Assembly: GCF_006345805.1 (NCBI RefSeq)
Contig: NC_043006.1
Location: 17,856,001-17,920,000 of the forward strand
DNA from: Octopus sinensis
Lineage: Eukaryota
Length of the DNA stretch: 64,000 nt
Direction: 5' to 3'
A program made the translations under genes and the position numbers. The notes beneath the pieces are model-generated. The model had not been told where the DNA came from. It made no database searches and saw only the letters and a program-made list of their open reading frames with translations. Of the stretch, positions 1-64,000 are shown piece by piece; the first letter of the stretch is position 1, and each line of letters starts with the position of its first letter.

Positions 1-1299
1 ATACAAACTTCGTGTTTTCACCCTTTCAATATCAACCCATCTGCAACCATTCTTGGTTCTAATATACAAATTCTTTGTTCTAAAATGAGCTAAATTAAAA
101 CCTTCAATCAAAATTTTATTTTGAATTATGTTCCTGTATAATAACGTCAAAATTATTTTAATAAGTTCTTTATTTTCAAAATTAATTGAAATAAAGGTTG
201 TATATTTAGACAGAAATATGGTAAGAGAAGGGTTAAATTTATCTAAATTGAAACCTTCCATCAAAATTTAATGCTAATGTATTTTTCAAAAACCAGCTTA
301 ATAATGACAAGGTTCGTTATTTTCAAAATTAATTCAAGCAAAAGCAGAAATATGATAACAAAAAGGTTAAGATATCTTCATATTTCATAGATCTGTGAAA
401 TTATTTTTCGAAAATAAGAAAAGAATTTCCTTTAGAAGGCTTTGTTTCTTTTTGTCTTTAACATGACATGAGGAAGAATTTATATTGGCAGTAATAATAG
501 TGAGAAAATGATTGTTTAGAAAATATGTATATATGTGTCAAACCTCATTTTATTTTAATAATTTTTTTTTTTCAATTTGTAATAACGATGCTCAGATCTC
601 GTAAATTATTTTTGTGTGTAAAATTTCAGGATACATATCCTTGTGTATGCATAGATACATGACCTTCAAAAACATAAAATGTGATTGTGATTTGATTATT
701 GTGAGATAGGTGTGTGTTAGCCACTAAACATATGGTTTTGTTGCAAATATTTCTTAGGAAACCATCTGACTGTTTCCCTCTCTCTCTTGTATACAGACAA
801 ATATATATGTCTATAATATGTGTGTGTATGTGTGGCTATGTGTTTTAGTAGTTTCAGGTTCAGGCCATTGTATGACATCTTGAGCAGGTGTCTTCTATTA
901 TAGCCCCAGGCCAGGTGTGTGTCTATGTATGTTTGTCTTCTTGTCTTGGCATCATGTGTGAGTTTTAAATGAGTGTTAGTTTCGTACAAACAGTGCCATT
1001 CGTCTCCAATATTCTGTGAGAACATGTTTGGACATGGAAGAATATTACCTTGCTTGGAAACAAGGGTGGTCTTGAGTGGATTAATATGAAAGGAGTTTGG
1101 TATAAATGTCAAGGCTTAAGTTTTACATCATAACCATTTTAAATGTTTAAGATAATGCATTTTACCATTTCACTCTAAACAAGCCTTTCTATTCAATTAC
1201 TGCATTTTATATAAGTATAAATTAACAATTAAACAAGGAGTACAGAACTAGGTTTCTTACAACTTGATATGATTTAGCCTATAATGATCTATTATAATT

Positions 1300-1826
1300 A
1301 TTATCATTATACATATGTAGCACATAAGAAGACAAAGAAAAAAGGGAGGAAGAAAAAAAGAAAGGAAAAACATCAATGCAGCACCAAGTGTTTCAATTGG
1401 TTGCAGACCACAAGGTTCAATGGAACCTACTGAAGTAAGCCAGCATGCTTGCAGCATTACCATGGGTGATGGTGAGGCTAAGGCATTTGAAAAGCCAAGT
1501 GCCCTCACAGACATCATGTGACACCTTGGTGAGGCAAACTGCCAACGATGACAAGAACTTTGCAATCCCTCCAAACATCTCAAATGCCACAGGTTGGAAA
1601 AGACAGTTCACTGCCAATTTCCAATACTTCAGGAAAGCAGTGGCCCTCCCATTTACTGAAGCATCCAGGATGTGAGAGGGAGCAAAAGAGTCACAGATCA
1701 CGGTGTCCCAGATGAGGCACCAACTTCTTACCCAGGGACAGAGGATAAGACCATCTGGTCTCTTCCCATCACTTCTGGATAATCACTCCAGCTTCAGAAC
1801 AGAGGGGATATTAATCTGAGCCGAAA
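1300..1826 (-). mobile_element. 3' remnant of a CRE-like non-LTR retrotransposon (restriction-like endonuclease domain)
   Basis: Translates RSDGKRPDGLILCPW..WCLIWDTVICDSFAP...FQPVAFEMFGG...LSLTITHGNAASML, which fits the REL C-terminus of CRE-clade elements. Confidence 0.75.
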
Positions 1827-1977
1827 CCATGCAAGATATAAAAATATAGATTGATAGTTTTATCTGGTATTTCAATATTTCAGTATTTGGACACCTTCCA
1901 CAGAAAACCTTGTATTATTTTTATAATTTGCATTGTTTTGGCCTTTAAAAGAATAAAATTGAAAACATTTACATATA

Positions 1978-2885
1978 TTGGGTCAACCCATAAATGATGC
2001 GCTTATTTTATACTTTTTTTTTTCAAAATTAAGATAAACAAAGTTCTTTTTTAATATAAAATATACTCTTCTTCATCTTCTACAATGCTTTTTCCTCTGT
2101 TTGGTAAACTTGCAAGGCTCCCCTTCCAAAATTCACTTGTCTGTGATGAAAAATACTTCTCCACTACTGTTCTGACTACATCTACAGAATTCATATTTTT
2201 TCTGTCCAAATAATTTTGAAGGCTGCAGAATAAATGATAATGAGATGGAGCAGTGTCCAGCGAATATGGCAGGTGGAGCATCGTTTTCCATTCAAATTGC
2301 TCTAGCCTTTGGAATGTCATCCTCGCTGTATGTGGCTGAGCATTATCCTGATGGAAGAACACCTTTCATCTTGAAACCAAAGATGGTCATTTTTCTTCTA
2401 GCACTGACTTAAATGACTGGTTGAATGACCAAATCCAAGCTTGTCTGCTAGTTCCTCAACATTTACGAGGGGATTTTGTTCCACCAGAGATTGCAAAACA
2501 TCCTCATTGACCTCTACAGATCTTCCAGGACTAGGCTCATCTTCTAGGCTGTAGTTTCCAGCTCAGAATTTCTGGAACCACAGTTAGACTGGCTTATGCA
2601 TATTGTCCAATCCCCATATACTGCATTAATATTCCTCACATTTTCCATTGTGTTGTTGCCTTTATTGAACTCATAAAGCAAAATATGCCGAATATGTTCC
2701 ATTATAGCCTTGTAAAAATAATTGTTAAAATCGAACTGCACTCTTCAAACCTTGCACTAAGAATAAGTACAAGGTAAAATAACTCCCAGCTTTTATAGTA
2801 AGTTGATGCAGGTAGTTTATCCTGTCCCCTTCCAACTTTTACTTCATGCAATTGAAAAACCTGCATTACTTACAGGATGACCCAG
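1978..2885 (-). mobile_element. Internally deleted mariner transposon
   Basis: TA flanks; imperfect TIRs ttgggtcaacccataa / tacaggatgacccag; N-terminal IRHILLYEF fragment and C-terminal HQDNAQPH..YSLDTAPSHYHLF fragment. Confidence 0.88.
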
Positions 2886-2976
2886 TATTTGACAATGCTT
2901 CATGTAAACCATACTAATGTGTGTGTGTGTGTGTAGTTACTGTTTTATAATATATACCTTTTCTTAATGTTTTCAG

Positions 2977-3027
2977 CGACATGGACCAACAAATACTCTC
3001 CGGTACCTTATACGTGATGTTAAAAAG
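2977..3027 (+). CDS. TRPM: TRPM channel coding exon (RHGPTNTLRYLIRDVKK), MHR region
   Basis: ttttcag acceptor and AAG|gtaag donor; 51 nt, phase 0/0; peptide matches the RHGP..TL..L.RDVKK motif of TRPM1/3/7-clade channels. Confidence 0.92.
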
Positions 3028-3317
3028 GTAAGAATTGCAAGAAAAATGCTATTGCCAACTTTTCCTGAACTGTCATGGATGTTGAGAACTTGAAATGTTA
3101 TTTCTAAAGTTTATCCCTGGCTTATAAAGCATTATAATACTTTGTTATTTTATTAATGCAAGTTTACAAGTATTAAGCTAGAATATTTAATAATACTTGA
3201 TCTCCTTTTTGCCATCATTGTGCTCAAAAATATTCAAATCCTTCTCTTATTTAACAATTCTCTTGATGTAGCCCTCAACTCGTTATATCAGTTAAGTATA
3301 TTTCTGTATAGTTGGAA

Positions 3318-3505
3318 AAACTATAAACAAAAAAAAACAAAAGACAAAGATGGGTGTGTAAACAACAAACAGATGTATTAGCTTAACACTCGGGAGGTGA
3401 AAAAGTCTTTTATGTTTCGAGCCTACGCTCTTCAGCAGAAAGGAACACAGAAATAAGCAGAGAGAGAAAATTAAAAAGGTTTAGTGGCTAGCGATCAATC
3501 TATAT
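3318..3505 (-). mobile_element. Penelope-like terminal-repeat-type element containing a hammerhead-like motif
   Basis: Related copy at 26518-26662; contains GAAGAGCgtagGCTCGAAAC. Confidence 0.6.
3407..3442 (-). ncRNA. Minimal type I hammerhead ribozyme-like motif with a variant core
   Basis: cttt-CTGCTGAA-GAGC(gtag)GCTC-GAAA-C-A-TA-aaag: stem I cttt/aaag, stem II GAGC/GCTC, loopless stem III as in PLE hammerheads. Confidence 0.55.
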
Positions 3506-4433
3506 ACTTAGCCACCTGCAACAAACCAATAGCATGCTCAGAAGTTGAATTTCCCTACAAATTCTGATAGGCTTTTGTAGAATGGAATATCCTACCCAGG
3601 TGCTAATAAATGAAAATGGAATAAACTCTGGAATCTTAAGAAATTGGTCATTGTCTATTTCAGCAAGAATTAGACCATAGAAGAGTACACTTTATTAGTT
3701 TACAACCAAAGCAGCAACACATTTTCTGTTAGCTTCTCCACTCCTCATGGATACAAAACTTATGAAAGTTTTCTTCAAATCTGTGAATTCAGAAATAAAA
3801 AAATAATCAAAAGCCACATTGGGCAGACCCATTCTGCTCTTTCGTCATCCACATATGGTTCCAAATATATCTAATTGTTGTGTGATGGGTATTTCTCTCT
3901 TTGCTGTTTTCAGCAATGTTTTAAGCCTAAAAACTTTAGAATATGTGTTTTTCAACCTTGTGTCTTGTGTTTTTCTACCTTGTGTGTTATTTTAGATATG
4001 AAACTCTAATTTCATCTTAGCATGACTAATAATGGACTGTAATTCCATTACAGTTAATTATGACTGACACACATACATATGCGCACACGCATGCAATTGA
4101 CCTCTCAATGGTCATAAGAGAATTCAGTGGCAGCAATTCGCTAACAATTACCAACTAACAATATACTGATTAAAAAATTCTTCTCCAAACAGTTGACCAA
4201 TTAACATATTTGGTAATGTCAAAATTATTAATTAACATCATGATGATCAATAAAGGCTTAAAAATATATACTTATTGCACACAAAATCTGTTTTAAAAAT
4301 ATAAAGACGTTACCAAAACTTTGAAAGGATTTCTAAACTGGGAAGTTAGAGTTAAGCCTCTTCATTACAGACGTGTTAAGTTCATAGTTGACAACAGGCC
4401 TCTTTGTTTTTTGGGTTTTTTTTCAGTCACAGT

Positions 4434-4790
4434 ATAGGAGTGGCTGTGTGATAAGTAGCTTGCTTACCAACCACATGGTTCCAGGTTCAGTCCCACTGCA
4501 TGGCACCTTGAGCAAGTGTCTTCTACTATAGCCTCGGGCCAACCAAAGCCTTGTGAGTGGATTTTGTAGACAGAAACTGAAAGAAACCTGTCATATATGT
4601 GTGTGTGTGTGTGTGTGTGTATGCTTGGGTGTCTGTGTTTGTTTCCCCCCCCCCAACTTCGGCAAAAAGACTGATAGAATAAGTACTAGGCTTTCAAAGA
4701 ATAAGTCCTGGGGTCGATTTGCTCGACTAAATGCAGTGCTCCAGCATGGCCACAGTTAAATGACTGAAACAAGTAAAAGAGTGTAAGAGA
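4434..4790 (+). mobile_element. SINE family A (tRNA-like head, CORE-like ccttgggcaagt segment, internal TA/TG microsatellite, aagag tail)
   Basis: At least 8 near-full copies plus fragments in the window. Confidence 0.85.
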
Positions 4791-5567
4791 GTGTTTTCAT
4801 CACTTTCAAATGAGGCTCTCAACATATGGTATACTCTTCAATCTTGGCATTATTTAAAGTTTGTTCACATTTAGTGTATTCTATGAACTTCGACATGTTT
4901 ATTTAGGTGGTAGATGATAAGCTGCTCTTAAAAAAAAAAGACCTTATTCAAAACTTTTAATTCAAGAAAATTATTGGTTTAAGGTATATCTTGCAAGACT
5001 GCTTTTTAAGAGGCCCTTTTTTTCTTTATCTGAATATTTCTTGTTCTTTTCATGCAATCCTTGCCTGTAAGTTTCTCAGTTCCTAATTGACTGCTTGGAG
5101 CAATGGCATCAGACAACAATTACATGAAGAGACTTAGTTATTTGCACTCACAGAATTTTAATGCTTTGACTCTTACTGCATTGGCAGTGTGGTTGTGCTT
5201 GCTTGACTGACACAGTAAAGTGTTATCAACCATGCTCACTCATGTATGACAGTTTATTTGTTGTTTCTCAGTTTCCAAATTTACAGTATCTTTGGATTGT
5301 GTTTCTTTAAAAAAAATAATAATTAATAAATAAAATAAAATAAAATGACTGCTAACATATAAGTTTTTTTTTTATTATATTTCTAACGAAATATACAGCC
5401 TATATGTTTGGTGTTTAGAACTTAAAATGTATATAGTATTGAAGTACAAACATCAAAAATATATCCATGGCAATTAAATACTCAACTGGTGGCACATTTT
5501 TGAGAGCAACATATTTAAGATAAAAAGGAGTAAAGTGTAAATTTTGAATAAGGTTTATAATTTAATT

Positions 5568-5734
5568 ATGCTCAATGGCCATTTCAATTGCATAAAAAAC
5601 ATTTATGTAATTACATAATTAAAATGCATAATTCATTTAAAATATTAGTGATAATATGGGTAGTACATCACTTTTAACTAAATTAATTATGTGTTTTAAT
5701 TACGTTTTATGCAATTGAAACAACCGCTGAGCAC
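5568..5734. mobile_element. Old foldback MITE
   Basis: Degenerate inverted arms tgctca..gg...tttcaattgcataaaa / ttttatgcaattgaaa..ccgctgagca. Confidence 0.55.
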
Positions 5735-6242
5735 AAATTACATACTTTGTGAAATTTATGCTTTTCAATATTTTATTCTAAATATGTTAAACTTAGATAA
5801 TAGGAAGTTTCTTGCATAAAATTATATTAGGAGGTTTTAATCTAATTATGAACACTTTGAACTGGGAGGTTTTCTGTATCATAGAACCAGTGGTGGTCTC
5901 AGATAGGTTTGGCATCAAAAGAATTAAGGACTTATAAAAAAAATCAAATGTTCAAATGACTAGAAATTTAAACTTTTAAGATTTACTTTTTGCATTTAGC
6001 CCTAATTATCTTTGATGAATATGTTGATTGGTTAAGTGCTTGTTATGTGAATTTGCTAATCAGGGAATTGCTTTGAAATTTTCTGAATGCAGTTCTCAAA
6101 GTCATTGCCAGTAATGGTTGTTGAATCTGCTGTTTAATGCTTTATGGAGAGCCATAAATGTCTCAATATCTAACACCTTATACAATTTAGCTTCTTACCT
6201 ATCAAAGACATCCTTAGAATAATTATACCACGTGGAGAGTAC

Positions 6243-6458
6243 TCAACCCTTTAGAATTCAGATTATTCTGTCAAATGTAATTTATATTCCTTCACATTGA
6301 TTTGAATTAATCATGCATTGCGATTCCAATGATGTGATTGTTTAAGCTTTGAATGACATTGTTTGATAGGTGTGAGATGCCAGTTCTGGCTAGCTTAAAC
6401 ATAAAACAGGTAGAAAATTTGGGGCTGGATATGGCTGGTTTAAATTCTAAAGGGTTAA
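6243..6458. mobile_element. piggyBac-like MITE family E
   Basis: (t)caaCCCTTTAG...CTAAAGGGttaa termini; further copies at 25505-25910, 50475-50702 and 58959-59292. Confidence 0.75.
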
Positions 6459-7620
6459 TTGGCAGAATTGTTTGAGCATTGGACAAAATGCTGTACTATA
6501 TTTAGTTATGGCCCTTGCTGAGGTGAACTTTTCCTTTTATTCATCCAAGGTCAATGAAATTACTACCAGTTGATCAACTATACCCTCCTCCGAAAAATTT
6601 GCATGCATACATATACACATATGCATGTATGTGTGTATATATTATTCCACACATTAACACCACCATGTGACACATGACATTAACATGTCATTGTTGTCAC
6701 CTAAGTTGTGTCGTGAACACACGGGACCTCAGTATGTCTCTGCAGGACATCATTCAGGCAACAATGGTGTCGTGTTTGCTGCTCTCACAAAAAATTTGTG
6801 ATTTTTTGCTTCTGTTAGATATCAATAATAATACAGTATAATCATGGCAGATACTAGTATCATGCAACTGACACCTGTGCCAGTTGAATGTAAAGGCACC
6901 CATTACACTCTCAGGATGGTTGGCATTAGGAAGGGTATCCAGCTGTAGAAGCCATGCCAAATCAGCATGGACAACAGGCGTTAAATGATGATGATGATGA
7001 GAAAGGCAGTGAGCTGGCAGAAGTGTTAGCACACAAGGAAAAATACTTAGTGGTATTTCATCTGTCTTTACATTTTGAGTTCAAGTTCCACCAAGGTCAA
7101 CTTTGCCTTTCATCCTTTTGGGGGTTGATAAAACAAGTACCCATTGACCACTGGGGTTGATGTAATGGACTTATTTCTCCCCCCCTCTGAAATTGCTGGT
7201 CTTGTGCCTAAATTTGAAACCAATAATTACACAGTATAGAGGTCAGCAAGCATCAAGCCAAAACATGCAGATCCCCTTTAACCCTTTTACTATGGAAATC
7301 AAATATATCCACTCAAAATTTCATTGCTCTTAACTGTGGACAGCAGTTTTATATATCATTCTTTAGGAATGTGTTTGAAACAATTCTTTACTGAGGCTAT
7401 GTGACTTGCAAAAAAAAATACCAACTTTATTTTTTTGGTAGATATATAACTTCATTTCTAAAATAATAGCAAAATTTAATTTCATGTTTCTGCTCCCTTT
7501 ACACTTTTAATATTCTTCAGGAAGCCAGATGGTCACAAGCTTTTATGATTTTTATACATACTGTAACAATGTTATAAATTGTAGTTTATAACTATTAATG
7601 TTTTTTTTCTATCATTCTAG

Positions 7621-7756
7621 AATGTTGCTTCAAGTTATCGCTGTACTCTACCAGACATTGGTTTAGTGCTCCAGCATCTTATGGGTGGCGGTTTTGTCTC
7701 ATCATACCTAAAAAAGAGCTTCCGTCAAAAGTATAATGCTCTTAAGAAAAATGCAA
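7621..7756 (+). CDS. TRPM: TRPM coding exon (NVASSYRCTLPDIGLVLQHLMGGGFVSSYLKKSFRQKYNALKKN); 3' end is 7752 (GC donor) or 7756 (GT donor)
   Basis: Polypyrimidine tract plus tctag acceptor; DIGLV..LMGG motif of TRPM; donor region reads aat|GCaa|GTatct. Confidence 0.92.
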
Positions 7757-7881
7757 GTATCTTTCATTTTCTGCAATTTTTTTCTAACATAACAAATGTC
7801 ACAATTAAACAGTCATCAAATATCCATTTCAACAAAATGTTATCACTGTGTATATAAAAAAAAAAGTTTTATATATATATA

Positions 7882-8046
7882 GGCGCAGGAGTGGCTGTGT
7901 GGTAAGTAGCTTGCTAACCAACCACATGGTTCCGGGTTCAGTCCCACTGCGTGGCATCTTGGGCAAGTGTCTTCTGCTATAGCCCCGGGCCGACCAATGC
8001 CTTGTGAGTGGATTTGGTTGACGGAAACTGAAAGAGGCCTGTCATA

Positions 8047-8091
<45 letters not shown>

Positions 8092-8317
8092 GTTTGTGTG
8101 TCTGTGTTTGTTCCCCTAGCATTGCTTGACAACCGATGCTGGTGTGTTTACGTCCCCGTCACTTAGTGGTTCGGCAAAAGAGACCAATAGAATAAGCACT
8201 GAGCTTACAAAGAATAAGTCCCGGGGTCGAGTTGCTCGACTAAAGGCAGTGCTCCAGCATGGCCACAGTCAAAATGACTGAAACAAGTAAAAGAGTAAAG
8301 AGAGAGAGTAAAAGAGT
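7882..8317 (+). mobile_element. SINE family A, near-consensus copy
   Basis: ggcgcaggagtggctgtgtggt...gactgaaacaagtaaaagag; closely matches the reverse complement of 48616-49032. Confidence 0.9.
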
Positions 8318-8322
8318 ATATA

Positions 8323-8541
8323 TATTTTAGGAAGTTAAATGATATGGCTGGTCATAGAGTGACCATTGGCTTTGCACCTATAAAGCACTTAGCATTATAA
8401 GTGACTCATTAGACTCAATGGTCAAAGGGTTATGCCTTTACCTATTTGAGAGTGATAAGTCACCTACACTGCTAAGCACTTTATAGGTGCAGGACCAATG
8501 GTCACTCTATGACTGGCCATAGCATTTAACTTCCTAAAATA
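8323..8541. mobile_element. Foldback MITE with ~72-bp near-perfect TIRs
   Basis: tattttaggaagttaaatg...cttagca is mirrored by tgctaag...catttaacttcctaaaata; TA ends. Confidence 0.88.
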
Positions 8542-8757
8542 ATTACTTCTCTAATGCTTTAGAGTGTGCTTCTTTTTTTGGATATATGATCTATTGATTA
8601 TATATAAAAACAATGTTTTTATTTTTCATTCCCTTTCGAAATTACCACTAATTAGTGGTTTGTAGTTTAACTACTCTTTCTAGCAAGTCATATGTCCTGT
8701 TATGGCCATCTCTTATGTTTTTAAATGTACACTATATTTATATATAAAAAGATTTGA

Positions 8758-8980
8758 GCGAGGTCGTTGCCAGTACCACCTGACTGGCCCCCGTGCCAGT
8801 GGTACATAAAAAGCACCCACTACACTCTCGGAGTGGTTGGTGTTAGGAAGGGCATCCATCTGTAGAAACTCTGCCAGATCAAGATTGGATCCTGGTGCTG
8901 CCATCTAGTTCGCCAGCCCTCAGTCAAAATCGTCCAACCCATGCTAGCATGGAAAGCGGACATTAAACGATGATGATGAT
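8758..8980 (+). mobile_element. RTE-LINE 3'UTR-derived repeat (family B) with (GAT)n tail
   Basis: ggaagggcatccagctgtagaaac...gttaaacgatgatgat; ~20 copies or fragments in the window, e.g. 9700, 13876(-), 20463, 31636, 46182, 46860, 53145, 53985, 59335. Confidence 0.85.
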
Positions 8981-10169
8981 ATATGTAGATATATATATAT
9001 ATATACACACACATACGCACACATGCAGTGAACTTGTTTTATAAGAATATATTTCTCTAATTCACATAGGATTAGTGTTATTTCTGAAAAGCCTATTTAT
9101 AACTTCATTAATGCAGCTAACCATAACAATAATAAAAGGTTTGCTGATCAAATAATTTTATCTCTGACTTATTATCATCTTGGGAATATAATACAGTTCA
9201 GTGAAGGCTGTTTATTTTTGGCATAATGTGAAATTCATAGCTATTAATTTTTCTTATCGTTAATCTCATCTTATTTTCATCTTGGTCTTATATTCCTTTT
9301 GGTTTCTCTTAGAAACATTATCAAAAGCAGTGAAGAGGAAACAAATACTTGATGATGACTACAATGAGGACAACAAGTCTCATCTTTGTCTTCTAAAATC
9401 TCCAAGATGACAATTATTAGAAACTGTGCATCACATTGTCAACTTGCAAAAAAATGCAGTCCTGTATTCTGCGAGAATCCTAAGAACGATTCTTAAAATT
9501 TGATCAAACTTGTTGTTACCAAACCTCAAGCCAGCATCCCTACTAATATATCATGTGATAATTTTATCGATAATTGTAATTAAATAGATTTGAAAATTCT
9601 ATTAAAAGCTGATATGACTATTGTCGCTTTAATATTTGCTTTATTTTTGTTACATTTGCCCTTTTCTTATCTTTGATGGTTAATGATGGCGTTAGGAAGG
9701 GCATCCAGCTGTAGAAACACTGCCAGATCAGACTGGAGCCTGGTGCAGCCTCCTGGCTTCCAGACCCCGGTCGAACCGTCCAACTCATGCTAGTATGAAA
9801 AACGGACGTTAAACGATGATGATGATGATGATTTCATGTACATCTGATGATTAACAGCCTGGACCTAATGATACTGTTGAATGACTCAGTTCTCTGTGCT
9901 ACTGGTTCAATAACTTTATATTTTGTATTTCTGGAATGTTACTTGTTACATTATAAAGAAAATTATATTTATATTTAGCATTGAAATCTAAAAAATAGAA
10001 AAAGAAAGATCATATATTAATTATGGTCAAACAGGAAGAGAAAATGATATTCTACAACAATAGTACTTGTGACTTTCATGATCATGGTGAATTTAAAATA
10101 TAATGGTATTAGAACCATGATGTTGATGGTTTAGATAGAAAAACAGAGACTTGTTGGTACCATTTATAG

Positions 10170-10211
<42 letters not shown>

Positions 10212-10504
10212 CACACACACAAATATATATATATATATATAGTTTGCATCTATATTTAGTTAGACTGGACTGTTGATGGTTCAAAGTTTTGGGGGGTGTT
10301 TTTTGGTCAAAGGCACTGTATAGCATTGTTGTTTATATAACTTTTGAATTTGTCTTTGAATCATTTATGGCTCAATGAGCAAGGGTGTTGAAAGCTAGGT
10401 GCCTCGGTCAATGACACAACATGCCGGAGCTTCAGTTTATTGTCCGATAACCTATCAACTCTTAAATATCATAATTTTGTCCTGTCTATTAATATACATT
10501 TCAT

Positions 10505-10660
10505 ACAAAGTAGTCTGCTGCTATAACACAAGCAGTTTGCTGCTGTAGAACAAAGTAGTTTACTGCTATCATTACAAAATAGTTTACTGATGTGATACAG
10601 AGCAGTTTTCTATTAGAATATAGATCAACTTACTGCTCTAGTACAAAGCAGTTTACTGAA
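10505..10660. repeat. Degenerate ~22-bp minisatellite (caaagcagtttactgct...)
   Basis: About 7 imperfect units visible. Confidence 0.6.
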
Positions 10661-10901
10661 GATCATTGTAATACTTGCATCCAAAGTAGTCAAATAAAGT
10701 GAATAAGATGAAGTTGATTGATGTAATAAATTACTTTAATCTGTAGTCTGTTATAAGAAAAACATAATACATAATAGCATTTGGTATTTTTATAAATGTG
10801 TGATGTTTGAGGATATACTCAATTTGATATTCTTTGAAGAAACATTAAGATTTTACTTGTATGTAATTGGATTAGTATTAATGGTTCTTTCTTGCCCATA
10901 G

Positions 10902-10990
10902 AATTAATGCTGGCTTTGCCATTCTTTACAACACTCGGCACCATTTATAGTAGTATAACAATGCCACCAAAAGGTGCGTCCAAATTGCTG
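10902..10990 (+). CDS. Candidate TRPM cassette exon (LMLALPFFTTLGTIYSSITMPPKGASKLL)
   Basis: ttctttcttgcccatag acceptor and ctg|gtatgc donor; 89 nt, phase 1/0; joins the GT donor at 7757 to exon 25987 in frame; no transcript evidence. Confidence 0.45.
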
Positions 10991-11776
10991 GTATGCTACT
11001 GCTGTCTTTCTTAACACAACTTTGTAAACTGCTGTATTGAGAATTGAAATGAAAAGCTACACTCAAATACTTCAATCTATTTAATCTTTTGATTATGACA
11101 AAATTTTTGGTGCAGGTTGCTTAATGCCTGAAAGTGTTAAAATTCGAAACCGTTTCTTCTATTAAATGTCTCAATTCAAAGAAATAATTTTAGCATGCTG
11201 ATTATATGCCATTCTTAAAAGAAGACTAATTTGAAGAATTTTGTTTCCTTGGCTTTGCCTTGTTTGGCATATTTCTACATAGTTGAATATTCTGTTGAAG
11301 AATCTGAATTAAACTTATTTTATTAACAAAATTTTGGAACATATGAATTTTGCATTTCATCACTTTTATCTATTAGCAATTTATATATATATATATATTT
11401 TTCGTCTCTAATTTTGTATATTTTCCTGTGGAATAATGGTATTCAGCTGAGTTACATATGTAACCATTTGATTGCTGATTCTTCATTGTTAATTCAAAAA
11501 GACAAAAAGAATATTTGGGAATGTTTGGTACATGCATGTCTGTGTGTGTATGTGAATGTGCATGCATGGTTATCTTCATATCTTTTACTCTCAATGTTTT
11601 CTTTATGCAAATCCAGCTTATTTCTTTGTAACATTGGGAGGTTTGAATTTTAATGAAACATTTTTCTCTAATTATCAACCCTTTTATTATTAACAAATTT
11701 CTGTTGCAATATATAGTCTTTGTTCCAATTAATTGTGAAAATTATAAAGAATATAGTAAAATAACTTTACCCCTTT

Positions 11777-12143
11777 TATCATCATTGTTCGACCGTGGTT
11801 GAGACAATGGAATTTACTATGTTACGCCAGACTTCACGGTCCATCATAACATTATGGAGGTCCTATTGCTGGATGCCTGTATCCCTGGAGATTACATCAG
11901 GGTAGGAGAGTGTGCGCCCTCTGGTATCACGAGCAGATGGTTTCCAGAGGAGAAGAGTAGAAATTACCTCGTTTTCAGCTCTACAACAATGTCTAGCAAA
12001 CTGGACTCCTCTACCTTTCACAAGAGATGACACAGGTGGTAGTTTCCCATATATTTGTACTTTGGTTGGATGACCTTCCATGAGAGATTTTGAGCTCTCA
12101 TAAGGAGGTGAGTGTAAGTTCCATCCAACCTGGTGTCTGGAAT
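11777..12143 (-). mobile_element. 5'-truncated RTE-clade LINE 3' end
   Basis: Open frame TRLDGTYTHLLMRAQNLSWKGHPTKVQIYGKLP...RDTG...MDREVWR, followed by a tga-repeat tail. Confidence 0.85.
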
Positions 12144-12799
12144 ATAAATTAGCATGAAATTTTGGTGGAAGGCTTTAGATTAGTTTAAAATGGAAGTTTG
12201 CATTGTAGAATTAGGAGCAGACTCAGGTGCATTAGTGTCAAATTGTTAAAGAAACTATTTTATTATACATACATTAAAGTCAATATTTAATCATACATGT
12301 CCTCACACTTATAAACTCTCAGCCACTTTCAGATATACCATTATTCTTAATCTGTCTTATAACTAGGCTTTTAATTTCCAATCCCTATTAAAATTGGATT
12401 TTTGGATGACTGCATAAAAGGTTATTTTTTCTGATTTTCATAGAAATAATTATTTATTGAAAAAGTTGGATTGCTTTCAAGCATAAAGTCCTAAGGGTTG
12501 GAGAGGAAATAGGTGGATTTTGTGTGCGTGTGTGTGTGTGTAACTGTTGTCATTTGTTTTGGATATAATTAGACTAGATTTTGAAATCAGTATTAGATTC
12601 TAACTCAGCTTCGAATTTAATTAAGAATTTGATTTTAGAATCCATGTGGGAAAATTACAAAACTGTGTTGAAACTTTAATTGGAATGGTACTTTTACTTT
12701 TGAACTGCTTTACCATAATAATTAAATGAGATAGTCAATAATTTTATGATTCTCAATGATATAGATATATAAAACACACACACACATATTTATTGTGCA

Positions 12800-12830
<31 letters not shown>

Positions 12831-12831
<1 letters not shown>

Positions 12832-13674
12832 GAGGTCTGATCAGTAAGTATCTGGACTGTTGCCATAATAACAAAGCTAAAGCACACAGTGAAGCCACTG
12901 GTACAAATTGACCTTGGACTCTGCTGTTTACAGCAGTGCTTGGAAGGAAGGCGTGTAGTGTGTGATCGTTGCATTGGCCATGACAGAGAAAGTTGTCATG
13001 GCGATACCTGCTCAGAGGCCTACTCAAAGTTGCAGAAAGTGTATGGAGAGGAGTGCACGAGCTGCACACAAGTGTACAAGTGATTCAGCCGTTTCTAATA
13101 TGGCCAAAAGAATATTGATATTGACAAACGTTCTGGGAGACCTGCAACCAGCAGAACTGAGAAAAACATTGCAAATATGCATGCAGCTGTGAGTGGAAAT
13201 TGTCAAATCACCATCTGTGAGTTATCAGAGGATGTGCAGATTAGTTACGGTTCAGTTCAGTCCATTATCACTGAAGATTTGGGTGTGAGACATGTGTCTG
13301 CCAAGTTTGTGCCAAAACTGCTCTCAGCTGACCAAAAAGACACACAGATTTCAGTTGCACAAGATCTCCTTGGTTGTGTTGAGAATGATGAAAACTTTTT
13401 GAAATCTTTGCATAGGCCTCTGAGCGGGTATTGCCAAGCTTTTGGCAAAATTTGATGCAGATTCTCTGCTCAACTTTTTTATGGTCAATGCAACAATCAC
13501 TTGCTACACACCTTCCTTCCAAGCACTGCTGTAAACATCGGATGTGAACTAGAATGTTAAAACTTAGTGCACATGCATAACAGAGTTCAAGGTCGATCTG
13601 TGCCAAGTGGCTTCACTCTATATGTTTTAGCTTCGTTACTATAGCAACAGTACAAATACTTATTGATCAGACCA

Positions 13675-13676
<2 letters not shown>
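12831..13676 (+). mobile_element. Rearranged mariner derivative with two inverted 5' ends
   Basis: TA-flanked TIRs gaggtctgatca / tgatcagaccatg; + strand N-terminal transposase up to VSAKFVPKLL..ENDENFLKS; ~270-bp inverted copy of the 5' end encoding EQRICIKFCQKLG. Confidence 0.85.
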
Positions 13677-13720
<44 letters not shown>

Positions 13721-14936
13721 TAATGTTTTTCACTATTGAAATTTTAATAGACTATCTCCCTTCTCTAATGCTGTAGGCATAACTGTATTTACCTATTTCA
13801 TGATCCTACATTCAGTCCTTCTGTATAGCACTTTGACAAGTGTCTTTTACCATAATGTTAGTCAAACCACTGCCTTCATCATCATCATCATCGTTTAACG
13901 TCCGTTTTCCGCGCTAGCACGGGTTGGACGGTTTCAACTGGGGTCTGGGGAGCTCGGGACTGCCCCAGGCTCCAGTCTAGTCTGGCAGTGTTTCTACAGC
14001 TGGATGCCCTTCCTAACGCCAACCACTCCGCGAGTGTAGTGGGTGTTTTTTACGTGCCACCTGCACAGGTGCCAGAGGGGTCTGGCATCGGCCACGTTCG
14101 GATGGTGCTTTTTATGTGGGGGGGGGTGCAGAAATATAGGGGAGCACCAGTGGGGAGGGGTGGTTCAGAGAAATGATGACAGGTTCTAGGCAAGTAGAAC
14201 GTAGGATATCGAGAGAGGGGTAATGCATGGTGAAATAGCGTATTGAAGAGGGGGGGGTTCGAAGAGTAGACACCTATAATGGTGGTGGGAGAAGCGACAT
14301 CCGGTATAGATGGAGCAAAAATATAGATATCTGGTATTGGTGGTGGGGGTGGGTAGGGCGATTGCACCGCGAAGATACGAATGTTGATTAATACGAGGAG
14401 AAATGATATGAAATGAATAAGATTAGATAAGATAGACAGATAGAGAAATTTGATAAAATTATGAATGGTCAGTAAAGAATTGAAAATAGCAATTCAAAAT
14501 AGCAATTCAAAACACCTATCTTGCTCGCGCTCGGAAATTCACAGCTTGTAGATGAGAGAGAGAGCTGGATGAAATTTGGTAGATGGAAACAGGAAATTGT
14601 GCAGAAGCCCAGTGTGTGATGTCTATACTGGATGGATGGCAGAGATACCCTGTATGTCAAAAACAGAAAATATATTTGCCTCTGAGGTTGATTAAGTAAT
14701 TATTAGACTATGAACTGAGATTTATATGATCAACTAAAAATCATTGAAGGTAGTGGCCTACCATGTCTGCAGTCCATTGACTCAAACCAGTTACAGAATG
14801 AAAGGGGAAAAAAAAAACATTGGTATCTTTTCAACATAGCATTTAGTATACTGTATAGCCATGTAATGCATATGAACGAAGACAGTTGCATCAAGAGGTG
14901 CTGATCTCTAATTGTAAAGGTAACATATATAAATAA

Positions 14937-15109
14937 AAAGGGCAAGCAACAGGTTGCTTAGCCACAAACTAAAAAATTAGAAATAGCAGTCAAAGACCAC
15001 TTATTTCTATTTTCTACAAATATAACTCCACATATAACATATACATAGAAATAACTTTGACTGCTATTTCTAATTTTTCGGTATGTGGCTAAGCAACCTG
15101 TTGCTTGCC

Positions 15110-15113
<4 letters not shown>
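14937..15113. mobile_element. Foldback MITE with ~58-bp TIRs
   Basis: aaagggcaagcaacaggttgcttagccaca...cagtcaaag is mirrored at 15055-15113. Confidence 0.88.
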
Positions 15114-15143
<30 letters not shown>

Positions 15144-15261
15144 CTTCTGGAAAAGGTTCCTACTGATAATGGTTATATTTACATACCGAAATCTACCCGG
15201 AAATAATTGTTGATTTTGAAATTAATAATTATTTGCCCTTATATTATTAATAATGTAAAGG

Positions 15262-15928
15262 TAACATGTAGAAGGGGTAGACCTAGGAAGACATGGGATG
15301 AATTGGTGAGAAAGGATCCACAGATGTTGGGACCCACTGAGGGGATGACAGGGGATCAAGACTCATGGTGGTTTGCTGTACTTGAAAAGACACATCAAGC
15401 TGAGTAAAGGCATGGTTGTCCTTACATACAGGCTTGCCCCTGCAATCCTCTCCAGCTGAGCATCCCTAATCTTATGGACACATAGGTGCTGGTGCCACAT
15501 AAAATGCACCCATGCTGGTGCTGTGTAAAAGCACCCAGTATACTCTCTAAAGTGGTTGGTATTAGGAAGGTCTCCAGCCAGAGAAACCATGCCAGAACAG
15601 ACAGGGAGCCTGAAAAGCACTTCAGCTGGTCAGCTCCTATCAAACCTTCCAACCCATGCCAGCATGGAAAAATGGACTTTCGGTGACACGTAAAAGCACC
15701 AACCGATCATGGCCATTTGCCAGCCTCCTGTGGCCCTGTGCCGGTGGTACGTAAAAAGCACCCACTACACTCATGGAGTGGTTGGCGTTAGGAAGGGCAT
15801 CCAGCTGTAGAAACACTGCCAAACCAGATTGGAGCCTGGTGCAGCCTTCATGGCTTACCAGACCCTGGTTGAACCGTGCAACCCATGCTAGCATGGAAAA
15901 CGGACATTAAATGATGATGATGATGATG
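15262..15928 (+). mobile_element. RTE LINE 3' fragment (ORF2 end plus a 3'UTR equal to family B repeat)
   Basis: RRGRPRKTWDELVRKD...AVLEKT* followed by family B modules and a (GAT)n tail. Confidence 0.85.
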
Positions 15929-17583
15929 TAGAAAAAATTTTTGAAATATCTCCATACTTCTTTTTTTAGATACTTTGTAAATATTTTACACACCATAATT
16001 CTAAATTAGATACACTATCAGGCATTTATTTCTATGATACCAAAAAGCAGTTATTTTATTCAAGGAATTTGCTATATGTTTTCAGTTTTCCTCTATTATC
16101 TAAAACATTAATTCATCTTCAAACCCATTTTTATTGGACATTCTACCTGGCCAAGTTATCATAATATTTTATATTAAGTTGTATTTCATTAAAGCAAAAG
16201 AAATAAAAATATGAATAAACAAAATAAATAATTTAGTTTTCAATTACAAATTAAATTTTGATGTTCAGAAGTACAGTATCCGAGTATATGGAAAGTTAAC
16301 TGTTATGTAGTGTTTAGCTATAAAATGTAATGGAAGAATTTTGGAAGTTATTTTGAACTTTTCTAATAATAGCTAGAAGCTTTGTACTTCTCGTTACAGA
16401 ATTTTCAGCTACACCTTTCCTATCTTGATCTTAGATTTAGCATGCAGCTGAAGAAACTCTGTATCTATTTTGGCATATTACAAATTCTGTTAGAAAGTGT
16501 CTTATTGTAAGATGTAATTATAATAAATATGGTCTTAATTACACGACTGCAGTCAGGGCACCAATGTTCTAAGACAGATCAAACCAGGACGCTGCACAGC
16601 CTCTAATTAGTGGCTGATGAGTTTACAATGAAGTTGTAATATATTCTAATTAAGACCAAGTATTATCATTTGACCATCTGTAACAACATTGTTTTCTTGA
16701 ACACATTGTGGAAACTAAAGAAAAGCTACAGACCATGAGACGGTATTTTAAGTCATGTTTGTACTGAGCAACTCAAAAGAATTATCTTCAACTTTTTGGT
16801 TTGACCTTCATACTTATTTTCCTAAAAAAATTTTTTCTTCTTTTCATCTTTTTGTCGCATATATCGCATTCTCAATCTATCATCCTATCATATTTCTTTT
16901 TATTATATCCACCTTCTTTATTCTTAATTGTTCATCTTCTTTGATGCCCTATGCTCCATCATTTGTAGGTGGACTTTACAGCTCAGGTAGGAGCACATTC
17001 TCTCTTAGTCACTTTCTTTTGGTGTCAACTTTGCATTAGCACAGCTATTTAAATCTTTCCTTGTTTATTATTCTTAGTGGCAGTTTCATTATGCATGTTT
17101 CCTTGTAGAACGAAGCATTACTCCAACATATCTTAGACATATAATATAACTTACGAAACATTTGTTTTTTTTTTTAATCAACTGTCTATTTTTCAATTAA
17201 TAGAAGCTAAATATAGAGTATATTTTCAAGTTTTCCATAGCAATTCCATAAGTCAATCACTCCTACATTTCAAGGTATTTTTAAAGTCAAGTGTTCATTT
17301 ATATGGCTGCACCTCATGGCAACTGACTCCAACCACTCTCACAGTCATTGTGTTGTGCCACTTCCTCAGCACAAGCACACCTTTGTTTATGCCTGTCTCA
17401 CAGTTAAAGTATTTGTTTTAGAAATAAAGATACCTAGTTGTAAAAAAACCAATGTCCAAATGTATTATATTTTCCCTACATCTGACCTATCTTGTTCTAT
17501 ATTATGATACTAAAGTGATTAGTTTAAAATGATGAGAAAAGCTTAGGGCAAAATTTAATTTAGTTTTAGATTTACTTAGACAA

Positions 17584-17797
17584 TTAACCCTTTCATTACC
17601 GTATTTATTTTGAGATGTTCTTCGTTTCTTTCAATTACTTTAAATATAAGAAAGAATTTAGCAAATTAAGCTAGTGTTAGGAACATAAATTGTGACTAAG
17701 GTTTGGTGGAAGGTTTTAATTCAAAACTTTTGAAAATGAGACATTTGTACTACAGAGCCAGAGCCGGTTTCAGCCGGGTTGGTAATGAAAGGGTTAA
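17584..17797. mobile_element. piggyBac-like MITE family F
   Basis: TTAA-CCCTTTCATTACC...GGTAATGAAAGGG-TTAA; related copies near 18-238, 25150-25508, 32500, 50790 and 62480. Confidence 0.8.
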
Positions 17798-19427
17798 GCT
17801 TTCTCTCCAAGAGTTGCTTGTCAATGGATCTAACTACTTCATTTTCGTAAAAACAGAAATAAAGATTATTGATGGGATCTACCTTCGAAAAAGTTCCTTC
17901 TTTATGTTTTTTTTTTTTTGGTGCTATATTTCTGCTAAATTAATTTTGAAAATAATGAATTTACTGAAATAACTTTGTCATTGTTAAGCTGGTGCTTGGA
18001 ATGTTTATAAACATGAAATTTTGAGGGAAAGTTTTAATTTAGATCACTTTAAAACAGGAAGTTTATATTGTAGAACTAGGGGACGGTCTCAAATGAGTTG
18101 TTATCAAAAGGGTTTATGATAGTTGTTGACCATATCCTACATATTTTGATACTTTCCATTCTCACTAGTCAGGCAGTGAAAGAAAAATTGATATTTCCCA
18201 GTTTTGCTTTCACTAGAAACAAAATTCACCATTTGACTAAGAATTTCCTAGTTACCTTCTCATCAAATGCTGAATTTACTGTTCCTCTTCTTCATTTTGT
18301 ATTAGTATCTTTGATCCTGTGTAGATAAAATGATATTGGTCCTTTTCAACCTTATATACACCCATGCTCTTTCTCTACCTTCATCCTATGCTGTTGTTGT
18401 TGTTGTTTTTTTTTTTTTCACTCTCTGAACAAGGAATTGTGCTCATAGGCCTCACTGGCCCTCTTATACCAGTTCGAATAATGGGCACTGAGAGAAACAC
18501 ATTCTCAGGGCCACAAAAGAAAGAAAAAATTACCTGTGAACGAATTGTAGAAGGGTGATGTTTAAGCAGAGGAAGGACATAGGGAGAGGGAATACAATAT
18601 GAGGAAGACAAGAGGAGAAAGGAATCATTTTGGGGTGCCTAAGTAAGTGTAGCACAAGATCTGTCAGCTTGAGGAACAGCAGCCACTGTAGTAGTGATAC
18701 AAAACAAAAGAGAAAAAGCACAACACATCTGTATACCAGAGATTAGAATATATTGGTGAGCAACTTTGTCAATCAGTCAGATGGCCTCTTTTGGAAGGCC
18801 ATGTCTATGTAGCAACAGGGTTGTTGTTAGATGGGGAAGCAGTATTCTATTGTGGGTCTCACCCGAACTTTTTACAGGAAAGACGAGCGCAGTGAGGGAA
18901 GTGACATTATTGGGGAATGAAGGATTGAGGTAAAATTTATTGCTTAAAGATATTGAGACTAACTGATAGGGATTATGGTTTCTTCAATATCTCAAAATGA
19001 GCCTTCTATATAAATATTTATCACAGATAAGCTGGAAACTAAGATGAAAAAAAAAAGAAGAAAAAAAACTACCTGTTTGATAAACATGCTTTGTTCTTCT
19101 TATCCCACACTTAAAACTACTGAACTTGGCATTAAAATTCCTCTGAAGAAGTCTCTTTACATTCACTTCTGTTACTTATCACCATCGTTCTGGGTGTGAT
19201 ATTTGACTCTTTAGGCTTGATATTAACCGTACATGTTCTCTCTCTCCATGAAGGATATCTCTCAGTACTGCATGGTGACTATTTAAACTATGCTTAAACT
19301 AACATTTATTACCTATCTTGTGTGTGTATATGTATGTGTATATATGTAAATCTGTGTGTGTATATATATACATACATATCATATATATCTGTATGTCTAT
19401 ATATATATATACATACACACACACACA

Positions 19428-20455
19428 CAGAGGGGGTTGGACAAAATAATGGAAACACCTTAAAATTTCAAACAGATATATTTTAATATGGGGCAGGACT
19501 GCCTTTGGCAGTAATTACAGATTGAATTCTATGAGGTATGGACTCGTACAAAGTTTGAATTGTTTCCAAAGGAATTTTTGTCCATTCTTCAGCTAAAACA
19601 GTCTCCAATTCTTGTAATGATGATGGTGGAGGATATTGACTCCTTATTTGTTTTTATAAAATGCTCCACAAATGTTCAGTAATATTGAGATCTGGGGATG
19701 TCCAAGTTCACTAGAGTGTTCCTTGTGCCATTCAGTAACAACTTTAGCTGTGTGAATTGGTACATTATCTTCCTGAAAGATTGTGTTCCCCTCTGGAAAT
19801 AGTTCCGCAACCATAGGATGAATTTGATCAGATAAAATGTTCAAATAGTATTGACTATTAATTCTGCCATGAAGGAAAACCATTGGGCTGGCAGATTTCC
19901 AAGATATAGCCCCCCCCCCTCCAGATCATCACAGATCCTCCTCCATGTTTAACAGTTAGAAGAAGGCAGTCTGGGTCAGATGCTTCTTTTGGCTATCTCC
20001 ACACGTATACTCGGCCGGTGGCTGGAAATATGATAAAGGATGACTTGTCCGAGAAAATAAATCTTTCCACAGCTCTGGGTACTATTTCTGTAGTTTTTAC
20101 TCAATGCTTTGCAATGTTTGTTCTTGAAAGTAGTGGTTTTCTGATTGCAACTCTCCCATGAAATCCGGCTTTGTGCAGCTCCCAGTGAACAGTTTTTATG
20201 GAAACTGGGTTCTTGAGGTGGTCATTAGGCTCTGCAGTAATTTTAGGAGCTGTACTTCTGAAAGCTTTGGTTTTCTTCCAGAGTTTTGTTTTGATGAGGA
20301 GGTTTTTTCCTCTTTCTCAAAGGCTTTCATTACTTTCGAGACAGTACTTCTTGATACACTGAACATTTCAGCTGTTTTCATTACGCTAGCACCTGCTATA
20401 CGAGCACCAACAATTTGACCTCTTTGAAAGTCTAATAAATCTGTCATTTTAATGA
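19428..20455 (-). mobile_element. Tc1-family transposon remnant lacking its 5' end
   Basis: Terminus cagagggggttggacaaaataatggaaacacc; HTH fragment DFQRGQIVGAR..SRSTVSKV; catalytic-domain fragment FQEDNVPIHTAKVV; cut by a family B repeat at 20463. Confidence 0.85.
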
Positions 20456-20977
20456 ATATATACCAACCAATCGTGGCCGTTGCCAGCCTAGCACCTGTGC
20501 CGGTGACACGTTAAAAGCACCCACTACACTCACGGAGTGGTTGGCATTAGGAAGGGCATCCAGCTGTAGAAACACTGCCAGATCAGACTGGAGCCTGGTG
20601 CAGCCTTCTGGCTTCCCAGACCCCGGTCGAACCATCCAACCCATGCCAGCATGGAAAACGGACGTTAAACGATGATGATCATGATACGTATGCATGTGTA
20701 TATATATATATATATATATATACATACATACGTATGTATGTATGTATATGCGTATTTAGAAGGCTATTCCATCACAGAGTTACCCATTTACAGTTTAGTG
20801 TACTGGAACAGTGTGAAACAAGTATTTTGCACAAGAACGCAATCCACTGCTTGGTCCAGGAATTGAAGACATAATTGCTAGATTGTGATTGTAGCATACT
20901 AACCACCAGGCCACATGCCCTTACATGTGCGTTTGTGTGTACATATATATATATATATATATGTATTATATATATAT

Positions 20978-21372
20978 TCTCTTATTCTTTTACTTGTTTC
21001 AATCATTTGACTGTGGCCATGCTGGAGCACTACCTTTAGTCAAACAAATTGACCCCAAGATTTATTCTTTGTAAGCCTAGCACTTATTCTGTGGGGTTTT
21101 TTTGCCAAACCACTAAGTTATGGGGATGTAAACACACCAACATCAGTTGTCAAGCAGTGGTGGGGGACAAACAGGCACACATACACACACACACACTCAC
21201 AATTTCATACGACAGGCTTCTGTCAGTTTCTGTCTACCAAATCTACTCACAATGCTTTGGTCGGCCCAAGGGTGTAGTAGATAACAAGTGCCCAAGATGC
21301 CATGCAGTGGGACTGAAACTGGAATCATGTGGTTGGGAAGCAAGCTTCTTACCACACAGCCACTCCTGCGCC
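20978..21372 (-). mobile_element. SINE family A
   Basis: Reverse-complement copy of the same sequence. Confidence 0.85.
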
Positions 21373-21685
21373 TTTGTATGTATATATATATATATATATA
21401 TATAAAAATTAACAGACAACCGTTGTCTGTTTGATTCTGCCGGATATGTTGGTTTTGTTCATTCATGATATATTTTGAATTCGTTTCACTGAAGAACAAG
21501 AGACGTAGATAATACGTTAATTGCAAAATCACAGGTGATCTGGAACTAAATTCTGTTTTTAAATGTCTTGCTTCGAGAGCTGCATTCGGTACGATTCGTT
21601 TATTTTTGGTAGTTAATGACTTTAAAAGTCCCTCCTAGCGTGTGGCATTTATGTGTAATAATGCCCTCTATATTATATAAATATA

Positions 21686-23410
21686 TAATAATAATAATAA
21701 TAATAATAATTGTGTACAGTGCTCAGGTGCACTACAACTCATCTAAAGTGTATATATAATCAGGTGTAGTTTCAGCGGATTTCGGAAAGCATGAGGGCCT
21801 TAAAGGATGCAGTGTCATGGCAGTCAACAACTGACGCAGGCAGTTTATTCCATGCTTCAGCAACTCTGAGCGTGAAAAAATGTTTCCGAAAGTCATGGGA
21901 GCTGTGTTGTTTTCTGACTTTGTAGGCATGTCCACGTGTGTTAGACACATGGAGATCAAAAAGGTGTTCAGTGTTGTTGTTGGTGAGGTGGTTGATAACC
22001 TTGTGGGCGTTTACCAAGTCCGTCGCCAGACGCCGGAGCTTCAGTGAATCCATGCCCAGGGAAACAAGGCGCTCAGAATATGGTAGGTGTCTGATGGAGG
22101 GTATGCGTTTGGTTGCGCGTCTCTGGACAGATTCCAGGAGGTCAATGTTCTGAGCAAGATAGGGATTCCAAACTGATGATGCGAATTCCAAGTGTGGTCG
22201 TACCATAGCTGTATACAGTTTTAAATAGATGACTGGAGAGCGGCTAACAAAAGTCTTGCTGAGTGATGCCAAGACACCCTCGGCCTTCTTGACAATTTTA
22301 GAGATATGCTTTGTCCAACGCAAATCACTGCTGACAGTGATGCCTAGGTCACGCTCGCAAGAGGATTTCTTGATATCAGTGTTGTGGAGGGAGTATGTGG
22401 ACGCAGGGTTTTTTCTCCCAAAATGCATGGTGGTACACTTGTCCACAGCCAGTTTCAGTTGCCAGTCTGTGATCCATTGCTGCATTGTGTCTAGGTCTGA
22501 TTGCAGGAAAGAGTTGTAGACATCAGGATCAGTCCTCTTGATTTCAAGGTACAGCTTGATGTCTTCTGCATATTTCAATACTGTGGCATTCTTTAAATTG
22601 GCATCTATGTCGTTAATGTATGCCACAAACAGGAGGGGACCAAGGACAGATCCCTGTGGTACACCCGATGACATCTCATATGGTGTAGAGTGCTGTCCTA
22701 GAACTGTGACTACCTCCTTTCGGCTGAGGATGAAGGATTTCAACCAGTTAAAAAGGTCATCCCCCACACCCATTGCAGAGAGTTTCACCATAAGCCTTTT
22801 GTGTGGCACAGAGTTGAAAGCCTTAGCAAAGTCAAGGTAGACAACATCCACCCATGAGCCACTGTCAGTGATCTGAGTAATGTCCTCAAGGAACTCGACA
22901 AGCTGGTCACTGCAGCTGGAGTTAGGGACAAATCCATATTGTGAGGGTCGGATGAGACTGTGAGAGCTCCAGAAGTTCCAGAGTGTTTCTCTGATACACG
23001 ATTCCATCAGTTTTGCAATACAGCTAGTGAGACTGACTGGGCGATAGTTGACAGGTGATGTGCGGTCACCCTTTTTGAACAGAGGAATGACACTGGCAGT
23101 TTTCCACTGCTCCGGAGTAGCACCATTGTTGAGACAGTACTGGAAGAAAATAGAAAGCTGGTGTAAAAGGAAGTGCCTGCCACGTTTGAGAAGCAGGTAT
23201 GTAACTCCATCGAGACCAGGGGAGGCATAGTTGTGCTTATTTTGAAGGTGACGTCGCAGCATTGCAGGTGTAAATTCCATAGTTGTTATGGAGTTTGCTG
23301 TTAGTGATGGTGAAGATGGTACATTTTGACTTTCAACAGTGAATATGTTTGCATAGCACTCGGCAATGAGTTCTGCGCATTCCTTGGGGTCGTCAGTGAT
23401 CTGGTTCTTT
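21686..23410 (-). mobile_element. 5'-truncated CR1-clade LINE with an uninterrupted RT ORF
   Basis: ORF of >500 codons with NYRPVSLTS, YLDFAKAF, PQGSVLGPLLF, YAED and RGH..K..FF..RV..WNKLP; short 3'UTR stem-loop and (TTA)n tail. Confidence 0.93.
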
Positions 23411-23660
23411 ATAGTGTGTTACATATAGCCAAAAAGTTCGCTTCCCAACCACATGTGTGGCATCTTGGGCAAGTGCCTCCAACTATAAACCCATCTGCAT
23501 GTTCTGAGTTCAAATTCCTTGCAACCTTTCAAAGTCAACAAAATAAGTACCAGTTGAGGACAGGTGTCAATGTAATCGACTATCCCCGTCCCCTAAAATT
23601 TAAGGCCTTGTGCCTATATTGGAAAGGATTATAATTATTATTTTTATAATTATTATTAAT

Positions 23661-24097
23661 GTGGCGAGCTAGCAGAGCTGGCAGAAACGTTAGCATGCCA
23701 GGTGAAATGCTTAGCGGTATTTCGTCTGCCGCTACGTTCTGAGTTCAAATTCCGCCGAGGTCCACCTTACCTTTCATCCTTTTGGGGTCGATAAATTAAG
23801 TACTAGTTACGCACTGGGGGCAATGTAATCGACTTTATCCCTTTGTCTGTCCTTGTTTGTCCCCTCTATGTTTAGCCCCTTGTGGGCAATGAAGAAATAA
23901 GAATCATTAGCACGCCAGGCAAAATGCTTAGCGGTATTTCGTCTGCTACTATGTTCTGAGTTCAAATTCCACTGAGGTTGATTTTGCCTTTCATCCTTTC
24001 AGGGTCAATAAATTAAGTACCAGTGAAACACTGAACTTGATATAATCAACTGTTCACCTCCCCCAAAATTTCAGGCCTTGTGCCTATAGTAGAAAGA

Positions 24098-24105
<8 letters not shown>
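23661..24105 (+). mobile_element. SINE family C (Nin/Deu-domain-like) heterodimer
   Basis: gcctttcatcctttcggggtcgataaattaagtaccag core present twice; junction gaaataagaatcattagcacg. Confidence 0.8.
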
Positions 24106-24141
<36 letters not shown>

Positions 24142-24623
24142 TATATTTATTATTATTATTATTATTATTGAAGTTACATATCTCACAATGTATGTCAAGT
24201 AATGGAACTGACAGTATTTGTTCTGACTCTTTACATTGTGACTTCGACTCCAGCTGGAGCCAACTTTGCTTGTCACCCCTCCAGATTCAGTAAAATAAAA
24301 GAGCCAGTCAAATACTGGTGTCAGCGGTATTAAGTCAGTCCCTCCCCTCAAAACTGTTGACTGTGTGCCTAAATCAGAAACATTTGTCTTTAGTTACTCT
24401 GAAGCTACATACACTTCATCTTGAACCTCATAGTTTTGCTCCCCCTCTTTCGTGTCTCATTTCTAGAATATATTTCTATTGTATTTTAATCATTTTTAAT
24501 CCTGGGACATTTCTCTAAATCCTACTCATAGAACATTCTGGTTGTGTACAATGTCTTTTGTTTTAGATATTTTTTTGACTCAACTGATGGGCAATATTTT
24601 GGTACAATCTCCTTCGGTAATGT

Positions 24624-24930
24624 TTGTACTAGCAACTTCAATTAGTTCTGTACTATCAATTTTTATTTATAATGTACTAGCAATGACATACTATACTAGC
24701 AACTGTTATTAATTCTGTACTAGCAATTTTAATTAATACCATACTATTAATTAATGCTGTACAAGCGATTTTGATAAAATGTTCTACAGCTGATCAATGC
24801 TGTACTAACAGTTTTAATTATTATTGTGCATGTAAATAATATTAACATACTATCAATTTACATGCTGTACTGGTAACTTTAATTAATATTACACTAGTGA
24901 GTAATATTGTACTAGCAATTTTATTAATGG
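24624..24930. repeat. Degenerate AT-rich minisatellite (tgtactagcaatttt...)
   Basis: tactagca-like motif recurs about every 21-25 bp. Confidence 0.65.
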
Positions 24931-25560
24931 TGTAAACTATAAACAAGACTTCAGTTATTATACAGAATCGGATCTTATCTTTTACCACTTCTTTTGATTG
25001 CTCCACCTGCACTGATTGACTACTTAAATAAGTAGTCAAACTGTTTCAGTTGCGTTTTCACTTAACACTTTACACTTCTTCGAGAATCCTCCGATGTCAC
25101 CATTTTATCTTGAATTTCACTATTTCAACACACTCAACACTTTTTTTTAGCATATTTTCATTGAAATATGAATGTTTTGTTTCAGTTAATTTTGAATATG
25201 ATAAAGGCTTTGATTGAACTGAAGTTTGGAACATAAATGAACTTAAAATTTCAATGGAAGCTTTTCATTTAGATCACTTTGACCTCTTTGTTACGTATTT
25301 CTTTTGAAAAACACTGACTTTTGTTTCAATTTATTTTGAAAATAATGAAGAATTTTATAAAAAACCTTTGTCGTTACTGAGTTAGTGTTTAGAACATAAA
25401 TTAACATGATATTTTGATCAAAGGTTTTAATTTAGATCAGTTAAAAATAGTGAATTTGTACTGTAGAACCAGGGTCAGTCTTAGGCAGGTTAATATCAAA
25501 TGGGTTAACCCTTTAGCATTTAAACTGGCCATATCAAGCCTGAAAATTTTACCTGTTTTA

Positions 25561-25756
25561 GTTAGTTAGTTAGTTAGTTAATTAATTTTTTGGCTCAAAA
25601 GCAAAAAGCAAGGCCATGTAGGGGGACATGGTGTCATGTACAGGGTGGTGTTCATGTAAAGAGTTCAGGCCACTTGAGGTCAAGGGAGACTTTGAACAAA
25701 GCGGTCGTCGGCATCTTCACCATCTCATCTGGCAGCTTGTTCCACGGATCCGCAAA
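25561..25756 (-). mobile_element. Short CR1 3' end with a (CTAA)n tail, inserted into a family E MITE
   Basis: ADPWNKLPDEMVKMPTTALFKVSLD* followed by a tetranucleotide tail. Confidence 0.8.
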
Positions 25757-25986
25757 GTGGCCAGATCTCTCTACTCAAACCTACCTTGCAAAGACTAAAC
25801 AATTACACCATCAAAATGTCAAAGCCTTAAGATAATGCATGATCAGTTCAAAATAAGGTAAATAAATAAGCATTAAATTTGACTGGGTAACCTGAATGCT
25901 AAAGGGTTAAAAAAATGTATGATTGTGAAGTATAATGATTTTTAATTTGATATTTTTAATTTTTTATCTTTTTTTTTCTTTTCTAG

Positions 25987-26157
25987 GGTGCTTCATTAGG
26001 GAATGTGGTAACATCTGTCCCGACTCTGGTAAATACTAAATCCGTTGAAGAACTGTTCTCCTATCCTTTTCATGATTTAATGGTATGGGCTGTTCTGATG
26101 AAGCGACAGAAAATGGCTTTATTCATGTGGCAACATGGAGAAGAAGCTATGGCTAAG
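25987..26157 (+). CDS. TRPM: TRPM coding exon (...[34 protein letters not shown]), MHR4
   Basis: Long T-rich acceptor ending ctag; aag|gtaagt donor; 171 nt; highly conserved TRPM motif. Confidence 0.96.
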
Positions 26158-26476
26158 GTAAGTGCTTACTGTGATCGTTATCTGCTAAATTAACCACCTT
26201 TTTACTAATCGTCTTAGTCTTGGATCAGTTAAATGGAGGACATTTGCCCAAGAGGAAGCATAATGGTATTGAAGCTGAAATCCCTGTAGTTGCAAAGCAA
26301 ATTTCTTACATTTAATTCCTCCTTTGAAATAGAATAGAAGTATTTCTTGCTGGTTCTCTCAGACAGAACCAATAATTAGTTATGGCCAAATGTACGTGTT
26401 GAGACATTACATCATGGTATCCTTTACAGCTGTCCTTTCAGACTGTAATTATTATTGAGCCACACCTTTACATAAA

Positions 26477-26517
<41 letters not shown>

Positions 26518-26519
<2 letters not shown>

Positions 26520-26662
26520 TAGGGAGAGTTTACGAAAAAAACAAAAGACGAAGACAGGTGGTGTACAAAACAAACAGATGTATTAGTATAACGCTCAGGA
26601 ATAGAAAAAGTCTTTTACACTCTTCTACAGAAAGGGACACAGAAAAAACAAGGAGAGAAAAT
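26518..26662 (-). mobile_element. Second Penelope-type repeat copy with the hammerhead core deleted
   Basis: Aligns with 3318-3505 but lacks the gtttcgagcctac segment. Confidence 0.6.
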
Positions 26663-27637
26663 ATATATATATATATGCTTCTAAAATGTGGCCCCTGTTC
26701 TACTCTGGACCCTTCTCATCTCTTAACATAAAACTGTTTCTTTGGGATTCATAGTTCTGCAGGCTGATTGTGACCTCGTTAGAGCTACTGACACACACAA
26801 AAAAGAAAAGGCATCCAGTGCAGTGATTGTAAAGTAGTTGACATTAGAAAAGGCATCCAGCCGTAGAAACCATGCCAAAGCAGACACTGGAGACCAATGC
26901 AGTCCATGAAACCAGTAGAATAAGTACAAGGCTTAAAAATAAAAGTACCAGGGTCAATTCTCTCAACTATAGTCCAAGGTGATGCCCTAGCATGGTCACA
27001 GTCTAATAACTGAAATATGTATAAAAAAAATGTGTGTGTGGTGAGAGAGAGAGGGAACTTAGACTGAAAAATGTTCCAAGATCCAAGAAAGATAACTTCT
27101 GCATTAACTTGTTTGATAAAATTGTCATTACTAAAACCTCCATAATAACAATTAAACAGTTCATTTAATATATCTTAATTAATCTTTATACATGGCTCTA
27201 AAGTCAAGGGTTGGCATCGTTGATAACTTAAGAATACCTATCATGTAAATTTACCAAATAAAAGTAAAACATATAATTGACAGAATATTTCTTGATTTAA
27301 AAGCAATAAGTCCATCTGTGTTTTTTGTCATTACCAACTTTTAATAAGAAAAATTTAGCCCTGACAAAAAGATAAAACAAAATAAATATACCATATATAT
27401 TTGGTTTTGGAATTTCAATGTGGTTATGTGATTAAGAAGCTTGCTTCCCAACCGTGTGGTCCACTGTGTGCCACCTGGAGCTAGTGTCTTTTACTATATC
27501 CCAAGACCAATCAAAGCCATGTGTGTCAATAGTAGACGAAAAGTGGAAGAAACTTATCATACATATGTGTGTGTGAGTGGTGGGGTGTCTGTGCTTATAC
27601 ACACACACACATATATTTGTATATGTATGTATATATG

Positions 27638-27838
27638 AGAGAGCGTTGGAAAGTTCTTGGCTTTAAGGGTATTGTGAAAGGCCTGGTTAGAGGCCCAAAC
27701 TTCTGAGTTCTTTTACAAGACTTAGAAAAACTGAAGGATTGCTGCAATAAGTGTATGAATCTGAGAGAAGAATGTGTTGAATAAAATCGTAATTAACTGA
27801 TCTTTTACCCAAAGACAAGAACTTTTCAGCACCCCTCG
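27638..27838 (+). mobile_element. Mariner-derived MITE that retains the transposase C-terminus
   Basis: TA-flanked TIRs; LEKLKDCCNKCMNLREECVE*; inverted copy at 44277-44489. Confidence 0.85.
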
Positions 27839-27959
27839 TATATGTATACAGGTGTTGTTATGTCTTAAAGCCTGTCTTGATAAACAAAGAATCTAATTTG
27901 GAAAGCAACAATTCTTCAAAATGGTAAAACTCTTCTGTTATTATGTATAATATTTTGGT

Positions 27960-28194
27960 ATTTTCTGTTGTGTAATCTAACACACTCACCGGTAAAATTT
28001 CCACTTTTTTTCCTTATTTTTATTTTCCTAAAATTTTCGTTGCGTCTTGCAACCTTTCCAATAGTTTTGAAACTATTGAAAAGGTTGCAAGATGCAACGA
28101 AAAAGAAAATGACTCTCCCCAGACACAACAGAATATGCTTCAACACACGAACTCAAATAAAGAATCTTGCAAACCAAATCCAAAAACGAAATTT
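27960..28194. mobile_element. Palindromic foldback element family D, copy 1
   Basis: cacactcaccggtaaaatttccactt arm; centre caatagttttgaaactattg; related to 40050-40369 and 43700-43856. Confidence 0.8.
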
Positions 28195-28222
28195 TGCTAT
28201 TTCTCTCTGTTTTATTTTTTAG

Positions 28223-28320
28223 GCTTTGTTGGCGTGCAAGCTCTACAAGGCAATGGCACACGAAGCTGACCAGGATGATCTTGAAGTTGACATATCAGAT
28301 GAACTCAGGAAATTTGCAGA
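28223..28320 (+). CDS. TRPM: TRPM coding exon (ALLACKLYKAMAHEADQDDLEVDISDELRKFA)
   Basis: tttttag acceptor and ga|gtaagt donor (phase 2); ALxACKLYKAMAHEA motif. Confidence 0.96.
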
Positions 28321-29599
28321 GTAAGTATATGTGTTTGTGTGAATGCATGTGTGTATTTATTTGTGTATATATGTCCATGTGTCATGTGTATACGAGTCTG
28401 TGCTGCTGGTATGGCTGTGTTGTTAAGTTTGTTTCTCAAGCATGTGGTTTCAAGTCCAGTCCTACTGTGTGCCTTCTACAACAGCCCCAGGCCAAGCAAA
28501 GTAAATTTGGTATACAACTACCAAAAAAGTCCCATTGTATGTGTGCATGCATACATGCATACACGTCTGTGTGTGTTTTTGCACGTCATTGTCTCGACAG
28601 AGTGTGATAGTTATAAATGAGCATCACCATCATTTAAGAAGTGTTCTTTCTTTCCAATCTTCCATGAAAACACGGAAAAATATTTTCCTGCTTGGAAAGA
28701 GATGGTGGGAGTGACAACGAAGGCAGCGAGCTGGCAGAATCGTTTGCAGGCTGGGCGAAATGCTAAGCAGTATTTCGTCTGCCGTTACGTTCTGAGTTCA
28801 AATTCCGCCGAGGTTAACTTTGCCTTTCATCCTTTCGGGGTCGATAGAATAAGTACCAGTTACGCACTGGGGTCGATTTAATCGGCTTAATCCGTTTGTC
28901 TGTCCTTGTTTGTCCCCTCTGTGTGTAGCCCCTTGTGGGCAGTAAAGGAATAGGTTGGAGTGATAACAGGAAGGGCATCTGGCTACTGAAGTTATTACAC
29001 AATATTGTTATATGCAAGAGAGGCAACTCTTCCTCGGTCAACTTTCATTAGTAGGGGAGGTAACTCTTTTGTTCTTATATTCTGTGCTGTCGTTTTCTGC
29101 TTTATTATCGAAGTCAGCTGGTTAAAGATGATCTAGGATATAGTTTTAAATACGGCAACACCTTGAGATCAATTCAGATTTCAGGCTGAGGGATATCACA
29201 GTCTGCTTTAAGACATACAATTAGTGGAGGGTCCCTCAAAAATATTGTTAGATCATAGTTGGGCAGTTGTTCCCTGGTGTTTTGAGCTTCCAGTTGAAAC
29301 AGTATTGAGATGTGGAATTTCCCATCTTTCAGACCCAAAGAAATATGGATATTGCCCATACTGCTCTTTGAAGTTGTTTACAGTAAGCCATATATTAGTC
29401 CTTTGGATACCATCTGGTGATCTGAGTGTAGCTCTATATCCTACAATCTTGGAAAGGATAAGTAGCTCAGTTTCTGCAAATGTAGGTAGATTGTTGTATG
29501 TGAGCAAAGCAACTGTGTTTTTTTTTTTCTCATGCAGTTGTAGAAGTCGCATTGTCTAGACAAGAATATATCACTTCAATAGTATGTGCATTGAATAAT

Positions 29600-30785
29600 T
29601 TTGTGGTTTGTCAGTCATAATATGAATGACCTTTCTGGTGAATAAATCTTTGTCGATTAGACAAAGGAAATTTTTTTTCTTCAGCTTAAGATGTTTATGT
29701 GGAAATCTGAAATCTTGGGAGATCTTAAAAGGAACTTCTTCCTCGTAGAGTTTGGATCTGTATTGCTGTATGGCCCCTTTACCTGGGCACCAACCAACAG
29801 ACTCGAAACTATACTGGACAGCACTTGTTTTATGCCATTTTGAATATATCCAAGAAAGAACAACCTTTGAAAGAAAGATTATCTGATAAGCTTTGCAAAG
29901 CACCAGACACCATTAGAGACAAGTTTTTTTGTTTTTTTTTGCAGGATATTGTTAGAAATATAAGGAGGAGCTGGTTAGCAACATCCAATGTTGGACACCT
30001 CATCGTAGTAGAGACTGCATTGCCCACTCTATGAAGACATAATATTAGTTGGTTAGGTCTGTCGCTACGTTCTGAGTTCAAATTCCGCCGAGGTCGACTT
30101 TGCCTTTCATCCTTTCGGGGTTGATAAATTAAGTACCAGTCACGCACTGGGGTCGATGTAATCGACTTAATCCCTTTAGTCTGTCCTTGTTTGTCCCCTC
30201 TGTTTAGCCCCTTGTGGGTAATAAAGAAATAAGAAATGTTAGCACGCAGGGCGAAATGCTTAGCAGTATTTCATTTGCCGTTATGTTCTGAGTTCAAATT
30301 CCGCCAAGGTCGACTTTGCCTTTCATCCTTTCAGGGTCGATAAATTAAGTACCAGTCACGCACTGGGGTCGATGTAATTGACTTAATCCCTTTGTCTGTC
30401 CTTGTTTAGCCCCTTGTGGGTAATAAAGAAATAAGAAACGTTAGCATGCAGGGCGAAATGCTTGGCAGTATTTCATTTGCTGTTACGTTCTGAGTTCAAA
30501 TTCCACCAAGGTCGACTTTGCCTTTCATCCTTTCAGGGTCGATAAATTAAGTACCAGTCACGCACTGGGGTCGATGTAATCGACTTAATCCCTTTAGTCT
30601 GTCCTTGTTTGTCCCCTCTATGTTTAGCCCCTTGTGGGCAATAAAGAAATAATAATATTAGTTGGTTAGATCATAACACTGAATCTCACTGAAGACAAGT
30701 GTTACATGACATAGAACATGTAGATGCATGGAGCATTAGAGACATGCAAATTTGTGCAAGCTCGACCTGGTGATGATGAAGATGT
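29600..30785 (+). mobile_element. Degraded RTE LINE 3' region interrupted by a SINE trimer
   Basis: WKSEILGDLKRNFF..SVLLYGPFTW and AILNISKK..DTIR motifs; continues after 30669 to an ARP-gatgatga end. Confidence 0.65.
30057..30651 (+). mobile_element. SINE family C trimer with a 5'-truncated first unit and an 18-bp TSD
   Basis: ataatattagttggttag at 30039-30056 and 30652-30669. Confidence 0.9.
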
Positions 30786-31123
30786 GTGAAACAGGAGCAT
30801 AGCCCTAGCTATGGGTTCAGTGTACACTGGGTTTGGGTTGAGCTTTGTAAAGAGTTAGCAGACTGCTAAGGGCTAAATTTCACCTCTCTCTCTAGTATCA
30901 TTTGGTAGCTCAATGACCAGGCACATGACTGTTTAAGTATAACCTACAATATTGTTAATAGGGCCCCTCCATACTTCTGCTGATTGCATAACTGCTGGCT
31001 CTGCTTGCCTGAAAAACTATAGCCTAAAGCAGGACATAGTATCCTTCAGCAGGAAATCAGAAATTATCTCATACTGTTACTATATTTGAGAGGAAGCTTA
31101 GTTGTTACAATGCAAATTTGGCC

Positions 31124-31180
<57 letters not shown>

Positions 31181-32136
31181 ATGTGAAGTTACTGGTGATG
31201 AGTGTACTTCTGTTATGTTGTTATACAAAAGGGGTAGATGTGTTGTAGTACAAAAGTGTATCATGTCTCCAATGAGGTCTCAGTTCATATCTGACATAAA
31301 ATGGTGGCATATGGATTATACTTGTGTGCAGAAGATTGAGACGGGAGTAAAGGATATTACTACTTTTATTAAAGAGAATGTATATGTGTGGTTAGCTAGT
31401 TATGACTAAGTGTGCTGTTAGTGTACAGAAGGAAGTATGTGGAAGACATGATCATGTCTTAGCCCCAACATAAACAATCTGCAGAACTTAGGTCCAATGC
31501 TGGTCTTTGTGACTTTGTATTTATGACTTTTAATTAAAATTTTGTAATGTCGATGCAGACTATATGCTTAAGTCTGTTTTGCAACAAGATTCTTTCAAGT
31601 TAAATCTCACTGCATGGCATTTCGAGAAAATGTTTTTTGCTATAGTACCGGTGGCACGTAAAAGAACCGTCTGAACCTGGCTGTTGCCAGTGCCACCCCG
31701 ACTGGCCTCCATGCCAGTGGCACGTAAAAAGCACCAACCGATCGTGGCTGTTGCTAACCTCTCCTGGCACCTGTGCCAGTGGCATGTAAAAAGCACCCAC
31801 TACACTCACGGAGTGGTTGGCATTTGGAAGGGCATCCAGCTGTAGAAACATTGCCAGATCAGACTGGGGCCTGGTGCAGCCTCCTGGCTTCCCAGACCCC
31901 AGTCGAACCGTCCAACCCATGATAGCATGGAAAGTGGACGTTAAACGATGATGATGGTCATCCAATCCTTTATAAGTGAAATATGGTGGTTAGAAGTTGT
32001 ACAGAAGCCCATCGGGACTGAACCCGAAACCATGTGGTTGCAAAGTGAACATCTTAAACACACAGGTATACCTGCAAAAGTTTTTTTTCTTCTTTTACTT
32101 GTATGCTTTATGTTTTTCTCTTATTGTTTCTTTGAG

Positions 32137-32365
32137 AGAGTTTCAGACTCTCGCTTTAGAGTTGTTGGAGCATTGCTACAAAGTAGATGACGATTACACA
32201 CAACAACTGCTTACGTACGAATTGAAGAACTTCAGTGATCAGACTTGCCTCAGCCTTGCCGTTGCTGCTAACCACAGGGAGTTTGTCGCCCACACCTGCT
32301 GTCAAATGTTGCTCAATGACATGTGGATGGGAGGATTGCGCATGAGGAAGAATACTGCTCTCAAG
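32137..32365 (+). CDS. TRPM: TRPM coding exon ([15 protein letters not shown]...[40 protein letters not shown]), pre-S1
   Basis: Open frame with conserved TRPM motifs; aag|gtaggt donor; phase continuity requires the tttGAG acceptor at 32134-32136. Confidence 0.95.
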
Positions 32366-32767
32366 GTAGGTAACTCTTCATCGTCCAATCTGACAAGTTG
32401 AAATTTAAGTGTGTATTATAACTTGTCATTATTAACACTCTCATTACTATATTTCTCTTGAAATATACACAACCTTTGATTCAATTAGTTTTCAAATTAA
32501 TGAAGAATTTAGTTAAATAGCTGTCATTTTTAACCCTTTCCTCACCACATTTCTGTTCCAATATACTGTCTTTGTTTCATTTAATTTTCAGATTAATTAA
32601 GAATTCAGTAACACAACTTATTTTTAAACCTTTTGCAAATATACAAAAAACAAACAAAATAATTTTAATTGTAAAATCTAAATTATTGACTTAATACATC
32701 ATTGAATTATTTTTCTCTATATGTATTTGTTAGTTATGTTTTTTCTTCTAATTCTCATTTCATATAG

Positions 32768-32932
32768 GTAATATTGGGTATCTTTTTACCACCATACATT
32801 CTGCTGCTAGAATTTAAAAGCAAAGAAGAACTGCTGTTGATGCCTCAGACAATGGAAGAACATTTGGATGACATGGAAGAAGAAGCAAGTGAGAATGATC
32901 GAGTCTCCATCAGTTCTTTTGATGAAGCTGAA
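32768..32932 (+). CDS. TRPM: TRPM coding exon (VILGIFLPPYILLLEFKSKEELLLMPQTMEEH...)
   Basis: catatag acceptor and gaa|gtgagt donor; 165 nt; FKSKEEL..MPQT.EEH motif as in invertebrate trpm. Confidence 0.95.
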
Positions 32933-33214
32933 GTGAGTTTATACATTTTTTTCCCATCTTCACATCAAGTCTAATAAGTAATTATTTAAAATAAGAAAAA
33001 ATTCCATGAGGATTGCTTTGATAAAGACTTTGGTGTTTCATGTCAATTTAATATCTATAGCAGTTAAGCACAAGTGTGGGTGTGTGATTGAGAATTATGC
33101 TTCCCAACAACATGGTTTCAGGTTCAGTCCCATTCCATGGCATCTTAGACCAATCTAAGCTTTCTGAGTAGATGCAAACTGAAAGAAGACAATCATATAT
33201 ATATATATATATCA

Positions 33215-34655
33215 TAATCATCGTTTAACGTCTACTTTCCATGCTGGCATGGGTTGGACGGTTTGACTGAGGACTGGTGAACCAGGAGGCTGGATGCCCT
33301 TCCTAACACGAACCACTCCGAGAGTGTAGTGGGTGCTTTTTATGAGCCACCAGCATGGAAGCAGGGGCCCATTAGGTGGCACTGACATCAACCATGCTTG
33401 AATGGTGTTTTTTATGTGCCACCAGCATGGGAGCCAGTCTGGTGGGACTGGCATCAACCACACTTATTTGGTGCTTTTTGTGTGCCACCAGCACAGATGC
33501 GAGTTAGGTGGTACTGGCATCTGCTATGACAATGATTTCACTTGACTCAACAGGTCTTCTCAAGTACAGCATATTGCCCAATGATTGAATGGTACTTTTA
33601 ACTGGGCCGGTTATGTGACACTGGCATAGGCAACGACTATGGTTTCATTTGGCTTGCCAGGTCTTCTCAAGCACAGCTTATCTCCAAAGGTCTCAGTCAC
33701 TTGTCATTGCCTCCGTGAGGCCCTTCAGTACTTCATCGCAAGTCTTCTTGGGTCTACTTCTTCCGCAGATTCCCTCCACTTTTAGGGTGTGACACTTTTT
33801 CACATGGCTGTCCTCATCCATATGCAACACATGACCATACCAGTGCAGTCATCTCTCTTGCACACCACATGTGATGCTTCTTATGTCCAACTTTTCTCTG
33901 AGGGCACTTACACACTGTCTTGTATGCACACTGACATTACACATCCAGCAGAGCATACTAGCTTCATTTCTTTCAAGCCTGCACATGTCCTCAGCAGTCA
34001 CAGCCCATGTTTCACTGCCATGTTGTATAGGTGTTCACACACGTGTCATACAGTCTACCTTTCACTCTGAGCGAAAGACCCTTAGTTACCAGCAGAGGTA
34101 GGAGCTTTCTGAACTTTGCCCAGGCTATTCTTGTTTTAGCAGCTATGCTCTCAGAGCATCCACCTCTGCTACTGACTTGGTAACCTAGGTGATGGAAGCT
34201 ATCAACTAGTTCTAATTTTTCCACCTGTCATGTGCCTGAAGCTGTTTTCTGCACACTTTCAGTGTTTATTGCCCCTGTTCATCTGCCACACGAAAAAACC
34301 ATCTTCCCAGTTAGCCTTCCTTTGATACTGCTGCACCTATTATGTGTCCATAGCTTACACCGGGTACATCTTATGGAGTTTTTACCTACACCTTTTCTAC
34401 AGATCGAGCAGGGCCATCTACCTGTAGGGATTTGTGATTTGTCTGCCTTCCTACTTACTAAGACTTTGGTTTTTGCTAGATTGACTCTAAGGCATTTCGA
34501 TTCTAGACCTTGCTTCCACACCCGAAACTTTTCCTCTAGTTCTGATAGTGACTCAGCTATTAGAGCAAGGTCATTAGCATAGAGGTGCTCCCAGAGGCAT
34601 CTTGTCTTGAATTTCTCTGTTATTGCATCACATGACCATACCAGCACATATTTAC
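33215..34655 (-). mobile_element. 5'-truncated, degraded RTE-clade LINE with a Cys-rich insertion after RT
   Basis: LYANDLALIAES..GLESKCLRVNLAKTKV; WPCSICRKGVGKNSIRCTRCKLWTH.RCS; AWAKFRKLLPLL; family B 3'UTR. Confidence 0.88.
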
Positions 34656-34755
34656 TTTATTGGTAACTTCCCAACAATAGCAATTTTCAATAAATTCATT
34701 GAGTTAATCAAATTTTAATAACTGACTAAAGATTATTTCTGTTTTTATTCTGCAG

Positions 34756-34974
34756 AATGAATATGGAGAAGATATTGATAATAATTCCATTGGAAGTACA
34801 ACTGTACCAGCACCACCGCCAACAGCAATCAATAAAGACGTGGATGTGCTATCTAATGCACTTCATCCTATTACATTCCCAGATAAACCACTGAAGAAGA
34901 AATCACCTTTAAAACCTGGGAAGAAACTCTATGAGTTTTATAATGCACCTATAACAAAATTCTGGGCACACACT
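34756..34974 (+). CDS. TRPM: TRPM coding exon ending KKLYEFYNAPITKFWAHT
   Basis: ctgcag acceptor and act|gtaagt donor; 219 nt; FYNAP..KFW motif that precedes S1. Confidence 0.95.
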
Positions 34975-35434
34975 GTAAGTATATATTTTCTACAGCCTTC
35001 ATTCATCATCATTGTCATCATTTTAGTGTTCACTTTTCTGTGCTTGCATGGGTCAGACAGAGTTTAGTGAGGCTGGTTTTCTATGGCCAGATGCCCTTCC
35101 TGTTACTAAGCTTCACCTGTTTCCAAGGTAAGGTTATATTGCCTCATGGCCGAGCATGATCTTCACAGAAGATTGGAAGTGAACGACACTGCTTGTATGA
35201 CAGTGACACTTGTTTACGACTATCACATGCTGTCAAGACAAGGAGACTCAAACAAGCACACATACTATGGGCTTCTTTCAGTTTCAGTTTCCAAAATCCA
35301 CTCACGAGTTTTTGGTTGGCATGCACTATTTGAGAAGACATTTGCCCAAGGTGGCAGTCAGTGGAACTGGACCCAGAGCCATGGAAATTGGGAAGCAAAC
35401 TTCTTAATCATATGGCTATGCTTGTTTGCATCTG

Positions 35435-36756
35435 ATTTCTTTACCACCCACAAGGGGCTACACACAGAGGGGACAAACAAAGACAGACAAACAGATTAAG
35501 TTGATTATATCGACCCCAGTGCGTAACTGGTACTTATTTAATCGACCCCCGAAACGATGAAAGGCAAAGTTGACCTCGGCGGAATTTGAACTCAGAACGT
35601 AGCAGCAGACGAAATACCTATTTGTTTACTGCCCACAAGGGGCTACACACAGAGGGGACAAACAAAGACAGACAAACGGATTAAGTTGATTATATCGACC
35701 CCAGTGTGTAACTGGTACTTATTTAATCGACCACAAAAGGATGAAAGGCAAAGTTGACCTCAGCGGAATTTGAACTCAGAACGTAGCAGCAGACGAAATA
35801 CCTATTTCTTTACCGCCCACAAGGGGCTACACACAGAGGGGACAAACAAAGACAGACAAACGGATTAAGTTGATTATATCGACCCCCAGTGTGTAACTGG
35901 TACTTATTTAATCGACCACAAAAGGATGAAAGGCAAAGTTGACCTTGGCAGAATTTGAACTCAGAACGTAGCAGCAGACGAAATACCTATTTCTTTACTG
36001 CCCACAAGGGGCTACACACAGAGGGGACAAACAAAGACAGACAAACGGATTAAGTTGATTATATCGACCCCAGTGCATAACTGGTACTTATTTAATTGAC
36101 CTGAAAGGATGAAAGGCAAAGTTGACCTTGGCAGAATTTGAACTCAGAACGTAGCAGCAGACGAAATACCTATTTCTTTACTGCCCACAAGGGGCTACAC
36201 ACAGAGGGGACAAACAAAGACAGACAAACGGATTAAGTTGATTATATCGACCCCAGTGCATAACTGGTACTTATTTAATTGACCCGAAAGGATGAAAGCA
36301 AAGTTGACTTGGCAGAATTTGAACTCAGAACGTAGCAGCAGACGAAATACCTATTTCTTTACTGCCCACAAGGGGCTACACACAGAGGGGACAAACAAAG
36401 ACAGACAAACGGATTAAGTTGATTATATCGACCCCAGTGCATAACTGGTACTTATTTAATTGACCCGAAAGGATGAAAGGCAAAGTTGACCTTGGCAGAA
36501 TTTTAACTCAGAACGTAGCAGCAGACGAAATACCTATTTCTTTACTGCCCACAAGGGGCTACACACAGAGGGGACAAACAAAGACAGACAAACGGATTAA
36601 GTTGATTATATCGACCCCAGTGCATAACTGGTACTTATTTAATTGACCCGAAAGGATGAAAGGCAAAGTTGACCTTGGCAGAATTTTAACTCAGAACGTA
36701 GCAGCAGACGAAATGCTGCTAAGCATTTCACCCGGCGTGCTAACGTTTCTGCCAGC
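35435..36756 (-). repeat. Tandem array of seven ~183-bp SINE family C units
   Basis: Unit starts at 35435, 35620, 35804, 35989, 36172, 36353 and 36536; one complete head at ~36756; flanking direct repeat gcttg(t/c)ttgcatctg. Confidence 0.95.
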
Positions 36757-37225
36757 TTGCTTGCATCTGCTTCATTCTAAATAAACACCATCAGTTGTCT
36801 TTTTGTATACAATTTTTGTGGTTACCTTGAAAGCAATTCAGCTAGTAGGTCACACAATACAGTGTCCTACCCAAAATTTTAACTCATGAACAACTATGCA
36901 GAAATATTACCATATTGGTGAAGGTTGACAACAGGACAGGCATCTGGTCATAGAAAACCTATCTTGATGAAGCTTGGAAAAATGGACCCTAAATCAATGA
37001 TGGTGACACTGTGTATTATCCAACCACTAAATCTCATCATGGTTTGGGTTATGTTATTTTGTAACATAACATATTTAGACTCTGTGAGATCAGTCACTTT
37101 AGTAGCTAGGTGATCTTGTTGCTAATTGCTTGACCATTATGTAGAAGACAGACCTACAAGCCAATCAAACGGGTTTGTGGCAAGAAGAGTTTTTAAAATT
37201 TTTATTGTTGTTTTCAGTGATTAGC

Positions 37226-37563
37226 CTGTGGCCATGCTGGGACACTTCATTGCCTTGGAGAATTATTTTTTTAGTTGGCTAAATCAATCCCAGTTTTTTT
37301 TTCTTTTTATCAATCATTTTTGCCAAACTGCTAAGTTACAGGGATGTATACAAACTAGCCCTGGTTGTCAGAGGGTAAAAGAGAACAAACAGACACAACA
37401 CACACACACGCGCGCGCAACAGGTTTCTTTCAGTTTCTGTCTATCAAATCCACTCACAAGGTTTTGATCAGCCTGAGGCTATAGTAGAAGAAATTTGCCC
37501 AATGTGCCATGCAGTGGAACTGAAACTGGAACTATGTGGTTGGGAGGCAAACTTCTTACCACT
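37226..37563 (-). mobile_element. SINE family A (diverged)
   Basis: Reverse-complement similarity to family A. Confidence 0.8.
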
Positions 37564-37869
37564 CAACCTTCCATAATACTGCTAATGGTGCCATAGTGTG
37601 AAGATCGAAAGAGAGAGGCGGAGACTGCATAGATTGGCGTATTTGTTTGACTGAATGTAGAGCCATGGAGTGTGCACTTAGTGTAGACTGGCAGATTGGA
37701 GTCGTCAGACTAATGATAGCTGAATGGCCTGACTTGTCATGATAGGTAGTGGGCTTTCAATACTATTGACTGGGTGCATTTGCCCAGCAAGGATCTACCT
37801 ATATACCTTTGTGTGAGAGAAAGAGAGAGATGGCAAACAAATAAATATGATATTAAACATAGTGCTACT

Positions 37870-38760
37870 AATAATAATGATAATAATACTTTCTAATTTT
37901 AGCAGTTTTGAGGGAAGGGCATAAATCAATTACATTGACCCTAGTACTTGGTTGCCAGTTATTTTATCAACCCCAAAAGGTTGAAAAAGTTAAAGTCAAG
38001 CTTAGCAGATTTGAACTTAAAATGTAATGAGTTAGAAGAAATACTACTCAACATTTTTTCAACACATTTTTTAACAATTCTGCTGCTCACTGCCTTTAAT
38101 AATAGTAATAATGGTTTCAAATTTTGCCACAAAAGCAGCAGTTTTGAAGAATGAGCTGATTACATTGGAGCCCCACCCCGCCGTCTATTGTTCAACTTGT
38201 ACTTATTTTATCAACCCTGAAAGGATGAAAAGCAAGGTCAACCTTGGCCGAATTTGAACTCGGAGCATAGCAACAGGCAAAATACCACTAAGCATTTCAT
38301 CCAGCATGCTAATGATTCTGCCAGTTCGCTGCCTTAATGATAATAATAATAATGATGATGATTTCAAATTTTTGCCCCAAGGGCAGCTTGGGGGATGGGA
38401 TTAAGTCAATTACATCGACCCCAGTGCGTAACTGGTACTTAATTTATCAACCCCCAAAAGGATGAAAGGCAGTCAACCTCAGCAGAATTTGAACTCAGAA
38501 CATAATGGTAGATGAAATACCTATTTCTTTACTACCCACAAGGGGCTAAACACAGAAAGGACAAACAAGGACAGACAAACGGATTAAGTCGATTATATCG
38601 ACCCCAGTGTGTAACTGGTACTTAATTTATCAACCCCAAAAGGATGAAAGGCGAAAGTCAACCATGGCAGAATTTGAACTCAGAACATAATGGCAGATGA
38701 AATACCACTTAGCACTTCACCTGGCGTGATAATGATTCTACCAGTTCGTTGCCTTAATAA
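37870..38760 (-). mobile_element. Head-to-tail cluster of SINE family C copies, including a dimer
   Basis: Repeated ccccgaaaggatgaaaggcaaagtcaacc segments separated by (AAT)/(GAT) tracts. Confidence 0.8.
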
Positions 38761-40049
38761 TCATACCAATTATTTGCATTTATTGTTAGCTTAAGGAAAG
38801 ACAGTGAGTTGGCAGCACTGTTTGCACATCAGATGCATTGGGACAAAATGCTTAGCATTTTGCCCATCTTGACATTCTGAGCTCAAATTCCAAAGTCAAC
38901 TTTGCCTTTCATCTTTTCAGGGTCATTAAAAAAAATGTACCAGTCAAGTACAGGGATCGATCTGATTAGCTTTCCCCCTTCCCAGAAAAACTGCTGGCCC
39001 TGTGCCAAAATTTGAAACCATCATTAGAAGTTAATTGGTCTCGGTTCTTTTATTCTGTCTTTGTGCATATATTAAATTGTGATGTGAAAAAGGTGTCCGT
39101 TTGTCCCTTGATTACCTTAAATATAAAGCTGTTGTCAACGTACTGAATGATCGTAATAGGAGTTTGAATTTATGGCCTTTTGGTTCAGCAACTTTGCAGT
39201 AATAGCTAAAAATTGTCCTGACAATCCATCCTGTCCATGCCAGTATGAGACAAAGAACATCATATTTTAATATCTGGCTTCCGTGGTTGGATGGTTTGAC
39301 CAGGTCAGGTAAGTTGGTGGGTGGTTTCTTCAACTGAATGCCCTTCCTAATATCAACCACTTTTCACAGTGTACTGGGTTCTTTTTTCATGGCGCCAGCT
39401 GTAGGATGATTGCCTCATAACTTGAAAGTTTAAGGCCCTAAAGTGGTTCCAATAACTGAAGGAAAGCCGTAGGAGGCAGGGCGATGATGCTAGGTGGAGG
39501 AAAGAAGGAATGGCAAGATGAGGGGGGGGGTTGCAGGAGTAGGGTGGGGAATAGGAGAAGGGGAAAGGATTAAAGACAAAATTGAGAAAAAGAAAGGGAT
39601 GAATTTGGAAAGATGATAGGACAGGTTGTATAGAAATGTTTAGGGCTATCCTGAATTATAAGGGGCAAATATGGGCAGAAGGTATAAGGGAAAGTAGACA
39701 GGAAGAAAGCAACAGACTGGGGTGGGGAAGAATCCTGAGTGAGGCGTTGGAAGAAAGAGATGTGTGGGTGGTAAGTTTGGAAATGTGCCAAAGTTTTAAA
39801 GGAAATATTCTGCAGCTTATCTTAGTTACAGTTCAGCATGTGAAAAACAATATGTAGATTATATGTGGTTGTAAATCAATGAAAATATGAATTTTAATAA
39901 ATGAATAATGTTTCCGCACTGCTACCGCCCCCACTATTACCATCAAAAAACAAAAAAAATAAGCTAATATATTGTTTCTTGTGTAGTTTCTGCTAATTTT
40001 CTTAAATAAAATCAATTCGGTTTATATAAGGATATTGAAGCAAGTTTTT

Positions 40050-40369
40050 TTTTGTTTTTGGATTTGGTTTGCAAGATTCTTTATGAGTTTGTGTGTTGAA
40101 GCATATTTTGTTGTGTCTGGGGAGAGTCATTTTCTTTTTGTGCCTTATAATGTAACACACTCACCGGTAAAATTTCCACTTATTTCTTATTTTTATTTTC
40201 TTTAAATTTTCCTAAAATTTTCTTGACTCAATCAAGTCTATTGAAAAGGTTGCAAGACGCAACGAAAATTTTAGGAAAATAAAAATAAGAAATAAGTGGA
40301 AATTTTACCGGTGAGTGTGTTACATTATAAGGCACAAAAAGAAAATGACTCTCCCCAGACACAACAGAA
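40050..40369. mobile_element. Palindromic foldback element family D, copy 2 (most complete)
   Basis: Inverted arms ttgtgtctggggagagtcat...cacactcaccggtaaaatttccactt; flanked by a gcaagtttt direct repeat. Confidence 0.88.
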
Positions 40370-40620
40370 GCAAGTTTTAGTTTTGCTCAAATCATGATAC
40401 AGACATCAGACCTGTCGGATCCTGTCAAATCATCCAACATCTGTAAGGATGGAACATGGACATTAATTTATGATGAAGATGTACTTGTCTAGCAAATGAT
40501 TTTATCTGAGACCCATATGTTAAAGCTGATGCAGTTCCTTCATGGAAGGAGCCAGTTTAGCTGTTTAAAATCATACAGAAAAAGTGTTCAAATTCACTTC
40601 CCATTTATTTCTTGGGATAT

Positions 40621-41014
40621 ACTCTTTTACTTGTTTCAGTCATTTGACTGTGGCCATGCTGGAGCACTGTCTTTAGTCAAGCAAATCGACTCCAGGACTT
40701 ATTCTTTGTAAGCCTAGTACTTATTCTATCGTTTTTTTTTTGCCAAACCGCTAAGTTATGGGGACATAAATACACTAGCATCAGTTGTCAAGCTATGTTG
40801 GGGAGACAAATACACACACACACCCACACACACACACATATACATACATACATATACATGATGGGCTTCTTTCAGTTTCTGCCTACCAAATCCACTCACA
40901 AGGCTTTGGTCGGCCCAAGGCTATAGTAGAAGACACTTGCCCAAGGCACCACGCAGTGGACTGAACCCAGAACCACGTGGTTCATAAGCAAGCTACTTAC
41001 CACACAGCTACTCC
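40621..41014 (-). mobile_element. SINE family A
   Basis: Reverse-complement copy. Confidence 0.85.
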
Positions 41015-41049
41015 CAAAATTTTCAGTGCACATATCCAAAATTCTATTA

Positions 41050-41400
41050 CAACCTTGACATTGTTTTGTCCTCATTAGAGCCTACCCAATTTGACAGAAA
41101 AAATAGACACCTTTCTTATTTCACAATTTCCTATATTCATGGAAACACAGTTCCAATGCTGCCAAGTAGTAGTGATACAATGAAATTGTGACACCTCAAG
41201 GAAAAAAAATTTCAAATAAATTTCATGAATTATAAGTAATGACTGAAAAACTTTCAAGTTTCCAATGATAATAAATATTGGATGTAGTGAATGCAACTGT
41301 ATAACATGTAAGTTCCTCTGAAACAATATGATTACGAATACAAGTGGTCAAGAAGGGTTTCCAGGGTTCCTTCAAAGGACCTCTTGAGTCACATTACTCA
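41050..41400 (-). pseudogene. Possible highly degraded DNA-transposase remnant (GDLKV...IKLG-type, recalled from Sola-like elements)
   Basis: Frameshifted translation gives I.Y..Y.IIGNLKV..LL...Y.K..FL and later VKLG; weak. Confidence 0.35.
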
Positions 41401-42459
41401 GCAGGGTGCAAAGAATCTCTCCATGTCAAGCAGCTATTTCTCTGTATTGAGAAACCACATCTTTGGTACTAAGCACATGTGGTTAGAATGTCACAGGAAA
41501 GAATTGCAAGACACCTTCTTCAAGTCAAGCCAACCAGCAGGATACCTATTTCTTTACTGCCCACAAGGGGTTAAACACAGAGAGGACAAACAGATTAAGT
41601 CGATTTTCTCGACCCCAGTGCATAACTGGTACTTAATTTATCAACCCCGAAAGGATGAAAGGGAAAGTTGAATTTGAACTCAGAACGTAGCGACAGATGA
41701 AATACTGCTGACCATTTCATCCGGCATGCTAACGTTTCTGCAAGCTCACTGCCTTACAATAAGCAGGATACCTAGGGGTAGACCATGAATGAGATGGTTG
41801 CATAATAGCCATAGTCTCAGTCAGTCATGCTTAAGAATCCAGCTGAAAAGTCTAATGCTGATTATCGCTTCTGTTAGGACACTATGAAAGGGGAACCTGA
41901 GGACTCAACTCCTTTAACCTTTCCAGGAATAGTGGGTGGAGAAGATGGATGGATAAATTTTATGGTTTTTGTATGTTTTTAGATGGCTAAAAATGGCTTT
42001 TCTTTGATGAAATTCAATTCCTATATTTTACAACTCTAATTTGATTTTGCCTTAGCTTTTTCTTGTGCAAAAAATAATAATTTCTTGTTGTTTTAGATCC
42101 GCTTCATATCACCCACCACAGCAGAATTGATGGTTCCAATTAAAAGGCATTGGTATGGGTGCTGGTACCACATAAAAAAAAAAAAAACACTGGTAATGGT
42201 GCCATGTAAAAGGCACCAAGTACATTCTGTAAAATGGTTGACATTAGAAAGGGCATCTAGCTGTAGAAACCAATCCAAAACAGACTATGGAACCCGGTGG
42301 ACATTAAATGTTGATGATGAAGTTTTCCATAAATTTTCAGCTTCCATAAATGTTGATGATGATGATGATTCCGTAAATTTTCAGTTTTATTTTTTTCCTG
42401 TTTTTTTTTTAAATAACTAATTTAATCATTCTTTTTTTTTTCTTATTCTTTTCCTTCAG

Positions 42460-42588
42460 ATTTCTTATATGACATTCCTGTTTTGTTTCACATATATTGT
42501 GTTATTAAGAACTTTACCAGTGCCACGCTGGCAGGAGTATTATGTTATTGCATACATCGGAACTCTTGCATTAGAAAAGATGCGCATG
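42460..42588 (+). CDS. TRPM: TRPM coding exon for S1-S2 (ISYMTFLFCFTYIVLLRTLPVPRWQEYYVIAYIGTLALEKMRM)
   Basis: Long polypyrimidine tract ending ttcag; atg|gtaagt donor; 129 nt, phase 0/0; QE..VI.YI...EK.R motif. Confidence 0.94.
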
Positions 42589-43110
42589 GTAAGTATCACT
42601 TCTTTTTCTTCTTTCCATTTCTTTATTTTCTGATTCCCTACATAATGGTACCTGTTACTGTTGTTGTCTTCTTTTCTTCATCATTATCTTATTATCAAGA
42701 TGGCAAACTGGCAGTGTGGTTAGCATTCCGACTGAAATGCTTAGCAGTATTTCATCTGTCGATATGTTCTGAGTTCAATTTCCACTGATGTTAACTTTAC
42801 CTTTCATCCTTTTGGGGTCAATAAAAGAAGTACCAGTTGAGCACTAGAGTCGATGTAATTGATTCATCCCCTCCCCCCAAATGGCTGCTGTTGTGACAAA
42901 ATTTGAAACCATTATTATTATCCACACCAGGTGAAATGCTTAGCTGTATTTCATCTACCTTTACATCAGCTTTGCCTTTCATCCTTTTGGGATCAATGAA
43001 ATAAGTATCAGCCAAGTACTGTAGTCAATGTAATGAACTTAACCTTCCCCCAATATTCCAAGCCTTATGCCAATAGTAGAAAGGTTTATTATTATTATTA
43101 TTATTATTGA

Positions 43111-43445
43111 GTGAGAGAGTAGTGCATGCCATCAAAGTGACACTGGGGTAAAATATATGAAGCCCAGTATACCCATCATGACAACCCGTCTGATAAGGGT
43201 ACACCAGGCACATGCATCACAACCATATGTGCACGACATGGTGATCTCATATCAAGATAAACAGCACATGACCTTGCAGGTGAGGCCCAGTTATAATTTT
43301 CTTCTGGTTGAATAGCCCATCCCACTCAAAAGGTCCCTGAATAAGGGTTGTTTAAGGGTGTTGAACGAAACACCCATGTTTCCAGAAGTGAATTATTCAA
43401 ACTCCAAAGAATCATGGCTATGATGCTCCCCCACTACTTCTGCTT
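43111..43445 (-). mobile_element. Unclassified retroposon 3' end with an (AAT)n tail
   Basis: GC-richer block ending gcatgcactactctctcactcaataataat on the minus strand, between SINE C copies. Confidence 0.55.
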
Positions 43446-43459
43446 ATTATTACCACTAC

Positions 43460-43498
<39 letters not shown>

Positions 43499-43699
43499 AT
43501 AAAGGCAGCAAGCTGGCGGAATTGTTAGCACGCCAGGCAAAATGCTTAGCGGCATTTCATCTGTCGCTACATTCTGAGTTCAAATTAGGCCAGGACCAAC
43601 TTTGCATGTCATCCTTTCAGGGTTGATAAATTAAGTGCCAGTGAAACAATGGTGTCGATCTAACCAACTAGTCCCCTCCCCCAAATTTCAGGCCTTATT

Positions 43700-43856
43700 A
43701 TTCTGTTGTGTCTGGGGTGAGTCATTCTCTTTTGGTACCTTATAATTTAAGACACTCACCGGTAAAATTTCCACTTATTTCTTTTTTATTTTTCTAAAAT
43801 TTTTGTTGCATTTTGCAACCTTTTCAATAGTTTTGAGTCAAATCCAAAAGCGAAAT
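43700..43856. mobile_element. Family D element, copy 3 (large internal deletion)
   Basis: Left arm joined directly to the ...caaatccaaaagcgaaa terminus. Confidence 0.75.
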
Positions 43857-44276
43857 TATTATTAATAAGGTAGCATAATGTTTTGAGGAGTGAGGCACCA
43901 CCCTTTAGCCACTGATGATCTCAAGTCTACTTGACCTGGAGTAGTAGCACTTGTTAGGGTCCTAGCTATGGGTTAATAGCATATGTACCACCTACTCCAA
44001 ACCCAGTCTATGACTTTTCCAATAATCAATGGTGACTTGGTCAGGAAATCCTCTGTGATGGTCAACAATCGTTGACAAGTTGATATGCTATGGATCACAC
44101 TATACCAAAGTGTGTATGCATGTTATCAGGGACTACATGTGAACTTGTATTCCTGCTGAGGCTGGCTGTCAGATGTAGTCAGCAGTCGTGAGGGACATGG
44201 TGAAGTTTGTCAGAGCTGGGTTCAACCCACTCAGTGTGACTGCTGTCACAAGAACAAGTACTTGTATCTATATATA

Positions 44277-44489
44277 CAAGGAAGTGCTGAAAAGTTCCTG
44301 GCTTTGGGTAGAAGAAAATACAGGAGGATCAGTTATAATTTCATTCAGCACATTCTCCTCTCAGATTCACACACTTATCGCAATGATCCTTCAGGTTTTC
44401 TTAACCCTGTAAAAGAACTCAGAAGGCCGGGTTTCCAACCAGGCCTTTTGCGATATCCTTAAAGCCGGGAACTTTTCAGCACCCCTTCG
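44277..44489 (-). mobile_element. Mariner-derived MITE (second copy)
   Basis: TA-caaggaagtgctgaaaagttcctggcttt ... aaagccgggaacttttcagcaccccttcg-TA. Confidence 0.88.
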
Positions 44490-45757
44490 TACGCATGTTT
44501 GTCTTGACCCCCAACTTGATATAACATGGTGTTAGTAAATAAGCATCACCCTCATATAGGCAGTGTTGTTTGCTTCAGTCTTCTGTGAAAAAACCTGTCT
44601 GGCCATGGGGGAAATATTACCTTACTTAGGTGCAAGTGAGAGTTGGTGATAGGAAGGGCATCCTACCATTGAAAATATGTCTCACCAAATTCTGTTTGAC
44701 CCATGCAAACATTAAAAAGGTGATGATGGTGGCAGCGACGACACTGACGACGATATAAGAGATTCATTATTTTTCTTTTTGAAAACAAAATCATTTTCCA
44801 AAGAAAAATATTTTTTATTTAAGATAAACAATTATAAAGCATGTAAATAAATCAAATAGAAAAACTGCATGAACATTATTTTTGTGTATATAGTAAATAT
44901 TATGTTTATATTTCAATAATAATTAAGTTGTTCAAAATACATATATTATGAACTATTTAGGAGGGATTGCAATTCTGATTGGGAAGAAACAAACACACTC
45001 ATAAATGAATGCATGAAACCCATTACACACACACACACACACACACAGAAACAGACAGACTAACACACAAGTACAGGTGGAGGCATGGCTGTGTGGTTAA
45101 GAAGTTTGCTTCCCAACCATGTGGTTTCAAGTTCTGCCCAAATGTGTGGCATCTTAAAAAAAATGTCTTCTACTATATAACCTTTGGCCAACCAAGGCCC
45201 TGTGAGTAGATTAGGTTGATGGAAACTGAAAGACACCTGATGAATGTGTGTGTCCCTTGTTTTTGAGATCACATGCTGGTGTTAAATGATTCTTACTGTC
45301 ATACAAATAGTGTCACTCTTTTGCAATCTTCTGTGAAAACATGTCCAGCAGTTGTATTGTTCATATCTGAAGGTTAAGGGGAAATATCACCATCTTTGAA
45401 AACGGGTAGGTTGCCCATGGGAAGGATATCCAACCGCAGGAAATCTGCCAAATTTTGTCTGACCCATACAAGCATGGAAAAGTGGATTTTAAGGGAATGT
45501 TGATCACGTTTAAGGTCCACTTTTCCATATTTGCATAGGTCAGATGGCCAGATGCCCTTCCTCTCTCACCAACCCTCACCTTGTTCCAAGCATGCTAAGA
45601 TTTCCCTACAGTCAGACATGTTTTTCACAGAAGATGGAAATGAACAGTATCACTTGTTTGATGGTGGTGATAGTCACTTAGAACCATCACAAGTTGTCAT
45701 GTCAAGGGGTACATACATACACACATGTATGTGTACATATATATGTATGTATGTATA

Positions 45758-46059
45758 TCACGTGACCAACCAGGCTATCAGATGTTGCTACACATCGCTG
45801 GTCACAATGCGCTTCGCATTGTTTTAGCCTTCAAATGACACCACCCCACTGGCTAAGTGAGCAGGCCAACAGAAGAAAGAGTGAGAGAAAGTTGCGGCGA
45901 AAGAGTACAGCAGGGATCGCCACCATCCCCTGTCGGAGCCTCGTGGAGCTTTAGTTGTTTTCGCTCAATAAACACTCACAATGCCCAGTCTGGGAATCGA
46001 AACTATGATCCTATGACCGAGAACCCACTGCCCTAACCACTGGGCCATTGTGCCTCCAC
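45758..46059 (-). mobile_element. tRNA-derived SINE of a separate family
   Basis: Head ggcccagtggttagggcagtggg...gtttcgattcccagactggg with A- and B-box-like motifs, followed by a unique body. Confidence 0.8.
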
Positions 46060-46790
46060 ACACATATATGAAAAGTGTGTAGAGTGTTGTCTTCTTAAAA
46101 AGATGAGGTTTCAGCTGCACAGGATTTCCTTGATTGTGTTTCCAAAAATCAATGGAAATTGCTGTTGTGATACTAGGGCCGGTGGCATGTAAAAGAACCG
46201 TCCGAACGTGGCCGTTGCCAGCGCTGCCCCAACTGGCCTCCATGCCGGTGGCACATAAAAAGCACCAACCGATTGTGGCCGTTGCCAGCCTTGTCTGGCA
46301 CCTGTGCTGGTGGCACATAAAAAGCACCCACTACACTCACGGAGTGGTTGGCATTAGGAAGGGCATCCATCTGTAGAAACACTGCCAAACCAGACTGGGC
46401 CTGGTGCAGCCTCTTGGCTTCCCAGACCCCCAGTCGAACCGTGCAACCCATGCTAGCATGGAAAGCGGACGTTAAATGATGATGATGATGTGTCAAGGAA
46501 GATGAAAACCGTTTGAAAATAGTCATACAAATGATTGCTGTCTCTCAAAGGACTATTCAGTGCCATTGCTGATCTGAATGGTTAGACGTATAGGTGACAG
46601 ACAAAAATTGTTACTTCCTCTATATTGATAAGATAACTTGTGAGGGATAATCCTTATGAACCACTGTATGTCTTGTAAAATTGACTTGCGAGCCCTTTCA
46701 CACACACCATCATTATGATTATCATCTTTCATACTTGTTTCAGTCATTGGGTTGGAGCCATGCTGAGACACTGCGTTGGAGGGTTTAGTC

Positions 46791-47461
46791 CAGTGGTTCT
46801 CAGACAGGTTCCATATGGCCTCTGAGGGTCCATATAAGATTTGTAGTGGGGTGATTGTTACCTGCGTCACCTTGCTGGCACTTGTGCTGGTGGCACATGA
46901 AAAAACATTCGAGTGAGGTCATTGCCAGTGCCGCTGGACTGGCTCCTGTGCAGGTGGCACATAAAAAGCACCATTTGAGTGTGGCCATTGCCAGTACCAT
47001 GTAAAAGCACCCACTACACTTTTGGAGTGGTTGGCACTAGGAAGGGCATCCAGCTGTAGAAACTCTGCCGGATCAGATTGGAGCCTGGTGCAGCCATCTG
47101 GTTCGCCAGTCCTCAGTCTAACCATCCAACCCATGCTAGCATGGAAAGTGGACGTTAAACGATGATGATGATGATGATGATGTGGGGTCACACAACGAAA
47201 TAGTAGATTGTGAATCTGCAATATTTTTTTTAAGGGCCCCTAGATGTATATATTGGTATGTATTGCACGAAACAGCCAGGTTTCTTTCTCTAACATTTTA
47301 CATAGTTCAACCTACACAAGTTATTGTGTGAAAAACAGAATAGGAATTTTGAAAGAAGTATATATAAAACTGATATTTAAACATTGACTGGCTATGGAGA
47401 TCCACCAGAATCAAATGGTAATTAAAGGGAACTAGAGATAAGAAATGATTGAGAACCTCCA
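46791..47461. mobile_element. hAT (Charlie-like) MITE interrupted by a family B repeat
   Basis: cagtggttctca / ttgagaacctcca ends; 8-bp TSD gtttagtc / atttagtc. Confidence 0.7.
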
Positions 47462-47799
47462 ATTTAGTCAAACAAATCAATCTCTGTACTTCTATTGGAG
47501 CCTCCTACTTATTCTGTTGGCCTGTTTTGCAACACTTCTAAGGTACTGCAATGTTAACAAATGAACATTAGTTGTAGGGTACTGTTGGGGGAACAAACAC
47601 ATATATAGAAATATGTGTGTATGTTGAGGACAAACTTACAGTTAATGTCTACTGAATTTCCTCCCAAGGCATTTGTTGAATCAAGGTTGTAGTAGAAGAC
47701 ATTTGCCCAAGGTGCCACACAGTGGGAGTGAACTGAAAACCACATGGTTGGAAAGAGACTTTCTTAACCACAAAGCCATACCTGTATTTATATATTATT

Positions 47800-48260
47800 T
47801 AAATCCATAAGTTTTTGTGTGTGTGTGTGTGTGTGTGTACACATATAAATATACATGCTTATATATATAGACATATATTGATATATACACTTTTATATTT
47901 ATAAATATGTATACACGCACATATACATATATCTACTTAGAGTGATATGTATGTATATACACACACACATATATACATATACACACACATGTACATTTAT
48001 GTAAACATTTATATATACACATATATATATATTTATATATATGCCTTCATATATATGTGTGTGTTCATACACACACTAATATAGATTTAAATGCATGTAG
48101 ATTTACATTTACACACACAAACACACATAAATATATATACATATATATACACACACATACACATATATATAAATATGTGTGTGTGTGTGTGTGTGTACAT
48201 AGGCACACTCATATAATATACATATATAGATATGTACTTATGTGTGTGTGTGCTTTGTAC
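47800..48260. repeat. Compound TA/CA/TG microsatellite field
   Basis: ~460 bp of mostly alternating purine-pyrimidine sequence. Confidence 0.9.
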
Positions 48261-48568
48261 TTGCGTAGGTATATATACTTGGAAGCCCTATCAACAAAGA
48301 TTGTCAGTTGATATAACAAGAATTGTCATCAAGTTTAGCAGTGTGTAGCTGTTGTAGTTAATCAGTTGTATAAATGTCAACTACCTACAAGACACTTCTT
48401 GCTTCCTTTGTTGGGAAATAGCCCAAAACAAAAGTAGTGGTATTTTAACCAATATCCATATGCCAAAAGCATTTCAGTTTCATATCCACTATGTTAAAAA
48501 TATCACTTTAATTTCTATGATACATAAATGGATGGGATTTTTTTTCTCAAATTCAAATTCAATCATAT

Positions 48569-48606
<38 letters not shown>

Positions 48607-48615
48607 GTTTTATAT

Positions 48616-49032
48616 CTCTTTCTCTCTTTTCTCTTTTACTTGTTTCAGTCATTTGACTGCGGCCATGCTGGAGCACCGCCTTTAGTCGAGCAAATCGACC
48701 CCGGGACTTATTCTTTGTAAGCCCAGTACTTATTCTATCGGTCTCTTTTTGCCGAACCGCTAAGTGACGGGGACGTAAACACACCAGCATCGGTTGTCAA
48801 GCAATGCTAGGGGGACAAACACAGACACACAAACACACATACATATATATATATATATATACATATATACGACAGGCTTCTTTCAGTTTCCGTCTACCAA
48901 ATCCACTCACAAGGCATTGGTCGGCCTGGGGCTATAGCAGAAGACACTTGCCCAAGATGCCACGCAGTGGGACTGAACCCGGAACCATGAAGTTGGTTAG
49001 CAAGCTACTTACCACACAGCCACTCCTGCGCC
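48616..49032 (-). mobile_element. SINE family A, near-consensus copy
   Basis: Reverse-complement copy that retains its CpGs. Confidence 0.9.
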
Positions 49033-49712
49033 TATATCTTAAACATTTTTGTTATTTTTTTTTAACTCTTATAAAAAAACACATACCAAAAATGTTACAA
49101 ATATTTACATTGATAAAAAAAAAATAGTAACCATAGTAACAGTTGTTTTAATAAATTATTTATGATAATATAACAATTATATAATTGATAGTCATCACAA
49201 AACAAGAACAACAAAACTATCAATTTAAATAGCGTTCTTGGTCTGTAGTTCTTGAGCCATGCTACAAATCCATCATTGTACTCAAGACACAAAAGCCCAT
49301 TCCTTAGTTTTGGTAATTTGGTTATAATCTTCCAACTCCGGCAGTGAACACTGAAAACATTCATAAATCAATGTTTAATGTTATACAGACCTGCTTTCTC
49401 TTCTCTGAGTTTAATGGTTTATTAAGTTGATTCATTTTTGAAGTAATAATTCTTCCCATGATGACAACAATGTGTTTTTTTTTTGTTTTTGTTTTTGTTT
49501 TTTTTGGCAAAAATGTTTAAATTTTTTTTATTGGTGTTCATGGCAATAAATAACAGCTATTTCACCTAGTTTTTTTTCCTCCTTTTAGTATCTCGGCTGG
49601 ATGCGTAATTTGATGAAGTGTTCTGTTGCACGTTTGAAGTTTTGAGAGTTGATTGTGTCTCAACTTGTTCTTCTTTGTCTCTTTCTTCCTATTTTCTTTA
49701 TTGGAATTGGAT

Positions 49713-49752
<40 letters not shown>

Positions 49753-51915
49753 AACACATGCACACACGCATGCATGCACACACACACACACACACATGCA
49801 TATATAAAGAACAAACACAATATGGAAAGCACACCTACAACTTAGAGGTAGCAAAAAGAGAACCAACGCAATCTTGAAAACTGTTTCCTATTTATGGTCA
49901 CATGATAGAAATTGAGGCTTGGATCAATGTTATGCAGATGTGTGTATAATGAGGAAAGAAAATCCCCCAACATGTTTATATAATGATGAAAGGATAAAGC
50001 CACATGATTCTGATTTTCAAATGGAAAAATAAGGTTCCTAATTTTTGTATCTTTTCCAAATGGATTTAGTTTAATTAAGCAAGCGGTTATTCGATTATTG
50101 TTAAAACACAGAAACTTCTGCCACGATTTTCTGTAGAGAAATTGTTAATGGAGATAATGTACAAAATTTTAAATAGGATTCAAATTCTGAAACAATTTTC
50201 CAGCAAATTGAAACTAAAGAAGCTGCAAATGTCTTAAGATTCTGTATTTATGTTCCATGGAAATTGTATGAAGACAATTTTGGAGAAGACCCGATTCACG
50301 TATTATTGCTTTAGCTGTGGCACTAAACTAGAAATAACTCTGGAACTGTAATGGTTGTTTTATATTTGTGTTTCTTTTTGGTAATTGCATTAAGATTTGG
50401 TGATTTACTTTCTGTTAGATTTTGTAGAGCAACCAGTCATAAGCCAAACAAGCATATTTGATTGAGGAATTTATTTAACCCTTTAGTGTTTAAACCGGCC
50501 ATACCAGGCCAAAATTGTCTTCCTGTTATATGCTCAAACCAGCCAGCTCTGACCTCTCACACCTACCCTACAAAGTCATTCTAAAAATAAACAGGGACAT
50601 CATCAAAATCTCAGAGTTACAAGATGCTGTACAATTAATTTTAAACAATGTGATTAAACAGGTTTTACATTTGACAGAGTAATCTGAATGCTAAAGGGTT
50701 AATTATTTATCTATTGCTAATTTTGGTTTATGCTTACTTATTTTTATTTCTAATGTGTTTCCTTTATGTAAATTATCAGATTATTCCCTTAACCCCTTTT
50801 GTTACTATATTTCCATTGAAATCTATTGCTTTTGTTTCAATTAATTTTTAATGAAGAGTTTATCAAAATAACTCCCTTGTTATATATCTGATGCTTGGAG
50901 CATAAAGTAACATGAAATTTTCATGGAAGGTTTTTACTTTAGATCACTTTAAAACAGAAAGTTTGTATTGTAGAAACTGATTGGTTGGTTTCAGAAGGAT
51001 TATGCTTATATATATTTCATTGATATTTATTGTTTCTACTCATGATTAATTACAAAAAAAAAAAAAAAAAAATTAACTTTCTAATTCTCTTTTTAATTTG
51101 AGAAAGTATGAAGTTGCTCTTTTTCTAGATGATACATTCATTATTCTAAAAACGGCATATAAAAATGAATTGCTTTATTATTTTATCTCCGTGTTTATCT
51201 ATTTATTATAGTTTAATTAAATCATAAATGGTGTTATTTTCAGCTTTCGTTCAGTCTTTTTTCATTATTATTTTGTTTTAAAGAGGATACAAAAGCAGTT
51301 TTTTTAATTGTAAAAATTAAATATTATTTTTCATTAGGATCATTAAATTTTAACCTCCACCTCACGCCAAGCTCATTTTTCACCATTTCACATTATGGAA
51401 ACCGTGACATATTTAACTAGAAATTTTTATCTTAGCAGCCATCTAGTAATTGCTTCTTATGAAGATGATTATAAAGAGAACCAATTTCATTGAAAAATAC
51501 AGCAAAAATTTGTGACAGTGTAGAGTGACTACTTAATGACATTCTCTGATTGATATTCAAAATTATATTATTATTTTTTATAAATCTTTGTCTCTTATCT
51601 TTTGATAATGTTTTAGGATATAAAATAAATCTTTCTCAGTTGATTTCATTTTAGAATTAATTCAATGAAATAATCATGTTTTCCATTAACTTGTGAATAA
51701 TGTTGTTTAAAAAGAATTATGTCTTGTTTTATATTACTCTTGAATTATTGACAAAGATTGTTTAGAAATTTATCCACGCTGTATAATTCCTACTCTACAT
51801 AACTCTGTATGTTTCTATAATTCTTACTCTGAAACTATTGTAAAATATCAGTCATTATTTTCGGGGTGAGGTGGTCATCTCTTTTGTGTTTGCATTCTAA
51901 AGTCAAGTTGTTGGT

Positions 51916-53025
51916 TTACTGGCTGCGTTTGTAAACTATTTGTATTTTGTGTTGTTCCATGAGTGGATGTGCACTGTCATTGTTGCTGGCCTTGAAAACA
52001 ATTATCTGACGGTGCTTCTTCTGGGATTTGCAGCAGAATAACTTTTTTAATTCTATACGGAAAAGTCTGCCAGTTAAACAGTAGAGAAAGAAGTTGATAG
52101 CATGGTTGATGTAAAGAAGAATGTAACTGAGTACTCGTAAGAGTATGGCCTCAGCCAGGCTTTCTAAGTCCTTCCTGGATTTTTTAGTGATGGAAGTGAG
52201 GGTGTTAGGAACTGTTGTGAAAATCCATACAAAGGAAATAGTTAAAAGAATGACTGCAAGTCGGCGGTGTATGCTTCGCATGTGTTGATCGTCCTTTGTC
52301 ATGGCACTTTTCAATGTTTCACGATGCTTCAGTAAGCAGAATATGATGAGCAGGTTCAATATAAGAAGTAGAACAGAGGGAATCACAGAGAAGAGGACCA
52401 TGTTGAACCATGGGAAATAAACACAAATTTTGATCATTTTACTTGTGCATTCTAGTTTGTCAGGGCTCTCGGGGTTGTCAGTACTTACTAGTTCTGCTGT
52501 CCAAAAGAAATGTGAGTTGAGCAATAGAAATACTGTGACAATCGTAGCAGTAACAATTTTGACTCGACGGAAACTGCACATGCCGTTCGCGCGCAAAGGA
52601 AACCAAACCGCCAGGAACCTTTCTGCAGTCACTGCTACAATCAACCAGGCAGATATATGTAAGGAAGAGTTTATAATAAATATTATTACTTTACAGCTAA
52701 AGACAGAAACGTGTAAGAGTTCTATGTAAGACCACATACGAATCCATGTCTTGAGACCACTTATTAGGAGGAATACAGTGTCCGAGATTGCCAGCATGGC
52801 AAGGTAAAAAAAAGTCGATGTTCTTCGTAATTTACGTTTCATCCAAATGATGAAACTGAGAATGTTCCCTATTGTTCCCATGATAATTATCACTGGAAGA
52901 ACATAGATGAGGATGGAAATTGAGATTTGGTAGGCTTTGATCTGCTCAAGTTGTTTTTGGCTGAGAACTGTTGTCTCGTTAGCCCAAGTGGGTAGTGTGT
53001 ATGTCATGTTGTCACTCAGGGACAT
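51916..53025 (-). CDS. Class A (rhodopsin-family) orphan GPCR, FMRFamide/peptide-receptor-like, 369 aa, single coding exon, nested antisense in a TRPM intron
   Basis: Seven hydrophobic segments; TM1 GN, TM2 LAISD, TM3 ERF, TM6 TTVP, TM7 NFFLY; TM3 and ECL2 cysteines; N-glycosylation sequons NMT and NET; helix-8 FR..L..LFCC; ATG at 53025 with A at -3; no stops or frameshifts. Confidence 0.94.
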   Translation of the reverse strand: MSLSDNMTYTLPTWANETTVLSQKQLEQIKAYQISISILIYVLPVIIIMGTIGNILSFIIWMKRKLRRTSTFFYLAMLAISDTVFLLISGLKTWIRMWSYIELLHVSVFSCKVIIFIINSSLHISAWLIVAVTAERFLAVWFPLRANGMCSFRRVKIVTATIVTVFLLLNSHFFWTAELVSTDNPESPDKLECTSKMIKICVYFPWFNMVLFSVIPSVLLLILNLLIIFCLLKHRETLKSAMTKDDQHMRSIHRRLAVILLTISFVWIFTTVPNTLTSITKKSRKDLESLAEAILLRVLSYILLYINHAINFFLYCLTGRLFRIELKKLFCCKSQKKHRQIIVFKASNNDSAHPLMEQHKIQIVYKRSQ

Positions 53026-53068
53026 ATTGATGTCTTCCCACTTCGCTGTGTCCGGCTCCAGTTTGGTG

Positions 53069-53125
53069 TTATCTTGCAAACAGGTTACGAATCATCTACA
53101 AGATAAAATTAAAATATAGATTAAA
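53069..53125 (-). promoter_or_regulatory. 3' splice site of a GPCR 5'UTR intron followed by a short uORF (MIRNLFAR*)
   Basis: Minus strand reads ttttaattttatcttgtag|ATGattcgtaacctgtttgcaagaTAA; uORF 53095-53069 is out of frame with the GPCR. Confidence 0.55.
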
Positions 53126-54501
53126 ATAAATATCAAATGGAAATTGTAGTTGTGATACCTGTGTCGGTGGCACGTAAAAAGCACCATCCAAATGTGGCCG
53201 AAACCAGTGCCGCCTTGACTGGCTTCTGTGCCGGTGGCATTTAAAAAGGACCAACCGATCGTGGCCATTGCCCGCCTCCCCTGGCACCTGTGCCGGTGGC
53301 ACGTAAAAAGCACCCACTACACTCACGGAGTGGTTGGCATTAGGAAGGGCATCCAGCTGTAGAAACACTGCCAGATCAGACTGGAGCCTGGTGCAGCCTC
53401 CTGGCTTCCCAGACCCCGGTCGAACCGTCCAACCCATGCTAGCACGGAAAACGGATGTTAAACGATGATGATGAGATTACAGGTGATGTTCTCTATTAAA
53501 TAATTATTGTCATAACTAATCAATCACGTTTCACTTTAAAATTACATTCATGTTGGTCCTATTGAATATCTTTTACTACTATTTACTATAGTTTTAACTG
53601 CAACCTGTTCATTGGCATATAATTGCATGCACAATTTTTCATCAGTATGCAAGGTCATAGTTTTGAGCAACAAAATTTTGACATCATATTAATTATTAAT
53701 TATGTTTAATTGGAACATAATTAATAAAAAATGAATGTGACTTTATATATTGATATGTTTTTTAAGTCTTGAATATGGCTTTATATAATGTTTTAATTCT
53801 TACATATAGCTTTTAGATAGCCTCTGAGTACTTGGCTGTGTAGTTAAGACACTTGCTTTGCAAGCATGTGGGTTTGGGGTTCAATCCTACTGTTTTCTGC
53901 CATAGCCTTCTGAGTTGAAATTCATACATGAATAATGTGTGGAAGTAATTCGTGTGTGTGTGTCAGCCCCCACCCCACCCCAACTGGCTCCTGTGCCGGT
54001 GGCACGTAAAAAGCACCATCTGAACGTGGCCAATGTCAGTGCCACCTGACTGGCTCCCTTACACTCTCGGAGTGGTTGGCATTAGAAAAGGCATCCAGCT
54101 GTAGAAACATTGCCAGATCAGATTGGAGCCTGGTGCGACCTCCTGGCTTGCCAGTCCCCAGTCAAACCGTCCAACCCATGCCAGCATGGAAAACGGACGT
54201 TAAACGATGATGATGATGATGATTTGTGTTATCGATATTGACCATAAGTGAGTGCTTTACAATAAAAAAAAAGTCCCTTTAGATATTTGTTCTGTATTTT
54301 TACACATGCCTTTGTCACTGACATGATCATCATCAATAGTATTGTAAACCAGTGATTAGCTTGCTTGAAATCTTTAACCAATTTTGCCATTGCTCATTTG
54401 CAATATAAAATGAATAAAAAACAAAATGAATACAATGTGATGTAGCATCTTTTTTGCCATTGGGTAATAAATAATGTAGTGAAAGACAACTATAAACTAT
54501 A

Positions 54502-54891
54502 CTAGCAGTATTGCCCGGCGTTGCTCGGGTTTGTTTCAACCCTTTAGAATTGGAATTTTTGAAAAGTAAAAATTTTGCATTATGTAGCTTGTTATTCTCT
54601 TTAAGTGAATATTTTTCTGGTTGAAATGCACCAAAAAATGGTGACACAGCTGTCAAAAAATCGTAAAAAGTAGGGATTTTCATAGAAAAAAAGCACCTTT
54701 TTGATGTAAATAATTTTTCGTCTTAACATGGTCCGATTTGAATTCTATCTTCTACAGAAGGAAGAGCAAGCCTTCTTCTATTATACTCTCAATTTTGGTC
54801 AATTTGCGCCTCTGGGTCTCGGAGGAGATAGTGTTAGTTGAAGGCTACCAAACCTGCCACACACAGACAACTTCAGCTTTATATATATAGA
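54502..54891 (-). mobile_element. Non-autonomous Helitron
   Basis: Minus strand starts TCtatatatataaag and ends with hairpin cccgagcaacgccggg followed by CTAG|T; smaller relative at ~56997-57120. Confidence 0.78.
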
Positions 54892-55261
54892 CTTTAAAAT
54901 GTTGGTATTGGTTATGTCTTGTTGCTCTATATCATATTATCATGTATTGTTATATCTCTATATGTATCTATACTCTGTAATCAGCTCTGTAATTACTGCA
55001 GTTCACTGATATTTACCAACACCAATTGGTAAAATGTTTACACAACCATATAAATTGTTGAAGATAAAAGATTATGAATATAGAACATAGTAATATATGA
55101 AAGAAATTCAATATAATCGATGGAATTATCTCTGATGTTTTGGAAAATACATTAAATGCTCTGGAGCATCAGAAACAATTCCACTCACAAAGAGGGACCG
55201 AAAATCAGTTTACTCAATTCATAATCGTTATAGTTTACAAGATCTTATTATTAGTATTATT

Positions 55262-56060
55262 GTTGTAGTGGTGAGCTGATAAAATTGTTAACATTGTCAG
55301 ACAAAATGTTGAAAAGCATTTCTTGGGGTTCTTTACATTCTGAGTTCAAATTCCACCACGTTCAATTTTGCTTTTCATGCTTCCAGAGTTGATAGAATAA
55401 GCACAAGTTGAGCACTACTCAATGCAACTGGCTAATCCCCTCTCCTTAAGAATTGCTGGTCTTGTGTCAAAATCTGAAACTATCGTCATCATCATCGTCG
55501 TCATCATCAAAGGTGGTGAGCTGGCAGAATTATTAGCACACTGGACAAAATGCTTCACAATATTTTGTCTGTCTCTATGTTCTGAGTTCAAATTCTGCTG
55601 AGGTCAACTTTGCCTTTCATCCTTTCGGGGTTGATAAATTAAGTACCAGTAGAACACTGGGGGCGATGTAATTGACTAGTCTCCTCCCACCAAACTTCAG
55701 GCTTTGTGCCTTTAGTAGAAAGGATTATAATAAAGTTGGCGACAAAATGCTTTGCAACATTTTGTCCATCTGTATGTTCTGAGTTCAAATTCCACCAAGA
55801 TTGACTTTGCTTTTCATCCTTTCAGGGTTGATAAAATGAGTACTAGTTGAGCACGGGATGGGGGGGGGGGGGTCAATGTAATCGAGTAGCTGCCTCCCCA
55901 CAAAATTTCAGGCCTTGTGCCTATAGTAGAAAGGATTATTATTATTATTATCATTATTAAAGCAGCAATTTTGGTAGAATTGCTAACACATCAGACTAAA
56001 TGCTGAATGGAATTTCTCCTATCTCTTTATGTTCTGACTTCAAATTTGCCTTTTCTCCTT
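55262..56060 (+). mobile_element. Four head-to-tail SINE family C copies separated by (ATC)/(ATT) tracts
   Basis: Repeated ttctgagttcaaattc...tttcatcctttc units in one orientation. Confidence 0.8.
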
Positions 56061-56688
56061 AACTTTCGTTTTTCTATTGCTTGCATGAGTCGGATGGTTT
56101 AATGGAATCTGCAGAGTTAAGAGCACTGTGCTATGCTCCAACATCTACTTTAGCATGGCCTCTGTGACTGGATGCCCTTCCTAACACCAGCCAGTTTACA
56201 GAGTTTGCTGGATTGTTATTTTTAACTTGAAAAATTTTTTTAAAATTGACTGAATGAGAGTATAGTAGAACAGGTTTATGCTAGGTATTGAGAGGTTAAA
56301 TTATAGTAGAAGGAACAGAAACAGGCTTCTTGCTGTTGAGGGGATGCTTGGCTACCTCACATTATATAGGGGTTAAAGAGAGTAGTCAGGATGGAGCTGG
56401 AAAAATAAAGATGGTAGTGACAAGGTGTCAGAGCATGCCCTCAAGATACAAGATACAAGAAGGTGGATAGAAGTGAATGTGAGAACAGAAGATCAAGAAG
56501 AGTAAGTAAAGATTGCGAGAGATGGGGTAAGGGTGAATGTAGTGAATGGTCAACAAGAGGGACGGTCAGTGGTGAATATGAGTTGGAGGCAAAAGCAATA
56601 GGGATGGACATCATTGATAAACAGTAATTCTCTTTCTTTCTCTCTCGCACACACACATACACTCACACACACACATATATATATATTA

Positions 56689-56833
56689 TATAGAGGGCAT
56701 TACTATACATAAATGCCACACGCTAGGAGGGACTCTTAAAGTAAAAAACGATGTGTTTATTTATTTTGGTAGTTTTGACTTTCAGAGTCCCTCCTAGCGT
56801 GTGGCATTTATGTATAGTAATGCCCTCTGTATA
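56689..56833. mobile_element. Foldback MITE with ~48-bp TIRs
   Basis: tagagggcattactatacataaatgccacacgctaggagggactct is mirrored; a solo related end lies at 21626-21672. Confidence 0.9.
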
Positions 56834-59800
56834 ATATAAATAAATATATTTAAGTGAAAAAAAATTGGTGGATTTTTTTCTCTTATGAGGTTTTTCACGC
56901 TAACTACTTGATAAATTCTTATAAAGATTTTATCCTGTTTATAAATTGTATATACATATATATATATCTTTGTGTATGTGTGTGTGTGTGTGTATACTAG
57001 CAATGCACCCCAGCGTTGCTCAGGTGTTATGACCTACAGCCCCATTGTATTATCTGTTCCTTTCTTATGGGCAGAATCAGCACACTAGAAGTTTGAAGCA
57101 AACAACTCTTCTCTATATACATGTTTCTCAGTCATTTTCTGATGAACAACACTGCTGTTTCCATCTACCAAATTCAGTCACAAGTCTGTGGTTGGCCTAG
57201 GGCTATAGTAGAAAACACCCAAGGTACCCTGCAGAGGGACTGAACATGGAACCATGGGGTTGGGTTGGGAAGCAAACTTCTCAACCATACAGTCATTCTT
57301 GCACCTAATATGTGTGTGTGTTTACATTTGTTGTTAAATTGAGTATTATGCCTCTCTATATCTCAAACTTAGCAGTTCATCAAGCAGAGATCTATAAAGT
57401 AAATGCCAGATTGAAAATATGTATTGAGGTCAGTATGATCAATTAAATTTTTGAAGGTGATACCCCATCATAGCAACAGTCAAAAGACTAAACCCAATAA
57501 AATAATGTTTAAAGACTTAATGGCTTCAAATTTAAGGTAATGGATTACTAACCACAAGATAATGTGCTTCAAAACTTTGTACTGAACTCCCATTCTATAC
57601 AATAGCACTATATGTACATCTCAGTCTACTTGACTTCCAACAATTATCAATTGCAATTTGAAGTTGAATGGTTAGCAGTAAGAAAGATGTCCAAATTTCT
57701 TTAAAAATTATTGTGCAAAATATTCTGAGAAAAAGTATTTTATTCACCACAACAAAACACACACACTCAGAGTTGCCTCCCTTAACTTAAGACCTCAAAA
57801 TTGTGCGACCTAACCTTGTTTTTGAGATTAGTTTTGTAGTAAAAAAAACATACTTTATTTGGTTGTCAAAAGATTACTGAATTTTTTGATTCTTCATACG
57901 TCAAAATTGGCAACTCCGTTTTCGAATCCATAAGGAACATACGCGCGCACACAAACTCTATTTCATTATATAAGATATATATATATATAAATAAAATCAT
58001 CATCATCATTTAGCATCTGTTGTCCATGTTGGCGTGGGTAGGGCAGTTTGACCAGGGCTGATTTGGCATGGTTTCTACGATTGGATGTCCTTCTTAATGC
58101 CAACCACTCCAAGAGTGTAATGGATGCTTTTATGTGCCACCAGCATGAGTGCCAGTTGCATGACACCAGTAACTACCATGTGTGTATGTGTGTGTATGTG
58201 TATAAGAGAGAGAGAGAAAGGAGAGAATTAGTGCTTATCAAATTTTATTTACAAAGTATTAGTCGGGCTGCAGATGTGGTAGAAAACCCTTACTGAAAGT
58301 GCTGCATGTGAGATTGGATCTTGAACCGCATGCTCAGGAAGTGAAATTCTTAGCCACCCAGCCATGCTTGCTAACATCCAATGGTAGCTTAAAATATATT
58401 AAATTATATTCTTTTATGGCACTGACTCAAAACCTGTAATTCTGGATTATTGATTCTTATTCCCAACAATTAAATATTCATATTGAATATGTATTACTAC
58501 AACCGATCCATAATCTGAAATAAATCTGTGAAACTGACCCCAGTGGCAGTGGTATAGAACTGGCTATGTATGTCATCAACTGGACTTTTCCTGGAACTGA
58601 AAATTTATAGCTTATCTCCCTATATACGTAAGGGACTCACTCTGACCTATTAGATAGTTCCATCAAATCTGAACAGAGAATCAAAGAATGAAAGCAAAAA
58701 AAAAATATCAGTATAACAATGCAAGTGTAGTTATATATATAATATCAATAGAAGTAGATCTTTCCATCAAATTTATCATATTGTTACAATGCGATTTTGT
58801 ATTCATACTTTCCACAAATCTTTACTTTTGGGAGAGTGAGAAGGTAGGAAAGAGTGTGTGTATGTATGTTATTGCTACTGTAGAAAAGTACAAATGTTTT
58901 CAAATTGTTAGATTTGTACAAGTGTTGTTATATATCTGTTAAAACTGGAATAACATACTTAACCCCTTAACATTCACATTACTCTGTTGTCATCATCACC
59001 TCTTAACATCCACCTTCCATGCTGGCTTGGGTTGGAAGGTTTGACAAGGAGCCAGCCAGATAGAAGACTACACCAAGCTACTGTGTCTGTCAAATGTAAT
59101 AATTATTTATTCATATTGCTTTGAGAGAATCATGCATTATCTTGTTATAGCTTCAAGATTTCAATGATGTGATTGTTCACTTTTAAAATGACACTGTAGG
59201 GTAGGTGTGAGTGGTTGGATCTGGCCAGTTTAAATGTAAAACAGATAGAATATTTTGGCCAAATATGGCTGGTTTAGATTCTAAAGGGTTAAGTTTGTTT
59301 GACTTGCTTTTGTCTAAATTTACTTTAACAATTGGAAGACCCTGTGCCAGTGGCATGTAAAAAGCACCATCCGATCGTGGCTGTTTGCCAGCCTCGTCTG
59401 GCACGTAAAAGCACCCACTACACTCAAGGAGTGGTTGGCGTTAGGAAGGGCATCCAGCCGTAGAAACATTGCCAGATCAGACTGGGCCTGGTGCAGCCTT
59501 CTGGCTTCCCAGACCCCAGTTGAACTGTCCAACCCCTGCTAGCATGGAAAGCGGACGCTCAACGATGATGATGATGATGATGGTGATCACTGGAATACAC
59601 TATTATACTCTTTCCAGATTCGTACTGTTTCTGCCTTGGCCAATCCTTACCCTTGGTATGAAACTCCATGGTTCACCATTCACTGAGAGTAAGGGTGAAT
59701 TTACTGCATTCACCCTCACCCTCATCTCTAACCACCTCTCACTCTATCCCTGCACTCTAGCAAACTTTATGCACCGACCCTTCCTGATCAGCTATCCCAC

Positions 59801-59936
59801 ACACACACCCTTTCATTTATTTTCTTGCATCTTGAGGGTATGCTCAGACACTGCAATCACCACTGTTGTTTTATCTCTTTCTCGATGGAACATTAACTAA
59901 TATCACAATGTTAACTGTTTGAAATGTGTGCGTGTG

Positions 59937-60291
59937 TGTATTCTTTTATCTGTTTGTAATTTGACTGTGGCCATGCTGGAGCACCATCTTGAAGGGTTTT
60001 AGTCTGACAAATTGACCCCAGGATTTTTTTTTTAAAGCCTGGTTCATATTCTATTAGTCTGTTTTGCCGAACTGCTAAGTTACGGGGACAAACAGATACA
60101 AAGATACACAGACATGCACACACATATATATAACAGGCTTCTTTCAGTTTCCATCTACCAGATCCACTCAAGGCTTTAGTTAGTCTGAGGCTTTAATAGA
60201 AGACACTTGCCCAAGGTACCACCCAGTGGGACTGAACCCAGAACCATGTGGTTGGGAAGCAAGCTTTTTACCACACAGCCGTACCTGTGCC
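59937..60291 (-). mobile_element. SINE family A
   Basis: Reverse-complement copy. Confidence 0.8.
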
Positions 60292-60330
60292 TATCTATCT
60301 ATCTATCTATCTATATATATATATATATAT

Positions 60331-60577
60331 AAAATCACCATCTCATCATTGAATGTCCATTTTCCATACTGGCATGGGTTGGATGGTTTGACAGGTGCTG
60401 GCCACCTGGAGAGCTGTCTAGGCTCCAACTGTCTGTTTTGGCATGGTTTCTATAGCTGGATGCCCTTCCTAATGTGAATCACTTCCTAATATGTGCTGGG
60501 TGCTTTTGTGTGCTACCAAGCATGACTGCATCCTACATAGCACCAGCACAAGTACAATTTATGTGACACAGGCACAA

Positions 60578-60641
<64 letters not shown>

Positions 60642-60884
60642 CACCATCTCATCATTGAATGTCCATTTTCCATACTGGCATGGGTTGGATGGTTTGACAG
60701 GTGCTGGCCACCTGGAGAGCTGTCTAGGCTCCAACTGTCTGTTTTGGCATGGTTTCTATAGCTGGATGCCCTTCCTAATGTGAATCACTTCCTAATATGT
60801 GCTGGGTGCTTTTGTGTGCTACCAAGCATGACTGCATCCTACATAGCACCAGCACAAGTACAATTTATGTGACACAGGCACAAA
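60331..60884. repeat. Tandem duplication of a 248-bp segment bounded by (TA)n
   Basis: 60331-60578 and 60637-60884 appear identical. Confidence 0.92.
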
Positions 60885-61989
60885 TATATATATATCTGAA
60901 ATGTACTCTTGGAAAGATAAATTGGTGACGCATACCTTTCAGAGTCTCTTTTGAGCTCACCAAGAATTGCTTAACACATCCAAAATTGGGAAAATTAATC
61001 TTCAAACAATCATGCTGAGAACAACAAGCATTTATGATATATCTACATTCTTTCCAAACCTACCAAATATTCATCAAAATTTTTTTATCAATATAATATA
61101 TTTGTTAGTTCTCATTTTACCTAAAAGGATTTCTTATCTAAACTAAATAACAACGATGATAATATATGTTTATTCAAAATTTCTGTTTTTCTTTAAATCG
61201 ATGATGTTTCGTAGTAGATTCAAATGTAATCTTGAATATTTTCCCATATATTTTCTTATCCAAGATAAGTGATATGTTTTCTAGATGTTTGTTTTAAGGT
61301 TTCCGCAGAGATGTAACTGCTGAGTAAAATTGGAAAAAGAATAAAAACTGAAAATAGTTGTATTTTAAAGTTAAATGCTCTCAGTAAATTCTCTGTTTGT
61401 TCATTATTTGTTAAGAAGGGGTGAAAAAAAGGTTTATTTTTCAAATAATCATAGTTTTGTATGAATTCTGTTGTCATGTTAATTAAAATAGGTTTCTTGT
61501 CCTTGATAGAATATTTTATTTAATCATGTGAAATTATTTTTCTTTGTATCCTTTATAATAATCTGAATTAATAAAAAAAAAAAAAGAAAAATTCAAAACC
61601 GATATGCTAGGGCAGTAAGGTTGGCAGAATTGTTAAAGCATCAAGGAAAATGCCTTTCTGTATTTATTCTAACTGTTTACGTTCTGAGTTCAAATCCTGC
61701 CAAGGCCAGCTTTGCTTTTCATTTCTCTGAGGTTGATAAAACAAAGTATTAGTGGCTTACTGGATTCAATAAATCATCAATCCACACCCCACCCAAAATT
61801 CAAGATGCATAAGAATATAAATTTTAAGTAATTTTCATTTATTTAATTGCTACTCTAAATGTGCATAAATATATAAAATATTTTGATAAAATAGTTTTAA
61901 AATACTTGCAAGATAAATTTTTGCTTGTCTGTACAACTTACTATATTCTGGCATAACATTTGCTAATGTTCATTATATATGTCATTTCT

Positions 61990-62405
61990 TGCTTACTCTT
62001 TACTCTTTTACTTGTTTCAGTCACTTGACTGTGGCCGTGCTGGAGCACTGCCTTTTAGTCAAGCAAATCGACCCCAGGACTTATTCTTTGTAAGCCTAGT
62101 ACTTATTGTACCGGACTCTTTTGCTGAACCACTAAGTAACACACCAGCATTGATTGTCAAGCAATGCTGGGAGGACAACCACAGACACACAAATATATAC
62201 ACAGGCACATACATATATATATATACATACATACATATATACGATGGGCTTCTTTCAGTTTCTGTCTACCAAATCCACTCACAAGGTTTTGGTCAGCCCG
62301 AGGCTATAGTAGAAGACACTTGCCCAAGGTGCCACACAGTGGGACTGAACCCGGAAGTATGTGGTTGGTAAGCCAGCTACTTACCACACAGGCACTCCTA
62401 CGCCT
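61990..62405 (-). mobile_element. SINE family A
   Basis: Reverse-complement copy. Confidence 0.85.
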
Positions 62406-62931
62406 ATGCTTAGTTTAATATAATTATTTCTCTGTCATACATTTTAAATGTTCATATTAAATGTTACCATATTTCTGTTGAAATTGATTGCAGATAATTT
62501 TGAAAATAATGAATGTTTTAGCAAAATAACTAAATTATTCATTATTAAACTGGTGTTCGAGACAAATAATAAATTTAGATGAAATTTGATGGATTTTAAT
62601 TTAGTTCCCTTTCACCCTTTTGTTACCTTATATCCATTGAAATGCATTGCTTTTTTTTTTTTTTTTGCTTCAATGACTTTTGAAAATAATGAAGAACTTA
62701 GTAAAATATCTTTGTCATTATTAAACTAGTATTTGGGGCATAAATTAACATGAAATTCTGACAGAAGGGGTTTTTAATTTAGGCACTTTTATGACAAAAA
62801 GTCTGTATCACAGAGTCTAGGGCAATCTCAGGTAGACAGGTGTCAAGAGTTATAAGCTTCTCTCGTTTCACATCATTCAGAGTTTTATACTGTATATTCT
62901 GGTCATATAGAACAACTTTCTTTCATTCCTT

Positions 62932-62978
<47 letters not shown>

Positions 62979-64000
62979 TATATATATGGTTGTGTATCCC
63001 AGTTTTAGAATGGGTTTTCTGTGTACATTGTAAGAAGTGAGTAAAGGAGTTGGTGATTGAAAGATCAACCAGCAGTAACATCTAGTACATACCAACATAG
63101 AAAAACACATAAAATGGTGTGTGTGTAATTTTTTCTAAGTGGTTGAATAGAAAAATGAATAGAAAGTATGAAAATAATTTTTTTTAATGTATTTATTGAG
63201 GACATCATCACCATCATCATCATCATTTAACATCCATTTTTCCATGCTGGCATGAGTCAGATTCTATATGGCCAGATGCCCTTCCTATTGCTAACTATCT
63301 CCTTTTTCCAAGCAAGGTAGCTATTTCCTCATGGCCGGGCATGGTTTCCATGGTAAACTGGAACCATTGCTTTTATGATTGTGATGCTCACTTACAACCA
63401 TCACTTGAGGTCAAGACAAAGGTACACACACACGTATATACGTATGCACATAGATTAAAGTAAAAATGAAAAAGCAAAATATTTGGCATAGACAATATTA
63501 ACATATATGAACTCTACATGTTTATATTCTCTATGTAAATTAAATGTCTTTCTTGAGTGGTGCCAAATGTTTTGCTTTTTAATTTTTACTTTTATTTACA
63601 TCTACATATCCAACAGGCTTCTTTCAGTTTCCATCTGCCAAATCCACTCACAAGACTTTGGTTGGGAAGCAAGCTTCTTCTTCACAATCATGCCTGTGCA
63701 CATTACAATAATTTTGAAAAGGCCACAAAAGAAACTGAAAGTAGTTGTGTGTTGTTCCATGATTTCATATCCCAAGTTTTTAATCATACATTTTCATTTG
63801 CTTCCCTGTTTCCTTTTATGCTGGTTTCCTTTCCAATATTTTGTCTGTATTCTCTGTTCTTCTATCTTGAGAATACACTCTGACACGTCATCACTGCTAC
63901 CATAGTCTTTTCAGCTACTCCCACCGTTATATAATGCAGGGTAGCCACATATCTCCTTCTGTGCCTGTCCCCTTTATCATACTTTAGTGTCTTGGCATGG

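Follow-up and report, generated by a model that had tools for sequence, protein, structure and literature searches.

We consider it likely that the octopus receptor gene described here lies antisense in the intron that separates the S1-S2 exon from the S3-S4 exon in a TRPM1/3-type channel gene through inheritance from the mollusc ancestor, and that this arrangement has been retained for mainly structural reasons. As judged from the comparisons presented below, the nest did not arise in octopus, and it is probably as old as the first molluscs, roughly half a billion years. The argument for its inheritance from an ancestor that all living molluscs share is that an orthologous receptor is found antisense in an orthologous channel gene in a chiton, in two distant bivalves, and in octopods. 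Deeply conserved nests of protein-coding genes are rare, and this one pairs two families that are signalling partners in vertebrates. In addition, it has outlasted the extensive reshuffling of cephalopod genomes, and in comparisons of synteny it serves as a clean marker of the TRPM1/3 orthologue in molluscs. All coordinates (Table 1) refer to the window, the whole stretch of 64,000 nucleotides of Octopus sinensis DNA that was analysed.

Table 1. Position of the nested receptor gene, its surroundings, and the host exons in the window.
Feature	Position	Strand	Basis
Host TRPM exon	2977..3027 (approximate)	+	tblastn, P0395 residues 542-558, 100%
Host TRPM exon	7621..7752 (approximate)	+	tblastn, P0395 residues 559-602, 100%
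Host TRPM exon	25987..26157 (approximate)	+	tblastn
Host TRPM exon	28223..28321 (approximate)	+	tblastn, P0395 residues 666-698, 100%
Host TRPM exon, in Pfam TRPM2 region (PF25508)	32138..32365	+	tblastn, 99%
Host TRPM exon	32768..32932 (approximate)	+	tblastn, P0395 residues 775-829, 100%
Host TRPM exon, pre-S1 and start of S1	34753..34980 (approximate HSP limits)	+	tblastn, P0395 residues 829-904, 97%
Host TRPM exon, S1-S2, last before the GPCR	42460..42588	+	tblastn, 100% to O. vulgaris TRPM3-like residues 903-945
Host S2/S3 intron with the GPCR, at least 21.4 kb, running off the window	42589..64000	+	S3-S4 exon absent here
Conserved GPCR 3' flank, probably 3' UTR	50723..51915	-	identity to O. 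bimaculoides
Repeat-free island holding the GPCR	50988..53127	.	self-BLAST of the window
Nested class-A GPCR, single-exon CDS, 369 aa	51916..53025	-	stop codon 51916-51918; ORF, Pfam, O. bimaculoides orthologue
SINE-like repeat, species-specific, inserted ~100 bp upstream of the receptor's start codon	53128..53506	-	~20 related copies in the window

The nested receptor

The first-pass annotation of this DNA had described an intact orphan GPCR of 369 residues, with about 2.1 kb around it (51000-53140) lacking recognisable transposons, in keeping with constraint, and each part of this description has stood up. The open reading frame extends over 51916..53079 on the minus strand in the ORF listing of the window, its first ATG giving the 369-residue product, and the Pfam model 7tm_1 (PF00001) matches this product at model positions 2-260 of 260, with 68.8 bits and E=7e-19, a full-length match above the gathering score of 30.5 bits that places the receptor in class A (rhodopsin-like). 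By our own arithmetic, based on the stop-codon frequency of AT-rich DNA (GC 0.28-0.45), an ORF like this would be expected by chance somewhere in the window with a probability estimated at about 1e-7. The motifs ERF and NFFLY are legible in the sequence itself, and the alignment of the mollusc orthologues, which are 40-50% identical and have 74 invariant columns in common, shows how well such positions are kept. The LAxxD motif is present, with D82 invariant, the ERF of TM3 retains R3.50, with E135, R136, and F137 invariant, and so are the cysteines C111 and C193. The departures from the usual motifs are ERF for DRY, NFFLY for NPxxY in TM7 (the proline is absent; N311, F312, and Y315 are invariant), and the lack of a canonical CWxP. 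The NFFLY variant is conserved in the orthologues and is not a sign of degeneration.

As to the identity of the receptor, the NCBI name, GPR139, was rejected. With the orthogroup profile as a query, the best-matching solved structures are GHSR (1e-28), TRHR (3e-26), NMUR (1e-21), and NTSR1 (7e-20), all of these outscoring GPR139 (5e-17), and with the single GPCR sequence as a query GPR139 is missing from the best 60 matches. On this evidence the protein is a class-A, peptide-receptor-like GPCR, nearer to the ghrelin and TRH receptors than to GPR139 in terms of ranked similarity, not of orthology. No deorphanisation was found in the literature, and the receptor remains an orphan; several orphan groups of lophotrochozoan receptors have been listed (Thiel et al., 2021; PMC8557429).

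The protein is 99% identical to the annotated O. bimaculoides protein XP_014787600/1 (two RefSeq accessions for one identical protein), and the coding sequences are 97.5% identical, versus about 90% for the intron around them, with a dS of 0.115 and a dN/dS of 0.02, while the receptor of Argonauta is at least 90% identical. A single exon within a transposon-rich intron might suggest a decaying processed pseudogene or a recent retrocopy, open by chance. However, the frame is open, the differences from O. bimaculoides are 26 synonymous versus 2 non-synonymous, the Argonauta sequence is highly similar, and the gene is kept across Mollusca with its functional motifs invariant, so that we reject this explanation and consider its probability practically negligible. 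All this marks the ORF as a genuine and functional gene, consisting of a single exon and strongly constrained.

The 3' flank of the gene is conserved as well, being 94-96% identical to O. bimaculoides, versus about 82-93% in the adjoining intronic DNA, and self-BLAST reveals no intra-window repeats in the island that holds the receptor, versus a repeated share of 36% for the window. Next to the island is a SINE-like repeat, for which no Pfam match was found. A gap of 354 columns opposite this repeat in the alignment with O. bimaculoides indicates its absence from that species.

The host channel gene

The exon preceding the receptor encodes S1-S2 (translation ISYMTFLFCFTYIVLLRTLPVPRWQEYYVIAYIGTLALEKMRM) and has consensus splice sites, ttccttcag/ and /gtaagt. 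Searches of 42.6-64 kb for an S3-S4 exon found none, including those with relaxed thresholds. The annotated O. vulgaris TRPM3-like protein, which matches the window exons at about 100%, continues past EKMRM with VIAAEPVQLL..., a sequence absent from the window, thus placing the S3 exon beyond the window and extending the host intron over more than 21 kb. The claims of the first-pass annotation that the GPCR is antisense in a TRPM intron past the S2 exon, and that this intron measures at least 21 kb, are thereby substantiated. Purifying selection is apparent on both genes, in the substitution ratio of the receptor and in the near-complete identity to the O. vulgaris protein and the intact splice sites of the host exons.

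The family of the host is readily recognized. For the exon within the TRPM2 region phmmer retrieved 751 TRPM-family matches in 1.84 billion proteins, with PF25508 annotated on the matching protein fragments. In a separate homologue search, a 72-aa TRPM exon as a query returned short gene-call fragments only, the full-length TRPMs being obtained from the exhaustive search and with a full-length query. Among the PDB structures, the host matches TRPM3 (5.8e-84), TRPM1 (1e-80), and TRPM7 (1.7e-70), TRPM5, TRPM4, TRPM2, and TRPM8 matching at 1e-27 or weaker, and the O. bimaculoides host possesses the domains LSDAT_euk, TRPM2, Ion_trans, and TRPM_tetra. By these similarities, the host is a TRPM1/3-type (alpha) TRPM channel gene, and it is probably the single molluscan gene of that type.

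The nest in other molluscs

Multiple examples of the same arrangement are available from other species, and conservation of the nest, which the first-pass annotation had named in advance as a point on which its proposal could fail, is evident in chiton, scallop, clam, and two octopus species. In O. bimaculoides an annotated TRPM gene of 1778 aa crosses the entire 10 kb on either side of the GPCR, on the opposite strand; taken with the exons of the window, this places the guest wholly inside one host intron. In the scallop Argopecten (host of 1655 aa), the S1-S2 exon is at 17960-17829 of the locus L003 and the S3-S4 exon at 352-98, with the GPCR between them at 10001-11107. In the clam Mercenaria (host of 1692 aa), the S3-S4 exon begins at the same IIASEP boundary, just past the GPCR in the direction of channel transcription. 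The flanking exons (both in Argopecten, the downstream one in Mercenaria, the upstream one in octopus) thus define the same S2/S3 intron in scallop, clam, and octopus. In the chiton Liolophura, the public annotation has a TRPM host of 1739 aa spanning the GPCR locus on the opposite strand; no TRPM exon was detected within 10 kb on either side of this GPCR, and the nest is there defined at the level of the gene. An orthologous guest is therefore found in an orthologous host in distant lineages, in the homologous intron, with gene-level evidence in the case of the chiton, and in all five species it is antisense. Weaker evidence comes from equal-sized contigs carrying the GPCR and a TRPM3-like gene in Saccostrea cucullata (498,513 bp), S. 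echinata, Dreissena, Littorina, and Argonauta, the equal contig size being the whole basis for linkage in Littorina and Dreissena.

Phylogenies agree with single ancestry. In quick neighbour-joining trees, built without support values, the GPCRs group as one mollusc clade, and 36 full-length TRPMs, the octopus, clam, and chiton hosts included, form one mollusc orthogroup that tracks the species tree. As to the possibility that TRPM introns of different lineages received related GPCR copies without introns independently and by convergence, or that an annotation artefact fused unrelated genes around the GPCR, the GPCR coding sequence is indeed intronless in most species, as retrocopies would be, and the chiton case stands on annotation alone. 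However, homologous flanking exons put the scallop, clam, and octopus receptors into the same intron, a single orientation is observed in five species, the GPCR tree reflects a single orthogroup, no TRPM exons lie close to those paralogues and sister-clade GPCRs that were examined, and the lengths of the host proteins agree with those of TRPM3-like proteins obtained in a separate retrieval (1692 aa in Mercenaria). Such an explanation is, in our opinion, very improbable.

Gastropods and outgroups

The age of the insertion may be bracketed from outside, as the orthologue of the brachiopod Lingula has an intron of about 240 bp at the same position, and this does not contain the GPCR. The insertion may thus be placed later than the divergence from brachiopods and earlier than the split between chitons and conchiferans. 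The S2/S3 intron of a Biomphalaria TRPM copy (P0310) is also empty, at about 0.8 kb. In the TRPM tree this is the derived one of two copies that arose by a duplication confined to Hygrophila, a snail group, and therefore loss of the nest in gastropods is not concluded from it. Around the GPCR of the limpet Patella caerulea, neither a TRPM exon nor an annotated TRPM gene was found within 10 kb on either side; one S4-like tblastn match 1 kb upstream of this GPCR (E=0.09) was rejected, being on the wrong strand and lacking an S3 context. Likewise, no TRPM exon was found within 10 kb on either side of the Lineus GPCR (P0055) or of two sister-clade GPCRs (P0043 and P0057). These are probably paralogues, and thus say little on the nest outside molluscs.

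Origin and retention of the nest

Most likely, the receptor moved into a pre-existing short intron in the mollusc stem lineage, a mode of origin that we infer, and the empty intron of Lingula would represent this already existing short intron. Since then, the pair would have been kept together mainly by structure. An inversion or a translocation parting the two genes would need a breakpoint within the channel gene, and the own promoter and UTRs of the receptor would sit in the protected, repeat-free island of the intron. Because breakpoints within an essential host gene are selected against, conservation of the nest needs no functional link, and we would argue that its retention may have been passive for the most part, and not the work of a partnership in signalling or regulation.

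The rival reading, put forward in the first-pass annotation, is a partnership. The two genes might act as a receptor-channel unit, with sensory or neuronal cells expressing both of them via shared intronic enhancers, with the receptor gating or inhibiting the channel through G proteins and with co-expression selected for. TRPM1 and TRPM3 are the TRPM members known for G-protein regulation, and such control is established, mGluR6-Go acting on TRPM1 and G-beta-gamma on TRPM3. The octopus host is specifically of this type, the GPCR is strongly constrained, and intron, orientation, and orthology are kept over chiton, bivalves, and cephalopods despite the otherwise heavily reorganised gene order of the latter (PMC9023564). 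However, antisense nested pairs can persist without a functional relation, the GPCR is the sole sequence of the intron conserved across classes, with no shared non-coding element at the tblastx level, and the Patella GPCR, about 50% identical to that of octopus and devoid of a TRPM exon within 10 kb, provides an inconclusive hint of function outside the nest. We consider the receptor-channel unit unlikely, and passive retention accounts for the data as well as it does. It is similarly doubtful that the antisense GPCR and its TRPM1/3-type host would constitute a hard-wired receptor-effector (or either/or) module under joint selection ever since molluscs arose, with shared intronic regulation bringing them together in one cell type or imposing a choice between them.

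Mutually exclusive expression could be brought about by transcriptional interference, with transcription of the long TRPM pre-mRNA passing through the promoter of the antisense GPCR, or vice versa, so that the two genes would represent alternative states of a single locus, and with the resulting switch under selection. The antisense orientation, kept in 5/5 species, and the location of the GPCR mid-way in a very long intron that the polymerase has to cross are consistent with this mechanism, to which we nevertheless assign a small probability. Antisense is the commonest orientation of nested genes in general. It is also that of the conserved pairs of PMC2330155, and orientation alone thus says little. 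The pair still offers a hypothesis that is cheap to pursue, of whether the two genes are co-expressed or mutually exclusive, and of whether one regulates the other. Should they turn out to be functionally unrelated, passive retention of the pair would still exemplify how the integrity of a host gene alone may keep gene order fixed over some half a billion years.

Comparison with known systems

The pair belongs to a kind already known, represented by Synapsin-Timp and LRRTM/alpha-catenin, and the mollusc case itself is apparently undescribed: no paper was found on this nest or on its protein accessions, and intronic microRNAs, but no nested GPCR, are dealt with in a survey of TRPM evolution from 2026. 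Deeply conserved overlaps are very few, every one of them being nested and antiparallel, and only three protein-coding nests are common to protostomes and deuterostomes (PMC2330155). A representative of this kind is Timp, antisense in a synapsin intron from Drosophila to human, which likewise combines a protein-coding guest with a neuronal host and has lasted for hundreds of millions of years. The gene families are different, and the GPCR and TRPM1/3 families have a known signalling relationship, while none is known for Synapsin and Timp. Moreover, Synapsin-Timp is a bilaterian-level pair, whereas the mollusc pair, shown within Mollusca and absent from the Lingula orthologue, is a phylum-level one.

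Another example is the LRRTM genes in the introns of alpha-catenin (CTNNA) genes of jawed vertebrates, where the guest is likewise a mostly single-exon membrane receptor, antisense in an intron that is large and conserved, and reportedly entered the CTNNA intron once in a stem lineage, the host or the guest being lost now and then afterwards (PMC3933685). These nests are vertebrate-specific and have been multiplied by genome duplications, whereas the mollusc nest is a single pair across classes. A third example is the vertebrate microRNAs miR-211 and miR-204, which we take to lie in another TRPM intron than the mollusc GPCR. They lie on the sense strand and are excised from the transcript of the host, so that co-expression is built in, whereas the mollusc guest is antisense and protein-coding and needs a promoter of its own. 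Their location in the introns of TRPM1 and TRPM3, respectively (PMC13143021), presents the same subfamily as a long-lived host of a conserved intronic gene.

As to the receptor itself, the class-A fold and the peptide-receptor-like sequence are common to it and to the GHSR, TRH, neuromedin-U, and neurotensin receptors and GPR139. The closest functional parallels are mGluR6-Go-TRPM1 of the retinal ON-bipolar cells and G-beta-gamma/TRPM3, in which a GPCR controls a TRPM1/3-type channel, the type to which the mollusc host belongs. The vertebrate mGluR6 and TRPM1 genes are unlinked, whereas the mollusc pair, known here from genes alone, is nested. If a selected module did exist in molluscs, it would be an invertebrate counterpart of mGluR6-TRPM1, with the linkage itself being part of the mechanism.

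The nested receptor gene

The window consists of animal DNA rich in A+T and in repeats; by self-BLAST, 36% of it is repeated within the window. Its ORF listing includes one long frame for the GPCR, whose first ATG to stop agrees exactly with the 369-aa seven-TM frame proposed in the first-pass annotation. The protein matches Pfam 7tm_1 over the whole model (68.8 bits, cut-off 30.5, E=7e-19), with weaker matches to the nematode Srw, Srx, and Srsx models, and it carries the ERF and NFxxY motifs earlier ascribed to it (...VTAERFLAV... and ...AINFFLYC...). The ~2.1 kb around it, described there as showing no recognisable transposons, is likewise free of intra-window repeats by self-BLAST. NCBI already records the identical protein (on a 105.9-Mb contig), and at 99% identity (two substitutions and one codon indel) it matches Octopus bimaculoides XP_014787600/1, named 'probable G-protein coupled receptor 139.' The coding sequence is 97.5% identical in DNA to O. 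bimaculoides chromosome CM046609.1, versus ~88-93% across the intron, with 26 synonymous and two non-synonymous differences (dS 0.115, dN 0.0023, omega 0.02); on these sequence grounds, the nested GPCR is a live gene. The 1.2 kb following its stop codon are 94-96% identical to O. bimaculoides, above the surrounding intron, as expected for a 3' UTR, which this segment would represent. Upstream, a SINE-like element, one of a family with ~20 related window copies, is absent from the O. bimaculoides site, indicating that the proximal upstream region of the receptor has tolerated a recent insertion. A tract resembling a splice acceptor precedes the start codon, and two O. bimaculoides RefSeq accessions exist for one identical protein; together these suggest that the GPCR may have non-coding 5' exons and alternative splicing.

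Features of the octopus window and of compared loci (window positions unless a locus is named)
Feature	Position	Strand	Remarks
GPCR, full ORF	51916..53079	-	
GPCR, first ATG to stop	51916..53025	-	
Interval without intra-window repeats	50988-53127		
Acceptor-like tract	53085-53100	-	~70 bp 5' of GPCR start codon; polypyrimidine tract and AG (ttttatcttgtag, then atg...)
SINE-like element	53128-53506	-	~100 bp upstream of GPCR ATG; no O. bimaculoides counterpart (354 gap columns)
Related SINE-like copies (examples)	20444-20725, 31600-31965, 46173-46526		
TRPM exons (eight)	2977 to 42588	+	
Last TRPM exon in window	42460-42588	+	S1-S2; consensus splice sites
Reverse-transcriptase ORF	21772-23280	-	502 aa, intact
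Putative retroelement fragment	34279-34647	-	ends ~100 bp before TRPM exon at 34753
S2/S3 intron, octopus	42589-64000		>21 kb
S2/S3 intron, Argopecten	L003		17.5 kb
S2/S3 intron, Biomphalaria copy A	L009		~0.8 kb
S2/S3 intron, Lingula	L011		~240 bp
Argopecten S1-S2 exon	L003 17960-17829		
Argopecten S3-S4 exon	L003 352-98		
Argopecten GPCR	L003 10001-11107		between the two exons
Liolophura GPCR, upstream homology	L008 9869-10000		~130 bp upstream of annotated start

Orthologues of 40-50% identity are found across molluscs, in chiton, limpet, periwinkle, scallops, oysters, mussels, and clams, and the Argonauta copy is at least 90% identical. Ten aligned orthologues share 74 invariant columns, which include GN (TM1), LAxxD (TM2), the TM3 and ECL2 cysteines, ERF, FWTAEL (TM4), the TM6 tryptophan, NHxxNFxLY (TM7), and a C-terminal ...PLM motif. 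From chiton to octopus the cytoplasmic tail reads F-K-x-S ... D-S-x-x-P-L-M (columns ~450-490 of alignment A1 with the window GPCR, residues ~340-358 of the latter), and ICL3 has a conserved MTKDDQ..R..HRRLA; both are candidate coupling or trafficking sites. In Liolophura, the annotated protein has 321 aa, but homology continues 5' of its start, and transcript-like contigs carry a longer version of 397 aa (P0003); the chiton RefSeq model is probably truncated at its N-terminus.

When the orthogroup profile was compared with solved structures, the ghrelin receptor was best (1e-28), followed by the TRH receptor (3e-26), then the neuromedin-U and neurotensin receptors; the database name GPR139 is weak, because GPR139 reaches only 5e-17. 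Several lophotrochozoan receptor groups are still orphan (Thiel et al., 2021, PMC8557429), and literature searches found no deorphanisation of the nested GPCR, which is an orphan with, by these profiles, peptide-receptor-like sequence.

The TRPM host

Full-length mollusc TRPM proteins identify eight host exons in the window (tblastn), to which the annotated Octopus vulgaris TRPM3-like protein (P0395) is ~100% identical. The S3-S4 exon (VIAAEPVQLL... in P0395) is not found between 42.6 and 64 kb, just as had been noted, nor in the O. bimaculoides stretch matching window 53-64 kb, and the GPCR-bearing intron is at least 21.4 kb, in line with the 21 kb first estimated. The antisense nesting is confirmed in O. 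bimaculoides, where an annotated 1778-aa TRPM gene (domains LSDAT, TRPM2, Ion_trans, TRPM_tetra) lies on the strand opposite the GPCR and extends across the full ±10 kb that surround it. Against solved structures, the concatenated window exons match TRPM3 (5.8e-84), TRPM1 (1e-80), and TRPM7 (1.7e-70), with TRPM2/4/5/8 only at 1e-27 or weaker, and the host is, by this measure, a TRPM1/3-type channel. It is, in this respect, the right kind of TRPM for the receptor and channel to form a signalling or co-expression unit, as the first-pass annotation imagined, a reading that we nevertheless consider unlikely.

Retroelement sequences also occur in the window. One ORF in an upstream TRPM intron encodes an intact reverse transcriptase of non-LTR type (Pfam RVT_1, 2.6e-35), and another, which combines a PHD/C1-like zinc finger with the tail of a reverse transcriptase, resembles a piece of a retroelement.

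Conservation of the nest across molluscs

The first-pass annotation had proposed looking for the nesting in other molluscs, and it is kept, in antisense, in Argopecten, Mercenaria, Liolophura, and O. bimaculoides. In Argopecten irradians the host encodes 1655 aa, and the GPCR is flanked by the S1-S2 and S3-S4 exons, placing it in the same intron as in octopus. In Mercenaria mercenaria (host of 1692 aa) the S3-S4 exon starts at the same boundary, immediately before IIASEP, and is the next host exon past the GPCR in the channel direction. In the chiton Liolophura sinensis a 1739-aa TRPM gene spans the locus, a gene-level placement, with no TRPM exon within ±10 kb. Weaker support comes from Saccostrea cucullata (498,513 bp), S. 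echinata, Dreissena, Littorina, and Argonauta, where the GPCR and a TRPM3-like protein are found on equal-sized contigs. A GPCR of 80% identity and a TRPM exon of 97-99% identity (P0307, P0121) are each assigned to a 196,894-bp ENA contig, probably a single contig of another cephalopod with the same nest.

The neighbor-joining tree places the GPCRs in one mollusc orthogroup (cephalopods first, bivalves, the chiton, and the limpet next, and last a caenogastropod branch that evolves fast), and a tree of 36 full-length TRPMs likewise recovers one, in species-tree order, containing the octopus, clam, and chiton hosts; both support orthology of GPCRs and hosts across molluscs. By tblastx, the GPCR is the sole element of the octopus intron conserved with the scallop, clam, chiton, and limpet loci. 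These comparisons show the nest, in which one functional gene contains another, to be ancient, to all appearances inherited since the mollusc ancestor. Such conservation is compatible with the receptor-channel unit, or with an either/or switch in which the two genes would interfere with each other, but it fails to discriminate between these and passive retention; the switch we regard as very improbable.

Origin and persistence

The Lingula channel orthologue has the same intron position, with no GPCR anywhere in its 33-kb gene; most simply, an already existing intron would have received the receptor in the mollusc stem lineage. In Patella caerulea, neither a TRPM exon nor an annotated TRPM gene lies within 10 kb of the GPCR. 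The intron is empty in the examined Biomphalaria copy (P0310), a derived copy of a Hygrophila-specific duplication, and no heterobranch orthologue of the GPCR is among the best 120 matches. More distant relatives (Lineus, two ENA contigs) have no TRPM exons nearby.

Hygrophilan snails (Biomphalaria, Physella, Bulinus, Lymnaea) share a lineage-specific TRPM1/3-type duplication (P0166, P0348, P0354, P0352, P0353), with at least three copies in Biomphalaria. The S2/S3 intron position is common to the brachiopod, gastropod, bivalve, and cephalopod genes and, among the cases examined, the intron is long only with the GPCR inside.

Of the weight left by the unit and the switch, we place most on retention of the two genes with no functional partnership between them. 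The nest would be kept mainly for two reasons: a rearrangement that separated the genes would have to disrupt the channel gene, and the control regions of the receptor itself would lie in a protected island within the intron.

Comparison with known nested genes

Both genes are already annotated in public genomes, and the nest is visible to any observer; full-text literature searches found no paper describing it, and a 2026 survey of TRPM evolution covers the intronic microRNAs of vertebrate TRPM1/3, with no nested GPCR. The nest brings a specific, testable functional hypothesis, and it joins the deeply conserved antisense host-nested gene pairs. One example is Syn-Timp, one of only three protein-coding overlaps that protostomes and deuterostomes have both kept, each of them nested and antiparallel (PMC2330155). 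Another is presented by the LRRTM genes, nested within alpha-catenin introns (PMC3933685). Both persist in the same manner as we propose for the GPCR-TRPM nest.
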